Shown here: piece by piece, positions 1-64,000 of the stretch
Layout: each line of letters begins with the position of its first letter
Numbering within the stretch: the first letter of the stretch is position 1
Assembly: GCA_965649825.1 (NCBI GenBank)
Contig: OZ287695.1
Coordinates: forward strand, 2,221,288-2,285,287
Source of the DNA: Penicillus capitatus
Taxonomy: Eukaryota > Plantae > Chlorophyta
DNA: 64,000 nt
Direction of reading: 5' to 3'
The notes under the pieces: generated by a model
Told to the model about the DNA's origin: nothing
The model's database searches: none
What the model saw: the letters and a program-made list of their open reading frames with translations, nothing else
Translations under genes and position numbers: made by a program

Positions 1-2
1 CT

Positions 3-359
3 CCGAGCTTCAAGGTGGTTCATTCTCCTCATCCTTCGCCTGCAAAGAAGGAAATCACGATGCCGGCGAGTTTATCCCCGGAACTGGATGAGAACTCCGT
101 GCCAGCTCCCGATGAAAAGCATGTCAACATGTCAGATGCGCCAACGGAAGACACTGGGGAGCGAAAAGGCGGCATTCAACAGTTCACCTCCGATTCATCG
201 GCAGAGCTGATCATAATTTGTACCGTCGTTGTTGTTGCGATCTTAGCGATTGGTATTGTCGTGCTTTGTCGTTCCAAAGGAAAGGAAGGATCCTTTTGCA
301 ATTTCCAAATCCAATGCTGCTGTCCAAGCACGACAGGAGTCAATCTGGGCAGAGATTGA
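3..359 (+). CDS. 3' end of a hypothetical single-pass membrane protein (5' part outside window)
   Basis: Frame is open from the window edge to TGA at 357-359. A disordered region is followed by a hydrophobic stretch (LIIICTVVVVAILAIGIVVLC) and a basic stop-transfer segment (RSKGK). Confidence 0.45.
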   Translation, partial: PSFKVVHSPHPSPAKKEITMPASLSPELDENSVPAPDEKHVNMSDAPTEDTGERKGGIQQFTSDSSAELIIICTVVVVAILAIGIVVLCRSKGKEGSFCNFQIQCCCPSTTGVNLGRD

Positions 360-777
360 TGGAATGTGTATTCTTAAGTGTTCTCAACTTCCGATGGATC
401 TGTTTGTGGTGACACGGAAGATAGAGTTAATTGGATCAAGAAGACGCCTGCAAAAATCCTCGTCCATATCCCTGTTATAGACGGCTCGATTTCATAGCTG
501 CTTGTGCAATCCCTTATTCGGGTGGTTTGGTGATGGATGCCGGCACAATGATCAGACAAGAGTGAGAGGGGCAGTTGCTGGCACCAGATCTGCTTTACAT
601 TCATACCGCCGTAGATACCCAGCACGGCCGCCGTACTCGCTGTGACATCTCAGTTCCCTGTCTTAGGAGATCGAATGACGTATGAGGAGAATGTAATTAC
701 ACATAAATAGAGAATTCACTCGCAAACGAGTGTTCAATCTCTTGCCGTCTTCATGACAATCAGACACATACATCTTC

Positions 778-1383
778 TCATTTCTTCTTTCTTGAAGAGG
801 CAAGAATCTTTGTGACAGCTGAGACGCCTTCTTTGAGCGCCCACGTTCCAACAGGCACTGCCATTTTGGCTGCCTCTTGACCTGGAGATCAAAACACAAC
901 TGACTCTGCTATGTTTGATCGATGCTGATCTTTGACCGGCTTTGAGAGTGACTTTTGCAGCTGTGCGTACACTGGCAGCTGTGCCTTTTCCGATGGGACT
1001 GTTCGAGATTCTCCATAGTGTTTCGGTCGCTGCATTTGGGTTCTTTTCCATATCATTTAACATCTGATCCGTCGTAGTTAACATCCAATCCACAGGATTC
1101 TCTTCGAAGTTCTTGACGCCAATGTCCTCTTCCTCAGCTTCATTCTGCTCTGTCTCTTTCCTCTCGATCGAATCTGACAACTACAGGGCCACAGATGAAC
1201 TTCACGATTTACTGATGGAAATGAACGGGAGACCAGATTCTCTTCCTCGAGTTGCAGGAAGTAAGCAGGGGAGTGCACGACGGGAACGGCAGTTGGCTCG
1301 ACGGCAGACTTGCGCGTCGGCGGGATATCCACGATAACAAAAGGACCCGATGCTTCAGGCGCTGCACGGCGACATCTTTTCAT
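778..1383 (-). CDS. Hypothetical protein, 3 exons, about 170 aa
   Basis: ATG at 1383 (MKRCRRAAPE). GT-AG joins give ...SFPS|LSDSIERKE...VTLKAG|QEAAKMAVPVGTWALKEGVSAVTKILASSRKKK* with stop at 778-780. No family recognised. Confidence 0.5.
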
Positions 1384-1550
1384 CGATTCGGGCAATAGAT
1401 TAACGTCGGAACGCACTTGCCTGAGAACGGACGATCATGCGACGCCGAAAGGGAGCGGATAGCCGCACCGCTGTTCTCCCCGAAGCAAGCAGCATGGCGA
1501 ATGGCACCTCACAAGTCCGTCAATCCATCTTCGCCATCAAATGGCATCCA

Positions 1551-2552
1551 TTAATTCGATGGTTGTTTTTCAAGCAACTGATTCAGCAGTCCATCGCAAG
1601 CATCGGTCAAGAGGTCGAGCACGATATCAAAGCCTTTCTCGCCTCCATAATATGGATCTGGCACTTCGCCGCGCGACCGAGACTTGGGATCTGAGCAGTA
1701 GTCACTCATCAGGACGATCTTGTCCATGGCTTCCATCAGAGAAGCATCCTTCTCTGACCAGTGGCGAATGGCTGTTCGCATTTCACCGACATTATTGGAA
1801 TCCATCGCCACAAAGAGATCAAAGGTTTTCAGATCAGAAGGGTTCAGTGGACGTGAGCGTGATGTCAGATGAATCCCTCTTTGACTTGCTAAGCAGCAGA
1901 GAATGCGATAGAGATGATCATTGAGTTCTTATCGGTAACCTGCTCGTTGCATACGCCCGTCTGCTGGATCGCCTTCGTGATAGGACCAACCGTCTGCAGT
2001 ACGTAAGCGCACGCACTGTTCAGTAACGAACTCTTGAGGTAGGATGGTTGGTGGTTACCACTCATATACCAGTTGGGATTTCCCCCTCCTGTCCCGCACG
2101 AATCGATCACAAAACGATTCCCCATGTTGCGTTTTTTGACGACGGTTTTGAAAACAGCCTCCGCTGTTGGACTTCGACATATATTCCCTGGCAAAACAGA
2201 GTCGTTCATGGAAAACACTGCTAAATGTTTAACAGTATACAGTCTACCCAGGCACACGAACAGCACACCGATTGTCGACTCAGCCACTGGATCCTGGAAA
2301 ACCACTCTCTCTAAGATGCCTATGTTATCTGGCATAGTTAACAGCAACCTGGTTCGTTTCCTTCTTCACGGACGATGGATCTGACGCCTGACAAGAGGAA
2401 GACATGACAAAGCGACGTCTCTTGCTCACAAGAGCCGGAAGTGCTCGTTTGGTGGCAGAGTTCGACCATACGCGACGCCTTTCGAAAGTCGCCCGTGGAC
2501 AGAGCTGTCGTGAGAAGAAGGATAGCCTCGTGGCGTGTAATCTGATGCTCAT
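1551..2552 (-). CDS. Low-molecular-weight protein tyrosine phosphatase, probably organelle-targeted, multi-exon
   Basis: Spliced P-loop VLFVCLG|NICRSPTAEAVF (CX5R) and general-acid DPYYGG motif; Ser/Arg-rich transit-peptide-like N-terminus from ATG 2552. Confidence 0.9.
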
Positions 2553-2621
2553 TTTTTGCGCAAAATGCTTAATTCAGGTCGTTTCTCCGCCTGTTCTCGA
2601 GAGATCGTACACAGACCTGTG

Positions 2622-3784
2622 ATGGAAGCGCCTCAGTGTATCTGTCGATCAACAGTCGTGGCAGGACCGCGCTTTGCTCTACCCAAGCGTGGCTCAATGG
2701 GATGCGAGTTTCAAACGGGGAAACTACTTTTCACGTCTCGACCGTCGGCATCACGCTCGATTCCACGTTTTTCACGAAGTTCTGTCCTCGTCGAGGCGAA
2801 TCTCTTTTCTCGTGTCGTTCGCATCTTTCGGTAGCTTTCCATCAACATCTTTTCTTACCTTAAAGCCGACGATACTGTGACAGGTCCTATGCGGACTCCA
2901 TTGTCTCATCAGCCGAGGATCCTGAGAAGCTTCTAGATCAGACAGTGCGCGAAATGCAGGAGGATTTGATCAAAATGAAGCAGACTTCAGCCACCGTGAT
3001 TGCTTCACAAAAAAGCATGGAGGCAAAATACACGCAGGCCAGCAAGACAGCCAACGAATGGTACTCTCGTGCCCAATTGGCACTTGAAAAAGGTTGGCTC
3101 TGCTTGCTTACATGACATGACGCGTGACAGACATGTTCTGCTAAACCGATAGGAGATGAAGAATTGGCAAGAGAGGCCCTCAAAAGACGTCGGGCCTATC
3201 AAGACAATGCGGATTCTCTAAAAAAGCAACTGGATTATCAGGTGGACGCTGTACAGCAGATGATTCAAAACACGAGGGAATTGGAATCCAAAATACAAGA
3301 GGCGCGTTCCAAGAAAGACACACTCAAAGCGAGAGCACAATCGGCCAAAGCCTCCAAACAGGCAACGCTCACCCAGGTTGCACAACAAGCCATCCTAATG
3401 AGGGAGATCTGCATGCAGGTTTCTGATATGGTGGGCAGTCTGAGTACCAGTACCTCCATGGCCGCATTCGAACGAATGGAAGAAAAGGTTCTCAAGATGG
3501 AAGCAGAGGCCGAAGCAGTTTCCGGTTCACTAAACATAGAATTACTGAGAGACACTCAATGAGATACCTATCCTGTGTCTGCAGGTTTGGTTGCATCCGA
3601 TGATTTGGAGAAGAAATTTGCCATGCTCGAGGGAGGATCGGTTGAAGACGATCTAGCTGCACTGAAGCAGGGTACGAGCAGCTTGGCGGGCAGCGATCCT
3701 CCGAGAGAGCTTCCTGAAGGTCGCCCCGTCAAAGATGCCATCGATTTGGAACTGGAAGAACTGCGGCAGAAAGCCAAAGAATGA
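2622..3784 (+). CDS. VIPP1: Vesicle-inducing protein in plastids 1 (PspA/IM30 family), 5 exons
   Basis: Transit peptide, then [12 protein letters not shown]|[36 protein letters not shown]|[41 protein letters not shown] and the C-terminal helix [16 protein letters not shown]. Confidence 0.95.
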
Positions 3785-4317
3785 ATCACGCCGAACAGTT
3801 TCTTTGTTTAAAAGAACAGAAAACGTCCTTTTGCCCATCGATCTCCTAACAGAGCGTATCCAGTCTGTCAATAGTGATGGGTGGATTCTGAATGTGTGTG
3901 TCACATCTGTCCATCCACTATCATCATCATCGTTCAAAACCAGGGTATCGCCGATCAAGGCCATCACTTATTGGAAAAGTCTGAAGAGCATTTTTAGCAG
4001 TTTTCTTGGAACATCGTCACCCCGCGTGAAACGTCAACTGTTCAGGTATTGTATTCCTTTCGCGCCGTCTATCGCGTTCGTTCGTTCGTTTGCTGTCCCG
4101 TCTGTCGACGTCGCTGACTTTCGTCGCTTCGATCTTCTATTGCAGGCGTCTCTTCGTGCACGACCTCATGGGTTGGAGACAAACAACGGAAACCATGTTA
4201 GCCTTCGAGAAACAGTTAGAGTCACTGATGCATCCTGCCAGTCCGACACAAACCGTCAATGCGTGATTTCAGCTGCATTTCTTATCCCTTTTTTCATCGC
4301 TGGTTTCTAGTGGGACG

Positions 4318-5043
4318 TTGTCGACGTTTCCTGACGCCTCTGTGTTTGGATGGGGGTCTATTCCATCCGCCTCGAGTGGAGGAATACACCCAACCTCCTA
4401 CGCCACTCAAAACGGTTGGTTCGAGAGCGAGGCAATCGAAACGAAGGCGGCTTCAGATTTAGAGATCGGTTCGAATCGCTTCAAGCGCGGTTCTCGTGCT
4501 TTGGTGTTCATCAGCCCCGAGACGAATGAACCGATTGATCATTACCGCTCGGATCTGAGCAGCAGCAGTTCTCGATCGACGACATCTTCTGAAGATGTCA
4601 TCCTTCCAAAACAAGCACCTTCGAACAAATCGTCGTCGTCAGATGTGTTGGGAACAACAACGGCATTGGATCCAGCAGGGAATCGTGTTTCTCGTCTGCC
4701 AGAGGGGTCAAAACTGCGACGTTGGATGAAAGCTCCAACGAAGCCAGCATCTGTGGGGGATGCATCGTCGACCAATAGTGTGTGCATGGATCCTCCTCCC
4801 ATTGGACTGTACTTTCATGGGCAATCCAGCATTTGGAATGTGGCTTCCCACGTGGAGCCGATGGCATCTGATGGTTTGCATGGTTGTTCTGAAATGCTTG
4901 CCTGCGACCCAAGTCCTCAAGTGCAACAAGGAAGAAGTGACCCAACAAAGCCTGAAGGGGAGAGTGTTCCTAAAAATAGCCGTTTGTGGATGTGGATTGG
5001 TGATCGTGAATCTGTTCAAGGGATGATAAATGATCATATTTAG
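4318..5043 (+). CDS. Possible Ser/Pro-rich disordered hypothetical protein (last exon; start not resolved)
   Basis: 241-codon open frame preceded by a pyrimidine tract and AG at about 4310. No in-frame ATG exon was found and no motif recognised. Confidence 0.3.
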   Translation: MSTFPDASVFGWGSIPSASSGGIHPTSYATQNGWFESEAIETKAASDLEIGSNRFKRGSRALVFISPETNEPIDHYRSDLSSSSSRSTTSSEDVILPKQAPSNKSSSSDVLGTTTALDPAGNRVSRLPEGSKLRRWMKAPTKPASVGDASSTNSVCMDPPPIGLYFHGQSSIWNVASHVEPMASDGLHGCSEMLACDPSPQVQQGRSDPTKPEGESVPKNSRLWMWIGDRESVQGMINDHI

Positions 5044-6045
5044 TGTGGCGGTGGAGAAAGCAGCAGCAGCAGCAAGCAGTTCATAGTACTGAGGAGGACA
5101 TTGGATATATGATCTGCATCTTATTCGTTCGTGGTTTGCATAATGACACACATCGCGCATATTGATTGGAATGTGGCACTCTCTGTTGCTTGTCGTTCCA
5201 TGTACGCCTACCGTGTAATTCCCATTTCATCAGCAGAACCGAAAAGAGCTTAATAAAATAGATCATGTGTTTACGATTGATTGGTTCTTCTGGAGAGACA
5301 CTCTCTTTGCAACGGATTGATGTGGACTGACCAGCTTCAGCAGCAAGCCATTTATAAGCTTATCGTCTCAAAACACATGTCATGGAGTAAAATCAAGTAG
5401 TAGAAACAAACACAAAGACAATGAGTGAACAATCAAGTCTGCACGATTATTTGTGAAAACTAAGGTCATGGTGAAGTCTACGCGAAACGACTCCATTCTG
5501 CATTCAAGAATTTGGGTCAGCAAGGAAAACTACAATGATAAGTGACAAGAGTGCAGACTCAAAAACGACCAAAACGAACAAAAACACTTGAGTTCAACAA
5601 ACCCGTCCCTTCACCGTGTACACAGATTCTCAGCCAAGAATCCCCCTTAAATGAAGTCATGGGTGGCAATAATGCTTGGATCAACAGACTCAACAGATTC
5701 ATCTTGATTTTCTGACGTATCTCCAAGACTCCATACATGATCATATTCATCCACTTTGCTCAGGGGAATAGGGCGGCCTCCAAAAATGAAAGGATCAAAA
5801 TCCTTGTCATAGCCACGTTCGGCGGAAAAAGGCTGCATGGAATACGTGCGGTATTTGGGTGATGCATTATTTTGTCTCAAAAAATCATCCATGGTCATAC
5901 CAGTCGGTCCCTCTGGGGCCGTTGCCAAGAGACCTTCGCAGGACTCAGAACGCACTGAAGAACTTAAAGAACTGATACTACGCGCGGGGATGGACCTGAA
6001 ACAGGAGACAATTGCATTCATTATCCATGACTGAACAGTCAGCTC

Positions 6046-8060
6046 TCATGCTGACCTTCTGTGATGTGTCTGTAGGGATTGCGAACCGGAACGGGTTGTG
6101 TGTGGTGTGGATGGGCCAGAGTGCGCCTCTTCTGTGTTCGTCATTTCGGGTCGGAACACTTTCTTGAGTTTATGTACGATTCTTGATCTAAAGCTCTTCC
6201 CTTTCTTATTCGAAGACTTCCAGACCAAGCCAAGCCGTTGGCCCCTTGTTGTCAGCAATCGTTGGAGCCGGCGACCCATCTCACTCATGGACCTTTCAGA
6301 CTCACCGAAGCATCTTTCCACGATTCGTAGTCCATCCAAATCGCAAATCTCAGAACGATAAGAGGAGTATTTCGCCATTTTCAGCAATATCCAGATGCCT
6401 TCAGTGAGAATGGCATACTTTCTTGGAACTTCATTTTGTTCTTGAAGGATGCTTAGAAGAGATGGTATGAAATCGTTTTCGCTTAGTCTCTTCATGACTG
6501 TCTTCTTTCGCTTGTCGCTGTTCTTCAACAGCATAACAATCGCATGAACCGCTGCTTCTCTAAAAAACAGCCACCCATCGACAACGTGTCTATCATCACG
6601 AGCAGAAGGGACAAGATGTCGAATCTGACTAATACCGTGAGCAAATGTCTGGGGAATGCGATAATTCAACAAGGGCTTCTGTTCCTCCAGCTTCAACAAA
6701 GCGTTGTACCGCTTCCTCCGAAGTCTTGAAGAAGTGGGCCGCCGCCCACGCAGAAATCTCACCGCAGACATCGCCTGTTCCGTAACAGAATGCTCTCATC
6801 AGCAACGAGGAGACGCGAGATGACACGACAGACCCATGTTGTCAGACTTCAATGAACTCACGAGTGCTTCAAGACCACCCTCTTGGATGAAAGCCATGCC
6901 ATTAGATGAATGCATGATCGAAGCGAAGGTGACAGCCTTGACAGCAAAGATGGAGGTGGAATGCATCGACCGAATGATGTGAATCAAGTCAGCTATGTCT
7001 GCTGGATCTATCACAATATGACGAGTGAGCTGGCCAACGTAAAGAATCTTCCTAACAATACGATGTGCACAATCTTGATGGCGCTCCTCCACACCATCTG
7101 TCACATCTCTTTCTTAGAACACACTTGTCTGTTTGTTTGATAAGGGAATTACTTGCGAGTAAGATATCAACAAGGGACGAGGCTGTTTCTGTTTCCCATG
7201 GCAGGACAGGATTGGCCGAATAGTACCTGGGCAGAGTTCTGTTGTAAGAGGAGGTGCTGGGATGGGGGACATATTGCTTACCAGAATGGAACTGGCCGTT
7301 CACGTTCAGCATCTATCCCGTACGTACAACTTGATAGCGACGGATACTTTTTCTTGTTGGAAAAACGCATCGATGGGTTCCCTGTTCTCAACAGACAGAG
7401 TAAAGAGTGAGAAAACAAAGACAGACATGGGTCACACTTTTCTTTGGAGTGTTTGTGTTTGAAAGACAAAACAAAACGGCTGAATTTGAACATCCGGCAA
7501 GCAATTTGAGAATGTCCCCAGCTTGTGCTCGACGTGTTGACTGTGGTCTACGCGCTGATGCTCTTATCTGAAGACGTCACACCGTCGATCGTCACTGCAG
7601 CTTTTTTGCGAGAGGCCTACGATTTCGAGAAGGGTATCCCCAATTCCCATTTCTCTAATTCTCTTTCTGGGGGCATCATTTTTCGCAAGCACTTCCAGGG
7701 CTCTCATACATTTGCGTTGCATCACACTGTTTCCGTTCTTTAAGAGGTCCCACAGAGACTACACGTCACACATCTCACTCAGCATCCTGTCTCTATCCCC
7801 ACTCGGCAACAGACGTCGCCGCCCCCGAACTCGAGGAACTCCATGTGACGACTTGGATTGACATTAAGTTGTTCTTTGACTTCGTCCAGCGGACGAAAGT
7901 AATCAAGATGGACATCCTCCAAACGCTCCACGGCTTCTTTCACAGCAGTAGCATCCGTCCACAATGCAGGATTCTCTTCCAACTGCAAGGACGTGTAAAG
8001 GATGGTTGTCAACATATGTTGTGAGTAATTTGATGAGCCAATGGCATCCGTTTTAGACAT
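6046..8060 (-). CDS. Armadillo/ARM-repeat protein, multi-exon
   Basis: ARM-like helical repeats (FIQEGGLEALVSSLKS; REAAVHAIVMLLKNS; ENDFIPSLLSILQE; EICDLDGLRIVERCF). ATG at 8060 (MSKTDA), stop at 6046. Confidence 0.6.
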
Positions 8061-8425
8061 TTCTGAACACGAAAAGTGTAAAACAAGAGTAAATCTGTCA
8101 CGTGGGGACTTTTTTCTTGAAGAGAGAGTCACACACCGTTGAGTCAGACGGTAACAAGACAAGGGTCAACGAGCACGACAGCACCGAGTCCGTTTTGGAG
8201 GCTGTGTCGGTATTCTACACAATCGGATAGCTACGGCGAAATGCTTCAAAGAATTTGGGGTAGAGTCGTTGCCACTTTGAATCGCGCGATGCCCAACAAA
8301 TTTTCTCAACCGACACGGATTCTAGGTCTCGCTGTCGTGTACGACATCGACGGAACAAGACAAGGCCGCGTCTGGGCGCATCTGATGATGATGCTCACAT
8401 GTGTCGAGAATTGTAACACGTCCTT

Positions 8426-11400
8426 TTAAATCTTTTGGCGTTTCTTTCCTTTCTTTCGTTTGAGCACAGTTTCTTCTCTGTAGCGCTTCTTCCTTTCTTC
8501 CTGGTCGGAAGAGAAGGTGAAATGTCACATCAATGACACGTGCTTACTTTGTTGAACGCTTCTCGTCGCTTCAGCTCCGCTCTCTGCTTTATTTTGAGTT
8601 GGAGAATCTGTCTGGCCCTTTGGATCTTCCTCTTTGCGTCTTTCTTTTTGTTCATTGTCTGCAGCTGCGCCACCATGTTGGTCGTTTGTGCTTCGTGTGC
8701 TTCGGGCAAGGCCTTCAGTAATGGCTCTTGATCCTCTTCTCTCGTCCGTGCTGCTCTGGCTTTAGGTTTCAGTTCGTATGGCAGGGCTGCAATTAACCTT
8801 TGAGGAATCTAGATGGAAAAACAGATGCATATTCGGCAGAAAGGGAGTGGGTTATGTTCGACTTTGAGGGAGGAGAACTGGCGCGGGGCACGTTCAATGG
8901 TTTTATAGTGAGAATCTGGCTGCTGCGGCGCTCCGACATTTTGGGAATGGCGAATCTCTGCCACTGTCCGCATAGCTGGCCAATCGATTCCTGATGGCAA
9001 TCTCTCCTTCTGACCAATCGTTCCTGCTTCCGATCCCATCGTGTCCCTGACAAACAGTCAGACATACTCAAATGGCTCATTGAGGGAGAACGGCGTCAAA
9101 ACTTGTAATATCCTAATCCACGGAAACCTGTCTTGAAAACAAAACCGACGCGTTCCCCTTGAAATGATGATGCTGCAACAAATATTGGTCCGTTCCCTTG
9201 TTCTGTCGCCTTTTTCATGAAATCGTCTGCAGAGGAACGATACCCTTATGCAGATCTTGTTAAGAAAGCAGCACCTGCTTCTGAAGTTTCTGTTGACTGT
9301 CTGACAATGTGCCTGTTGTCATGAGTCGGTTTCGAGAGAAGATCAGTGACTGGATTGCTGAATCGAGGAATCTCAACGGCGACCCACGATCGCAGAAAGA
9401 CGATGTCGCTCATGACCAATCGATCCTCAAACGTGGCTCGAAATGTTCCAGGGCCTCCGCCATCAAATTCTTTGACAGCCTTCTTGATGGTGCCACGAAT
9501 GCCGCTTACAGTACGGATGCTAGCCCCCTCGAATCTCGCCACTTCCAAAGAACTATTGAACATCCCTTGGCAACAGATCTCGCGTTTCAAGGGGCACAAT
9601 CACCAACATCTCACCTGTGATGAAACTGGTGGTCTTTTCGATTCGAGCGGGTGTTCCAATGAGCTTCAGTTTCTTGACCACTCGGATGTTTGCATCGATT
9701 TCTGTAACCGTTCCTGTGGCGCTGATCCTCCAACTGTCAAGATCGGTGGCAAGGTTCTGGAACGCAGCAAATGTGGTGTTGGCTGGACATAGTGGACCCC
9801 AAATGACACCCAGACAATGTGCATGCTCCGGTGTGTATTTCAGGTAGCGGATGCGTCGATTGTGATCTTCAGTGCAGTAGATGGGTAGACTCTGGAAACG
9901 ACGCCAGCCGATGGAAAAGACCAAAGGATCTTTGGCTTTGAGAATCTTTGGAAACCAACTGTCAAACACATCTCGTGGCAAAATAGATTCGGGAGAGTAC
10001 ATACCGATGTCGCTTGATTCTTAATCGCATACAACCTTGCTTGGCATCTATTGCATCCAATCCGCCAACAAGGATAGGCCGTTCTGTGGAAAAGTGATTC
10101 ACGAATTCGCACGGCATTCCTTTTCAATATCGTTCTCAACTGGAGAACCGAGCAAAAAAGAAGCGGACCTTTGAACTTCATGCGGATGTATGTTCCTGGC
10201 CGGAATCCCTCGAGTAGAACACGTTTTTGTGGGTCCAGAGCATCCATAGCTTGACGCGTTCGCATGAGTTTTTGTTCCATGTCTTCTTTCACTGCGGAAT
10301 AGAAACTGGGCAGTGTTTGATCTTTCTTGAACTCATTGACGTGTTCTCCGCCGCCGCCGCCGCCGCCGCCAATACCATCAGAGATCCCTCTGGCTCCACC
10401 TTGGGCGTCGTACTAAAGATCACATTGAAACAAGTATGCAGAGAATCGGGAACCCTTCAGACTTCTGCATCAAACAATGCCTTCTTCTGTCGCTTCTCCT
10501 CTGCGAGTATCGACTTTTCTTGTACGATAGCCTTCGTAATGGCAGATTGTGCATATTGAGTGACAGGATCAAGACTGTGTCCAGTAAAGTGCTCTCCCAG
10601 TTCCAGATCTTCAATACTATCACCACCATCTGCGTCGTCGTCGTCATCTAATAGCAATTGTGTTGACTTTGGAATGTGACGACAGATTGTTTACTGACCT
10701 TCTTGTTCCGGCTGTGCACCAGATCTCTTCTTTCCTTCCTCCCAATCCCCTGTTGTGAAGCGGTTGCGAAACGCGGTATCTTGTAAAGGACTCTGCCACT
10801 TCTCAATCAACAGAGCAGCATCGTCTGTCGGCATCACACCAGCAAACGAATCCTCTGCAAACATACGTACATTCACACAAGAGTTCCTTGTCTATGAACA
10901 CGTATGCAAACGATTACCTGCTGACAGGAGATAAGTGGAAGACATTGATGAAATATCTTCGGAGTTGTCGTAAACGAAGGACTGAAGATGTCCAGAGTTG
11001 TCTTGGAACCTCTCCATCGTTCTTTGCTGTATTGTTTTCTTCCATTCTCCTTCTACAGTACCCACTGAGTATTCGCATGCTCATGTTGTCCTTACCCTTT
11101 CCACCTCTATCTTCTGCATTCCAATCGTTTTCAGAGTCATCTTCACTGGTCACTTTGTTCGACGGAGGCTCATTGTCTCTAACAGTGTCATCGGTTTTGT
11201 CAATCACAGAATCGAACAAAACGCGTTTCCTTTCTCGACCATCGTGTTCTATCGTTTCATAACGAGGAACTCCAGGTGCGAGACTTGGAATGGCACTCTC
11301 TTCATCATCTTCGCTCGAAGCAGTTTCCAGAACCTCTTGATGCTGTACGAGAGATGTTGCTCCTGTATTGTGGCCAGATTCAAACAGGCGTTCTCTGGTT

Positions 11401-12717
11401 TTATTTAGTCTTTCATCGAACCCAACGGTCAATGACTGCAGACTTCGTATCATACGATCTCCCTCGGTTTCAGATTGCTTCACTTGTCCAGAGTGATGCA
11501 CTTTCCAGTCTGGAATCTCGACATAGACAGCATCTCTGTCAACAACGAATCCATCCAAATCACTCATCGGGGCGTAGATGCGCCTTTCCTGTTCATTGAG
11601 ACTTCGACGAAGGAGTGCCGCAGGCAGTGGACACGGATCACTCAATCCTTCCACTTCATCAATCTCATAATCGCCGACGCCTGCACTGCATCTTTTTGGC
11701 AGGCGATTCTCTGATCACGCACAGGTGGCACCTGAAATATGGACATGTGTTCCGGGTCGAAAATTTGTGCCCCTCAGATATCCATAGAGCAAGACGTCCC
11801 GGTCGCACGTTGGATCTTCCTTGACGCGACCTTCGTGTGTGGCGTCTTCGAAGCGATCCGCTAAGATGTAGGAGTGTTCAGTTCTCCACGAAAGAGGACG
11901 AATCTTCATCACAGATAGAAATCTGCCCAGATTTTTCACTTCGTGATGCAGGTATTTCCGATTGCGAAATCCAGAAAAGCAAAAAAGACGTGCGCCTTTG
12001 TGGACTTCACTTTCAAATCTCGTTCTTAGTTTTCTCTTTGCCTTCTGCATAAGCGTCAAGGAAGGGAATGCATCCGCATGTGTCAACACACCCATGATCT
12101 TTGGAAACCCATGAACCTGGAAGCGGAGCTCTTACTGAACGGTGCGTTCTCCTTGTTTGCTGTGTACCTGGAGCAGGTTGAGGAACTCAAATGTCTCCAG
12201 TTCAAAACCAAATGAGGCATCGATGAGCAATAGAACCACGTCGGCAAATTTCGAACAGTCGATCATACCATTCAAGTCGTGGGGACATTCGACGAATGTC
12301 AATCGCCGAACCTTCCCTGCGACGACAGTGACTGGACCTTCTACATTGTTCAAAGAATGGCGGGTGAAATGTCGAATCAGACATTTGATCAGTGTCGATT
12401 TGCCGACTTTGCGTGGGCCCTGAACCAAAACCACATAGGGAGCCGGATCATGAACAGATTTATCCAACAAAGGTGCTGAGAAACAAATTTAGAGAGACAT
12501 AAAAGCTGCACGGTGTTGCACTGTGATATTTATTCTGATCGAGGTCGGCTGCTCTGGCAAGCTGTCGTTTGGCACTGATGGCGGAGTTGACAGCGAAGGC
12601 TTTGGGATTCCTCTCTTGTCGATCATTTTCCCTATCCGCCCCGTTCTTTGCCGCTCTTTTGCGTTTTCCTGCTTTACGACCACTCTTGGATTTTTTATGC
12701 GGCTTGTTTGTTCCCAT
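8426..12717 (-). CDS. BMS1: Ribosome biogenesis GTPase BMS1, multi-exon
   Basis: N-terminal [12 protein letters not shown]-loop [44 protein letters not shown]|VHGFPK, AARP2CN region, acidic middle, C-terminal domain ([35 protein letters not shown]). Ends [24 protein letters not shown] (TAA 8426-8428). Confidence 0.95.
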
Positions 12718-12843
12718 TTTCGTAGATGCAGCACATTAACATCAAACGCAGCAGAAAAGAGTCTTTGGCGTTCCATCGGCTTCCGACTGTTGAGTACAGT
12801 TGGCCTTTCGAGAACTGGACTAGATTTCTGTACACGTTGAGAT

Positions 12844-14981
12844 ATGGATAGCGACCAACGTCCGTCTCCTCGAAGCGACCTGAGTCCGGACCGACTGCTT
12901 ACACGCACGATCATTCTGTCCATAGTTGCATTTTTTCTCGTTATATTGCTGATTTCTCAGGTAATAACTCCTTTTCCGATGGTACCTTGTGCAAAGCGTC
13001 TTGTTTGTCGACAGAATACCTTCTGGACGGTGACTCAGTTCAACGCGAGTCGCTTATCCATTACATTGCAGGAGGGCAATTTCGATTCCAGAACGACAAT
13101 CCAGAACGTCACTATCACAGATGTACGTGGTCACACATATGATATGATGATGTACGGGTAACTGTGCGTGATGGATACCATAGTCTGATGTCTTAGCAGA
13201 GGAATTCTTGGAAACAGAGTATTCTACTTCCTTTGACAATATAGTACAATCTTTCAGCTAGTACTGCATTCTGGACGAGTGCTATGTTCGTTGTCTTCAA
13301 GGAACCTCAGTTGCACCCACAAGCTGAGATGCTCTCCAATAATACGAATACGAGCAGTCCTCAAGTGGCCTTGTTGTTTCTATCAAAGAATGAACTGTAT
13401 CACGAAGCTGTTTGGAGAGCCTTCTTTGAAGCTGCAGGTATCTTCATGTTCTCGAAGTTCATCCGTCACGAATCCATAGGGCGTCTGAAATTCCGCTATC
13501 GACCTCCTGACCGTCCCTATGAGAGCTTCATATACGGAGATGGAAAAGAACTCTTTGAGAAGATCAATGAAGTGACCACGAATCCCACCCACCTTGTCTA
13601 TTTGACAGGGATGGTTTTAGAAGTCGAAGAGACGGTTGAGCCAGGCAGAGAGCATCCAGAACATTATGGCTTGTGATAACGAACCGGCATACTTGATGGT
13701 TGAAATGGCAAGGCTGCTGGAAGGTACCTTGGTATCTGCTTTCTTATTGAAGATGGTGTTTCTTTTAACAGCGCCAGAGGAAAAGCAAGATCTGATTTCA
13801 AAACAAAGGCTGTTTTCTGTGTATACACATCCTGGACTACACTACACGTTTCCAGAAACGAGCATGTTTTACGGAACAGAGATTGAAGATCGTGTCGACA
13901 CGTCACACGCATGGGGATCGTTTGATTTAGTATCCGCCGAGATTAAACTTCTTAGAGCAGCCCTTGAGAATGAACGGAACCAGTGATGGCATACACAGCC
14001 TTATCCGAAATCAATGTGTTCGTGTCTTGCATAGGAAATTCATTCTGCTGTCAGAGTCTTGCATCCCACTGCATCGACCTGAGCTGATCTATTTGCAAAT
14101 GTTAGCCGAACCTAAGAGTCGAAGTTATGTATGCCATCCCTGGCAACCGAGGCATCAATTGGAGAGGTGACAGCAGCGCATTCTGGAGATCTCTTTACGC
14201 TTCTCCACGGAATTGTGCAGATGGAACGGTCGTATGAAATCGGATTACCTGACGCAAGAGAAGTGGAGAAAGAGTGGCCAGTGGTTTGCTCTGAAGCGGC
14301 GCCATGCTGAACTTATTGCAAATGACGTCCATGTCAAAGAGAGATTCCGAAAATACTGCAGAAGGATGAGGGGACATCTCTGCGTGCCCGACGAGCACTA
14401 CATTCCAACGACAATCGCCGTTTATGGACTGGGAAACGAAGTCGGTTTGCTGCTGAGATAACACGTTAGGTGGTAACAACCACGTCTATTTGTGCAGACG
14501 GACTGCGTTGGACATGTGACAGCCACGTTATGGCCAACATCTGGCAGAGCACATCCTGTCACCTTTGCTCCTAAGAACATCAATCCCATTCTTTTCAAAA
14601 AGTCCCCCCTGGAAAAATGACGTTCTTGTTACGCTGTTGAACTCCTAGGCTAAGACATATGGAGTCTTGTCAGGTGGGAACAGCGCAGGCTTCGACGGAG
14701 AATCTGTTTATTACTGAGGTTGAAGGGGATCGCTGTCTCTTTTACAACAACACTGGAACAGTATTCGCGCCGCCAGAAGACTCGGATGACTGGGTAACTA
14801 ACGCTCGACACTGGATTTGGATGGCAGAATGAACATGTGTGAGCAGGTTGTGGACGCTGGTTATCGACCTATCCGACCAGGCTGTCCCCTTTTTGGACGA
14901 AAGTTTGCCAAGAACTCGATCAAAGAAACACTGAAGACAACCTTGTCATGTGCCGGATCATCGTTGGGCTACTGGTGTTGA
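12844..14981 (+). CDS. Core-2/I-branching beta-1,6-GlcNAc transferase-like (GT14-like/DUF266) type II membrane glycosyltransferase
   Basis: N-terminal TM anchor; VALLFLSK, FSVYTHP, WGSFDLVSAEIKLLRAAL, KFILLSESCIPL, WRKSGQWFALKRRHA, CVPDEHYIPT, LFGRKF. TGA at 14979-14981. Confidence 0.85.
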
Positions 14982-15808
14982 CACAATACTTCGTCTGACG
15001 CCAGTGATCTACTGCTTTCACGAATCAACGCAACAACAGCAGAACTCTTCAGGGTAGAAGGGAACAGAAAAAGATAGAAGTTATTGCAACGGGGTGGATA
15101 TCGTGTTCGGAGAGTAGGGATGCGTATTGACGGACCCCTTTGAATTTCAATTTCACCTTTACAAGCCCAGAACATCGTTTGAACACATATCACATTGTGC
15201 GACGCCGCACTCGGTACTCAAGTTTAAGGCAATCCTCTGTTGCGTTTCTTCCTACGTGCACTTGGTGTAGATATCTTTACGGCGCTTCATACGCATCGCT
15301 CACTGTGCGTCAGTTTCCGCATTCTTTGGATCGACGGCACAGTCTCATCAAACATGTGGTCGTGGATGGATGTCCAGATTGAATGAAGCATCAAAAAGTT
15401 TAACGGATGCGTCGTTCTCTGTCGCATGCTGCATCCTGTCTTGTATGGTAACTTGCTCATTGTTCTGTGGGCCTTGGCTACGTGTTCGAAAACAAGACAA
15501 TGGAAACACTCTGCTGTGAACAATCAAAGAGGGTTCGAGATGTTTTTCGAAAGATTCGACGTTTGTTCAACAAGATTAGTAAGACTATATACGACTTGGA
15601 AGAGCCAATGAGAAAGCAGCAAAGGCGACACGACAGGCCAATAGTTCATAACGGAAACCGTGCCTGTATCGCTGAGATCTTTCACGCGGGGAGCTTCGTG
15701 ATTGAACGATATGTGTTCGTCGAAAGTAAATGCGATAAAACGACTGTTAGCCACTGCGAATCCGCATCAAACGCACTTCTTTGAAGAAGGAATTCAAACG
15801 AAGGAGCG

Positions 15809-17518
15809 ATGCCTGCCGAACACGTTTTGGAGACCAAGGCACTTCTACGGCTTCCCTTTCCCTCGTGTAAAGTGTTCGTGCTACAGGATTCAGCGGAAGA
15901 TGTACGTTGGGGCTCCTTACTTGCAGATATTGCGTCGCGTCTACTTGAGCCACGTTTCAACTTGAAGAAGTCGACGCTGCGTTTAGTTAACAAACACTGG
16001 CGATACAGCGTAGATCAAAGCGTTTCCGACCTAACAATTGACAAGTTGCGCCTACGTCGAGCAGGACTGAATGCAACGACTGCACTGTCAATCTCTGAGC
16101 GTCAGTTCACTGCTGTCACAGTCCTGCGCTGCAATTGTCTGGGAGATGAAGATTGGATGCGGCAGATTTGCGCTGGACCGTTTCGACAAATGAGGTCGCT
16201 CACTCTGAGGGGCGATCTAGGACAGCAGTGCCTTGCTCATTTGAAGCAGTGTCAGGCGCTTCAACGCCTTCATATCTGCAGCTCAAAGCTGGACCCGCAA
16301 CAATTTCAGCACCTGTCCGGAATTGTTGCTTTGCAGACCCTTGACATGAAAGGCTCCGCTATCAATAACCATTCCATCTCTGCATTCAGTCACCTCTCCG
16401 ATTTGAAGGTAGGTTTTCAGATGATGTGACAGCGAAGAGACATGACTCGGTCGGGTGTTATCGCTTAGGTGTTGAACTTAGGAAGAACTTCAGTAGACGA
16501 CATTTCCCAACTATCGAACCTCACTGCCCTGACGGAACTGAATCTCTGGAGTTCAAAAATCGGTCGAAAAAGCTTGAGTGTCTTGGCTGAGTTGATTAGC
16601 TTGGCCAAGTTAGATGTTGCCATGACGGTATTTGACGACAGTGGTGCACATTACCTTTCCAGTCTTTCGAATTTGACGGAATTGGATCTCAGTGGGAGTG
16701 GCATAACAGATAATGGACTAAAATCTCTGTCACGATTGCCTGGCCTCAAAAAACTCTTCCTCAGAGGGACCACTGTCGGAAGCAATGGAGTCAAACATCT
16801 TAGCGCTCTCAAGTCTCTAGAGGTGACCTCTCTTAAAACGACAGTTTGCGTCTGAACAGCTCGTTCTCTGCAGATATTGATGCTAGGCGGTACAAATGTT
16901 GAAGACGCTGGAGTGTTTCATTTATCAAGTCTTTCGAGATTATCTCGGCTGGGACTCTGTGGATGTCGAATCTCGGATCGGTGTCTGGAGTATCTCAAAC
17001 ACCTCCCCAATTTGGCACATCTGGATCTGAGATCCACAGAAATCTCAGACATCGGCTGCAGGTCTTTGAGATCTTACAAGTCTGAAACATTCATAACAAC
17101 TTCCACTGCTTCTCTCACTCTTTCAATGTATTGCAGGCATCTAACGTGGCTTTCGTTACAGTTTGCGCGTGTCTCTGATCATGGGATGGAATTCATAGGC
17201 GGCATTGCAACCCTAAAGAATTTCTATCTTTACGGAATCCGCTACACAAATGCAACGCTACGTCATTTATCAAAAGCCACACAGTTGAAAAAGCTGGAGC
17301 TGCCATGTACGTCAATCAGTGACGAAGGCATGCAATTCATTACTCCTTTGACAAATCTGACCCATCTAAGATTAAACAATACTTGCGTAACAGACCGAGG
17401 AGCAAGTTATGTGACTTCTCTGCACAAGCTTGAGAAATTGGATCTTGCTTTTTCCCACGTCACGCGCAAATGCAAGGATTGGATTGCATCTCATTCCAGC
17501 TCTTTGACTGTGTATTGA
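15809..17518 (+). CDS. F-box-like/leucine-rich repeat protein, multi-exon
   Basis: F-box-like segment (WGSLLADIASRLL...TLRLVNKHWR) followed by many about 24-25 aa LRRs (LSNLTALTELNLWSSKI, LSNLTELDLSGSGITDNGL, LTNLTHLRLNNTCVTDRG). Confidence 0.8.
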
Positions 17519-17544
17519 AGCTTCTTTCCTAGCAGTTAGTGTGT

Positions 17545-17572
17545 GAGCGAGCGAGCGAGCGAGCGAGCGAGC
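17545..17572. repeat. (GAGC)7 microsatellite
   Basis: Seven perfect GAGC units followed by AAGC variants, just downstream of the LRR stop. Confidence 0.95.
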
Positions 17573-18192
17573 AAGCAAGTGCGTGTAAATGTGTATATGT
17601 CGTTTTGAGTCTTATTTGTGGATCTGTTGATATCTTATACAAAAATCATGAAGATCCCGATTTTTTGCTGCCTCACAGATGATTGATTACTTTTTAGCAC
17701 AAGACTAGGTTGTTTGTTCTCAAGCACTCGGCTGTGTGCCCTTAGAGCCTCGCTGAATGATAGGGGGTCATGACCTTGTTATTCAATGGACGATAGTATC
17801 CCCCAAATCTGTCCGTGCGATCCTTTTCCTCGACACTACCACAATCTGTGCTAAATAAAAAAAGAGATTATCATAGTACTAACCAGAAAAGGTGTCTATT
17901 TCATTAGTAAATGTCTCATCTTTGACAAATTCTCGAAGAGAAAACGGTACAAGTATGGATCAAATATTTGCTCGACTCTTACATTGACTCTCCCAGTCCC
18001 TCTAAATAGATTAGGTTACCCAAGCTCTCCTGTAACCATCTCTCCCCACTATTTCCATCTCGACAATTAATTTGTTCGTCACTCGAATCGTCATCGTTAC
18101 GTCACGCGATTCGACGCATGTTGACCCACCCCCTTACCTGATACGCACATCGCCCAGTCATTGAGTACGTGTGGATAAGCGCCTTTGTTGCC

Positions 18193-19626
18193 ATGGCGTA
18201 CAGAGCTTTCCTTTTGGCGCTTCTCTGTTTTTCTGTTGCCGTCCGAGCAATTCCAAAAGGCCAACTCAAGGAGTGGGAATTGAATCTGTTTGAAGTTGCG
18301 AACGCGAACAAGAACGCGCAATGCGATTCCTTTGAAATACTCGACCAGCCTGGTCACTACGCCGGATACTATTCCATTGACGGCACGGAAGACGGGCATT
18401 TGTTTTACATGTACTTCGAGAACCGCAACAAAGACCCGAATGCTCCTTTCGTTTTCTGGACAAACGGCGGTCCGGGTTGCTCCTCATTCTTTGGTCTTTT
18501 CAAAGAAAACGGCCCTTACGACATTCAAGAGGACTTGACTGTGTGCTGGAAAGAACACGGATGGGATGTTGGACACAATATCGTGTTCGTCGAACAACCC
18601 ATCAGCGTTGGCTACAGTTACAGTACTGAAGCAAAGGACAAAGTCTATGACGAAGAACGTGTTGGCAACGACATGATTGAATTTTTCTATGCCTTTCTTG
18701 AAGCCCATGAAGAGTTGGCTGAGAAGGATCTCTACATCACTGGAGAGTCTTTCGCAGGACACTATCTACCTGCGATTGCACGTGCCATTCTGTTAGCAAA
18801 TGAACGCAAAAAAGGTATACACCTAAATCTGCAGGGCATATTCATGATCGACCCATGGACGAGTCCATCATCGCACTATTTCTCATATCCAGTCTACGCC
18901 TATCAAGAGGGACTGATCGGTGAAGAGACCCGAGACCGAATGCTGTCCACTTGGTCAGATTGTGACAACGGTCTCAAATTTTGTGATGTGAGAGTGCCAA
19001 TCATCAAAACATTTGCATGCAATTCAGCCTATGCATTCTGTCAATCCCGTCTGTTCACTCCATTGCTCTTCCTACACCCGTTCATAAACTACTACGATGT
19101 TCGCAGAAAAGACTGCGTGGTGCCTGGCTGCTACGACATCAGCCTTCTGACACGATTCATGAACGATCCTAAGGTGAAGAAAGTACTCGGTGTTAACAAG
19201 AGCATTAAATGGGAAGACTGTGAAATGACGGTGCGTCGTGAGATGGGCTGGGATGTTGCGACAGACATGAAAGATGTCGTGGAGAAGGTGCTCAATGAAG
19301 GCATCCGAACGAGTGTCGTCGTGGGAGACAAGGATCTTATCTGCAACTACATCGGGAATGAACGCTGGGTCGACAGAATGAACTGGGAGAAGAGTGTCAA
19401 ATGGTCGAAAGCGAAGAACAAGACACTGGTCGTGAACGGAGAGGAGTCAGGATATGTCCGTGTTGTGGAACCCCTGTCTTTTGTGAAGGTGGAGGAAGCT
19501 GGACATATGATTCCGATGGACCAACCAGAAGTGGCTCTTGAGCTACTAACAGCTTTCACACGTGGAAAGAAGTATCCCACTGGCAAGCATGGCAGAAAAA
19601 AGAGCAAGAAATTTCCAACGACTTAG
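18193..19626 (+). CDS. Serine carboxypeptidase (S10 family), secreted/vacuolar, intronless
   Basis: Signal peptide MAYRAFLLALLCFSVAVRA; WTNGGPGCSS, catalytic Ser GESFAGHY, Asp GDKDLIC, His AGHMIPMDQP; one uninterrupted ORF. Confidence 0.95.
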   Translation: MAYRAFLLALLCFSVAVRAIPKGQLKEWELNLFEVANANKNAQCDSFEILDQPGHYAGYYSIDGTEDGHLFYMYFENRNKDPNAPFVFWTNGGPGCSSFFGLFKENGPYDIQEDLTVCWKEHGWDVGHNIVFVEQPISVGYSYSTEAKDKVYDEERVGNDMIEFFYAFLEAHEELAEKDLYITGESFAGHYLPAIARAILLANERKKGIHLNLQGIFMIDPWTSPSSHYFSYPVYAYQEGLIGEETRDRMLSTWSDCDNGLKFCDVRVPIIKTFACNSAYAFCQSRLFTPLLFLHPFINYYDVRRKDCVVPGCYDISLLTRFMNDPKVKKVLGVNKSIKWEDCEMTVRREMGWDVATDMKDVVEKVLNEGIRTSVVVGDKDLICNYIGNERWVDRMNWEKSVKWSKAKNKTLVVNGEESGYVRVVEPLSFVKVEEAGHMIPMDQPEVALELLTAFTRGKKYPTGKHGRKKSKKFPTT

Positions 19627-19745
19627 ACAGACATGACCAGAGGGTGACACAGTACTGTGGGAGAATCCTTACAGTTGTTTCCAGACATATCAAGATTTTC
19701 TACCTGCTCTGAAATCAAGAGACTGTTCTGATGATTCTAGTTTGT

Positions 19746-21379
19746 TTAATCCCATGCTTCCTTGACAGGGGAGGTTGCTTCGAATGTTCTAGTCCGTCGA
19801 ATCGATGTCTTGCCGCGTTCTATCTCTCTGCCGTTTCTACCGGCATACCATCCTTCCATTCGATGTTTTGCGCTAAGAAAATCATGAAGATCCACGACAG
19901 GGAGCAGTATTTTCGTCGATCGGGCATTCATATTAGCGATCACGTCCTCGATCTATGTCATCTTTGCCTGGTCATGGTGCAGAAACGAGATATAGAGCGT
20001 CAGTGCACGTCGAGCAAAGGTACGTCGTACAAGTGAGAGCAAGAAGTCTATCAAACCAAACTCAAACTGTCCCAGTCGGTGTTTGGGATAGTTGCTCTGT
20101 CGATGCGTTACTTTGAAACACGGAAAATGACAACGTACATGATTACAAACACACACAAGAGATCTCTGGAGCTGCTGTTTTGAAACAACGGACAACGAAT
20201 CATCGTCACTTTGAACGACTAAGTTCTCTTTCAGCTTCATGTAGACGAGGCACCGTGCAGGAACAGATCAAAGGTCGTCGTTTCCAAGACACATCCCTTT
20301 CGTCATCTGTTCTATCGACTCTTGTCGACGATCGGAGAAAGCTGCGTCAAACATTGTTCACTTTGAGGCCAACGAGTCTCTGTGATAATTAATGGAATAC
20401 ATACCAGTTGCAAAGACTGGCACTGTCTGTTATTGAAGAACCATGATCATATGTCTACAGACACAACTCTGCCGATCATCTTCACAAAGGTTCCGCTTTG
20501 TGGAGTACAAACCTTCAATACCATTCTTCTAGACAGGACAGAAAACTTCCTTTCTGCAATTGAACAATCTTGGATCAAGGATCTCCTTGTGAGATACAAA
20601 CAGCAACCACAGAATCCTGAACAACGCATCAACTTGACTTTCTGCTTCAACGCCAGAGGACCATACAATGGCCAAGTGTAGAAGGAAGCAACAGAATCAA
20701 CGCAATCTTCGGACGAACAAGGGCATCACGTGAGAATCCTATTCCCGTCACATGGGGTGCATGGAGTGTAGCACTCTTGTTTCAGTCGGACATCGCAATA
20801 GGTTGAAGCTGAAGCGCGGATCAATCTCTTCTAGTCCGGTTCCCTTCACTGGATATCTGGAATCGGCTATGTCAACGCATCAGAAACAGCAGACAAGAGG
20901 CTTTCTTGAAGAGATGACCGACCTTGTTCAATTCCTGCCCGCCAGAAAACGTTTGTTCGCTGGAGGGCTTTCAAGGTGCCTTCTCTAGTTATTAGAACAG
21001 TCGAGTTTTTCGTCCATACGGTCAAGAATAGGCTTTCTTGCGAGAAAAACGCGGCCGGAGAAGTGACCGTGAATGACTGGCCATTGCCTGCATAACGCCA
21101 ACACGTTATCACAGCCAATACCTTCAGCAAGACCTCTGTCTGCAGCACCGAATTCTCTGTTCTCTCTCAATCGATGATCGATCCGCCATCGGTGATTCTT
21201 TGCTTGAGAGATTAAACATCCTTTGAGTTCGTTTATCATAGCAGTTGTTGTCTAACCGACATATCCATCTCTGGTACCAGACAGGACACATCATTTGTTG
21301 GTTCCGAACAGACACCGTAGACGGTATACGCGACAGATGTGCGCGGTTTAAAACATCGATAAAGAAGTGGCGGCATCAT
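19746..21379 (-). CDS. Putative multi-exon protein with degenerate cyclic-nucleotide-binding-like segments
   Basis: Exon-like frames PAAFFSQESLFLTVWTKNSTVLITREGTLKALQR and LGQFEFGLIDFLLSLVRRTFARRALTLYISFL resemble the CNB F/G-G-E-x-L...R-x-A-x-V pattern. The exon chain is not fully resolved. Confidence 0.3.
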
Positions 21380-21782
21380 CTTGTGACCCGTCGAAAATTG
21401 AGGGTTTCTTTCACGTGGCCTCGTCACGCAGACCAACTGAAGCAAAATAAAGTATAACTCGAAAAAACGTATCTAGGTGCCGCGATTGATGCCGCCGACG
21501 CCTCTGTCGTGTAGATCGTTTAACTCATCTATCGACCTCTCTCTTCTGGTGTCATGTACCGTTCACTTGTTTTTCACAGTTTTTTCTCCCGATCATGACA
21601 CAAGGCAACAGCTTTGCCTTCTGTTTGGTGTCGATTTCAATTCTTTGTGTGTTTAACCGTTCTGTGATGTCGTGACGGAAGATGACATTCGTACGGTAAC
21701 ATGGGATCAGCGTCAACTTCCGATTCTCGCGTTGGGATCATGATTGCCTTTCCTACCGGTGCGTTGTGTTCTAGAAAGGAGC

Positions 21783-24700
21783 ATGATGCAGCCATCACGG
21801 CGTTCACGCCGTTCTGCATCTCGTTCTCAAGAACCAGCACCAGGGGGATGCATTTCGAACAAGACACTCAGTATGCAGACAAGGAAGGCGTCAGGAGGCA
21901 TGGTTTCACCTGTTGCAACATCGGTGTCGAGAAGACGACTGAGGAGCTGTTCATCTCATGTCCCTTCTCCACTTCAGCTGGGTGATGATGCTTCATTGGA
22001 GCAGATCTTGGAGCAGAGAATTCAGGAACTGCTGGAACTGCAGCAACAATCGCAGCTGAAACGTGATGATGCATCGCTGATGGAAGTCTGCTATGTGGAC
22101 ACGCAGACTGCCTTGAGTGGACACTATGCCAAAGAAATGCTCGATAACTGCTATTTCTTCATAAGAATCTGTCCCGATGGACAAATCGAGAGCTTCTTGA
22201 TGGAAGGATGGTCATCGATCCCTTGGTCTCCTCAACCACCGCCCTCCTTTGACACTCCCTTGTATTTTTCGCCAGGTAACACGGCCTCTCTTTCTGTTAG
22301 ATGAATTCTTTTGCAGATGCTGCGATCAACGGCAAGAAGAGAAAGAGTCGCGCTCATGTCTTGCGTCCAGGAGCTTTAAGCCTTATTCCCTACGGACAGG
22401 ACGAACGCGTCTTGTGGACGAAGCGAATTTTTCATTTTATCGGAAAAATGCGAAAAGTTCTTGGAGATCGACGCATAATGCTCCCATGGGGAGGATCCAT
22501 TCTGGATTCTGTGATTGGTGTCTATATCACACAGAACGTCAGCGACACATTCTCCAGCAAGGCGTTCATAAACATAACGGCGAAGTATCCATCTCCGCAT
22601 CCCAAGTGAGTCCGTCCGTCGTAACAGAATTCGAACATCTGCATTTTGCTGTGCAGGAAAAAGTCTTCGGATATTGTCGATTGGAAGAAAGTGCTGCATT
22701 CGCCAGTGCAGGAACTCAGTGAATGTATTGAGTGCAGAGGAATGCAGAATGTATTAGCGCATCGTATCATGTTAGAAGCCAGACATCCTGTTCATGAATT
22801 CTGATAGATGGCTGCTCGTTTTTAGGCGATTTCTGAGACAGGTGGAAGACGGAATGGTGTGGAAATGGTGGTGTGACAAGCAGGCAGTGTCCAAAGTCAA
22901 TGGAAAATTCAGTCCAATGTCGCCGTTTGCTGAGTACCTCCTCCTCTTGCCTGCCTGCCATCTGACAGTATCTGTTTCTGATCTAGACTGTTCAAGGCAC
23001 TTGAACAGATTCAACGGGATCTGAATGCAATACCAGACCATCAGCTCATCGGATACGTCCCTGGAGAGGTACGATCGTCTCTGTCTGTTACGATCCATGC
23101 ATGTCGTTCTCAGATGTCGTTGGAATGGATGCGTCGTCTGGATTGCGAGTCTGTTTCCGAATTGCTGACGTCAAATCTGGAAGGTTTTGGTGAAAAGAGC
23201 GCGGCATGCGTGACGCTGCTGTGCTTCCACTGGAAGAGTTTTCCAGTCGATGTGAATGTTGCTCGTATCTGCGCTCGACTTGGATGGATTCCACTCAAAG
23301 TGCATTTCGCAACAAATCCATATCTTCAGCAGTTTTTGATGTTCTCAGAGCACAGAGAAAATCGAAGATCTGGATCTCTACGCTCCCGAATTGGAAGTGC
23401 ATAAGTATTTAAAGGAAAGGCTCTATCATTTTGACTTTTCCACTCTTTACGAGCTGCATTACTTGATGATCACGATGGGAAAGGTCTTTTGTACAAAGAG
23501 TAATCCAAGATGCAGTGCATGTCCCCTCCGCAATAGGTGTGAATACGCATTCAATGGTGGAAAGAGGTGAGGCCGAATCCGTGTGACAGGAGAATAACAT
23601 TGTTTTGATGATTTGGATACAGATTCGAAAAATTAGTTTCTGTGAAGAAGCCCAGGAAAAAGAAGAAAGGAAATAATAAAGAAGAAGACGTAGAGCCAAA
23701 GACTCCTGTAAAACAAATACGCCACTTGCGGAGTCAGACAGTCGACCGTAGTGAACATCATGTTTCTGAGATGACAACATGTACAAATCCAGGCTGCGAA
23801 AAACTCCCGACAGAGTTAAAGACCGAAGCGATGTCGTTGAGTGGCGATATCGAAGACATTGCTGCTCCTTCTGTGGTCAAACGACCTTTCGATTCTGTCA
23901 GTTCGGTGCATCAGAAGATGCGCGAGATGGCCCCCCACAAACGCAGAGCAGGAAGCAATGTGATTGATGGGTCATCCGACAACAGCGAGGCAGCAATTCT
24001 CCGAATTCTGGAAGCGGTTACAGGTATCAATAGTTGTTTGAAGAAGGACGGGGAAGAGGAAACAAAGCAAGAGATAGAGACAACAGAAGAGATGAGCAGA
24101 GAAGTGGCTATGACTGTTCTCAATTTGACAGCGACAGAGACAATTCAAGCAGTGCGCACACAATACAGGTAAGTCGACACTCTGTCTTTCAGCTCTTCTC
24201 AGTCGCTGTTTCTTAGAGCCCTATCGAAGTTAATCCATCCCGACAAGTGCACCCACGAACAAGCTGGACTCGCGTTTTCGATCGTGAATCGAGCCTATCA
24301 CACACTAGATCAGTCAACACGCGCCATGAGTATGCTTTTTTGGGATTTGACGAATAATAATCTGCCCGTTGTAGGTGAGAGCTCGTGCTCCGAGTTAGCC
24401 GAAGACGCCGGAACAGAATCCTTTGCTGTATCCCACCTCCCTCTTGCCATTTACACACCACTGACATTTGCAAGCTCTCGCAATATCCTCCACAGTTTTC
24501 GTTTCGAGAATCCCGCTGCGCTTCGGGATCTGCTTCCATCGGAGATTCCGCATACTCTCCAGCACGGACTGTTCTTGTTGCCAGATCCACGTGATCTCCC
24601 ATCAGAAGATTCCCACTCGAATGTCTTTGCTCTCTTGACAGCAAAGGATGCTTTAGAAAGCCGCTTTCCACTGAACGGCACTTACTTTCAAACCAATGAA

Positions 24701-24937
24701 CTCTTTCTAGTGGAAGGACCGTCTTTTTCCGTTCCAGACAGTTATCTATCCGTTTCAGACGCGACGCCGAATGTCTCCATCGTCCGAGTGTATTTTGGAA
24801 CGTCCGTGTCGCGCATCACATTGGGAATGGGTACGGCTGAAGTCACACATCTGTTCAATCATTCCTACATCTGTGTTCGCAATTTTGATTTTGAAACAAG
24901 GCAGGCAACAAAGCTGCATCCCTTTCTTTCTCCTTGA
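21783..24937 (+). CDS. DEMETER/ROS1-like 5-methylcytosine DNA glycosylase with an internal DnaJ domain
   Basis: Domain A (GDRRIMLPWGGSILDSVIGVYITQNVSDTFSSKAF); VDWKKV...RGMQNVLAHRI; HhH-GPD core SLEW...LEGFGEKSAACVTLLCFHWKSFPVDVNVARICARLGWIPL; 4Fe-4S motif CTKSNPRCSACPLRNRC; J-domain (QYR|ALSKLIHPDKC...AFSIVNRAYHTL); C-terminal RRM_DME (FPLNGTYFQTNELF, VYFGTSVSRI, YICVRNFD). Confidence 0.9.
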
Positions 24938-25178
24938 TGTCTGATGAATAGATGCCACATTAAAACCATGTGTGAAAGTGTGAGGTGTGCCGAAGGGAAT
25001 GCCTGCCTGTGATGGTATTTATCAGTTTTTTGAGTCGGCAAACATTTTGTTACTGAGATATGTCGAGCATCATTCCTTCTTTTTACAAAAAGTTAAGTGC
25101 CTTACGTTGTGGATCCAACACGGTTATTTCAGTGAGACGAATAATAAAGGGCAGACAGCGTTCTTTCTGGGAGATGTT

Positions 25179-26168
25179 CTATTCCTCTTTGAACGGCGTG
25201 AACTTATCAACCAAATACGCGTAGGCATCAGAGGTGCAGACCTTCTCCCATGTTGGTGCCACATAGGGTTCCACTCTTATGGCAACCTGTTTGTAAACTG
25301 CTGTTGTTTGGAGATACTCTACTGCCGTCATCACTCCTTCGCTGAATCTGGCATAGTAACCAGTCCTTACAACCGCGTCAACAGAAGAACTGGCCGTTCT
25401 GGTTGCTGAATCTACTGGTCCAGACATTGCCGCACCTACAAACGCATACAACTACTCATGAGAGCCACCCTCATACTAGGCAGACAGGTTGGCACCTGCT
25501 TTCTGCGCCATGGATGCAATAACGGCTAACCAATGACCGATAATTGGCTGGACATCGTTATTGTAGTAGGAGCTTAAGTTCTGGACCAGCGAAGAGTTTT
25601 TTGCAACATTCACCCATTTCTGCACACCAGGCGTGCGCCACACTACACAGAGAGACGTCAGTTGCCGAAGCATATAGGTCCGTCGTTGCCGTACCTTGCA
25701 ATAAGGACTCTAAAGCAGCGATGAAGATAGCATACAGGACGACGACCGTCCCCACCAAAACACCGTGATTCTGCCAGGTCTCTGAGATACGAGCCGCAAT
25801 TGCTGACCAAAACTGGCGGACAGTCGTATATCGCTCGTAAGCACCATACGCTTCAAGTTGACTCCCCATCCATTCCGCCGATGCAACGACCTGTCCATCG
25901 TCGCGGCTCGAAGTTGTCAGCAGACGAGAGAGGGCCAGCTCACTTGTTGGTCGGCTGCCGTCAGTATCATCTTGCCAACGTCGCTTGACCACAGACGCAA
26001 TGTCGAGTAGACCACAGCCACACCTTCTTCGGATTTCGCTACGAAGGGAATGCATACAGACGGGACATGCTTGCGCACAATCCCATAGAGGTTCCAGCAC
26101 AAATCACTCATTTGCTGTTCCACAGTGGAAAAGAAAGTGCTGATGAACGCCAAATACTGCAACGCCAT
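25179..26168 (-). CDS. MLDP: Major lipid droplet protein (MLDP)-like
   Basis: MALQYLAFIST...VRKHVPSVCIPFVAKSEE...GKMILTAADQQ and the C-terminal TTAVYKQVAIRVEPYVAPTWEKVCTSDAYAYLVDKFTP follow the Chlamydomonas MLDP pattern as recalled (LKHLEFV..., YVPAVAQPYIAKAEE..., VQPVADPALDKVSKS). Confidence 0.7.
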
Positions 26169-26445
26169 TGTTTTCTCTGGCAAACTGATAAAAACGCGGG
26201 AGATGGATGGACGGATGCTTGTCCTGTCATTGCCTGGTCGCATCAAATGACCGTCCAATTACATTTGGTGTATCATGGCTGGCTCTCTTTTCGACTCGAC
26301 GAACGATCCGTTTATGGGCTACGGCCTCTACATCTATGCTTTACTGAGCATTCACGTCTGTGCGTTTCTCTATTGGGTGTATCTCCTTACGCTCAAACAA
26401 AAGCCAGTCGCACTCAAGCCTCCAGAACACCAAGACTGAGAAACA

Positions 26446-26721
26446 ATGAGCGATGACGTGTTGTTATCCGGCGAAGTGGTGACCGAGAACACGTCTTGGA
26501 GTTTTCCCTTTCGTTTTTTCATCGGCCTCTTAGCACTAGTCCATCTCTGTGCTTTTCTGTATTGGCTCTATCTTTTGTGGGTCGCTCGACGTGAATCTGG
26601 TTCCAAGTTGACAGCAAATCGAAGTAGCTGGGATCGGTTGGATGGAGGCAAGTTCGAGATGAAGATTCCGCATCGTTTCCTAAGGATACCGGGATTGGGA
26701 AAGAAGAAGTATACACATTGA
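26446..26721 (+). CDS. Small (91 aa) single-TM hypothetical protein
   Basis: ATG-started intronless ORF with a hydrophobic helix (FFIGLLALVHLCAFLYWLYLLW) and a basic C-terminus. Confidence 0.55.
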   Translation: MSDDVLLSGEVVTENTSWSFPFRFFIGLLALVHLCAFLYWLYLLWVARRESGSKLTANRSSWDRLDGGKFEMKIPHRFLRIPGLGKKKYTH

Positions 26722-26795
26722 TGTCTCCCATTTCCTGCATTGCACTCTTTGTCAATCGCCGATGTATCTCCTTCGGAAAGAGGAATAGACACTAT

Positions 26796-27110
26796 CTATG
26801 AACACGTGGAGGTTGTAGTTAACGCCTTCGGATCCGATGCTTTGTCTATTGCTCCAATACGATCCACCCAACGATGCCTCTGTCTTACATCGTCCTAGCC
26901 TTCCTGTATGGAGTGCGTTCTGCGAGAAATCGACAAAGGGATGATATATCTGACGTCGTTGTGCCCCAAAAATGCTGTCTCTGAACGTATGATGTGCATT
27001 TCTGCGATGATCTCAGTCACAACGGATGCGACGATGCTTCCTGGTAATTGAAAAAGTGCTTTTCTGAATGTAAGGATGACCTGAACGAGGTCATCGGGTG
27101 CTGTCAATAT
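26796..27110 (-). CDS. Orphan 3' exons of an unidentified gene
   Basis: An acceptor precedes ILTAPDDLVQVILTFRKALFQLPGSIVASVVTEIIAEMHIIRSETAFLGHN; after a GT-AG intron comes DDVRQRHRWVDRIGAIDKASDPKALTTTSTCS*. No local ATG. Confidence 0.3.
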
Positions 27111-27824
27111 CTTAACAATCCGTCAAACGCGACAAAAAAGAGGTACGTTTGCTTTTAAGAAAGGAGTAATCGCACAACTCGCAACCCGAGTGACCAAAGA
27201 ACTCGTTCATTCGTCCCATTTAGAGATATTCAAGCCCTCAAGTGAGTAAGTACTACTCGTTTCGTGCGGACAGACTAGATCGTGAAGAAAATAGAGAAGT
27301 CCATTGACAATGCAGCGTGAAGATGTCGTGCCACTTTTCGATGATAGTAGCTGCTTGCGCCCCTTGTGTTGTGTGCGACGATTGTTGGAGTGAAGATGTC
27401 TATTTTATTAACAGTACATCGTCGCAAACGCCTGAAAAAATCTCAAGCTGCTGTCAATAAGAGTCCCGTGTGTGAAGTATGGCGGCGATGGAACTCGACG
27501 TTGATGGCACTGTCCGCATGATGTTATAAATTGCGTTTAGCAAAGCGACGTTCATTTGTGAATATGGATAAGTGCGCGCCTCCTTCCGAACCTCTCGGCC
27601 TTTGCGCCGTTCTCCCACAAGGTCTCACACTTTCCTGCCGACTGTCTAGAAGATTCCCCTGTGCAGGACGAGCTCGACGCAGTCATCCTCGGTCAGTTTG
27701 GCCAGTTGACCATGGACGACAAAGAGCAGCACCCTCGACATGTCTCTCTCTCTAATTGTGATTTTACATGGGGTTCACACTGAGGTATATCCCATGGTTC
27801 TTAGTGACTACCCAGAAGGAAAAA

Positions 27825-28560
27825 TCAGGTAATTTTGGATACTGCCAGGAAATTGTCAAGTTGCAAAAGGTAGTTAAGTGACAGTGTTTGGGGAAAATTT
27901 TCAGACCCAATTGTCTTTTTCCTAAGGGAGGTCAATTGCGGGCAGCTAAGAAGATGTTCGCGCGTTTCTTCTTGTTCACATCCAAACCGACAGCATAACG
28001 AGGTGCTTTCTTCTAGGCAGTGAAAGCGTGCTAGGTATGTCTTCATGGGAAAGTGTCCTGAAAACCCTCGACATGTCGCCCGACTTATAACGGTAAGTCC
28101 TTCTCCTGCGTTCACAACGAACAGTGTTTTGTGCATTTGAAGAAATGGTTGAAGAAGACGTTGACGGACATCCAGTACTATGTGGACGAGCAGACGGTGC
28201 GAAGAGTAGAAGTGCCTCGGGATGCCTCGAAAGTACGAAGCCTTCCGCCTCGCCACCGTCGAGGCAGAGCCGCGACCGCAGAACCGTATGCACACGTCGC
28301 CACGCCTGTACGCGACAGTTACAGTTGAGAGGTCGAGGCCCACAGTACAGTAGGCAATCGAAGTGTACCGACAATGTGAATCGGAGAACAGACAAGCCAA
28401 GAGAACTCGGGTACATTCAGAGAAGGACGCGGAAGACAAGGAAATGCCATAGAAGGATGGCTTCTGCGCAATGAAAAGTCGGGTCGATGTGTTGCGAGGC
28501 GACATTCGGACAGCTGTCGCCGAGCGATGTGACACTGCCTTGTTCTGCGGGGGTCAGCCG
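27825..28560 (-). mobile_element. Degenerate non-LTR retrotransposon (LINE) ORF2 3' remnant: RNase H-like plus CCHC
   Basis: Frameshifted RNase H-like motifs (FHCAEAILL; CLFSDSH) and the terminal GHFPMKTYLARF...CRFGCEQEETREHLLSCPQLTSLR zinc knuckle typical of LINE ORF2 C-termini. Confidence 0.65.
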
Positions 28561-29061
28561 TGCGAGGGGACGCTGCCTGTCTTGTCAACTGCGTCTTGGG
28601 ACGTCTTTCTCTGGCCCTGAACACGAGCTGACTCACCATTCTAGAAGGGTTACGTCACCATGCGAGTATATAATAAACAGTTTGAACCTTATATCACCTT
28701 CTCCGAACACTGTAACAAGTCTTCCACTGTTATCGTTTGGCGCGGCACTTCCGCGGTGACAACAGCGTCACTACCACGAAGTCGAAGAAGGAAGAAGAAC
28801 TGAGGAAGATGATATCATGACATAAAGCATGACGCAATTATAACGTCATGCTAGAAAACCATATAAAGGGGGTGTTTAAGACAATCGATATCCTTTGAAA
28901 ACAAACGTCTGTCTACTTTAACCTCTTCGATATTTGCGCGTATCAACAGCAACATCACAGTTCATCCAGGACCTTGAGAAAGAAGCAATCGCAGAAGGGC
29001 TGGATAGTTTCATTTCATCTCTTAAGGCGATGAAACAAGAGCTTATTAAGAAGATAGATAC

Positions 29062-29269
29062 TGTCATGATGATGAAGCGCCGAAGGATGATTATCCAAGA
29101 ACTGCCTCATCATCATAAGAGGCACTCCTGGCCAACAGCACTTAATGGCCACGTCGTCCCATCAAAACCTAGCACACGTCACATCAAAACCCTAGCCTAT
29201 AAAACGAGGATTATTGTCACATTCATTGTCTTTGTAAGAAACCTTGTTGCGTCTTCCACCGTCACGTAC
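29062..29269 (+). repeat. LTR copy a (lacks the last about 13 nt of U5)
   Basis: Starts TGTCATGATGATGAAGCGCCG; nearly collinear with the 3' LTR; ends ...CCGTCACGTAC directly against LTR b. Confidence 0.9.
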
Positions 29270-29506
29270 TGTCATGATGATGAAGAGCTGAAGGATGATG
29301 GTCCAATAAATGTCTCGTCATCGTAAGAGGCACTGATGGCCAAGTAGCTATTAATGGCCACGTCACATCAGAACCTACCCAGAACCTACCCGGCACCTAC
29401 TCAGCACCTATGAAACCCAACACTATAAAAAGGGGATTATTGTCACATTGATTATCTTTGTAAGAAACCTTGTTGCGTCTTCCACCGTCAGTACTTGCCC
29501 GTGTCA
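29270..29506 (+). repeat. LTR copy b (divergent U3, full U5, followed by the PBS)
   Basis: TGTCATGATGATGAAGAGCTG...GTACTTGCCCGTGTCA; contains a local about 11-nt tandem amplification (AGAACCTACCC/GGCACCTAC) absent from the other copies. Confidence 0.9.
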
Positions 29507-29508
29507 AA

Positions 29509-31296
29509 ATGGTTTCGGAGCTGCGACTTTCGAAGATGAACTGTGAGGAGTTCACGTCCCTTCCCAACTCGGCAGCCTTCGTCGAGGGCGATTACCGCCC
29601 TCAGATCAAGTACGTGGTCCAGAGAGTGGAGCCCAGATCCCCTGCCTTCGATCTGCTACAGCGAGTCGAACCGAACTTTCGAACGCAGGCAGCATTCAAT
29701 CAGGCCTTTGCCGGACCCGCGGCGTCAGTTCGCACGATCTTCGCCAACGAGGTTTTGCGCCTAAGGACGGAGGACAAGTGGCAGGTCATCAAAGATCTCG
29801 TGGCTCGAGAATGTCCTGCGACGTCACTTTCCGCAGAGGAGCAGTTAGGCAGAATGATGAAGTCAAAAGGAGAGACTTGGTTGGACTTCGTAGTTCGCTA
29901 TTGTGCCACCTGTGTGTCGACGACGGCTTCACGGGAGACACAAGTCAAAACGCTATACAGGAAGATCCCGACCAATCTCCGGAGACTGATACTTTCACTG
30001 CCATCGACTGCCACCGTGACGGACATGACCACTGTCCTCAGGAATGCGAGCTTCTGGGAATCGAGCATGTTGACGCGAACGGATACAGATCATGATGCTA
30101 CTGACCCCGAGCTGGCGACGACGCCACAGGTCAACGTTGCCACCGACGGAAGAGTGATCGGCAACGACGGCTCGATCAACTTTTCAGCGATCACAACTGC
30201 GGGAAGAGTCATGTTCGGAGCCCGAGAGATCTGTAGAACCTCCCGACGAGAGGCGCTCAACATGCTGAACTTCTTACAAACGATCTGCAATTCGAGCACT
30301 ACATCGACAGGCCGACGAAGACCAGGAAGCCAGTCGAGGAAATGGAATGGGCGTCGTGCCTTCGCCGCAGAGAAGTCTCTGCCGAAAGGAAACGAAGCAC
30401 ACGTCTGCGAGACCATTAGCGAGACAGAAGAAGACCTAACGGAACAGGGTGTGCAGTTCGCACACACCGTTAGAGCGGTCACCAAGACCAGGAGAGTTTT
30501 AAAACTTGGTCTCATCTCCCAGAGCCATTTAGGATATCCACGCCATATTGACGCTTTAGTCGATACTGGCGCCGAGTCCTCCATTGTATCCCTGGCACTA
30601 GCGAAGGAACTGGGAGTAAAGATTAGGCCAGACGAGACCCGTCTGCTGTTGGCCCATGGAGAGACCGCGAAGGTCACCGGAAGATGCGACTTCCAGGTAA
30701 CTCTGGCGCAATCCTCCGATCAGCACTTCTCCATGAGTTGCCTCGTACTACCGAGACCTGGCTATGATCTGCTGTTGGGTATGGACGCGATGATTGACAA
30801 TAAGATCTCCGCGCACCCCCACGACAGATCCATCAGCATAGGAGGACGACAGGTCAAATGCCTTTTCGCAGGACCAAAGGCCGACAAGAGTGCGGCCAAT
30901 GAGATCGTGCATGAAGAGATATGCCGCTTCACCGAAAAAGTCGAACACCTACCGAGAATCACCGAGGAACGGCTGCAGGTGCCGTTGAACCGGTCAATCG
31001 TACTCGGACCACGAGAGAGCAAGATGCTCAAGACGCCGATCGTGCTCCCAGGCGCACTCGTGTACAAGAGGGTTCCCACTGTGGCGCCGCGATTCTCGGT
31101 ACACCTCGGTGTGCAGTACCACACGTTCTCAACGCTGACGCTCACCAACCATGCCGCGGAACCAGTGAAGATTACTGGAAGAACGACGATCTTCGAAGTG
31201 CCTGCAAGACAAGGCATTAACTATACCGCGTGCGATTGCAACGGAAAGCAACATCCGTTAAGAAGCAACCGGCGATCTTTTCCCAAGCGGCAGTAG
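29509..31296 (+). CDS. gag-pro: Retrotransposon gag-protease ORF with a dUTPase-like spacer
   Basis: Gag-like region (RMMKSKGETWLDFVVRY) and aspartic protease IDALVDTGAESSIVS...YDLLLGMD. Confidence 0.85.
   Translation: MVSELRLSKMNCEEFTSLPNSAAFVEGDYRPQIKYVVQRVEPRSPAFDLLQRVEPNFRTQAAFNQAFAGPAASVRTIFANEVLRLRTEDKWQVIKDLVARECPATSLSAEEQLGRMMKSKGETWLDFVVRYCATCVSTTASRETQVKTLYRKIPTNLRRLILSLPSTATVTDMTTVLRNASFWESSMLTRTDTDHDATDPELATTPQVNVATDGRVIGNDGSINFSAITTAGRVMFGAREICRTSRREALNMLNFLQTICNSSTTSTGRRRPGSQSRKWNGRRAFAAEKSLPKGNEAHVCETISETEEDLTEQGVQFAHTVRAVTKTRRVLKLGLISQSHLGYPRHIDALVDTGAESSIVSLALAKELGVKIRPDETRLLLAHGETAKVTGRCDFQVTLAQSSDQHFSMSCLVLPRPGYDLLLGMDAMIDNKISAHPHDRSISIGGRQVKCLFAGPKADKSAANEIVHEEICRFTEKVEHLPRITEERLQVPLNRSIVLGPRESKMLKTPIVLPGALVYKRVPTVAPRFSVHLGVQYHTFSTLTLTNHAAEPVKITGRTTIFEVPARQGINYTACDCNGKQHPLRSNRRSFPKRQ
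29510..29525 (+). promoter_or_regulatory. Primer-binding site, tRNA-iMet-like
   Basis: TGGTTTCGGAGCTGCG lies 3 nt after the LTR end and differs at 2 of 12 positions from the canonical plant TGGTATCAGAGC. Confidence 0.7.
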
Positions 31297-32714
31297 GCTT
31301 GCAGTCAGGCATACTGTCGCAGAAGCCTAAAATTGGCTGCTGCAGTCTCGAACAGCTGCTGGCCCGATTCCCAGACGTACTTTGTGAAAAAATTGGACGT
31401 TTTTCGGGATGGGAGGTCGGCATCCGCGACGTACAAGGGCAACTACATTCGGTCTTTACCAAAGTTCCCTACACGTTCGCTGCTGAAACGACGGCATGCA
31501 GAAACGAGATCGACGCACTCATCGAAGCCGGAGTCGTCAGCCGATTTCACGGAAAACCGAAGCACATCATCCCCTGGTTTTCTGTTCCGAAGAAGAACTC
31601 GCTCGAGCGGCGAGTAGTGCTAGATTTTCGCGGACTCAAAACGCTGACCGCAAGGAGTCCCGCGCTGCCCATGCATCGAGAAGGCGCAGTTCAGAACCTG
31701 TCCGGGATGCGCCACTTTGCGAAGTTTGATTTCCGACACGGATTCTACCAGATTCCTCTGGCACATGGCCTCCAGCCTTATTTTGTCACCGTGTTCGACC
31801 GCAAGCCCTCTGCCTTCACACGACTTCCGATGGGTTGGATCAACTCAATGGCTTTCTTCGACCAAGCTGTGCAAGAAACCATAGCGGAAGCACGAGACCA
31901 GTTAAAGCGGCAGAAGATTCGAGCAGCAATCGAGAGCTATGCCGACGACGTCTGCGTAGGAGCACGGACACAAGAAGATCTCGAGAGAGCAGTTCTCCAA
32001 CTGCTGACGATCTATGACAAATACGGATGGACGGCATCTCCGAAGAAGTGCCAGTACGGTGTTAACGAGGTCGAGTTCCTCGGACATCGTTTCACGCCTC
32101 AAGGCGTTTTGCCCCCCAAAAGCACGCTGCAGAAGTTGCTCGCTGCCGAGCCTCCTCAGACAAAGACTGCAGTCCGCTCGTTTTTGGGGCTCCTTCGCAC
32201 CTTGCTCCACTATTGCAAGTGCGACCTCCGCAGCTTAGCGGCCCTTCAAAGACTCACGAACGCTGAGACCAAAGTCATCCAACAATACTGGGCAGAGGAT
32301 CCTAACCGCTGGGACACCCTCCTCCGCTCTCTCGATCGCATCTGGTATAACCGGCCTGACGCAGTTGGCCGTTCTGTCGATCTCTATGTCGACGCCAGCA
32401 GAGATGGCTTTGGCTACGCATTGTTCGATACAGAGTCTAAACGTCTCCCCCGCCTTGGAGCTGGCGGTTTTCAACGTGAACAATTCCGATCCAGTGGCAA
32501 AGCTGAGCTACTCGGAATGGAAAGGGCACTCAAGGAAATCAGGCACCTGCTCATGGGCAAACACCTCAACATCTTCACTGACGCCACCGTTGTCAAACAA
32601 GCGAGTGGCAGCAGCGACCAGAGCTTCCTCGTGCAGCGTCATCTAGACGCACGCCCTCAACCTCTCTGCAGGAAAGGTAAAGCACGTGGATGGCGTGGCG
32701 AACGTCATCGCTGA
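31230..32714 (+). pseudogene. pol: Retrotransposon RT and RNase H, out of frame with both gag-PR and IN
   Basis: PWFSVPKKNSLERRVVLDFRGL, AKFDFRHGFYQI, FTRLPMGWINS, YADD, EVEFLGH; RNase H YVDAS...AELLG...IFTDA. A 4-nt insertion (GCAC, 32649-32652) breaks the join to ALNLSAGKVKHVDGVANVIADLLSR. Confidence 0.92.
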
Positions 32715-34032
32715 CCTCCTCAGTCGCAGCCCCTGGTGGAGGCACACTCTAGAAGGACCCACGACGACCGAAGCTCCCGCGTTTGCGGCCACCGCACACC
32801 ACCACTCCTGGCCAGTGTGGTACCTACAGATGGAAAACTATCTGAAGACAGGTCGATGTCCCGATGACGCCAACCCCCAGCAGCGGGCGCGTCTTAAGCA
32901 CCGCGCCACCTTTTTCCGCCTACGCCATGAACGCCTGGAATACTCCGCCGACGGATTTCTATGGACGCCTTGCTGTCTCGACAGGAAGGCCATTCCTCAG
33001 TGGCTGGCCCGAGCGCACGAAGATGGCGGACACTACGGCATCCAGACCACAACCCAGAAGTTACAGGAAATGATCTATTTTCCTGACGCCCCCTCTCACG
33101 TAAAAGAGTGGGTCCGCAGCTGTCCCCAGTGCCAGCACCTTGCCCGCCACGACCCACCCGTCGCCCAGTCATTCAATACATGGCAACACATGAACCAATG
33201 CGTAGGTCTGGACGTCATCGGCCCCATGAAGCCTGACGGCTCCGCCAAATATATCATCGCTGCCGTGGACCTATGCACACGATTTTGTCTCCTCTCGGCA
33301 TCCTCGCAAGCCAACGCCACATCCATCATCAAACTGCTCGAGCGCTGGACAGCCCTCTTCGGCAACCCCGATTGTCTGTAGACGGACTACGATTCAGCGT
33401 TCGTAGGCAATCAGGTGTCCAACTGGATGTCGGCCCGAGGAATTCAACGCCGCACCATCCCAACATACCGACCACAGTGCAATGGGACCGTCGAGCGTCT
33501 CAATCAAGAAGTCATCCGCCGCCTACAACGCCTTCAAACTCAAGGCAAGTGGACATCGGCGCTTCCCCAGATTCAGGCAATGCTGAACGCGCATCCGAAC
33601 TCGGTGACCAAACTCAGCGCCGCGCAAACCGCCTTCGGTTATCAACCCCGCACGCACTCTGTTCCCGCGCCATCTACCTCCGCCGCGACACCTTGCTCCG
33701 ACGAACCGCATCCGTTACGACACCGCGACCTTCTCGCAACTCGTTGGACCGCCATCGATCACCAGATGCAGCACCAGCAACAACACCGCATGTCCCAATC
33801 TCACCGTTGCTCCGACCTACCAGTCGGCTCCCAGGTGCTGCTCTTTGACAATCAACGCGCGAAAACGCACGGCAACAAACTTGCTCCGCAATGGCAAGGA
33901 CCGTACACCATCCACGATAAATTTTCTCCCCAGCTCTACCGTCTCGTTTCTTCTTCTTCCAAGAAACCCTTTCTAGCACATCGCGATCATTTACGTTGTT
34001 TTCTCCCTCGGAGTTCAGCGCAGGGAAGCGAT
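32686..34032 (+). pseudogene. int: Retrotransposon integrase with a premature TAG
   Basis: HHCC (AHEDGGHYG...CPQC), DDE core (GLDVIGP; CL*TDYDS; VERLNQE) and GPY motif (WQGPYTI); in-frame TAG at 33379-33381; no chromodomain. Confidence 0.92.
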
Positions 34033-34249
34033 TGTCATGATGATAAAGCGCCGAAGGATGATTATCCAAGAACTGCCTCATCATCATAAGAGGCACGCTT
34101 GGCCAACGGCACTTAATGGCCACGTCACATCAAAACCTACCACACGTCCCATCAAAACTCTTGCCTATAAAACGAGGATTATTGTCGCATTCATTGTCTT
34201 TGTAAGAAACCTTGTTGCGTTTTCCACTGTCACGTACTTGCCCGTGTCA
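34033..34249 (+). repeat. 3' LTR (copy c)
   Basis: TGTCATGATGATAAAGCGCCG...CGTACTTGCCCGTGTCA, preceded by the purine-rich AGGGAAGCGA. Confidence 0.92.
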
Positions 34250-34885
34250 ATGCTCGTTAGACGCTGCCGGTGATTCAGGAGAGGAGTGATCTTTTGCTGT
34301 CGAATAATCTCGCAAACCATCGAGTGTGGTGCTTTCTTCGGCATAGGATTAAGGTTCATGTTACTGCCCACGTTACCATGCGTGTCCCGTCGCGCGTTGG
34401 ATTTCATTTGGCTGTCTGTTGGTGTGGTATTTCAGCCCCGTTTCCAATGACATGACCTTACTGCTGTTGTGTACGACCTTTAACGAAACTGCCGCAGCAA
34501 GACTTATGTTTACTTCTTAATCATTTGAGTTTTCTGTTCTACGCGGGACTTCTGTCGACTCAAGTCATCGGAAACACCATGCTTAGACACTTCGGCATGC
34601 CGGCCTGGCTTTCCTTCTTCGTTTCTCATGGAAATGCGTCGCACTGTCTGTGGGATTCTGAAATCTTCCATCCAGGTCACAGACGCATTAAATCCTTCTC
34701 TGCTTTACTAATGTTTAAAACAGACGCTCAATGGAAAACGGCAATGACGAACCACGTCATTTCCCTTCCTAAAGCTTGAGGTCCTGCTGGATGGAGCTCC
34801 GTTGTCTCCACGGCAGGAACCCACCGTAAAAGACGCACTGGTATAGGAATCTTCTCAAATTCAGGATGATGATGGACTGGTTGCC

Positions 34886-35521
34886 TCAAGGATGACACAG
34901 AATGCTTGTTCTCGTCATCCGTAGATACGGCTTCTTTTCGAAGCTGTTGCTGAGCGTCGACGGCGTCATCGATTTTGGGTCACAGATTGAAAATACTCGA
35001 GATCCTGAAGTGCTAACATGTGTTTTGCACTTCGAAAAGCATTCAAAAGAAAGCGAATGTCTTCTGCAATCTGTCAAGAATGCCTCTGCATATGATGCTC
35101 TTCCTCTGTAAAGCAGCTTTAACCTTTCTGGCAAGTAGTACCCCCCTTACGACATTTCTCGACACTTGCTCTTCTAGCGACGAGATCACTCGAGAGAAGG
35201 ACGATGATCTGGATGCTGTTGCCGAATCGTGCAAAAAGAGTTCCTGCTCGGCCACTGCTGAGTCTGCAGCAGACACCGGTATGTATTCAAGAATAGTTAT
35301 CTGATGGACCGGCCAAGTTTTTTTTACTAGGCGAAGATGAAGTGCTGCAGCTTCTTCGTAGAGTGCTTGTGGTATTTACGTATCAAGTGGAGTTGATCGA
35401 TGATCTCGAAGACACGTGTGTAATTGGACCATTCCGTGCAAGTACAATAGCGCTTAAGGAGTCTGTGCGGCCATACCCATTCCGATCCATGGCGAAGCCG
35501 AACCTGTCGGATCGCCGCCAC
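34886..35521 (-). CDS. Hypothetical multi-exon protein; 3' end unresolved
   Basis: ATG at 35521 (MAAIRQVRL...). Two GT-AG introns give an open chain ...IIDQLHLI|LKKTWPVHQITILEYIPVSAAD...RGVLLARK|IAEDIRFLLNAFRSAKHMLALQDL. Confidence 0.45.
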
Positions 35522-36048
35522 ATTACGAGTAACCGCTCTTTAATCAAGCGTTTGAGGTTCTCTTAGTCGCAAGATTCTCGTCGCTCTCCATGTAGTTATC
35601 CCTGTGTATATCTGGAAGCCGCGAATCATATCGAAAAGGTAAACATCCCACCAAAACGCTACGCGACTCCACGACACGTGACAGCATTTGATGTCGTGTA
35701 GGAAAAGACAGACAGTATCCTTACCTCGTGCACATTGTAATCGCATATCCTTTAGCGTTAGATCGTCTGTGCGAATGCGTGAGGCACATGAAAGAGATCG
35801 AGCGCTAAATCGCGATGACGATGTCGGGAACAAAACGCATAGGGTTTATTTTGAGTCACCAATACAGCACTGCAATGTCTGTCGATGTCTTCTAATCGTA
35901 AGAAACGTTGCATGAAAAGACGGCGTCGCCGCATTTTACCACATTTCCATTGACCCGGTACGGTCTTAATTGTACACGCGTGTATGCGAGACATATTCTG
36001 TAGGAGATCATCTGTTTTTGGGTGCGAGCATTTGACGTGTTTTTGAGA

Positions 36049-37073
36049 ATGTCGTCTTCATCATCAGCGCCCTCGCGTTCATCTGCGGCGGCGCAGGTTT
36101 TGCATTCCGGCTTAGCGTGTCATCCACAGGAAGCAAACACCGATACCGAAGAACGGCAGGAAGGGTTTCGAGGAGTGCGACATGGAGGCACTAGTCCATA
36201 CCGTGTCCCACCAGGCACGACGTCTAGTCCGTCTCCAACACCGCCGCGTCGTCCCGTTGCTCGTCGACAACCGGCAAACGAAGAGCAGCCAGAAGAAGTC
36301 CTACGGAATTTTCAGAGACGTTACAAAATGGATCTTGTCCCAAGCATGTGTCAACTCAGGCTGAGCACCACGTAGACCGACACCTTCCCTCTTTTCCTGA
36401 TGACATTCACGGCATCTTGCTAACAGAGCTGCGGGATATCAAATCTCAGCAGACGTCTGTCGGCCAAGACGCAGAGATACATACGTATCACTCGGGGTAT
36501 GTCATAACGAAAGATCTTAACCGTCCGTTGGGGTTCGACGTACAGGTCAAACTCGGTGAAGATCCATTACTTGTGAAGAAAGTTGTACTTACTCCACAGC
36601 ATTCAGATATTCGAATGTTTACGCCACCGATGGAATTTGGCATCCTGCAACTCCAATTTGCTATTGGTTATGACTGGAGCAAGAGATCTTTTGCAGCGTC
36701 ATGGAGGTCACAACCTTCCCTGATCTTCACTCTCTTTTTCAATGCACGTTATCCAGATGCAAAACAAAGTGGACACGGGGACCGCGATTACAGAAACGTG
36801 TTAGGGTAAGCGTCTTTGATTGCTTCACCCGAGGGAAGACTTGTCGTGAGATGTAGCTTTTCTCGAAGAATAATGTTGAAGTAGCGTCGTTCTGGAATAT
36901 CCGGTCAGAACTCCCAACCATGGGCGGGTACTTAGTCGCAGAAGAGGGATGCCATGATCCATGTTGTTCTATCTGTTTCTAGGCAATTTGATTCTCGTTC
37001 ATCTTCGATACAAGCAGATATTGGTCGATTTCAATTGGATTTGGATCGTTTGAAGGTATCGGCAAAGTGGTAG
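36049..37073 (+). CDS. Hypothetical protein with a beta-strand-rich C-terminal half, multi-exon
   Basis: Transit-peptide-like Ser-rich start, then GFDVQVKLGEDPLLVKKVVL, GILQLQFAIGYDWSKRSFAASWR and a last exon SSIQADIGRFQLDLDRLKVSAKW*. Confidence 0.5.
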
Positions 37074-37694
37074 AGTAATGATTTCTCGAACCCCAATAAT
37101 CAACCCTGCTATCGCAACAGATGTTCTTGATCTCAAAATTCTTGAAAGAAATGGGAACAAGTGCCCAAAATATAATCTGCTTTCCACTACCCATACACTT
37201 TGGTATCTGGCGACTGCAAACCATCTATCGTCTCATTTGGAGACAAATCGATGCATCTAGCGTCGGATGTGACAGACAGATTGAATGGGAGATCTCTTGA
37301 TTGATCGATTCTCGACTTGCGGCTCGAGAAGTGTTCGTGGGGATCGATCTGGTGATCCAGACAGTTTATAGGTTTTCTCCAGAGACAAAAGACTGAGGCT
37401 GCTCTCTGCAATGAGACTACCGCATTCCGCCTCCGATAGCATCGCTGCACCCGTAGAATGCTGTCGTGACATAAAGACGTCGAGATCTGAGGTATGGATA
37501 CTGCTCCTGTACACCGCCATTACCTATCCATCGAAAAAACGGCACACATATTACCTGTGATTAAATGAACATAAAATAATTTCCCGGTGGTCAGCAAGGG
37601 ACCCTGAGACGAACGATTTCCTTTGAGCTGCCACAGGAACTGCTGTCTGATTTTCCGACGTCTTATTGTAACATCTGGGCCTTTAATGTGAGCA

Positions 37695-38532
37695 ATGCGG
37701 AAGCCAAAAAACCTTCTGGCGGGCGGTCCCGATGCTTCATATATTCCTGCATCCTCTGATGTCGACGCAGATTTCTTCTCTGTCCGTCTGAAGGACCCTG
37801 ATCTAAAAGACGACAAAGGCATGTGCATCTCGTATCGGTCGTCGCGCCGTATTCGAGTGAATGAAAAGCAGAGAGTGGTATGTACACAAGACAACATCTA
37901 TTCTATGAACACCGTCGGACAGAAAGACGATGTAAATCATCGGGCTTTTTTCTGGACAGGTTCCTTTCTTGAAACTTTCGAATCTGACACGTCGCCTCGT
38001 TTACTTCAGCATCAGATGCTGATCGCTCGGCAGAATCGTCTGCAGTACAGCCGGAATCTCATACAGGTGGTACGGCTTCGTCAGCGACATCTCTGCACAC
38101 TCTTTGCCGCATGTCGGTTCTGACGGTCGGTCCACTACCCAAGAAACTCTTTTTCAGATTCAACAACAGGCGTTGCTCGCATACACCAAACCACTGGAGA
38201 AGTGGACTGCCCGACTCGATCAAGTGCCTAAATCCCCAAGTCTCTTTCCTCCAATGAAGACAAGGCAACTCACCCCTGCAGGCAATGTAAGAGATGGAAC
38301 TATAGAAACAGGATAGACAGAGATGCAGATAGCTGCGTTCAGTCTCTTTTCGACGGCACTTCTCTCCTCAATATTGCCACTCACACAGCAACAGTAAATG
38401 AACAGTTGTGGTCTCTCGCTGTTCTCCTGTTTTGGAACATGCGGATTTCGCGTCGACGTTTGGAGGTGAGCATTGGTCAAGAATGATGGTTTGAGTTCAT
38501 TGCAGATAATTGTGGAAATCGACATCCGATAA
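37695..38532 (+). CDS. Hypothetical multi-exon protein (may extend upstream)
   Basis: Open chain MRKPKNLLAGG...RNLIQ|IQQQALLAY...QLTPA|DSCVQSLFDGTSLLNIATHT...RRRLE|IIVEIDIR*. Confidence 0.4.
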
Positions 38533-38712
38533 AAGGAAAGTACGTTTGAAGTCCAGAATCTCTGAGAAGAGAACGATCTCAGCATACATGCAGTCGCCAA
38601 ACATCTTTGATCTGTATATAAGTCCACATCCACACAATCCAGCAATCCCTCGATCAACTGGTGTCGGCAGTGGTTAGTTAGCCACATTAAGATCTGCTTC
38701 CATGCTTCCATA

Positions 38713-40531
38713 CTACGATAAGTTTGCGATTCTTCCTCTATATCGGTCGATGTTGTTCTTCGTCAGAATTGTGCACTGCTCAATCGTCAAAGGATTTCGA
38801 GTAAATGGACAGATGCGATTTTCACTAAGACATGCTCTCCATGTCGCTATGCCCACCACATGTCCATAGGGAGATATGGCCGGTGTCACCACTGGCTGCA
38901 TGGTAATGTTGTCGATGAGATCTGGCAATGGATTCTCATTATCCACTGGAACATCTGACAGGCTTCCACGATTGATACAGCGCTGCCTGTAACGATCACT
39001 GCGGCCCAGTGTCGACCACTTGTTCAGGGCACAGCCCGCATCGTCATCATCTCCTTCGCCTTCAGCCTCGACCTCTCCAGTCTCATCATCCCCCTCGCTC
39101 TCGTACTCGATACGCTTTCTAGAGGAGTAAGGACAGAAGGTGCTCCCGTCCGATCGCTGACGGACAACCTGAGAGAGCTTGCGGGATGCGATCTGTCGAT
39201 CGAGCTTTCCTTCCCAGTAGACTTCGCACTTCTTTTCCGTATCTAATGCCTCTATCTTTCGAAGAATATCTGGCTGGATGAGTCCAAAGTACTCAGGACC
39301 GGCTATGGCTGTCTTGGGAGGAGGGGGTAACTTCTCACCAGCTTCTCTTCGTTTCTCAATTTCTTTATTGATGCGCTTGAGCACGAGCGTCCAACAACCC
39401 GTGCAGCTTTTTGAGATTAATTTATCGGCAGGTCGATCATATGCCGTGATCACAAAAGTCGGTAATGGCCAAAACTCACCTCTCACAATCTCACATTCGT
39501 GGATGCAGAGGTCTTCCAGACGTACAGAGCTACGAAACTTCGTCCTGGACTTGAAACCCAGTGGAAAAATGTACCCAGCATTGAACCATCCTTTTTCTAG
39601 CCTGCACATGCATGTCATGTGTCACATCTTGACCAGCTCATTCGAACACACTCTCTTACCTTCTCTCGCCAATGCGAATCAATTCAACACGTTTCTGAGC
39701 TTTTTGCTTCACACGCCCTCTGCAGGTATAACCAGATGTTGAAATTGCTTTGTCACCACTAAGCGCAATGCTTTTTTTCTTATTTGATGAAGTGTCTTCA
39801 GATTTTGTATCTCTGTCTTCATCACTCATTCCTGCCAGAGAAGGAAAAACGGTTCTCCTGGTACGGGCCCCTCTTGGTCGCAAAACCCCTGAACTTCCCA
39901 TGAACGCTGCCACAGTGACATCTCGGAAAGTATTTTGACAGCGACAAGTCCTACCTTCTCTTGACCCGTAAAGTCCCCCATGAATCTGCCCAACACAGTA
40001 TGGATAGAGGAGGACATATAACACTGCGAAACTTTACTGTGGTGATCTTTCCGTGGCTTTTAGGCTTCTCTGCCAACATGCATTTCAGAGCGCTCGTGGC
40101 ACGACTGTCGATTCCTCTTCTGAGAGTGCTGCGCTTGCCTTTAGTGCCCCAGACAAGAGTTGTCCCATCATCCTGCCACATTGTCTTCAAACCATGAGTA
40201 TGATATCGAGACAAGATGCATAACACATACCCTCTGATCTTCTTGAAAATTCGATATCTCCCACGTTCTCTTGGCCGCCGCTGCCCTTGTCTTGACCACA
40301 GTACGTCCTTCATTTTTGTGCCCTCTGTTCTCAACAATGGGCACTGTATCAGAGGATCTTGCATTCGCAATGTATTTCCCAGGTGAGCCTTCCATTTGCA
40401 ATGGACCTGGTGGAGGAAGTGGGCACAGAATACGTCACTTGAGACAATGACGCACTCGAGTCTTCGTCGGAGAGCCGGTCTGACGTTTCCATCTGGTCTA
40501 TGCGAATGCGATCCGTATCTGCGCAGAGCAA
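38713..40531 (-). CDS. FYR-domain (FYRN+FYRC) protein with a C-terminal U-box-like domain; 5' end uncertain
   Basis: WFNAGYIFPLGFKSRTKFRSS...HECEI...PTFVIT...SCTGCW (FYRN), IAGPEYFGL...IEALD (FYRC), acidic linker, then LIDNITMQPVVTPAISPYGHV...CPFTRNPLT (U-box-like). Confidence 0.75.
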
Positions 40532-41233
40532 TCGATAGCGCGAGCGTCTTACGAAGCCAAAATAACGCAGTACGAGTTGGACAAATCAGGAAATCCGGCA
40601 ATCAAACTGCGTGTCCGTCCTCGATCGAACGTGGCGGACACGTAATTGTACAGACAAGGGAGCCGCCCGCTACGTCGACAACAAATTCCCTTCGTTGTGG
40701 ACAGTCAACTGCAACACGGTATATATGAAACAAACCGTCGATGCCGTCGATGACTTACTCGAAGATGGACCTTGCGAATCCCGGTCGCCCGTTTTGGCGT
40801 GTCTCTTGACGCTCCACTTTGAGAAAACGTCACAATGACGTCTCTTCCGCTTTCCTTTCAACTTATTCTTGGCACCGAGATCCGCACAAGCGATAGATGC
40901 GACTCGTGCGTATGTTCGTGCGCTGTATGCGTTTGAACCAGCCAGTCGCTAGAATGACATCAGTGACGGTGAAGATGTACGAACGCATGCCACAAAAAGG
41001 GAGCGTTAAGAGAAAAAGCTCTTAACAAAGTAACCCTCGCACAGATGGACTCTTTGCTCCGTCCCTTCCTGACATGGCCTCCTTGTGCCTCTGCCGTGTC
41101 GCCCATGGATGCTGCGACGCACCTTCCTGCGTCATTGATGATGTGACAGATGGATCGCTGGGACGATAAATCAACGTGGCTCGCGTTTCATCTGCGCTTT
41201 CTGTGTTGTCTTCTGCTCACGCCCCTAAACATC

Positions 41234-42363
41234 ATGAAATCATGTGCGTCCAATCGCAAGGGTCACCCTCTAGCGGCTCGCATCAAACGTCTCATGCAAA
41301 AAGACGATGAGGTCGGCCGTATCGCCTCTGTGACACCCATTCTTATCAGTACGAACGGCGTCCCTCCTCTTTTCCCAACTCTGTCCGTTTCTATTCAGTT
41401 ATCATATTTGTATAGGTCGAGCTCTGGAGCTCTTTCTGAAGAAAATATGCACGAACGTAATAGACTGCGCCAAAAGCAAGAATTCCCGAACTATATCTCC
41501 TTCTCACCTGTCTCTCACTCTTTTGTTCAAGCACCATTCGTCTGACAGATGTGTTTAGGAAAGCTTATGTCCATTCGGATAGCACAATGGATTTCTTAAA
41601 GTCAACCGTCAAAGATGCGCCAGATTTAAGCACGGTGGAGACTCCTCCAGGCCATCCACCTGCCAAACGAACGCGTACGCCTTCAATAGAGGGACAGACG
41701 GGAGCACGGACAAAAGGACGGGGAAGGGGAGATTGGTGCATTGGACGAACATCCAAACGTCAATGTGTGCCTTCCACCACCACCGCATCAGCCGATCTCT
41801 CAATAACAGGGGCACCGCCTCTCCTTACTTCATCATCTTCTGTTACGCTGCCTGCTGCCGACGACCACTCTGTTCAGCTGAATATGTCATCCACATCCAA
41901 TCTCATACCAACAACCTCTTCTCTGCCTTCCAGCCATGCCGAGATGTCCTCTCTTCATCTGTTAGACAAACGTACTGGTGGCAATGGTGGATCGGTGGCC
42001 AGTCTGCCAGCGATGACATCTGCTGTTCGAACGCACGAAGTTCCCGTTGATCCATCCACGTTGCCTATGAATCTGCAAAAGGCTTTGTCGCATACACCAG
42101 CTGAATCAAAACCGTCAGAGACGACATGTCTCGTTATGCCTCCTGTCAGTGTTGCTTTATCGATCAGTGATGTGGAACTGGGAATGCGACCGAAGGAGAT
42201 GGACACCCCTCGCTCGATGCACGATCTGAGTCCCACAAAACAGTTCATGCGAAATTTAGAGATGGCTCCAAATCGGTTGCCGCCATCGGAACTGAAGGCT
42301 GAAGAGGACAACTACGATTTTTCAGAGGATGAAATGGAGACAGAAGATAAGAAGAAAGAATAG
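41234..42363 (+). CDS. DRAP1: NC2-alpha/Dr1-associated corepressor (histone-fold) with a long disordered tail
   Basis: LAARIKRLMQKDDEVGRIASVTPILIS|RALELFLKKIC...SRTISPSHL|KAYVHSDSTMDFLKSTVKDAPD. Confidence 0.85.
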
Positions 42364-42484
42364 AGAGATGCTGACCCCTGTAACAATAGAAACGAGAATC
42401 TTTTTTGATTCTTGACACGTTTTTAAATGATGGGTTCGATCAAAAACCTCACCGCATTGTGCGCCGATATCTGTCGCCACGCCA

Positions 42485-44439
42485 ATGCCGCCGTCCGACG
42501 ATGTCCTTCTCGAATTGCTATGGAAACATTTTCGCTCTCGGGAGTTTCGTCCGTTACAACTAGAAGCGATTCGAGAAGTTCTCTGCCGTCGTGACGTCCT
42601 TCTCGTTTTGCCGACGTCTGGCGGGAAGTCACTTGTCTATCAGCTTCCTCCCCTCACCACCGATCACGCATTCACCGTCGTGGTCACACCTCTGATTGCC
42701 TTGGCACACGATCAGGTTTGGCGCCTTAGGCAAAGACACACGTTTCTCGAGAGATGTCGTGGCGTTGGCATTAGATGGAGAGATGCGCCGAGAACGGCAT
42801 CTGCGCGGAGGCTTGGAATAGCGAGATCTCTCCAATAGACCGCGAGAGCATTGAAAGGGAGTTGCTGGATAGTGAGACCAGTTTAAAGCTGTTGTACACC
42901 ACACCCGAGAGTCTGCTGTCGGATAAGCTCAAGCAGTTACTGAAGGTGAGCTCCTGTGTACCCATATTATTGGTACATCCCATCCTACAGTTCTGTCGTA
43001 CAAGGCGTCTTACGATAACGGATGTTTGATGAGCATCGCGATCGATGAAGCGCACTGTGTATCGTCATGGGGCCATGATTTTCGTCCCTGTTACAAGCGG
43101 CTGCATGAACTCAGAAAAGTATTTGTCGATGTGCCGTTCATTGCCCTCACCGTAAGCAAGACACGGAAGTACCAGAAGCGATACGCGTATGCTAGGCGAC
43201 GTGCACAGCCAAAGTCGAAGAATCGATCATTGAAGACCTAAAGCTGAAAACCCCCAGAGTGCTTAAAACGTCATTCAATCGACCGAATATCAAATATCAG
43301 GTATGCCTCATACAAGCAAGATCCTCGAATGGACATCGCTTTGAAATTCATAGGTTGAATTCAAAGAGCTTATTGAAGACGGCTCAGATGAATGCGTCAT
43401 TCAGGTAAGTGTACGTCATCTTGCCACTTACATAGGCATCTTCTCTGTTGTGAAGGATCTCATCAAATTCATCCAGAGTCGATCCGAGCAACGAGGAATC
43501 GTCTACGCTCGATTTCGGTAAGTGCCAACGTTGCATATCGGCAATCGTCAGCAGATAGACCGCTTCTAGAAAAACTTGCGACTGGCTGACGACTCAACTA
43601 CAGGACAGCGATATGGACGCTGCTTGTTACCACGCTGGCAAACCGATGGAGGAGAGAAAACGCACTCTGAACATGTGGTTGGAGAACGAAGTAGAGATCA
43701 TGGTTGCCACCATTGCCTTTGGCATGGGCATCAACAAGCCCGATGTTCGGTATGGCCCCTTCTTTCCTGCAGACCCAGACGGGCGGCATCGTTCAGTTGG
43801 GTCGTGCATTGGGATGTGGCTTCCAGCTTAGAAGGATTCTATCAAGAGAGTGGACGGTAAGGTACACCTCTCCGCCGTATTCGTCGACTTCCGCATCTCT
43901 GATGCAGAGCTGGTCGGGATGGACGTCCGTGCATCTCTCTTGTTTACCTTGGGCAGAAAGATCTAAAGATGGTCAAGAGACAGGAGAGAGGTGACCGTGC
44001 AGGATCCGTCTACGATATCGCCGGTTATTGTATGAATCTCCTCTGTCGGCGCAAGAGGCTTTTGGCATACTTCGGCGAAGAACGTGGTCCTTGTTCTGAA
44101 GAAGAAGGCGAAGAGCTTTGCGACGTTTGCGAGTGCGAAGACGTCGTCTCACGACAACTCGCGAAGCTCGATATCCACGTGAGCCACGATTTTGCCGGAG
44201 GAAAGAAGGCCAACTTCAAATTCAAAAGAGGTCGCGAGGATCAAGACCAGGCAGAAGACATAACGTCCACACGGATCTTGCCGAAAACCCTAATGCCCGA
44301 CGCCGACGCCGACGCCGACGCAACGCTCGTAGCGCCTTCGAAAGAAAGCGATGGCCAAAAATCAAAAGACAAGCCCGTTTGCGTTCATATCAAAAGAAGA
44401 CGCGGATTCGTCATCCCTCGAAGGAAGCAGATGTCATAA
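42485..44439 (+). CDS. RecQ family DNA helicase (compact form with Zn/RQC, no HRDC seen)
   Basis: [100 protein letters not shown]...CDVC. Confidence 0.92.
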
Positions 44440-44519
44440 GAGCCATATTCGTCGTAGATAAGAGTCGTGTATGCACGTTTGACTTTGAATTGGCCGTCTC
44501 CCTTTGGATTTCTCGAAAC

Positions 44520-45013
44520 ATGAGCTTTCAACGCGCCATCGAAAACGATGAAACGTGGGCGAGTGACGTCCTCGAAACGCCAGACACACTTCACGGTACT
44601 TACTTCTCATCGATACCGATGCAACACATGCACTCGCGCGTGGAATTCTGCGTGACGCAGTGGTGGAGTGCTACAAGGAATGGTGTGGGCCATGCAAAGC
44701 CATCGTCTCTTCGTTCCGTCGCATCTCTTTGGATCTGGGCGACGCGCCGCTCAAATTCTACACAGTGACGCGCGGGACATGGCAACAGACGACGACACGG
44801 TACTGCATCTAGGCAAATGTCGACAAAGTGGATGCCCTTGAGGAATATCGTCAGAGCTGCAAGCCTCAATTCCTCTTCTACAAAGTACCGCGTCAATTCA
44901 CTCTTTTACGTGATAGGACGGGTGTCCAGGATGGGCAGTTGTTACAGCGTGTGTCCGGTGTGAACTATCCGGAATTGTCCAAATGCATCCTGTCCATGAT
45001 GACAGCTGTTTAG
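44520..45013 (+). CDS. Thioredoxin-like outer-arm dynein light chain (LC3/LC5; NME8/9 Trx-type), 4 exons
   Basis: Spliced product MSFQRAIENDETWASDVLETPDTLH|VVECYKEWCGPCKAIVSSFRRISLDLGDAPLKFYT|ANVDKVDALEEYRQSCKPQFLFYK|DGQLLQRVSGVNYPELSKCILSMMTAV*, with a WCGPC active site. Confidence 0.85.
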
Positions 45014-45144
45014 CGGAAAGACAGCGCGCGGATGAGAGCCATCCAGTAGTCCATGACTTGTCCATCCGTTCGTCCGTCACATCAACCGTAGACTTCAAAT
45101 TGACAGCGTCTAAAATCTGTGACACTTGTTGAATTGCTTGCCCG

Positions 45145-46450
45145 ATGGCTCGCCTCGGTCGGACGGTTTCTAAAATACCTGACCTCCTCCGTCGCGCTTT
45201 CGCTACCCAAAATGGGTCTCTCTCGACGATACCGGTCTTTTCGACGAGTTTCGATGCGACGGGCTCAGAGGCGACGTTGCCACCTCGCTTCTTGGTGACA
45301 GGGTCCGGCGGTCAAATTGGAACAGAGCTCGTACCCTTTCTCCAATCTCGGTAAGTCTTTTCATCAGCACCCCTTGCCGCGTCATACCGCTATCGTAACA
45401 GAGTCGGCGTGCACAATGTCGTTTCGAGCGATATCCGTCCGACGGCTCTCGGGCAAGGCGCTGGAACATTTGTAACAGCTGATGTTCAGGAAAAGCACAC
45501 TCTGGAACGTATCATTAGAGAACACGGTATCACGTACGTCATTCACTTGGCCACGCTCCTCTCAGGTGAGCGTTTCTCGATGGCGATGGCAACTGCTACA
45601 ACGGCAGCTGTGGTGATGATTAGCCATTGGCGAGAAACAACCTCAATTGGCTCTGAAAGTGAACACCATTGGTATCCAGAACGTCTTGGAACTGGCTGTG
45701 GAACATCGTCTCAAAGTGTTCGCCCCGAGTACCATTGCTGTGTTTGGTAAGACGACTCCAAAACATGGTACACCAGATGCAACGGTCACTCAGCCGAATA
45801 CGATGTATGGCATCACCAAAGTGCATCAGGAATTGATGGGAGCATACTACCACGAGAAATTCGGTGTTGATTTTCGTTCACTGCGATATCCAGGTATCAT
45901 CTCTGCGAAATCGGCACCTGGAGGAGGGACCACAGACTACGCTGTCGAGATTTTTCACGATGCATTGCATCATGGCAAATATCAATGTTTCTTGGGAGAG
46001 GATACTGCCTTGCCCATGATGTACATGCCGGACTGTATCAAAGCGACATGGGACATCATGATGGCACCGGATGAGCATCTCAAGCAAAGAACGTATAACG
46101 TGACGGCAATGAGTTTCACACCAAAATGCCTGGCCAGCGAATTGCAGCAACACATCCCGCATTTCAAGATTGAGTGTAAGCCGGACTTCAGAGAGAACAT
46201 TGCTCGATCGTGGCCTGCATCCATCGATGACAGCGCTGCTCGCAAAGACTGGAAATGGATGCCTCAGTATCAACTAGAGGTATGAGTGTACGCACGCATG
46301 CACCGCCTCTTTGCCAATGCACGTGTTCTGATGGTCTCGGTGTCTGTGCAGGACATGTGCGAAGACATGCTGTCGCAGATTCGTAAGCAAAGAAGACAGC
46401 AGAGAGCATCTCGCCCTCGCAGAAGATTGCAACAAACATCGCTGCAATGA
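45145..46450 (+). CDS. TDH: L-threonine 3-dehydrogenase (SDR-type, mitochondrial)
   Basis: Presequence; LVTGSGGQIGTELV, HLATLLS, FAPSTIAVFG, YGITK, DFRSLRYPGIIS, GGGTTDYAVEIF, LPMMYMPDC, SWPASIDDSAARKDW. Confidence 0.92.
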
Positions 46451-47021
46451 TTTAAGTATCCATGGTGTTCGACTGCGTGGTTGAAGTGGCAGTTAGCAGT
46501 TTTCTATCTACTTGTGGCTGAGTCAAATTGCTGTTTGCATTTCTTGTGGGCAATGTTGTGATCTTGCTCTTAAGGTCATCATCATGATTTCATTGTCGCT
46601 TTGTTCCGACCTTTAATGTTGCACGCTTTCTGTATGTTTGTTCGTTTCTAGACTCACTCGGTTATGTAAGAGAAGGTGCTGCGACATGACTTTGTCAAAT
46701 CAGATGACTAGCAGTAGTCCAGAATACAGACAGTCAAAATTGAAAAGAAGAATAGATTTACGGCATTCAAATAATCTGACAAGCTCCCTCTGACGTTTAT
46801 CCAAAAAGAGAAAACCGGCCACCTCTACATACTCAGCATGGGATTAAACATGCACGATGCACGTATAGTTGTTCATGACTGCAAGTACTACTTAGCAGGA
46901 TGACGATCGAAATCAGTAATCAGCTTGGTCGCTCACAATGTTTGTTATGCTCAATGAAATAGATAGGAGATAGAAATACCCCGGAGTCACTCTTCCAGCT
47001 TTGGGATGAAAATAACTGAGA

Positions 47022-49940
47022 CTATATATTCGCAGGCTTGTGAGATTCCTGCGTTTGCTCACTTGCAAAAGGAACGAGAACGAGACCATAGGAAATGCGA
47101 CCACGTTGTTGTACAGGAATGGTTTGTTGAACACCTTGATGCACTTGGACTTGAGTTTCAGATGCGATCATGTGATTACTCTCTGCGCGTTGTGGAGATT
47201 GCGACGCACGTCTCTTCATCTGTCCAAGCACACTTCCTTCAAATGAATGGTGGAAGTCCTGCATGGAATATCCACCGCTTTTCTCCATCTGACGAATTCG
47301 ATGTTCTTCCATGATGGCCGCTTTGCATTGAGAATCCAGACTCTCGATGCTGCAGCTGAAATTATTGGATGATCGCAGTGTCGATACACGCTCTCCAGAA
47401 TCAGAGATCAGTGCTTCATCTCTCACGGGCCTGTTGTTGAAAGACATGTGACTGTCTTGGCTGGTTTGATTGTCTGAACCCGTGTTTACACCGCCGACGT
47501 CATCGCTGCCACCACCACCACCGGACTTGGGTTGCTGGAACTGCATTCCGGGTTTCTTGAGCAGCTCCTCGACGCCTCTTCTGTCGAAGGGCGTTTTCAG
47601 AGGCGCGTAGACGTCATTCGCTCCGGTGTTTGAAGTCCCCTTGCTCTGATTGGAAGATGAAATAACATAGAAATGCTCCAGAACAGATGGATCCGGAATC
47701 TGCTGATGCTGACGATGTTTGTGGATTACCCTTTCTGAGCGACCGGTTTCTTTCTTTGGCTGAGCTCTTCTGCGAGTGAATGCCGAATCCGGAGGAGACC
47801 TGGGAATAACAGGACCTAGGTAAGATTCGAACATCGATGCCGTGGAGATGCCTCTGAAACAGGATTCACCAGAGTAAGTGGAACAGCCCATTGAAGGCAT
47901 GTCCTTTGATGTCACAAATATGTCTCCGGGGCATCGCCTGGTAGACGGCGCCGTCTCCTGAGAATCGGTCAAGTACTCCGTCTCGTAGGGAGAACGAATC
48001 TGCTGTGGAGATGGCGGCGATTCAGGCACCATCACTAACAGAGCAGAAACCTTCACGCCAGGTGCACACAGAAAGCAAACCTGCCTTTCAATGATGACTT
48101 GTTCTTTTTGAGTCGCTTAGAGTCAGGCAAGATCATTCCTGGTTCGTTGAGAATTCTGACAGGTTGTGTGTCCGAGTCTCGATCCGACTTGTGCATCCGC
48201 ACTTTCCTGGTGTGGTATTCTATGCCCAGTCGAGCGATGGAGAGCAGGGACGTGTGGTCCTGTCATCACAGTGGCCAAGACTCGAAACCCCAATACACAG
48301 TGTGATGGACGGGTGGATTACTTTCTTGTAGTCTTCAGAGTCAAAGCGGAAGAACGTCCAACCAGGATGGTCCGTTTTCCACCAGGCTTCGATGGCCAAG
48401 GATTGTAACTCTTTCACGAGATCTCTCTGCTCTGCATTCAGATGTTCTCTCAGCACAATGGTGGCGTCGATCAACAGCGCCACTGGCTTATGAATATCTG
48501 TCTCTCCCATGTAGCAGAGATAAGCAAGGCCTTGAATGTCAGTAATGCCAGGACGATACCAGGCTCGCATACGGGTATCATTAGTAATGGCACATGCTGC
48601 ATGATCTCTTGTCTCTTCCCATGCCTTTTCAGACATTTTCAGCATGTGCAAGAGCTTCTGCTTCAACTGGCCGTCGGTATCGGCGATGAATGCAATTTTC
48701 TTAAAATCGGCAACTGTTGTGATTTGGTGAGGGTGATTGGGCTGGTAATCAACGTTCATGTCTTTGGCAGTTACCAGCAGATTGCTCAGTTTCTTTATCC
48801 TCTCTTTCCCCATGTGCTCCAAACGAGACACCTGATCGTCTGCAAAGGGGATGGTCCTTTTCTGTGAGAGACGCGATCGGCCAGAGGCTACGATGAAATT
48901 AGACGAAATCGCAGGGATCACTGACTGCGATAGCGGCACCGATCCGTTTGAAGCAACGTATCGTGCCATCAGTCGAAATGGTGGACGCCGACCAGACAGA
49001 AGGGCTTCACTGCTGCAATGCACACTCAAATGGCTCACGTTTGTTTTTGGACTCTGCACAATCCACAGACAACATGTGTATAGACATCGATCTCTTAAGG
49101 TCCAATCAAAAGGCATCTTGCCTGAAGGGCGACAAAAAGTTTGCCATTCTCACGACTGTGCCGTTTGTCATCAGATTGCAGCAATGGTCGGCCTTCATTT
49201 CCAGCCACAAGGACACAGGCATCCAAAGCATGCATCGTTTCGAGTGTAGGTTTTGAATGAGGGAATAGCTGTTCGAACTTATTACCGTCAACAATGCTTA
49301 ATTCGATCGTGGCATTGGAGACAGGATCATCCGCTAACACAACCTGACCAGATTCTGGATCGATGAGTTCCAGAAAGATCTCTCCGCCACACTTCGCCTT
49401 GATGATGTCACCCTTAAAGTACTTCTTATCGAAGTCCGTTTTGCATCCTCTCTTCGGATTCGATTCGCACAAATCGCATGTGCTTTGTGTGCATCCAAGG
49501 GCCCTGTGATTCAAGATTCAGCAATACATGAAGACAGCACGTCATCTATGGACTACTGGCAATGATGTCTGAAGCGTAGGGCATAGACTGGACCGGTGGA
49601 TTTAACGCAGGGTGACGAGGGGTCATATTTACGTCTTTCATTTTCAAAAGCACTTTGCAGACACATGACCACTTCACGTGACGTGGCATCCGGCAAATGC
49701 AAGCCATGGATCTCTTCAATGGCAGTTGTTTCCACTCGCTCAAGAGATTCCTTGACGCGCAAAGCAACGTGCTCCTGCCCAAACACATCGTCGCGAAATA
49801 CGTACAGCGAAAATAGACAGCACCTCCAGCTCATCAGGGGCTCGTCTTGTTTCACCGGAAACCTGTTCCGTGCTTTGTCTGCTGTCGCTTTGGTAGGACA
49901 GATGCGGATGTTGAAAGGAAAGCGTTTCCCTCTCCATCAT
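47022..49940 (-). CDS. CBP60/SARD1-like (calmodulin-binding protein 60 family) transcription regulator
   Basis: DIIKAKCGGEIFLELID, SSEALLSGRRPPFRLMAR, PAISSNFIVASGRSR...KRTIPFADDQVSRLEHMG, ITTVADF...KQKLLHMLKMSEKAWEETRDHA match the CBP60 N-terminal and middle domains; long disordered last exon. Confidence 0.75.
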
Positions 49941-51425
49941 CCGTCGCAATATGGCCGGACGCAAAACGGAACGGCGATTTTATGGGGAGTTACTACTCGA
50001 ACACTGTGCTATCCGTCGTAATCTAACAAGAAAGCAGTTGACAAGACGGTATGTTTGAATTGGGACGTTTATATAGGCCGACTCTGAAATTCGAATGAAA
50101 AATAGGAAAACGTCAGCAATCGACGAGCGGCCTCTGTTGGTTGCAACTACTAGCCGTTTGCTTTCGTCCGTCTGGACCGCACACGGAATAGGAGGGCGTC
50201 TGTGCATTCAACCAGAGCATCATGTTTCCGTCGCCAATACCTTTTCTCGAGCAGCGACGCTTCGACTGATGTTTCAACGCCGTCGACAGCTTGGTTACGA
50301 TTAAAGCGGTTAAAAAGCCGCGCGCTTCACCTTTTTGTTCCGGTCCGGGCATTCCATTTGTCCATGATGACAAACGGACACCATTCCCGATAAATATTCG
50401 CCATCTTGCGTCTCGTCGGAATCTTTACGGACCACACGGCCTGCATGTCACCGATCACGCCTCAGAATTGCGTCTCGGATTTCGTCGTCGAATGCTCTAA
50501 AGCGAACTGCAGATGAGCGCTCTCTCCGAATGAAGTGTCCATGTCGAGCGTCACATGACATTGCCGTTGAGTATTGCACGCGGCATGTTCACACATCGAG
50601 CCGGCATGGTGTGCGTCGCCTGGCGGAGAGACGTTAGGGTACGCAGTTATTCCAACCATCAAGCGCACCTTCTCTCAAGCGTCACGGATGTTGTTTAGAA
50701 AGCGATCCGTCGGTCGGTCCCGCGGACAGACGTAAAAAGACAACGGGCACTATTTAAAGAAAATCAAACAGGCCTTCAGGTTTCTTCCATGTGCATATCT
50801 GCCTTTCAACACGTGAGATTCCCGCACACTTCTCTTTCAGAGGATATGCTTTCAGCACAACGAGGTTGAGTTTCAGCGCAAGAGATCCGTTTGGTATTCC
50901 AGCCATTCTCCAGCTCGTGGCACCTGTGCTCCATCCCCACGTCGCATGTCTCGACACTCATCGTCCGAAATGTCGCGGCATTGCTCAAATTCTAAGAACA
51001 CCAGGGAGCTATCCCTTTCTCCTCTTCGCTCGGCTTTCATTACCGGCGTCGGTGAGTTCGGCATTTTCCCATTCGTCGTCGACGACGTCCATCACCGTCG
51101 GATCGAGTTTCCGACGACAGCAGACAGACTTCGCTGCTCCGAAGACACGTGCACTCATGGCAGTACCACACTCGCATTCCACGATTCATCAAAGACATCT
51201 ATCTATCAATGAAATGTGCGCCGGCCAATGTGAATTGTGCGTCGCCCCATCCATCACGTCTGGCAACGAGGAAAACTTCTGTCCGTGTTCCCAACTAAAA
51301 CCGTCTTCTCGTCTTAAGCCCGTTCCGATCTCTTTTGAACTGAGTCCGAGTGTCGTTTCCTGCCGACTTCTCTACTTCGTCCATTCGGCGCAAGACTCGT
51401 GTCTTCCCGTTCGCAGGTCTGAATT

Positions 51426-53194
51426 ATGACGCGGCCTTCAGCACTCGGACGACACTTGTCCCGAGTCTCGACCATAGAGGACCGTGATGCAGCATCAGCC
51501 TGTTACTGCTCGACGTTTGTACCGGGCAGTCAGCAAATGATTCCACAGTACGTGGCTTCTGCTTACGGAAGTGGGGACATCAGGTCAGTCCATGAGCAGT
51601 CTATGTCTTCATGAAACCTCATGGCTGTGTAGAATTCACGACACGAGTGCACTGACCATGTCGACATCAGATGGCATATCCCCTGCCCATCTGACATCTT
51701 CTTGGCTGGGGACTTCCCCTATCGTGCAGTTAAAAACAATGACGACAGGTCTCTCGCATCTGATCTCCAGACATGGCATTTGCTGAATGCATTTTTTCGT
51801 TGCACAGACTCCGACACCGTGTTGCTCGCGCTGGAACACTTTGGCAATATCACTGGTCTCAGTCTTAGGGATGTTCTGACGGATACCAGAGATGAAGAAC
51901 GGTTTATTCAACCTCGGACGCTCTTCTGCTTAGCCCACGACATGTGTCCTTCGTCCATCAACTGTTTTGCATTGGACAGAGTCAACAAGCGCATCTTCAC
52001 AGGTGATAGAAATGAACGAACGATGTTTCATGCAATGGCGATCAATCATGGTGTTTATCAGGCGGCGTGGATGGCAACTGGCTGTGTTGGGACATCGAGA
52101 GATTTCCAGCAGGTCAAGAGATGATGCCGCATCAGATCTATCAGGCACATCAGCGATGCATTACTCAGGGAGACTACTGTCAAGGACTGGTGGCTTCCGC
52201 TTCGGAAGATGGATCGGTCTGCGTCTGGGATGTCCGTTCTCAATCCTGTATCTGTGCCTTCGATCCAACAACGGGAAAGCATCTGCCTTTGAATCAGAAG
52301 CAGCGTGTGGATCACTGCAGCAACGAAACCAGTTTGAGTGTTCGCTTTGACTGGACTGGACGTCGAGTTATTGCCTCCTCTCGACAGAAACGCATCACTG
52401 TATGGAACATCAGAGCCGATGCATCACAGTGCTCTTTTCGTACAGACGCTATTCCCTATGCCCTGGATACTGCTGGAGATGCTGTTCTCTTCACGAGCGC
52501 GGACCATCGGGTCTGGCGATACTCCATGTCGAATGCGCTTATGCAATGCTATCAAACATCAACACCAGAGATTCGTGACATCCATATTGATGAAGAACTG
52601 CAGCAAACAATGGTGATTTCTGGCGGCGCAGACACTGTCGAACTGTTATCTCTGAACGGGACTTCACTCGGGAGAGCAACTGATAGAAAGGAGATGCTTG
52701 TCCCCGAATCCCATCCCGTTGCCATTCGTGAGCAATTAGCATGGTCGCCCGTCACTCTTTCAGATCCCGACGGACAAGGAGGACCACTCATCGGGACTCC
52801 GCAATACTCTCCTGAAATCGAAGACATGTGCGAATCAGTTTCAGAAATGGGCTCAGATGATGGCGAGATGTTCGAAGAAGATCAGGGATCGTCTGTCTTC
52901 GAGTATTCTCAAGCAAATGAGGACATGCCGTTCTCTTCGGACGAGGACGACGAAGAAGAGATGCACAGCATTGAAGGAGAAGATGAACTTGCTCACGACT
53001 TCTTCTTTCAGCCTTTTGGCGCCATGGATATGGACGAACCATCTTTGGAGGCATACGGTTTCACATCGGACTCTGAGATTTCACCAAGGGATGACTTTGT
53101 CATGTCTGCTGGGCAAGAATACAGCAACTGCGAGTTTTCCAGTTCGCAGGGGGATAGCGGAGGGTCTTCAGATGATGAAGAAGACGATGAGTAG
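51426..53194 (+). CDS. WD40-repeat protein, THOC6-like, with an acidic C-terminal extension
   Basis: SINCFALDRVNKRIFTG..DGNWLCWDIE, VASASEDGSVCVWDVRS, ITVWNIR; layout follows THO complex subunit 6 (N-terminal GDI, terminal G...VEL...G). Confidence 0.7.
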
Positions 53195-53286
53195 TGTCAA
53201 TGTCTATGGAATGTGTTCTCTTTAACCTCTTAATGATCTTGTCCATCACAGGTGTCGTTACGTCGATCATAGCGATGTATGCATTC

Positions 53287-54195
53287 TCATTTCCTTAGAA
53301 AGGACACCCACTGATCGAGGACGTCTTCAGAGCCATACCATCGGCGACCACTTCTGGGGGAATGCCACACATCGTCTAGGATGAGCTTCTCGGCGCCTTC
53401 CAGTCCGACAGCGCAGTCGACAGGGGTCACTCCATCGCCCCAGTCTCGACCATTTGAGGAGCAAAGCTCGTAGCTCTGGTAGGTGAAATCCTTGAGGGAT
53501 CCGCCCAGGAAAGTCTGTCCTTGTACGGCCCTTCCGGCGATGCAGAGGTATTTGACATCGTCTTCGAAAGCGCCTGGGAAATGCGTGTTCACAAAAGCAA
53601 CATTCTGGCGCGTGATTCCCTCGTTACAGATGTGTGGACTGCCCAGTGTGATAAGACTGTGTACTGCATCACTACCATTGTAGATGCGATCCCCGTAGGG
53701 AGGTCCCGATCCGAGAAAGATCCGACAGATCCATCCGGCTGCAGAACTGGCCACGATGGCGACTCTGTTGTCTGTCACGGCCTCCGGAGATTCCTGTCTG
53801 GGCTGAGCGCCATTTCTCGCATTTTGGAGCTCCTTCAGAAAATCGAAGGGTGTTTCTGTGCTCGGGGGTGTGATCTCATATCCATTCTCCGAACAAACAC
53901 GCTCTCCATTGCTCAGCGACCGTGCAGCGTAATCGATACGGTCGAGGATCGGGCGGAGAGAACGACCGCCAAGCGTCGGCAACCAGTTGTACCACCTGAT
54001 GGCCGGGAGGGCAGCATCGAATCCACGTTGGCGCAGCTGCTCGACGAGGGGGACGAACTCTTCGGCGCCCATTAAATATCCGGGTACCACAAGAACGCCG
54101 TTAGCTGAACGCACCGGCACTGGGGTTTGACGCTGTCTGCATTGTGTGGCCTTAAGAGAGATGGAATTTGGCCGTCGGTACGTGGTGGCAAACAT
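53287..54195 (-). CDS. Alpha/beta hydrolase (PGAP1/lipase-like), plastid-targeted, intronless
   Basis: VLVVPGYL, WYNWLPTLGGRSLRPIL, elbow VASSAAGWI, LITLGSPH, YLCIAG, WGDGVTP, VWHSP, WYGS. Confidence 0.85.
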   Translation of the reverse strand: MFATTYRRPNSISLKATQCRQRQTPVPVRSANGVLVVPGYLMGAEEFVPLVEQLRQRGFDAALPAIRWYNWLPTLGGRSLRPILDRIDYAARSLSNGERVCSENGYEITPPSTETPFDFLKELQNARNGAQPRQESPEAVTDNRVAIVASSAAGWICRIFLGSGPPYGDRIYNGSDAVHSLITLGSPHICNEGITRQNVAFVNTHFPGAFEDDVKYLCIAGRAVQGQTFLGGSLKDFTYQSYELCSSNGRDWGDGVTPVDCAVGLEGAEKLILDDVWHSPRSGRRWYGSEDVLDQWVSFLRK

Positions 54196-54237
54196 GACAC
54201 AGCGGTGCCCGCACCGCCATTACAGACTGCATGTACA

Positions 54238-56393
54238 ATGTCAAACAAACGACCCGCCGTGTTTCTCACGAATTCGGCTAAAAAACAATTCGAGCATATA
54301 TCTCTGGAGCCATGTCTCGCGTGGATATTGGGCTGGCGCTCGGCGGAGCGCATTGAGATTTTAAATGTCTGTCGTTTCTTGGCAAAAGATGGACAGATCC
54401 TCAAAACCACAGACGTCCCCTATTCCCTCGAAGATGAGATCAGTTCAGCCTGGCAACCATTGCTTCCTTGTTGTCTTGACACTTGAGTTTTTAGCCTCAC
54501 TCAATGCAGCCCTGCCTCGAGAAATCGTTCCATTGGGATGTGCAGCGGTGTATGGAAACGATATCTACATGTCTGTGCTCACTCTTGTCAAGTCCTTGAC
54601 GATTCTCTCCAAGAAAGCCGTCGAGTTGCACACGCCGTCAACAAACAGCATCTCTGGAGTGTGGTGTGTTGGACGCCTCATTACACATATGGACGGAGTT
54701 GGATGCGACTTTGAAGAGATCGCAGAAGAACAGAGTGTTTTCCTGTCATCCCATCGATCATTGAGGTCTGTCATAGAAACGCACTCTATGTATCCTGACC
54801 TTGTATCCAGGTGGACAGTCGATATGACACTTCCTGTATTCGACAAGGACGGAGATGTTTACGCAGATCTGTGGGTGAAATGGCAGAAACTGCTGGATTC
54901 GCTGAGGGCATCACACTGTCTTCTGCTCGTCGATGATGGATCGTCCAACAAGTGTGACCTGATCTCTTCGATGTATCCACATAATGTGTGACATCCTATC
55001 AGGCATCTCATTTCGAAGGAACGGAAAACACTGCTTTCGGAGCTTTTCGAGAACAAGGAGGTCGATCTCGATTGCCAAGTATTGACCGGTGGTATGGAGA
55101 ACGAATACCAGTGTCCACTTCTTCGACTTCATGAGCTACAGAATGAACAGCAGATATGTGTTCGGGGGCTCCATATAAAATGTTTCGTCCGGTGCTATGT
55201 TCCGTTTTTTGCCTCGGCCTCGGCATCCGACATACTTGAGCGCTATCTCGTTCCATCACTGAAGTTCAGATGGCAGCAGTGTCATTCCATGTTCCAGCGA
55301 AATACATCGATCAATGAGGCAAGGTCGGATTTGATAAATGCATTGTGTGATTGTGTTCTCTCTCAGATGTGTTCGATGCACTTCTCGATCGAAGGCTACG
55401 TTGTACCGTTGTCTGTGATCTATCCCTTCTCACCCGGCTCGCAAAGCAATGAGAACTCTCAAGTGGAATTCAGAAAACAGTTGCATCGAAGATTCCTGCA
55501 AAAGGAGAATCGTCCTGTCTTTCTGTCCTCTCTTTCTCTGGAGCACAAGCCAACAACCCTGAAGACAGAGCACCCCATCAATGTTCATGATCATCTTCCA
55601 CAAAAGAGTGCGTCAGATGCATCCATATGAGAGAGACGACATAAGAGACGTGTGTTTTGATAGGCTTCCCCGAGGGTGGTATGATGGCGACGGTATCCGG
55701 TCGCTATGAATATTGCCATTATGGCCATGATGGCATCAACGATGCAGGATGGGGTTGTGCCTATCGGTCACTGCAGACCGTGTTCTCTTGGTTTATCCAT
55801 CAACACTACACGGCATTGCCAATCCCTTCCCACAGGCAAAGAACAACCTTCTATCTATCTCGCATGAACATGGGCTGTTGCCATTGTAGAAAGATCCAGG
55901 AAGTGCTCGTCGAGATTGGTGACAAGGAAGGCAGTTTCTACGGGAGCCGTGAATGGATCGGTTCCATCGAAGTAGGTACCGTCCTACAAGAAATGCTGGG
56001 TGAGGTCGTTTTATTTCCTATACCGTTCGCATACGCTTGTCGTTCTCTTTAGATGTCTCATACCACGTTGTCAGCAAACCTGCCCATCAAGATATTTCCT
56101 CTGTCGCCCGAGAACTGCTGCACCACTTTAAGACAGAAGGAACGCCGGTCTCCATCGGAGGCGGCGTCTTGGCCTATACCTTGCTCGGCATTTATTTCAA
56201 TGACCAGACGGCTGAAGTGGAGCTGTTGATTCTCGATCCGCATTACACAGGGAAGGACGACATCCAGTCCATCATGAAGGGCAACTGGATTGCATGGAAG
56301 AAACCGACAGACAAGGCTGCGGCAGGCGGACCTCTCTTTGTTCAAAACACACATTACAACTTCATGTGTTCAAAACGTCCAACAACAGTGTGA
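54238..56393 (+). CDS. UFSP2: UFM1-specific protease 2 (peptidase C78)
   Basis: [10 protein letters not shown], catalytic [58 protein letters not shown]; long N-terminal region. Confidence 0.9.
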
Positions 56394-56441
56394 GATGGAT
56401 GTGTCGTACATTGTTGGCAAACTCTTCGAAAATGCACGGAG

Positions 56442-57095
56442 TTACTCGATATCGATCACCCGAGACGACACCGAGTCTTTTTCGACTTTCGGAATCGTGA
56501 TTCTCAGCACGCCTTCATCGGCCTTTGCCGAAATCTTGCTTTCATCTGCACTCTGAGGCAGATTGAAACTGCGGAAGAATTTGCCAAAACGTCTTTCTGA
56601 GCGATAGTATCCCTCCTTCTCTTCCGTACTCTCATCCTGCCGTTCGCCAGAAATCGTTAACACACGCTCCGGTGTCACCTACGTGATCCATATCATGATC
56701 TCAGTCATTCCAGAGCATGAGACAGTGGAGTGAGTATCCTGACGCACTTGAATCTTGACGTCTTTCTTAGACATACCAGGCAGATCGGCACAAATGGTGT
56801 ACTTCTCATCATCTTCGCGGACATCCATTGCAACACTCATGCCTTCGCGAGTGGCAGCAGGGAAGAATGTTTCCATTCCGCCAAACATGTCGTTCTCGAA
56901 ACGGTCGATGAAATCCGCCATACGCTGGAGTTTGGGACCGACCTGCCGCAGGGGAGCACTGCCACGTCTCGGCATGAAGTCATCACCTTCTCCTGCACGT
57001 CTTTTCCAACTCCGACACGGTTGATATCTTGTATAGGTCTTCCAACAGGGATATGCAATGCGACGGCACAGCTGCGTTCCGATGCGGGTAGACAT
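56442..57095 (-). CDS. Small heat-shock protein (HSP20/alpha-crystallin), organelle-targeted, 2 exons
   Basis: MDVREDDEKYTICADLPGMSKKDVKIQ|VTPERVLTISGER...ERRFGKFFRSFNLP...GVLRITIPK...VIDIE. Confidence 0.92.
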
Positions 57096-57170
57096 CTTTT
57101 TTGCTAGACACGATCCCAGAAGGCGAACGCGGTTAAGTACGGCTATCGAAGATTCCGGATCCTTCTCGCT

Positions 57171-58758
57171 ATGTTTGCGTCATCATTACTGTCACCTGTC
57201 CCATCATCCGTATGCCCGAAGATGCGCATGTCCCCTGCGAAATGGATGTTGGATGGAAGGATCGTCGGTGGCAATGTGTGTCGGACACCGAGACCCATCG
57301 TCGACAGAACGAGAACCAATCCTTTTAGGAGAAGAAGTGTGAGAAGGTGTGATGCGACGGAGGCTGGCGACATATCCGTTCAGACAGCGGAAGAGGCTGT
57401 GAATGAAGGACTCGCTGCTCTGGAGAAGAGATCGAATCCGATAGAAGCGATTGAGCTATTCCGCCGAGCACTCGTGATGAATCCGACTGCCCAAGAAGCC
57501 AGTGCTGCCATTTATAACATCGCCTGCTGTTACGTGGAGATGAAGGAGTGGCAGAAAGCGGCAGATCAGATCGTTGTCGCCGTCAATGATTATCGATTGG
57601 ATGTCAAGATTCCAAAACAGGCACGTCTTATGGAAAATGTAAGATTGCTGTTGATGTGACGTGCGGTGGAACAGGACACAGATCTCGATGAGCTCAGATC
57701 TCGGCCGGAATGGGACGATGCCTTGTCGAGAATGAAAGGTGTGATGTCGACGAGCATGAGAGACAGCATGATTGGAGAACTGAGGTCACCATTCCGCTTC
57801 TTTCGATTCTACCTCTTTGGTGGCCTATCCATCGGGGCGAGCGTGGGACTCATTTTCATCGGCTCTGATGTCATCAAAGCCATTCAGAGTGCGATATCGA
57901 GTCTTATGGTTTCTCGCAACTGAAGAGGGTCGCCTTGTGTTTTCAGAAGGAGGAGGAGATGCCCTTCAAGCGCCTCTGCAGAATCTGGCTATCAATATTG
58001 TCGCCGTGTTAGTATTGTCTGTTCTCTTTTTTCGAGATTTTCAATCCAGAAAAAAGGAGTTGGAGAAAATCGAACGCGAAGGAAAACTCAGTAAACTTCA
58101 AGTTGTTTCATTCGTGTGCAGTGAGACTTGTGTGAGATGCTTTTTGATGATGCCACAGGTTCAGAAGACAGCCGGAAAAGCCATTCCACTGTATGACCTG
58201 AGAGGGTCTTTTCGTCCGGTCATCATCTGCGGCAGCAAGAATTTCTGCCGCAGGGCTGTCGACGCAGCGCGTCCCTATTTCTCAGCTCTCAAGGAGCGTG
58301 GTGTTGCCGGTGAGCCACCTACAGTTTTGTCATGGACAATGGACTCTTGACTCTTAGTGATCCCAATCCCCATTGCCGATGTGGACGAACGCCTGAAAAG
58401 CCTTCGAGAAGATCTCCAAAGTGCAACCACGACATCCGGATTCGGAACGCCAACGAAATCCAAGGCTAAACCACAGAGCCGTTGGGAACTGACGCCCGTC
58501 CGGATGGACGCGTGGAAGGTCTGCGAAAGCAACCATGATTCCTCACTCCCCTCTCACTCTCTGTACTTTCCATAGACATGGTTGACAGATCAGAAGGAAT
58601 ATTCTGGTCTAACAGAACGAGATTTCTATCTGCAAGTTCAGTTGGATGGATCGGTACGGACGAGTGGCTGCGGAATGCCGCCATGGAACAGTATTGTTTC
58701 AGATCTGCCGCCACTGGACGACATCCGAACAAAGCTAACAGACAACATTGGATTCTGA
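57171..58758 (+). CDS. LPA1: LOW PSII ACCUMULATION 1-like (TPR plus DUF3493)
   Basis: Transit peptide, TPR (AIYNIACCY), ELRSPFRFFRFYLFGGL, two TM helices, LRGSFRPVII, LQVQLDGSVRTSGCGMPPW; TGA at 58756-58758. Confidence 0.88.
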
Positions 58759-60242
58759 CGCCTCTTGTTTGCGAAGACTATTTTGATACGCCTTCCATCC
58801 AGCTTCTCTGTATTGTGCAGCTGCCTTTTCCGGATCTTCTGCTTTGATGATGCCCCGTCCGACAATGATGACATCGCTTCCCTGGCATCCGATGACGGCC
58901 TCGGGTGTCTGATACTGCTGTCCAAGGCTGTCGCCTTTCTCACTCAATGCCACTCCAGGCGTCATGTGGATCATTCCACGAAATACATCGTTCTTCTGCA
59001 CAGCTTGCCACGATGAAGGATGGATCGAAATGAAGCCCATGACAAACTCTGGTCTTTTGAGGGCTGCTTCCACAACATACTGCGTGTACGACCCAGTGGC
59101 AAGGGTTCCTTCGGAGGACATCTCAGCCAAAAGGAGTAGACCACGCGACATTTTCAATCCGACGGATGCCAAACCGTCGATGATGCCAGGTCCTGGCACA
59201 AGATGCGCATTGGTGATATGTGCCCAATCAGCAATGTGATAGACACCACCAACATACTGTTGCACAACAGTATTGCCAATATCCGCAAACTTTCGATCTT
59301 CAAAGATCAAAAACTCGTGCTGTTTAGCCAGGAGTTTCAGATTTTCTGCGACATCCATCGTCCAGTCCATCAAGATATCGACATGCGTCTTCAGAACGCA
59401 GATGTGTGGACCGATTTTGTCGGCGAGTGAAAGTAACTCGGATGACGTCGACACATCTGCAGCAACAGCCAGATTCGTTTGTTTTCTCTCCATGATCTCA
59501 AAACACTCTTTCGCTACTGAGCATTTCGCCAGCGACGCCTTCTCTGCATAGGAAAGGCGGGTAGAAGGCGGAATAGGCAATGCGATCTGCTGTCGGAGGA
59601 AATCTTTGACGCGCAGCTGCATCTCCGATGTGATCAGGCCTCTCTTGAAAAGCACATCCAGCAAGAAAGTCATCTTGAAAGCGGAATGCAATTCAATGCC
59701 CACTTCTCTGAGATTCTTTTCGCCTCCTTGCTCCCTATACAGAAGCACGATTCCGTTATCTCTTGCAATAATAATCCCACTGACCGATCGATGAGAACAA
59801 CGACATGTTGGACATTCAATCCCTCGAGTTTCAATGGCTCGACGGTCTCCACGACTGACATCCCACTTGACACAAGATCTTCGACGATGAGAACATCTTG
59901 GCCGGCTTTGAAGGCACCCTCGATGGCTTTCTTCGTTCCATAGTCTTTCACTTCTTTGCGACGCATGACCATCGGAATCGCGTGTTTCGTAGAGAGGACC
60001 GTTGCGATGGGCAGAGCGGTGTAAGGCACGCCACAAAGCAGATCAAAAGAGACACCATCCACTGTTGCCCAAATCACATCCGCCACTTCTCTCAATACCT
60101 CTGGATGTGAAACAATGGCGCGCAGATCGACGTAGATCGGTGAAGAGATGCCACTCTTCAGTTTGAATTCTCCGAATTTGAGAGCGTCGATCTCGTGCAA
60201 ACGCATCACCAGACATTCGCATCGTTCTGGGGAGACGGCCAT
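58735..60242 (-). CDS. UMPS: Bifunctional UMP synthase (OPRTase plus OMP decarboxylase), 2 exons
   Basis: [37 protein letters not shown] (PRPP site), [49 protein letters not shown]. Confidence 0.95.
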
Positions 60243-60416
60243 CTCAGAGAACGGCTTACGGCAGTTCAGTCGGCGGATTCTTCGTCGCGATGCCTGACGA
60301 TCCGGAAAAGACAGCTTGGTGGATAGGTAAGCCCGACGCATCCGTCAGAACGTCCTCTCACAACGTCGTCGCATCAGATTCGCCAACAGTACGACACAGG
60401 AGATCATTCTTGGGAG

Positions 60417-62147
60417 ATGCTTGTGTGTGGCGCAGGTTGTCGAAGTGTCGTCCCTTTGCCGATCGCCGCTGTCACATCAACACGCTGTTGGTCGAAACAG
60501 GGTATCACGCGTAGACGATGCATTCAAGCGGTCGAACAGCAGTTCTGGATGGACGCCGATGTGACGTATGACTTGTGATATGGTAGATTCAGAGTCCCGT
60601 CACCCCTGAGAGTGTGGCGGAGACCACACGACCAGATTTCCCCATCTTACAGCAGAAGGTCAACGACAAGCCTCTCATCTACTTCGACAATGCTGCCACA
60701 TCACACAAACCGCGTTCCGTCATTGGCGCAATGGAGGATTACTACACATCAACAAACTCCAATGTCCACCGTGGCGTGCATGCCTTAAGTGCTGAAGCGA
60801 CAGCTCTCTTTGAGAACGCACGATCAAAGGTGTCCAATGCATGTTGGATAGATGCACACACCAACCACGACATTCCTGCCGCGTTTAGGTGTCTGCTTTT
60901 GTGAATGCGGACAGCAGTCGTGAAATCGTGTTTACGCGAAATGCAACGGAGGCGATTAATCTTGTGGCATACGGATGGGCTATGCATCATCTGAAACTGG
61001 GCGACGAGGTCGATCCCGTTCTTCAAAGGGTGACCTGTTGCGCTGGATGTGTGTACAGATCTTGGTGTCAGTTGCTGAGCACCACAGCAATCTGATCCCT
61101 TGGCACATTGTCGCCAAGAAGACGGGGGCAGAGCTTAAGTATATCAGTCTCACATCCGACACAGAAGAGCTCAACATGGAGGTCCTGTGCACCTCTACAA
61201 TGAATTCTGTATTGAGCTTCATGCATTTTAGCACTTGGATGAACTCTTGACGGATCGGACGAAACTGGTTTCGACATTTCATGTCTCCAATGTTCTCGGT
61301 GCCAAGTCGCCAGCAGATGTCATTACCCGGAAAGCGCACAAGCTTGGTGCCAAAGTGCTCTTCGACTGCTGTCAGTCCGTTCCCAACATGCCAGTCGATG
61401 TCCAACAACTGGGTGCCGATTGGATCGTGGCATCTGGACACAAGATGTGCGGTCCCACCGGCTGCGGTTTCCTCTGGGGTATATGCGTGGACGATATCAG
61501 CCTGTTGCCATACTGCATTTCTTAGGCAGGTACGAAATGCTCGATGAAATGGAACCTTTCATGGGCGGAGGGGAAATGATCGCAGACGTATTCATGGATC
61601 GCTTTACATGCGCACCACCACCGGCCAGATTTGAAGCAGGCACTCCAGCCATTGCAGAGGCCATCGGTACCACCCCTAGAAAGAAATGAGATCGATGTCT
61701 TGCGAGTTGCGCCCCCACAGGACTGGGTGCTGCTTGTGATTACCTGTCCCACATCGGAATGGAAAATATTTATGCTTACGAACACGAACTTGGAGTCTAT
61801 CTCTACGAGAAGATGACTGCAATGGATCGGGTGAAAGTCTACGGGCCCCCTGTCCATCGCGGACGTGGTTGTCTCTGCGCCTTCAATGTTGAAGGTGTCC
61901 ATTCCACAGATCTCGCAATGGTTCTGGATCAGTACGGTAGGATGCGATATCTGTTTGACACTGTCTTTGGATATCTGTCTTTACAGGAGTCGCAATTCGA
62001 TCGGGTCATCACTGTGCCCAGCCTCTGCATCGTTACTTCAAAGTATCCTCGTCCGCCAGAGCGAGCCTGTACTTCTACAACACCAAAGCAGAAGTGGATG
62101 TCTTCTGTGATGCCTTGAAGGAAAGTATTCAGTTCTTCAACCATTAA
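60417..62147 (+). CDS. NFS2: Plastid cysteine desulfurase (SufS/NFS2, group II)
   Basis: [42 protein letters not shown] Lys [17 protein letters not shown], catalytic Cys [18 protein letters not shown]; TAA at 62145-62147. Confidence 0.95.
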
Positions 62148-62253
62148 AACATTTTCATTCATTGTATTGCCATGGGGAGAGAATCTCAATGCCTTTCAAA
62201 AATCTGCTGCTTGATCCTGTATGGAAACCGTCTATGCATTGTTTCGATGTCTA

Positions 62254-63725
62254 CTAGTCCATGAATGTGATGGCAACAGATAACCCCAACAGCATCATGA
62301 TCGCCAAGATATTCGAGAACATGTTTGACTTTTGTGTTTGCATGAGATAGAGACGGTGCTCTTCTGGTCCAACAAATCCACGGATCACCATTGCTTGTGC
62401 CACATTTGTGCTTGTTTGAAAGAGCTTTCTGAAGAGTTGGTTCAACTACAGATCCATCATACGCGAGAAAGAGAAATGGAGGAATGGAGTTACGATGTCT
62501 GCAAGAAGTTGCAGGCTGCCTCTAGGACCAATGGTTTTCCAATCGATCCCTCTCACGGCGACACCCAGTGCCAAGTTACGCAGTTCATCGAACACCGTCG
62601 ACAGAAATCTTAGCGATAGCAGGAGACAGAAGCCGATCTCTTTCACCGTCACACGCAGTAGACGCAAAGGGGAGATGATTTGTGTTAGAGACAGAGCCAG
62701 CTGTTCAGGAGATGTGGTAATGAGACAGAGACTGGCGGACTGTAGAGCAACAAAGACAGCACTGACTGCCGTGATGGCCAATCTCAAAGACTTCCTTGTC
62801 ACATTCACGAATGCAAACCTCACGCACATGTCCAGTTCCATGAGAGCGCCACACAGTGGGGACCGTACCTGAGAAAGACATACTTGTAGGGTTTGGTACC
62901 GGAGAGCGAAGGGAAGCCATCCAGGTCTTCCGATGGCACATGGGATGGAATGCTGGGCGGTGCTCCATCTGACAGACATGCTGTCAGCGCAAAGTAGAAG
63001 AGAGACATAACGAGAAGAGGCAGCAACGTCGGCCGTGCAATTCGCCATGGGGTATTCAGCAGAGTGACACTGAGCAAGAAAACAGCAATTGTCGCTTGAC
63101 CCTGTGGTCCACTTCTTGTCAGTAAGAACAGCAGAAATACAGTGCCTATCTAGACACACGCACATCCACACCTACGACTCATAAACGTGGTCTGTTCACT
63201 TGCTTGACTCTGGCATCCACGCCATGCAAGAAAGTCGCAGGGGAAGGGACATAGGAACTGGATCCACCATGCAGACAAAGAGTTAGGGAATCTGACCAGA
63301 AGCTGTCTTGCACTTTATACCTGTATGGCAATGATGAGAGGTTTAGGAAGCCAGAAAGCACTCTTTGTTGAATTGGCACATTCTCTCGTTTGTCTGCCGC
63401 GCAGGTCACTCTTCCTGAAAGGGACAAAGCGATCAGAAAGACGATTTGTGCATTCGATCGTCATCAGAACGGTGAGATTTATGACAGCTATGTATACGGG
63501 ACGTCCATTTGGCCGATTGGAGCGTCGCAGTGATCTCTCTGCATCGCCGTCGTCGACGTCCAGCGATTGCTCGGGCGATCTTACGAAGTGTCGGTAGACG
63601 CATGGAATGGCAAGATCTCGGTACGATCGACTGTCGTACGCGTTGGTCGATGACCTGAGCAGACAGCAGCGACAAGAGACAGCATTGACGACGACTTCTG
63701 TGCCAACCACCCAAGACAGATGCAT
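62254..63725 (-). CDS. ABCI12: Plastid ECF-type transporter T component (EcfT/CbiQ; ABCI12-like)
   Basis: YVPSPATFLHGVDARVKQ, LITTSPEQLA, EIGFCLLLSLRFLSTVFDELRNLALGVAVRGIDW, VAQAMVIRGF (two X-R-G coupling motifs). Start codon uncertain (63725 preferred). Confidence 0.8.
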
Positions 63726-63860
63726 CGTCGCTGTTTGGTTTGGCGAACGGATAGCCGTTTTACATGATACTCCAACAATTCTCGAGGCCCCTGCTCAGAC
63801 TTTGGCCATCGACGTATCTCAGGTGCATTTAGCGTCAGTCTTTCTGGCTGTACGATGGAA

Positions 63861-63933
63861 GCACCCATGGCGCAATGGATAGCGCGCTTGACTTCTAATC
63901 AAGCGGTTGCGGGTTCGAATCCCGCTGGGTGTG
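63861..63933 (+). tRNA. trnR-UCU: tRNA-Arg (anticodon UCU), intronless
   Basis: Acceptor GCACCCA/TGGGTGT, D-arm GCGC-AATGGATA-GCGC, anticodon arm CTTGA-CTTCTAA-TCAAG, T-arm GCGGG-TTCGAAT-CCCGC, discriminator G; 73 nt. Confidence 0.92.
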
Positions 63934-64000
63934 TACGTGATGCGAGGCATGGAGCAATAACCATCCCTTACATTATGCTACAAGATCGCTATAGTGTCGC

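What the first reader, a model, noticed from the sequence alone, without database searches (positions are those of the whole stretch)
21783..24937. DEMETER-type DNA demethylase with an intact J-domain where land plants have the permuted CXXC
Seen: domain A, the HhH-GPD core with both catalytic residues (K of GFGEKS, D of PVDVNV), the 4Fe-4S motif and RRM_DME are all present. Between the Fe-S motif and the RRM sits a spliced helical segment, EVAMTVLNLTATETIQAVRTQYR|ALSKLIHPDKCTHEQAGLAFSIVNRAYHTL (HPD at 24236-24244), and no perm-CXXC cysteines are visible. Established: HPD J-domains stimulate Hsp70 ATPase; DME/ROS1 excise 5mC. Inference: active demethylation here may be coupled to Hsp70 and so to heat or stress. 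I recall J-domain fusions being mentioned in surveys of algal Demeter-like proteins, so the architecture may not be new, but I know of no functional test.
Basis: partly seen in the sequence, partly recalled or inferred. Interest (0 to 1): 0.72.

Follow-up and report, generated by a model that had tools for sequence, protein, structure and literature searches.

The report
Green-algal DNA demethylase carrying a J-domain
The window encodes a DEMETER/ROS1-type DNA glycosylase with a genuine Hsp70-recruiting J-domain between its catalytic core and C-terminal domain, but this layout is the published norm for chlorophyte green algae, so only its untested function remains open.

Summary
A nine-exon gene (21783-24937, + strand, introns 41-56 nt, 918 aa) encodes domain A, a split HhH-GPD glycosylase domain with catalytic K390 and D408, a Cx6Cx2Cx5C iron-sulfur loop, a J-domain and RRM_DME.

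- **J-domain:** Pfam DnaJ scores 36.3 bits against a cut-off of 27.8. HPD lies at 24236-24244.
- **Perm-CXXC:** no hit.
- **Intron 24169-24216:** it is needed to keep the reading frame open. The spliced product reproduces the exact residue spacing seen in relatives.

The architecture is not new. All 30 non-redundant chlorophyte homologues I examined carry HPD(K/R) at the same place, and none of 86 streptophyte homologues does. The DnaJ fusion is described in Zhang et al. 2019 (PMC6717269), citing Iyer et al. 2011.

- The J-domain does not sit at the perm-CXXC site. It lies in the flexible linker upstream of domain B. The perm-CXXC cysteines are an insertion inside domain B, where this protein has a short cysteine-free loop.
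- Nothing supports a link to heat or stress.

Hsp70 recruitment is a reasonable inference that nobody has tested. 5mC specificity is also untested, because ROS1 F589 is aliphatic here.

Verdict: a real feature, a new member of a known kind, of low to moderate interest.

The parts
21783..24937 (+). Whole coding region of the DML (DEMETER-like) gene. It has nine exons and encodes 918 aa. The stop codon TGA is at 24935-24937.
   Evidence: Manual model with eight GT..AG introns of 41-56 nt. Homologues score up to 564 bits. The AF2 model matches ROS1 cryo-EM structures at TM 0.81-0.83, normalised to the target.
21783..22275 (+). Exon 1, the N-terminal region (aa 1-164). It is mostly predicted disordered, with one helix at aa 69-88. 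It is weakly conserved and has no domain hit.
   Evidence: pLDDT is below 50 over aa 1-68 and 133-177. Identity to other Bryopsidales is 19-24%. No Pfam hit.
22349..22770 (+). Domain A plus the first segment of the split glycosylase domain (aa 176-298). It contains the TQNVSD motif, equivalent to ROS1 T606, Q607, N608 and D611. Intron 22606-22656 interrupts it.
   Evidence: Alignment A1 and residue mapping. pLDDT 77-97.
22845..23068 (+). Short insert that splits the glycosylase domain (aa 306-362). It is the equivalent of the long disordered insert of land-plant DMLs. Intron 22934-22986 interrupts it.
   Evidence: The discontinuous domain is described in PMC3045615. This is the least certain part of the gene model, because the Caulerpa model omits this region.
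23114..23566 (+). Second glycosylase segment. It holds the HhH motif GFGEKS (catalytic K390, 23195-23197), PVDVNV (catalytic D408, 23249-23251) and the 4Fe-4S loop C472-C488 (23490-23540). Intron 23300-23348 interrupts it.
   Evidence: These columns are invariant in 32 aligned homologues. Coordinates. K, D, Y1028 and all four Cys are conserved relative to ROS1.
23565..23968 (+). Linker 1 (aa 497-612). It is predicted disordered and basic at its start (KKPRKKKKGNNK, a likely nuclear localisation signal). It contains the conserved DIED motif. The span begins with the last two bases of exon 7 and crosses intron 23567-23622.
   Evidence: pLDDT is below 50 over aa 511-613. Alignment.
23969..24040 (+). 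Helix just before the J-domain (aa 613-636, AAILRILEAV...). This element lies upstream of the J-domain in all chlorophyte homologues.
   Evidence: Modelled as a helix with pLDDT 70-93 in the full model and 82-92 in the segment model. It aligns across classes.
24098..24355 (+). J-domain (aa 656-725). Helix I is aa 656-662, helix II aa 671-685, the HPD loop aa 686-688, and helix III starts at aa 695. Intron 24169-24216 interrupts it.
   Evidence: Pfam DnaJ scores 36.3 bits, above the 27.8 cut-off. pLDDT 85-94. Almost all of the top 50 Foldseek PDB matches are J-domains, with core rmsd 0.8-1.3 A. A profile of the homologue alignment (A1) also finds solved J-domains.
24169..24216 (+). Intron 8 (48 nt, GTAAGT...TTCTTAG). 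It lies inside helix II of the J-domain.
   Evidence: Reading through gives TAA as the first codon past the one that spans the donor site. The spliced spacing matches homologues. Bryopsis has no intron at this position, so the intron is specific to this lineage.
24236..24244 (+). HPD tripeptide, the signature that stimulates the Hsp70 ATPase.
   Evidence: Coordinates. It is invariant in 21 aligned non-redundant chlorophyte DML sequences and present in 30 non-redundant ones.
24356..24445 (+). Linker 2 (aa 726-755), predicted disordered.
   Evidence: pLDDT is below 50 over aa 721-755.
24446..24637 (+). Start of domain B (aa 756-819). It is the equivalent of ROS1 LRTEHRVYELP...LLAIW. The position where streptophytes carry the permuted CXXC insert is here the cysteine-free loop PRDLPSEDSHSN.
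   Evidence: Alignment. No Cys lies in aa 737-897. No PF15629 hit.
24638..24919 (+). RRM_DME fold (aa 820-913).
   Evidence: Pfam scores 64 bits against a cut-off of 34.6. The FPLNGTYFQ motif is invariant. pLDDT 83-93.

Best explanation
This gene is the chlorophyte form of the DEMETER/ROS1 (DML) bifunctional DNA glycosylase/lyase. It comes from a siphonous green alga of the order Bryopsidales. The closest protein is from Caulerpa lentillifera.

Shown here:
- The catalytic core is complete. It has domain A, a split HhH-GPD domain with the lysine nucleophile and the aspartate, the Fe-S loop, and domain B with RRM_DME.
- The model folds like Arabidopsis ROS1.
- A true J-domain (helices I-III with an invariant HPD) is tethered by two predicted-disordered linkers between the Fe-S loop and domain B.
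- This module is conserved in essentially all chlorophyte DMLs and absent from streptophyte DMLs.
- It is not positionally equivalent to the permuted CXXC.

Inferred:
- The enzyme excises 5-methylcytosine, or a closely related pyrimidine, and nicks the DNA.
- The J-domain recruits the nucleocytoplasmic Hsp70 and triggers its ATPase at the site where the glycosylase sits.
- Hsp70 then acts on the glycosylase itself or on proteins bound next to it. The most likely purpose is to release or recycle an enzyme that, in land plants, stays tightly bound to its abasic product. An alternative is to loosen repressive chromatin complexes at methylated loci.
For: - Gene model and motifs.
- Pfam: RRM_DME, DnaJ and HhH-GPD hits, no Perm-CXXC.
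- Family survey: of 32 aligned family members, 22 match DnaJ and 6 match Perm-CXXC. The DnaJ matches are taken to be chlorophyte (23 members including the window) and the Perm-CXXC matches streptophyte (9 members), in line with the precomputed Pfam lists; itself gives counts only.
- HPD(K/R) lies between the Fe-S loop and the RRM in 30 non-redundant chlorophyte sequences. They include named Bryopsidales and Trebouxiophyceae proteins, plus unnamed metagenome sequences that I judge prasinophyte-like by their sequence character only. None of 86 streptophyte sequences has it.
- HPD, A80, F84 and A90 of the segment are invariant.
- The J-domain is an island of conservation: 32-48% identity, against about 15-25% in most flanking linker comparisons.
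- AF2 gives pLDDT 85-94 for the J helices and below 50 for both linkers.
- Foldseek matches the J segment almost only to J-domains, including the DnaK-bound DnaJ J-domain 5nro_B at rmsd 1.3 A.
- The full model matches ROS1 7yhq/7yhp/7yho at TM 0.81-0.83. The profile hits ROS1 chains at E=1e-257.
- ROS1 residues T606, Q607, N608, D611, K953, D971, Y1028 and the four Cys are conserved.
- The architecture is published: PMC6717269, text and Fig. 5 legend, and bioRxiv 10.1101/175091.
Against: - No transcript data were available, so every splice site is predicted. Exons 4-5 (aa 299-362) are poorly conserved and are the weakest part of the model.
- Helix IV of the J-domain is not conserved.
- Only some of the basic helix-II residues of E. 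coli DnaJ are kept. R22, Y25 and K26 correspond to R675, Y678 and R679, while R27 corresponds to A680.
- ROS1 F589, Q584 and W1012 are not conserved (I, L and K here). F589 matters for the 5-meC>T preference, so substrate choice could differ.
- Nothing in the sequence says what Hsp70 acts on. The release/recycling role is inference only.
- No paper in the searched library reports any functional test.
Confidence: 0.75

Rival explanations
1. The J-domain acts mainly without Hsp70 ATPase cycling. It would serve as a protein-interaction or transcription-activating module, as proposed for Arabidopsis DNAJ1/DNAJ2. Those proteins are recruited to methylated DNA by SUVH1/SUVH3 and counteract silencing.
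For: - Land plants use DnaJ-domain proteins as anti-silencing activators at methylated loci (PMC10396365).
- Helix IV is not conserved, and there is no G/F or client-binding domain.
Against: - HPD is invariant in all aligned chlorophyte DMLs across distant classes. That is the signature expected if Hsp70 ATPase stimulation is under selection.
- The helix II/III hairpin superposes on Hsp70-bound J-domains.
Confidence: 0.15
2. The J-domain makes demethylation sensitive to heat or stress. For example, free Hsp70 would be titrated away by unfolded proteins, and that would change glycosylase activity.
For: Only a general analogy with Hsp70-titration circuits such as heat-shock factors. No tool result bears on it.
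Against: - Most dedicated J-domain fusions, such as auxilin, use constitutive Hsp70 for a specific remodelling task.
- I saw nothing stress-related in the locus, and I did not examine its promoter.
- No paper in the searched library links algal DMLs to heat.
Confidence: 0.1
3. The protein is not a dedicated 5mC demethylase. It would be a base-excision repair glycosylase with a different preference, such as T:G mismatches or oxidised or deaminated pyrimidines. The J-domain would then serve repair-complex handling.
For: - ROS1 F589 is I218 here and non-aromatic in 17 of the 18 chlorophyte homologues aligned at that column (one has Y). Mutating F589 reverses the 5-meC>T preference in ROS1.
- Q584 and W1012 also differ (PMC3045615).
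- I found no biochemical test of any chlorophyte DML.
Against: - All other tested ROS1 active-site residues, domain A, the split domain and RRM_DME are conserved. These features set DMLs apart from Nth/MutY enzymes.
Confidence: 0.15
4. The fusion is a gene-model artefact. Two neighbouring genes, a glycosylase and a J/RRM protein, would have been joined in error.
For: No transcript evidence was available. The exact 918-aa model is not in the public protein collection.
Against: - Exon 8 is a single open 546-nt exon. It starts 56 nt after the Fe-S exon and runs into helix II of the J-domain.
- Exon 9 carries HPD, helix III, domain B and RRM_DME in one frame.
- The same order of parts recurs in about 30 homologues from independent annotations.
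Confidence: 0.02

Closest known systems
Chlorophyte DEMETER-like proteins with a DnaJ domain. Examples are Ostreobium quekettii CAD7701147.1 and Auxenochlorella protothecoides proteins (both named 'J domain-containing protein' in UniRef), and Bryopsis sp. KO-2023 BSKO_12081/BSKO_11122. The architecture is described in Zhang et al. 2019 PNAS (PMC6717269), citing Iyer et al. 2011.
   Same: The order of parts is the same: domain A, split HhH-GPD, Fe-S loop, linker, helix before the J-domain, J-domain with HPDK(C/N), linker, domain B/RRM_DME.
   Different: - The window protein, Bryopsis and Ostreobium lack the C-terminal CGxCxxCLNPxxKxAC (classical CXXC-like) tail. That tail is present in some of the Trebouxiophyceae proteins and in many of the unnamed prasinophyte-like sequences.
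- The window has a lineage-specific intron inside helix II.
- The insert and linkers are much shorter (918 aa, against 1100-1500 aa for most complete homologues).
Arabidopsis ROS1 / DEMETER (solved structures 7YHO, 7YHP, 7YHQ)
   Same: - The catalytic core and domain B fold are shared (TM 0.81-0.83).
- K, D, the TQNVSD motif, Y1028 and the Fe-S cysteines are conserved.
- The glycosylase domain is split in the same way.
   Different: - There is no permuted CXXC, no DemeN domain and no long N-terminal region.
- A J-domain is present. HMM scores of the streptophyte linkers are no better than those of shuffled sequences.
- F589, Q584 and W1012 are not conserved.
Arabidopsis SUVH1/SUVH3-DNAJ1/DNAJ2 complex, and the alpha-crystallin-domain proteins of the IDM complex
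   Same: In both cases a chaperone-type module (a J-domain or a small-HSP-like domain) is brought to methylated DNA to oppose silencing (PMC10396365; PMC11930289 abstract).
   Different: In those systems the chaperone-type protein is a separate polypeptide, recruited by a methyl-DNA reader. It is not fused to the glycosylase. I did not test homology between the J-domains.
Dedicated J-domain fusions that aim Hsp70 at one complex, such as the auxilin J-domain in clathrin uncoating (PDB 1xi5 appeared among the fold matches)
   Same: A lone J-domain without G/F or zinc-finger client domains, attached to a targeting part (rank 39).
   Different: The target here is unknown. The resemblance is one of logic, not of ancestry.

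Membership tests
DML (DEMETER/ROS1) DNA glycosylase/lyase family | HhH-GPD fold with the catalytic lysine in the HhH motif and the catalytic aspartate | tested here: met
   K390 in GFGEKS and D408 in PVDVNV are both invariant in 32 homologues. Pfam HhH-GPD scores 26.1 bits, just under the 26.2 cut-off. The fold matches ROS1 and EndoIII structures.
DML (DEMETER/ROS1) DNA glycosylase/lyase family | Glycosylase domain split into two segments by an insert, preceded by conserved domain A | tested here: met
   Domain A plus segment 1 is aa 176-305, the insert is aa 306-362, and segment 2 is aa 363-496. The feature is defined in PMC3045615.
DML (DEMETER/ROS1) DNA glycosylase/lyase family | 4Fe-4S cluster loop Cx6Cx2Cx5C | tested here: met
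   C472, C479, C482 and C488 are invariant.
DML (DEMETER/ROS1) DNA glycosylase/lyase family | C-terminal domain B with the RRM_DME fold | tested here: met
   PF15628 scores 64 bits against a cut-off of 34.6. It is modelled as a beta-rich fold at pLDDT 83-93.
DML (DEMETER/ROS1) DNA glycosylase/lyase family | Residues shown by mutagenesis to matter for 5-meC excision in ROS1: T606, Q607, N608, D611, F589, Y1028 (also Q584 and W1012) | tested here: inconclusive
   T, Q, N, D and Y are conserved. F589 is I218, Q584 is L213 and W1012 is K446, and the chlorophyte homologues depart from ROS1 at the same three positions.
DML (DEMETER/ROS1) DNA glycosylase/lyase family | Excision of 5-methylcytosine followed by beta/delta-elimination | not testable with these tools
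   This needs an enzyme assay.
Streptophyte-type DML (land plants and charophytes) | Permuted single CXXC unit (PF15629) inside domain B | tested here: not met
   No hit at E<=10. No Cys lies in aa 737-897. The aligned position is a 12-residue cysteine-free loop.
J-domain proteins (Hsp40/DnaJ co-chaperones) | Sequence match to the J-domain profile above the curated threshold | tested here: met
   PF00226 scores 36.3 bits against a cut-off of 27.8, E=6.3e-9. The match covers model positions 5-57 of 63 and runs across the splice junction.
J-domain proteins (Hsp40/DnaJ co-chaperones) | HPD tripeptide in the loop between helices II and III | tested here: met
   aa 686-688, between modelled helices 671-685 and 695-725. 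It is invariant in the homologues.
J-domain proteins (Hsp40/DnaJ co-chaperones) | Helical hairpin fold, helices I to IV | tested here: inconclusive
   Helices I-III are met: pLDDT 85-97, and the core superposes on solved J-domains at rmsd 0.8-1.3 A. A distinct helix IV is neither modelled nor conserved.
J-domain proteins (Hsp40/DnaJ co-chaperones) | HPD-dependent stimulation of Hsp70 ATPase | not testable with these tools
   This needs a biochemical assay.
Chlorophyte-type DML architecture (Zhang et al. 2019; Iyer et al. 2011) | DnaJ domain between the Fe-S loop and the RRM fold | tested here: met
.
Chlorophyte-type DML architecture (Zhang et al. 2019; Iyer et al. 2011) | One or more classical CXXC units elsewhere in the protein | tested here: not met
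   There is no CGxCxxC...C motif in the protein. The reading frames I inspected up to 25000 show no such motif, and the sequence up to the next gene was read only as DNA. The motif is also absent in Bryopsis and Ostreobium, so the feature varies within chlorophytes.

The most novel reading that the evidence does not exclude
The J-domain turns the glycosylase into its own Hsp70 client. After base excision the enzyme stays locked on the abasic or nicked product, as ROS1 does. The tethered J-domain then fires Hsp70, which pulls the enzyme off in an ATP-driven step. This would give chlorophyte DMLs true multiple turnover and would hand the lesion to downstream repair. Streptophytes would have lost this built-in release factor when they gained the permuted CXXC and separate accessory proteins.
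Probability: 0.2. Interest if true: 0.65.

Novelty: new member of a known kind. Interest (0 to 1): 0.3.

Why it matters
If the J-domain really couples a DNA demethylase to Hsp70, it would be a rare case of an ATP-driven chaperone built into a base-excision enzyme. It could explain how product-inhibited glycosylases are recycled, or how repressive chromatin is opened at methylated sites.

The strict conservation of HPD across distant green-algal classes says the module is under selection, yet I found no functional test. The fusion itself has been in the literature since 2011 and 2019 and is labelled in public protein databases.

This window therefore adds only:
- a compact, short-intron member from Bryopsidales;
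- the clarification that the J-domain and the permuted CXXC are independent insertions at different points.

Tried and rejected
1. **A degenerate J-domain relic in land plants.** The ROS1 linker segment 'ALVALTAETASLP' lines up by eye with 'LSKLIHPDKCTHE'. I built an HMM from 30 chlorophyte DML J-domains and searched 87 non-HPD linker sequences. Their scores were no better than shuffled controls: real mean -2.3, shuffled mean -3.2 with maximum 7.2. The only real hit (23.8 bits) was P0040, which is a garbled chlorophyte sequence. Rejected.
2. **A conserved intron in the J-domain as support for the splice.** The Bryopsis locus L001 encodes its J-domain in one exon. The intron is therefore lineage-specific. 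Support comes instead from the conserved residue spacing and from the in-frame TAA.
3. **Exact look-up of my 918-aa model in the public protein collection.** It was not found, so there is no independent check of the gene model. The same call identified P0001 as Caulerpa lentillifera and P0004 as Ostreobium quekettii.
4. **Iyer et al. 2011.** It could not be read, because it is not held. Its content is cited only through PMC6717269.
5. **Literature searches for a functional test of an algal DML J-domain.** They found none.
6. **Rfam scan of the window.** It gave only one tRNA.
7. **Nearest non-DML relatives of the J-domain.** I did not run a further large database search. The answer would not change the verdict.
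Full report
**The observation**

I read 21000-26000 and translated all three forward frames. I then assembled a nine-exon model on the + strand:

| Exon | Coordinates |
|---|---|
| 1 | 21783-22275 |
| 2 | 22317-22605 |
| 3 | 22657-22770 |
| 4 | 22826-22933 |
| 5 | 22987-23068 |
| 6 | 23114-23299 |
| 7 | 23349-23566 |
| 8 | 23623-24168 |
| 9 | 24217-24937 |

All eight introns are GT..AG and very short, 41-56 nt. The product is 918 aa.

Pfam gives these scores:

| Family | Bits | Cut-off |
|---|---|---|
| RRM_DME | 64 | 34.6 |
| DnaJ | 36.3 | 27.8 |
| HhH-GPD | 26.1 | 26.2 |
| EndIII_4Fe-2S | 15.9 | 20.5 |
| Perm-CXXC | no hit at E<=10 | - |

The DnaJ match has E=6.3e-9 for the whole protein and 3.6e-10 for the segment alone.

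HPD is at 24236-24244, K390 of GFGEKS at 23195-23197, D408 of PVDVNV at 23249-23251, and the Cx6Cx2Cx5C loop at 23490-23540.

The intron 24169-24216 has a GTAAGT donor. Read through, it gives TAA as the first codon past the one that spans the donor site, so it must be removed for the J-domain and the RRM to be made. The spliced junction (…TQYR|ALSKLIHPDKC…) has the same residue spacing as Bryopsis, Ostreobium and Caulerpa proteins. The Pfam match also runs across the junction without a gap. No transcript data were available, so the splice remains a prediction, though a strong one.

**What the protein is**

A database search returned 248 relatives. The best hit is a Caulerpa lentillifera protein. 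Next come two Bryopsis sp. KO-2023 proteins and one from Ostreobium quekettii; the Caulerpa and Ostreobium identities come. The window therefore comes from a siphonous green alga of the order Bryopsidales, nearer to Caulerpa than to Bryopsis.

An AlphaFold2 model built on 32 aligned homologues is confident over the glycosylase core, the J-domain and domain B. Its best structural matches are the three cryo-EM structures of Arabidopsis ROS1 (TM 0.81-0.83, normalised to the target), followed by endonuclease III enzymes. A profile of the alignment hits ROS1 chains at E about 1e-257.

I mapped the ROS1 residues tested by mutagenesis (PMC3045615) onto the alignment:
- Conserved: T606, Q607, N608, D611, K953, D971, Y1028 and the four cluster cysteines.
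- Not conserved: F589 is I, Q584 is L, and W1012 is K. The other chlorophyte proteins depart from ROS1 at the same three positions.

F589 is one of the two aromatic residues whose mutation reverses the 5-meC>T preference in ROS1. The claim '5mC demethylase' is therefore inferred from family membership and is not secure in detail.

**The J-domain**

- *Fold.* The full model shows helices at aa 656-662, 671-685 and 695-725, with HPD in the loop between the last two, at pLDDT 85-94. A second model of aa 615-730 alone gave mean pLDDT 83.8. Nearly all of its top 50 PDB matches are J-domains, with core rmsd 0.8-1.3 A. They include the J-domain of DnaJ bound to DnaK.
- *Helix II.* Aligned with E. coli DnaJ, helix II keeps R22, Y25 and K26 as R675, Y678 and R679. 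R27 is A680.
- *Helix IV.* It is not conserved.
- *Linkers.* Both flanking linkers (aa 511-613 and 721-755) are predicted disordered. The module is flexibly tethered rather than packed into the core.
- *Extra helix.* A further helix just upstream (aa 613-636) is conserved in all chlorophyte homologues.

**How widespread the architecture is**

HPD(K/R) lies between the Fe-S loop and the RRM in 30 non-redundant chlorophyte sequences. These include named Bryopsidales proteins (Caulerpa, Bryopsis, Ostreobium) and named Trebouxiophyceae proteins (Auxenochlorella, Coccomyxa, Trebouxia, Myrmecia, Apatococcus). They also include many unnamed metagenome sequences, which I take to be prasinophyte-like from their sequence character only. 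None of the 86 streptophyte homologues among the best 120 hits has HPD(K/R) there.

In a direct Pfam scan of the 32 aligned proteins, 22 match DnaJ and 6 match Perm-CXXC. One search gives counts only. I take the DnaJ matches to be among the 23 chlorophyte members (window included) and the Perm-CXXC matches among the 9 streptophyte members, as the precomputed Pfam lists indicate.

HPD and three helix-III residues are invariant. The J-domain is 32-48% identical to homologues, while most flanking linker comparisons fall to about 15-25%. It is therefore an island under constraint.

**Position relative to the permuted CXXC**

The alignment of C-terminal halves shows that the J-domain lies upstream of the conserved element that opens domain B (ROS1 LRTEHRVYELP). 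The land-plant CXXC cysteines sit further downstream, inside domain B, between LLAIWTPGE and ILIPCRTA. At that spot the window has only PRDLPSEDSHSN. There is no cysteine anywhere in aa 737-897.

I also asked whether land plants keep a decayed J-domain in their linker. An HMM of the algal J-domains scored the streptophyte linkers no better than shuffled sequences, so I reject that idea.

**What is already known**

Zhang et al. 2019 (PMC6717269) state that chlorophyte and stramenopile DME homologues carry 'the Hsp70-interacting DnaJ domains'. They also state that the permuted CXXC lies between the Fe-S loop and the RRM fold in Streptophyta, and that classical CXXC units occur at other positions in algae. 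They cite Iyer et al. 2011 and draw these architectures in their Fig. 5. The 2017 preprint says the same. UniRef names the Auxenochlorella and Ostreobium proteins 'J domain-containing protein'.

Five literature searches found no functional test.

**Mechanism**

Shown here are a complete DML core and a conserved, tethered, HPD-bearing J-domain. The rest is inferred from what J-domains are known to do. The J-domain docks ATP-bound Hsp70 and triggers hydrolysis, so that Hsp70 clamps onto a nearby polypeptide.

The nearest candidate client is the glycosylase itself. ROS1 is a low-turnover enzyme because it stays tightly bound to the abasic site it creates (PMC2715244). A built-in Hsp70 recruiter could therefore act as a release or recycling device.

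The second option is remodelling of silencing complexes at methylated DNA. This would echo the Arabidopsis SUVH1/3-DNAJ1/2 anti-silencing complex (PMC10396365).

A gene-fusion artefact is very unlikely, for three reasons:
- Exon 8 joins the post-Fe-S linker to helix II in one open frame.
- Exon 9 carries HPD, domain B and the RRM together.
- The same order of parts recurs in independent annotations.

**Differences within the family**

- The window protein, Bryopsis and Ostreobium end just after the RRM. They lack the CGxCxxCLNPxxKxAC tail seen in some Trebouxiophyceae and many of the prasinophyte-like sequences. This enzyme therefore has no CXXC module of either kind.
- The intron inside helix II is absent from Bryopsis.
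- The protein is compact (918 aa), with a short insert in the glycosylase domain.

**Verdict**

The feature is real and correctly described. It is a further member of a published architecture, and the functional question is still open. Interest is about 0.3.

Noticed in passing
window 29062-34238: An LTR retrotransposon of about 5.2 kb. Direct repeats of about 210 nt at 29062-29270 and 34033-34238 are 93-96% identical. They flank ORFs with gag-type aspartyl protease, reverse transcriptase and RNase H hits (29470-34089). GC is 54-57%, against about 47% in the rest of the window. A partial extra copy of the repeat lies at 29270-29496.
   Followed up: partly
window 38713-39618 (- strand): An ORF that combines FYRN and FYRC domains with a U-box. 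FYR domains usually accompany chromatin enzymes, so a pairing with a ubiquitin-ligase U-box may deserve a look.
   Followed up: no
window 18169-19626 (+), 58735-60036 (-), 52067-53194 (+), 63861-63933 (+): Neighbouring genes: a serine carboxypeptidase S10 in one 485-aa ORF, an OMP decarboxylase domain that may be part of a UMP synthase, a WD40 protein, and tRNA-Arg(TCT).
   Followed up: no
P0005, P0007, P0008, P0012-P0021 (homologues), C-terminal 30-100 residues: Some Trebouxiophyceae DMLs (Auxenochlorella, Trebouxia) and many of the unnamed prasinophyte-like DMLs end with a conserved CGxCxxCLNPxxKxACxxRR motif, which resembles a classical CXXC unit. The Bryopsidales proteins, including the window's, lack it.
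   Followed up: partly
P0099 (Marchantia MpROS1a) and P0093 (Adiantum), region aligned to ROS1 aa ~1230-1280: These two streptophyte DMLs have no Perm-CXXC Pfam hit on record and lack most of the cysteines in the aligned region. Not every streptophyte DML carries the permuted CXXC.
   Followed up: no
window aa 213, 218, 446 (22460-22462, 22475-22477, 23412-23414) and the same columns in chlorophyte homologues: ROS1 Q584, F589 and W1012 are L, I and K here. At the F589 column, 17 of the 18 aligned chlorophyte DMLs are non-aromatic (one has Y). All nine aligned streptophytes keep F and W. This could mean a different base preference.
   Followed up: partly
P0001 (Caulerpa lentillifera g2561.t1): The public Caulerpa model looks mispredicted. 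It skips the stretch equivalent to window aa 261-362, and its last ~40 residues do not align with RRM_DME.
   Followed up: no
window 21783-24937, introns: All eight introns are 41-56 nt, which is unusually short and uniform. The orthologous Bryopsis gene spans 6.5 kb for 1369 aa.
   Followed up: no
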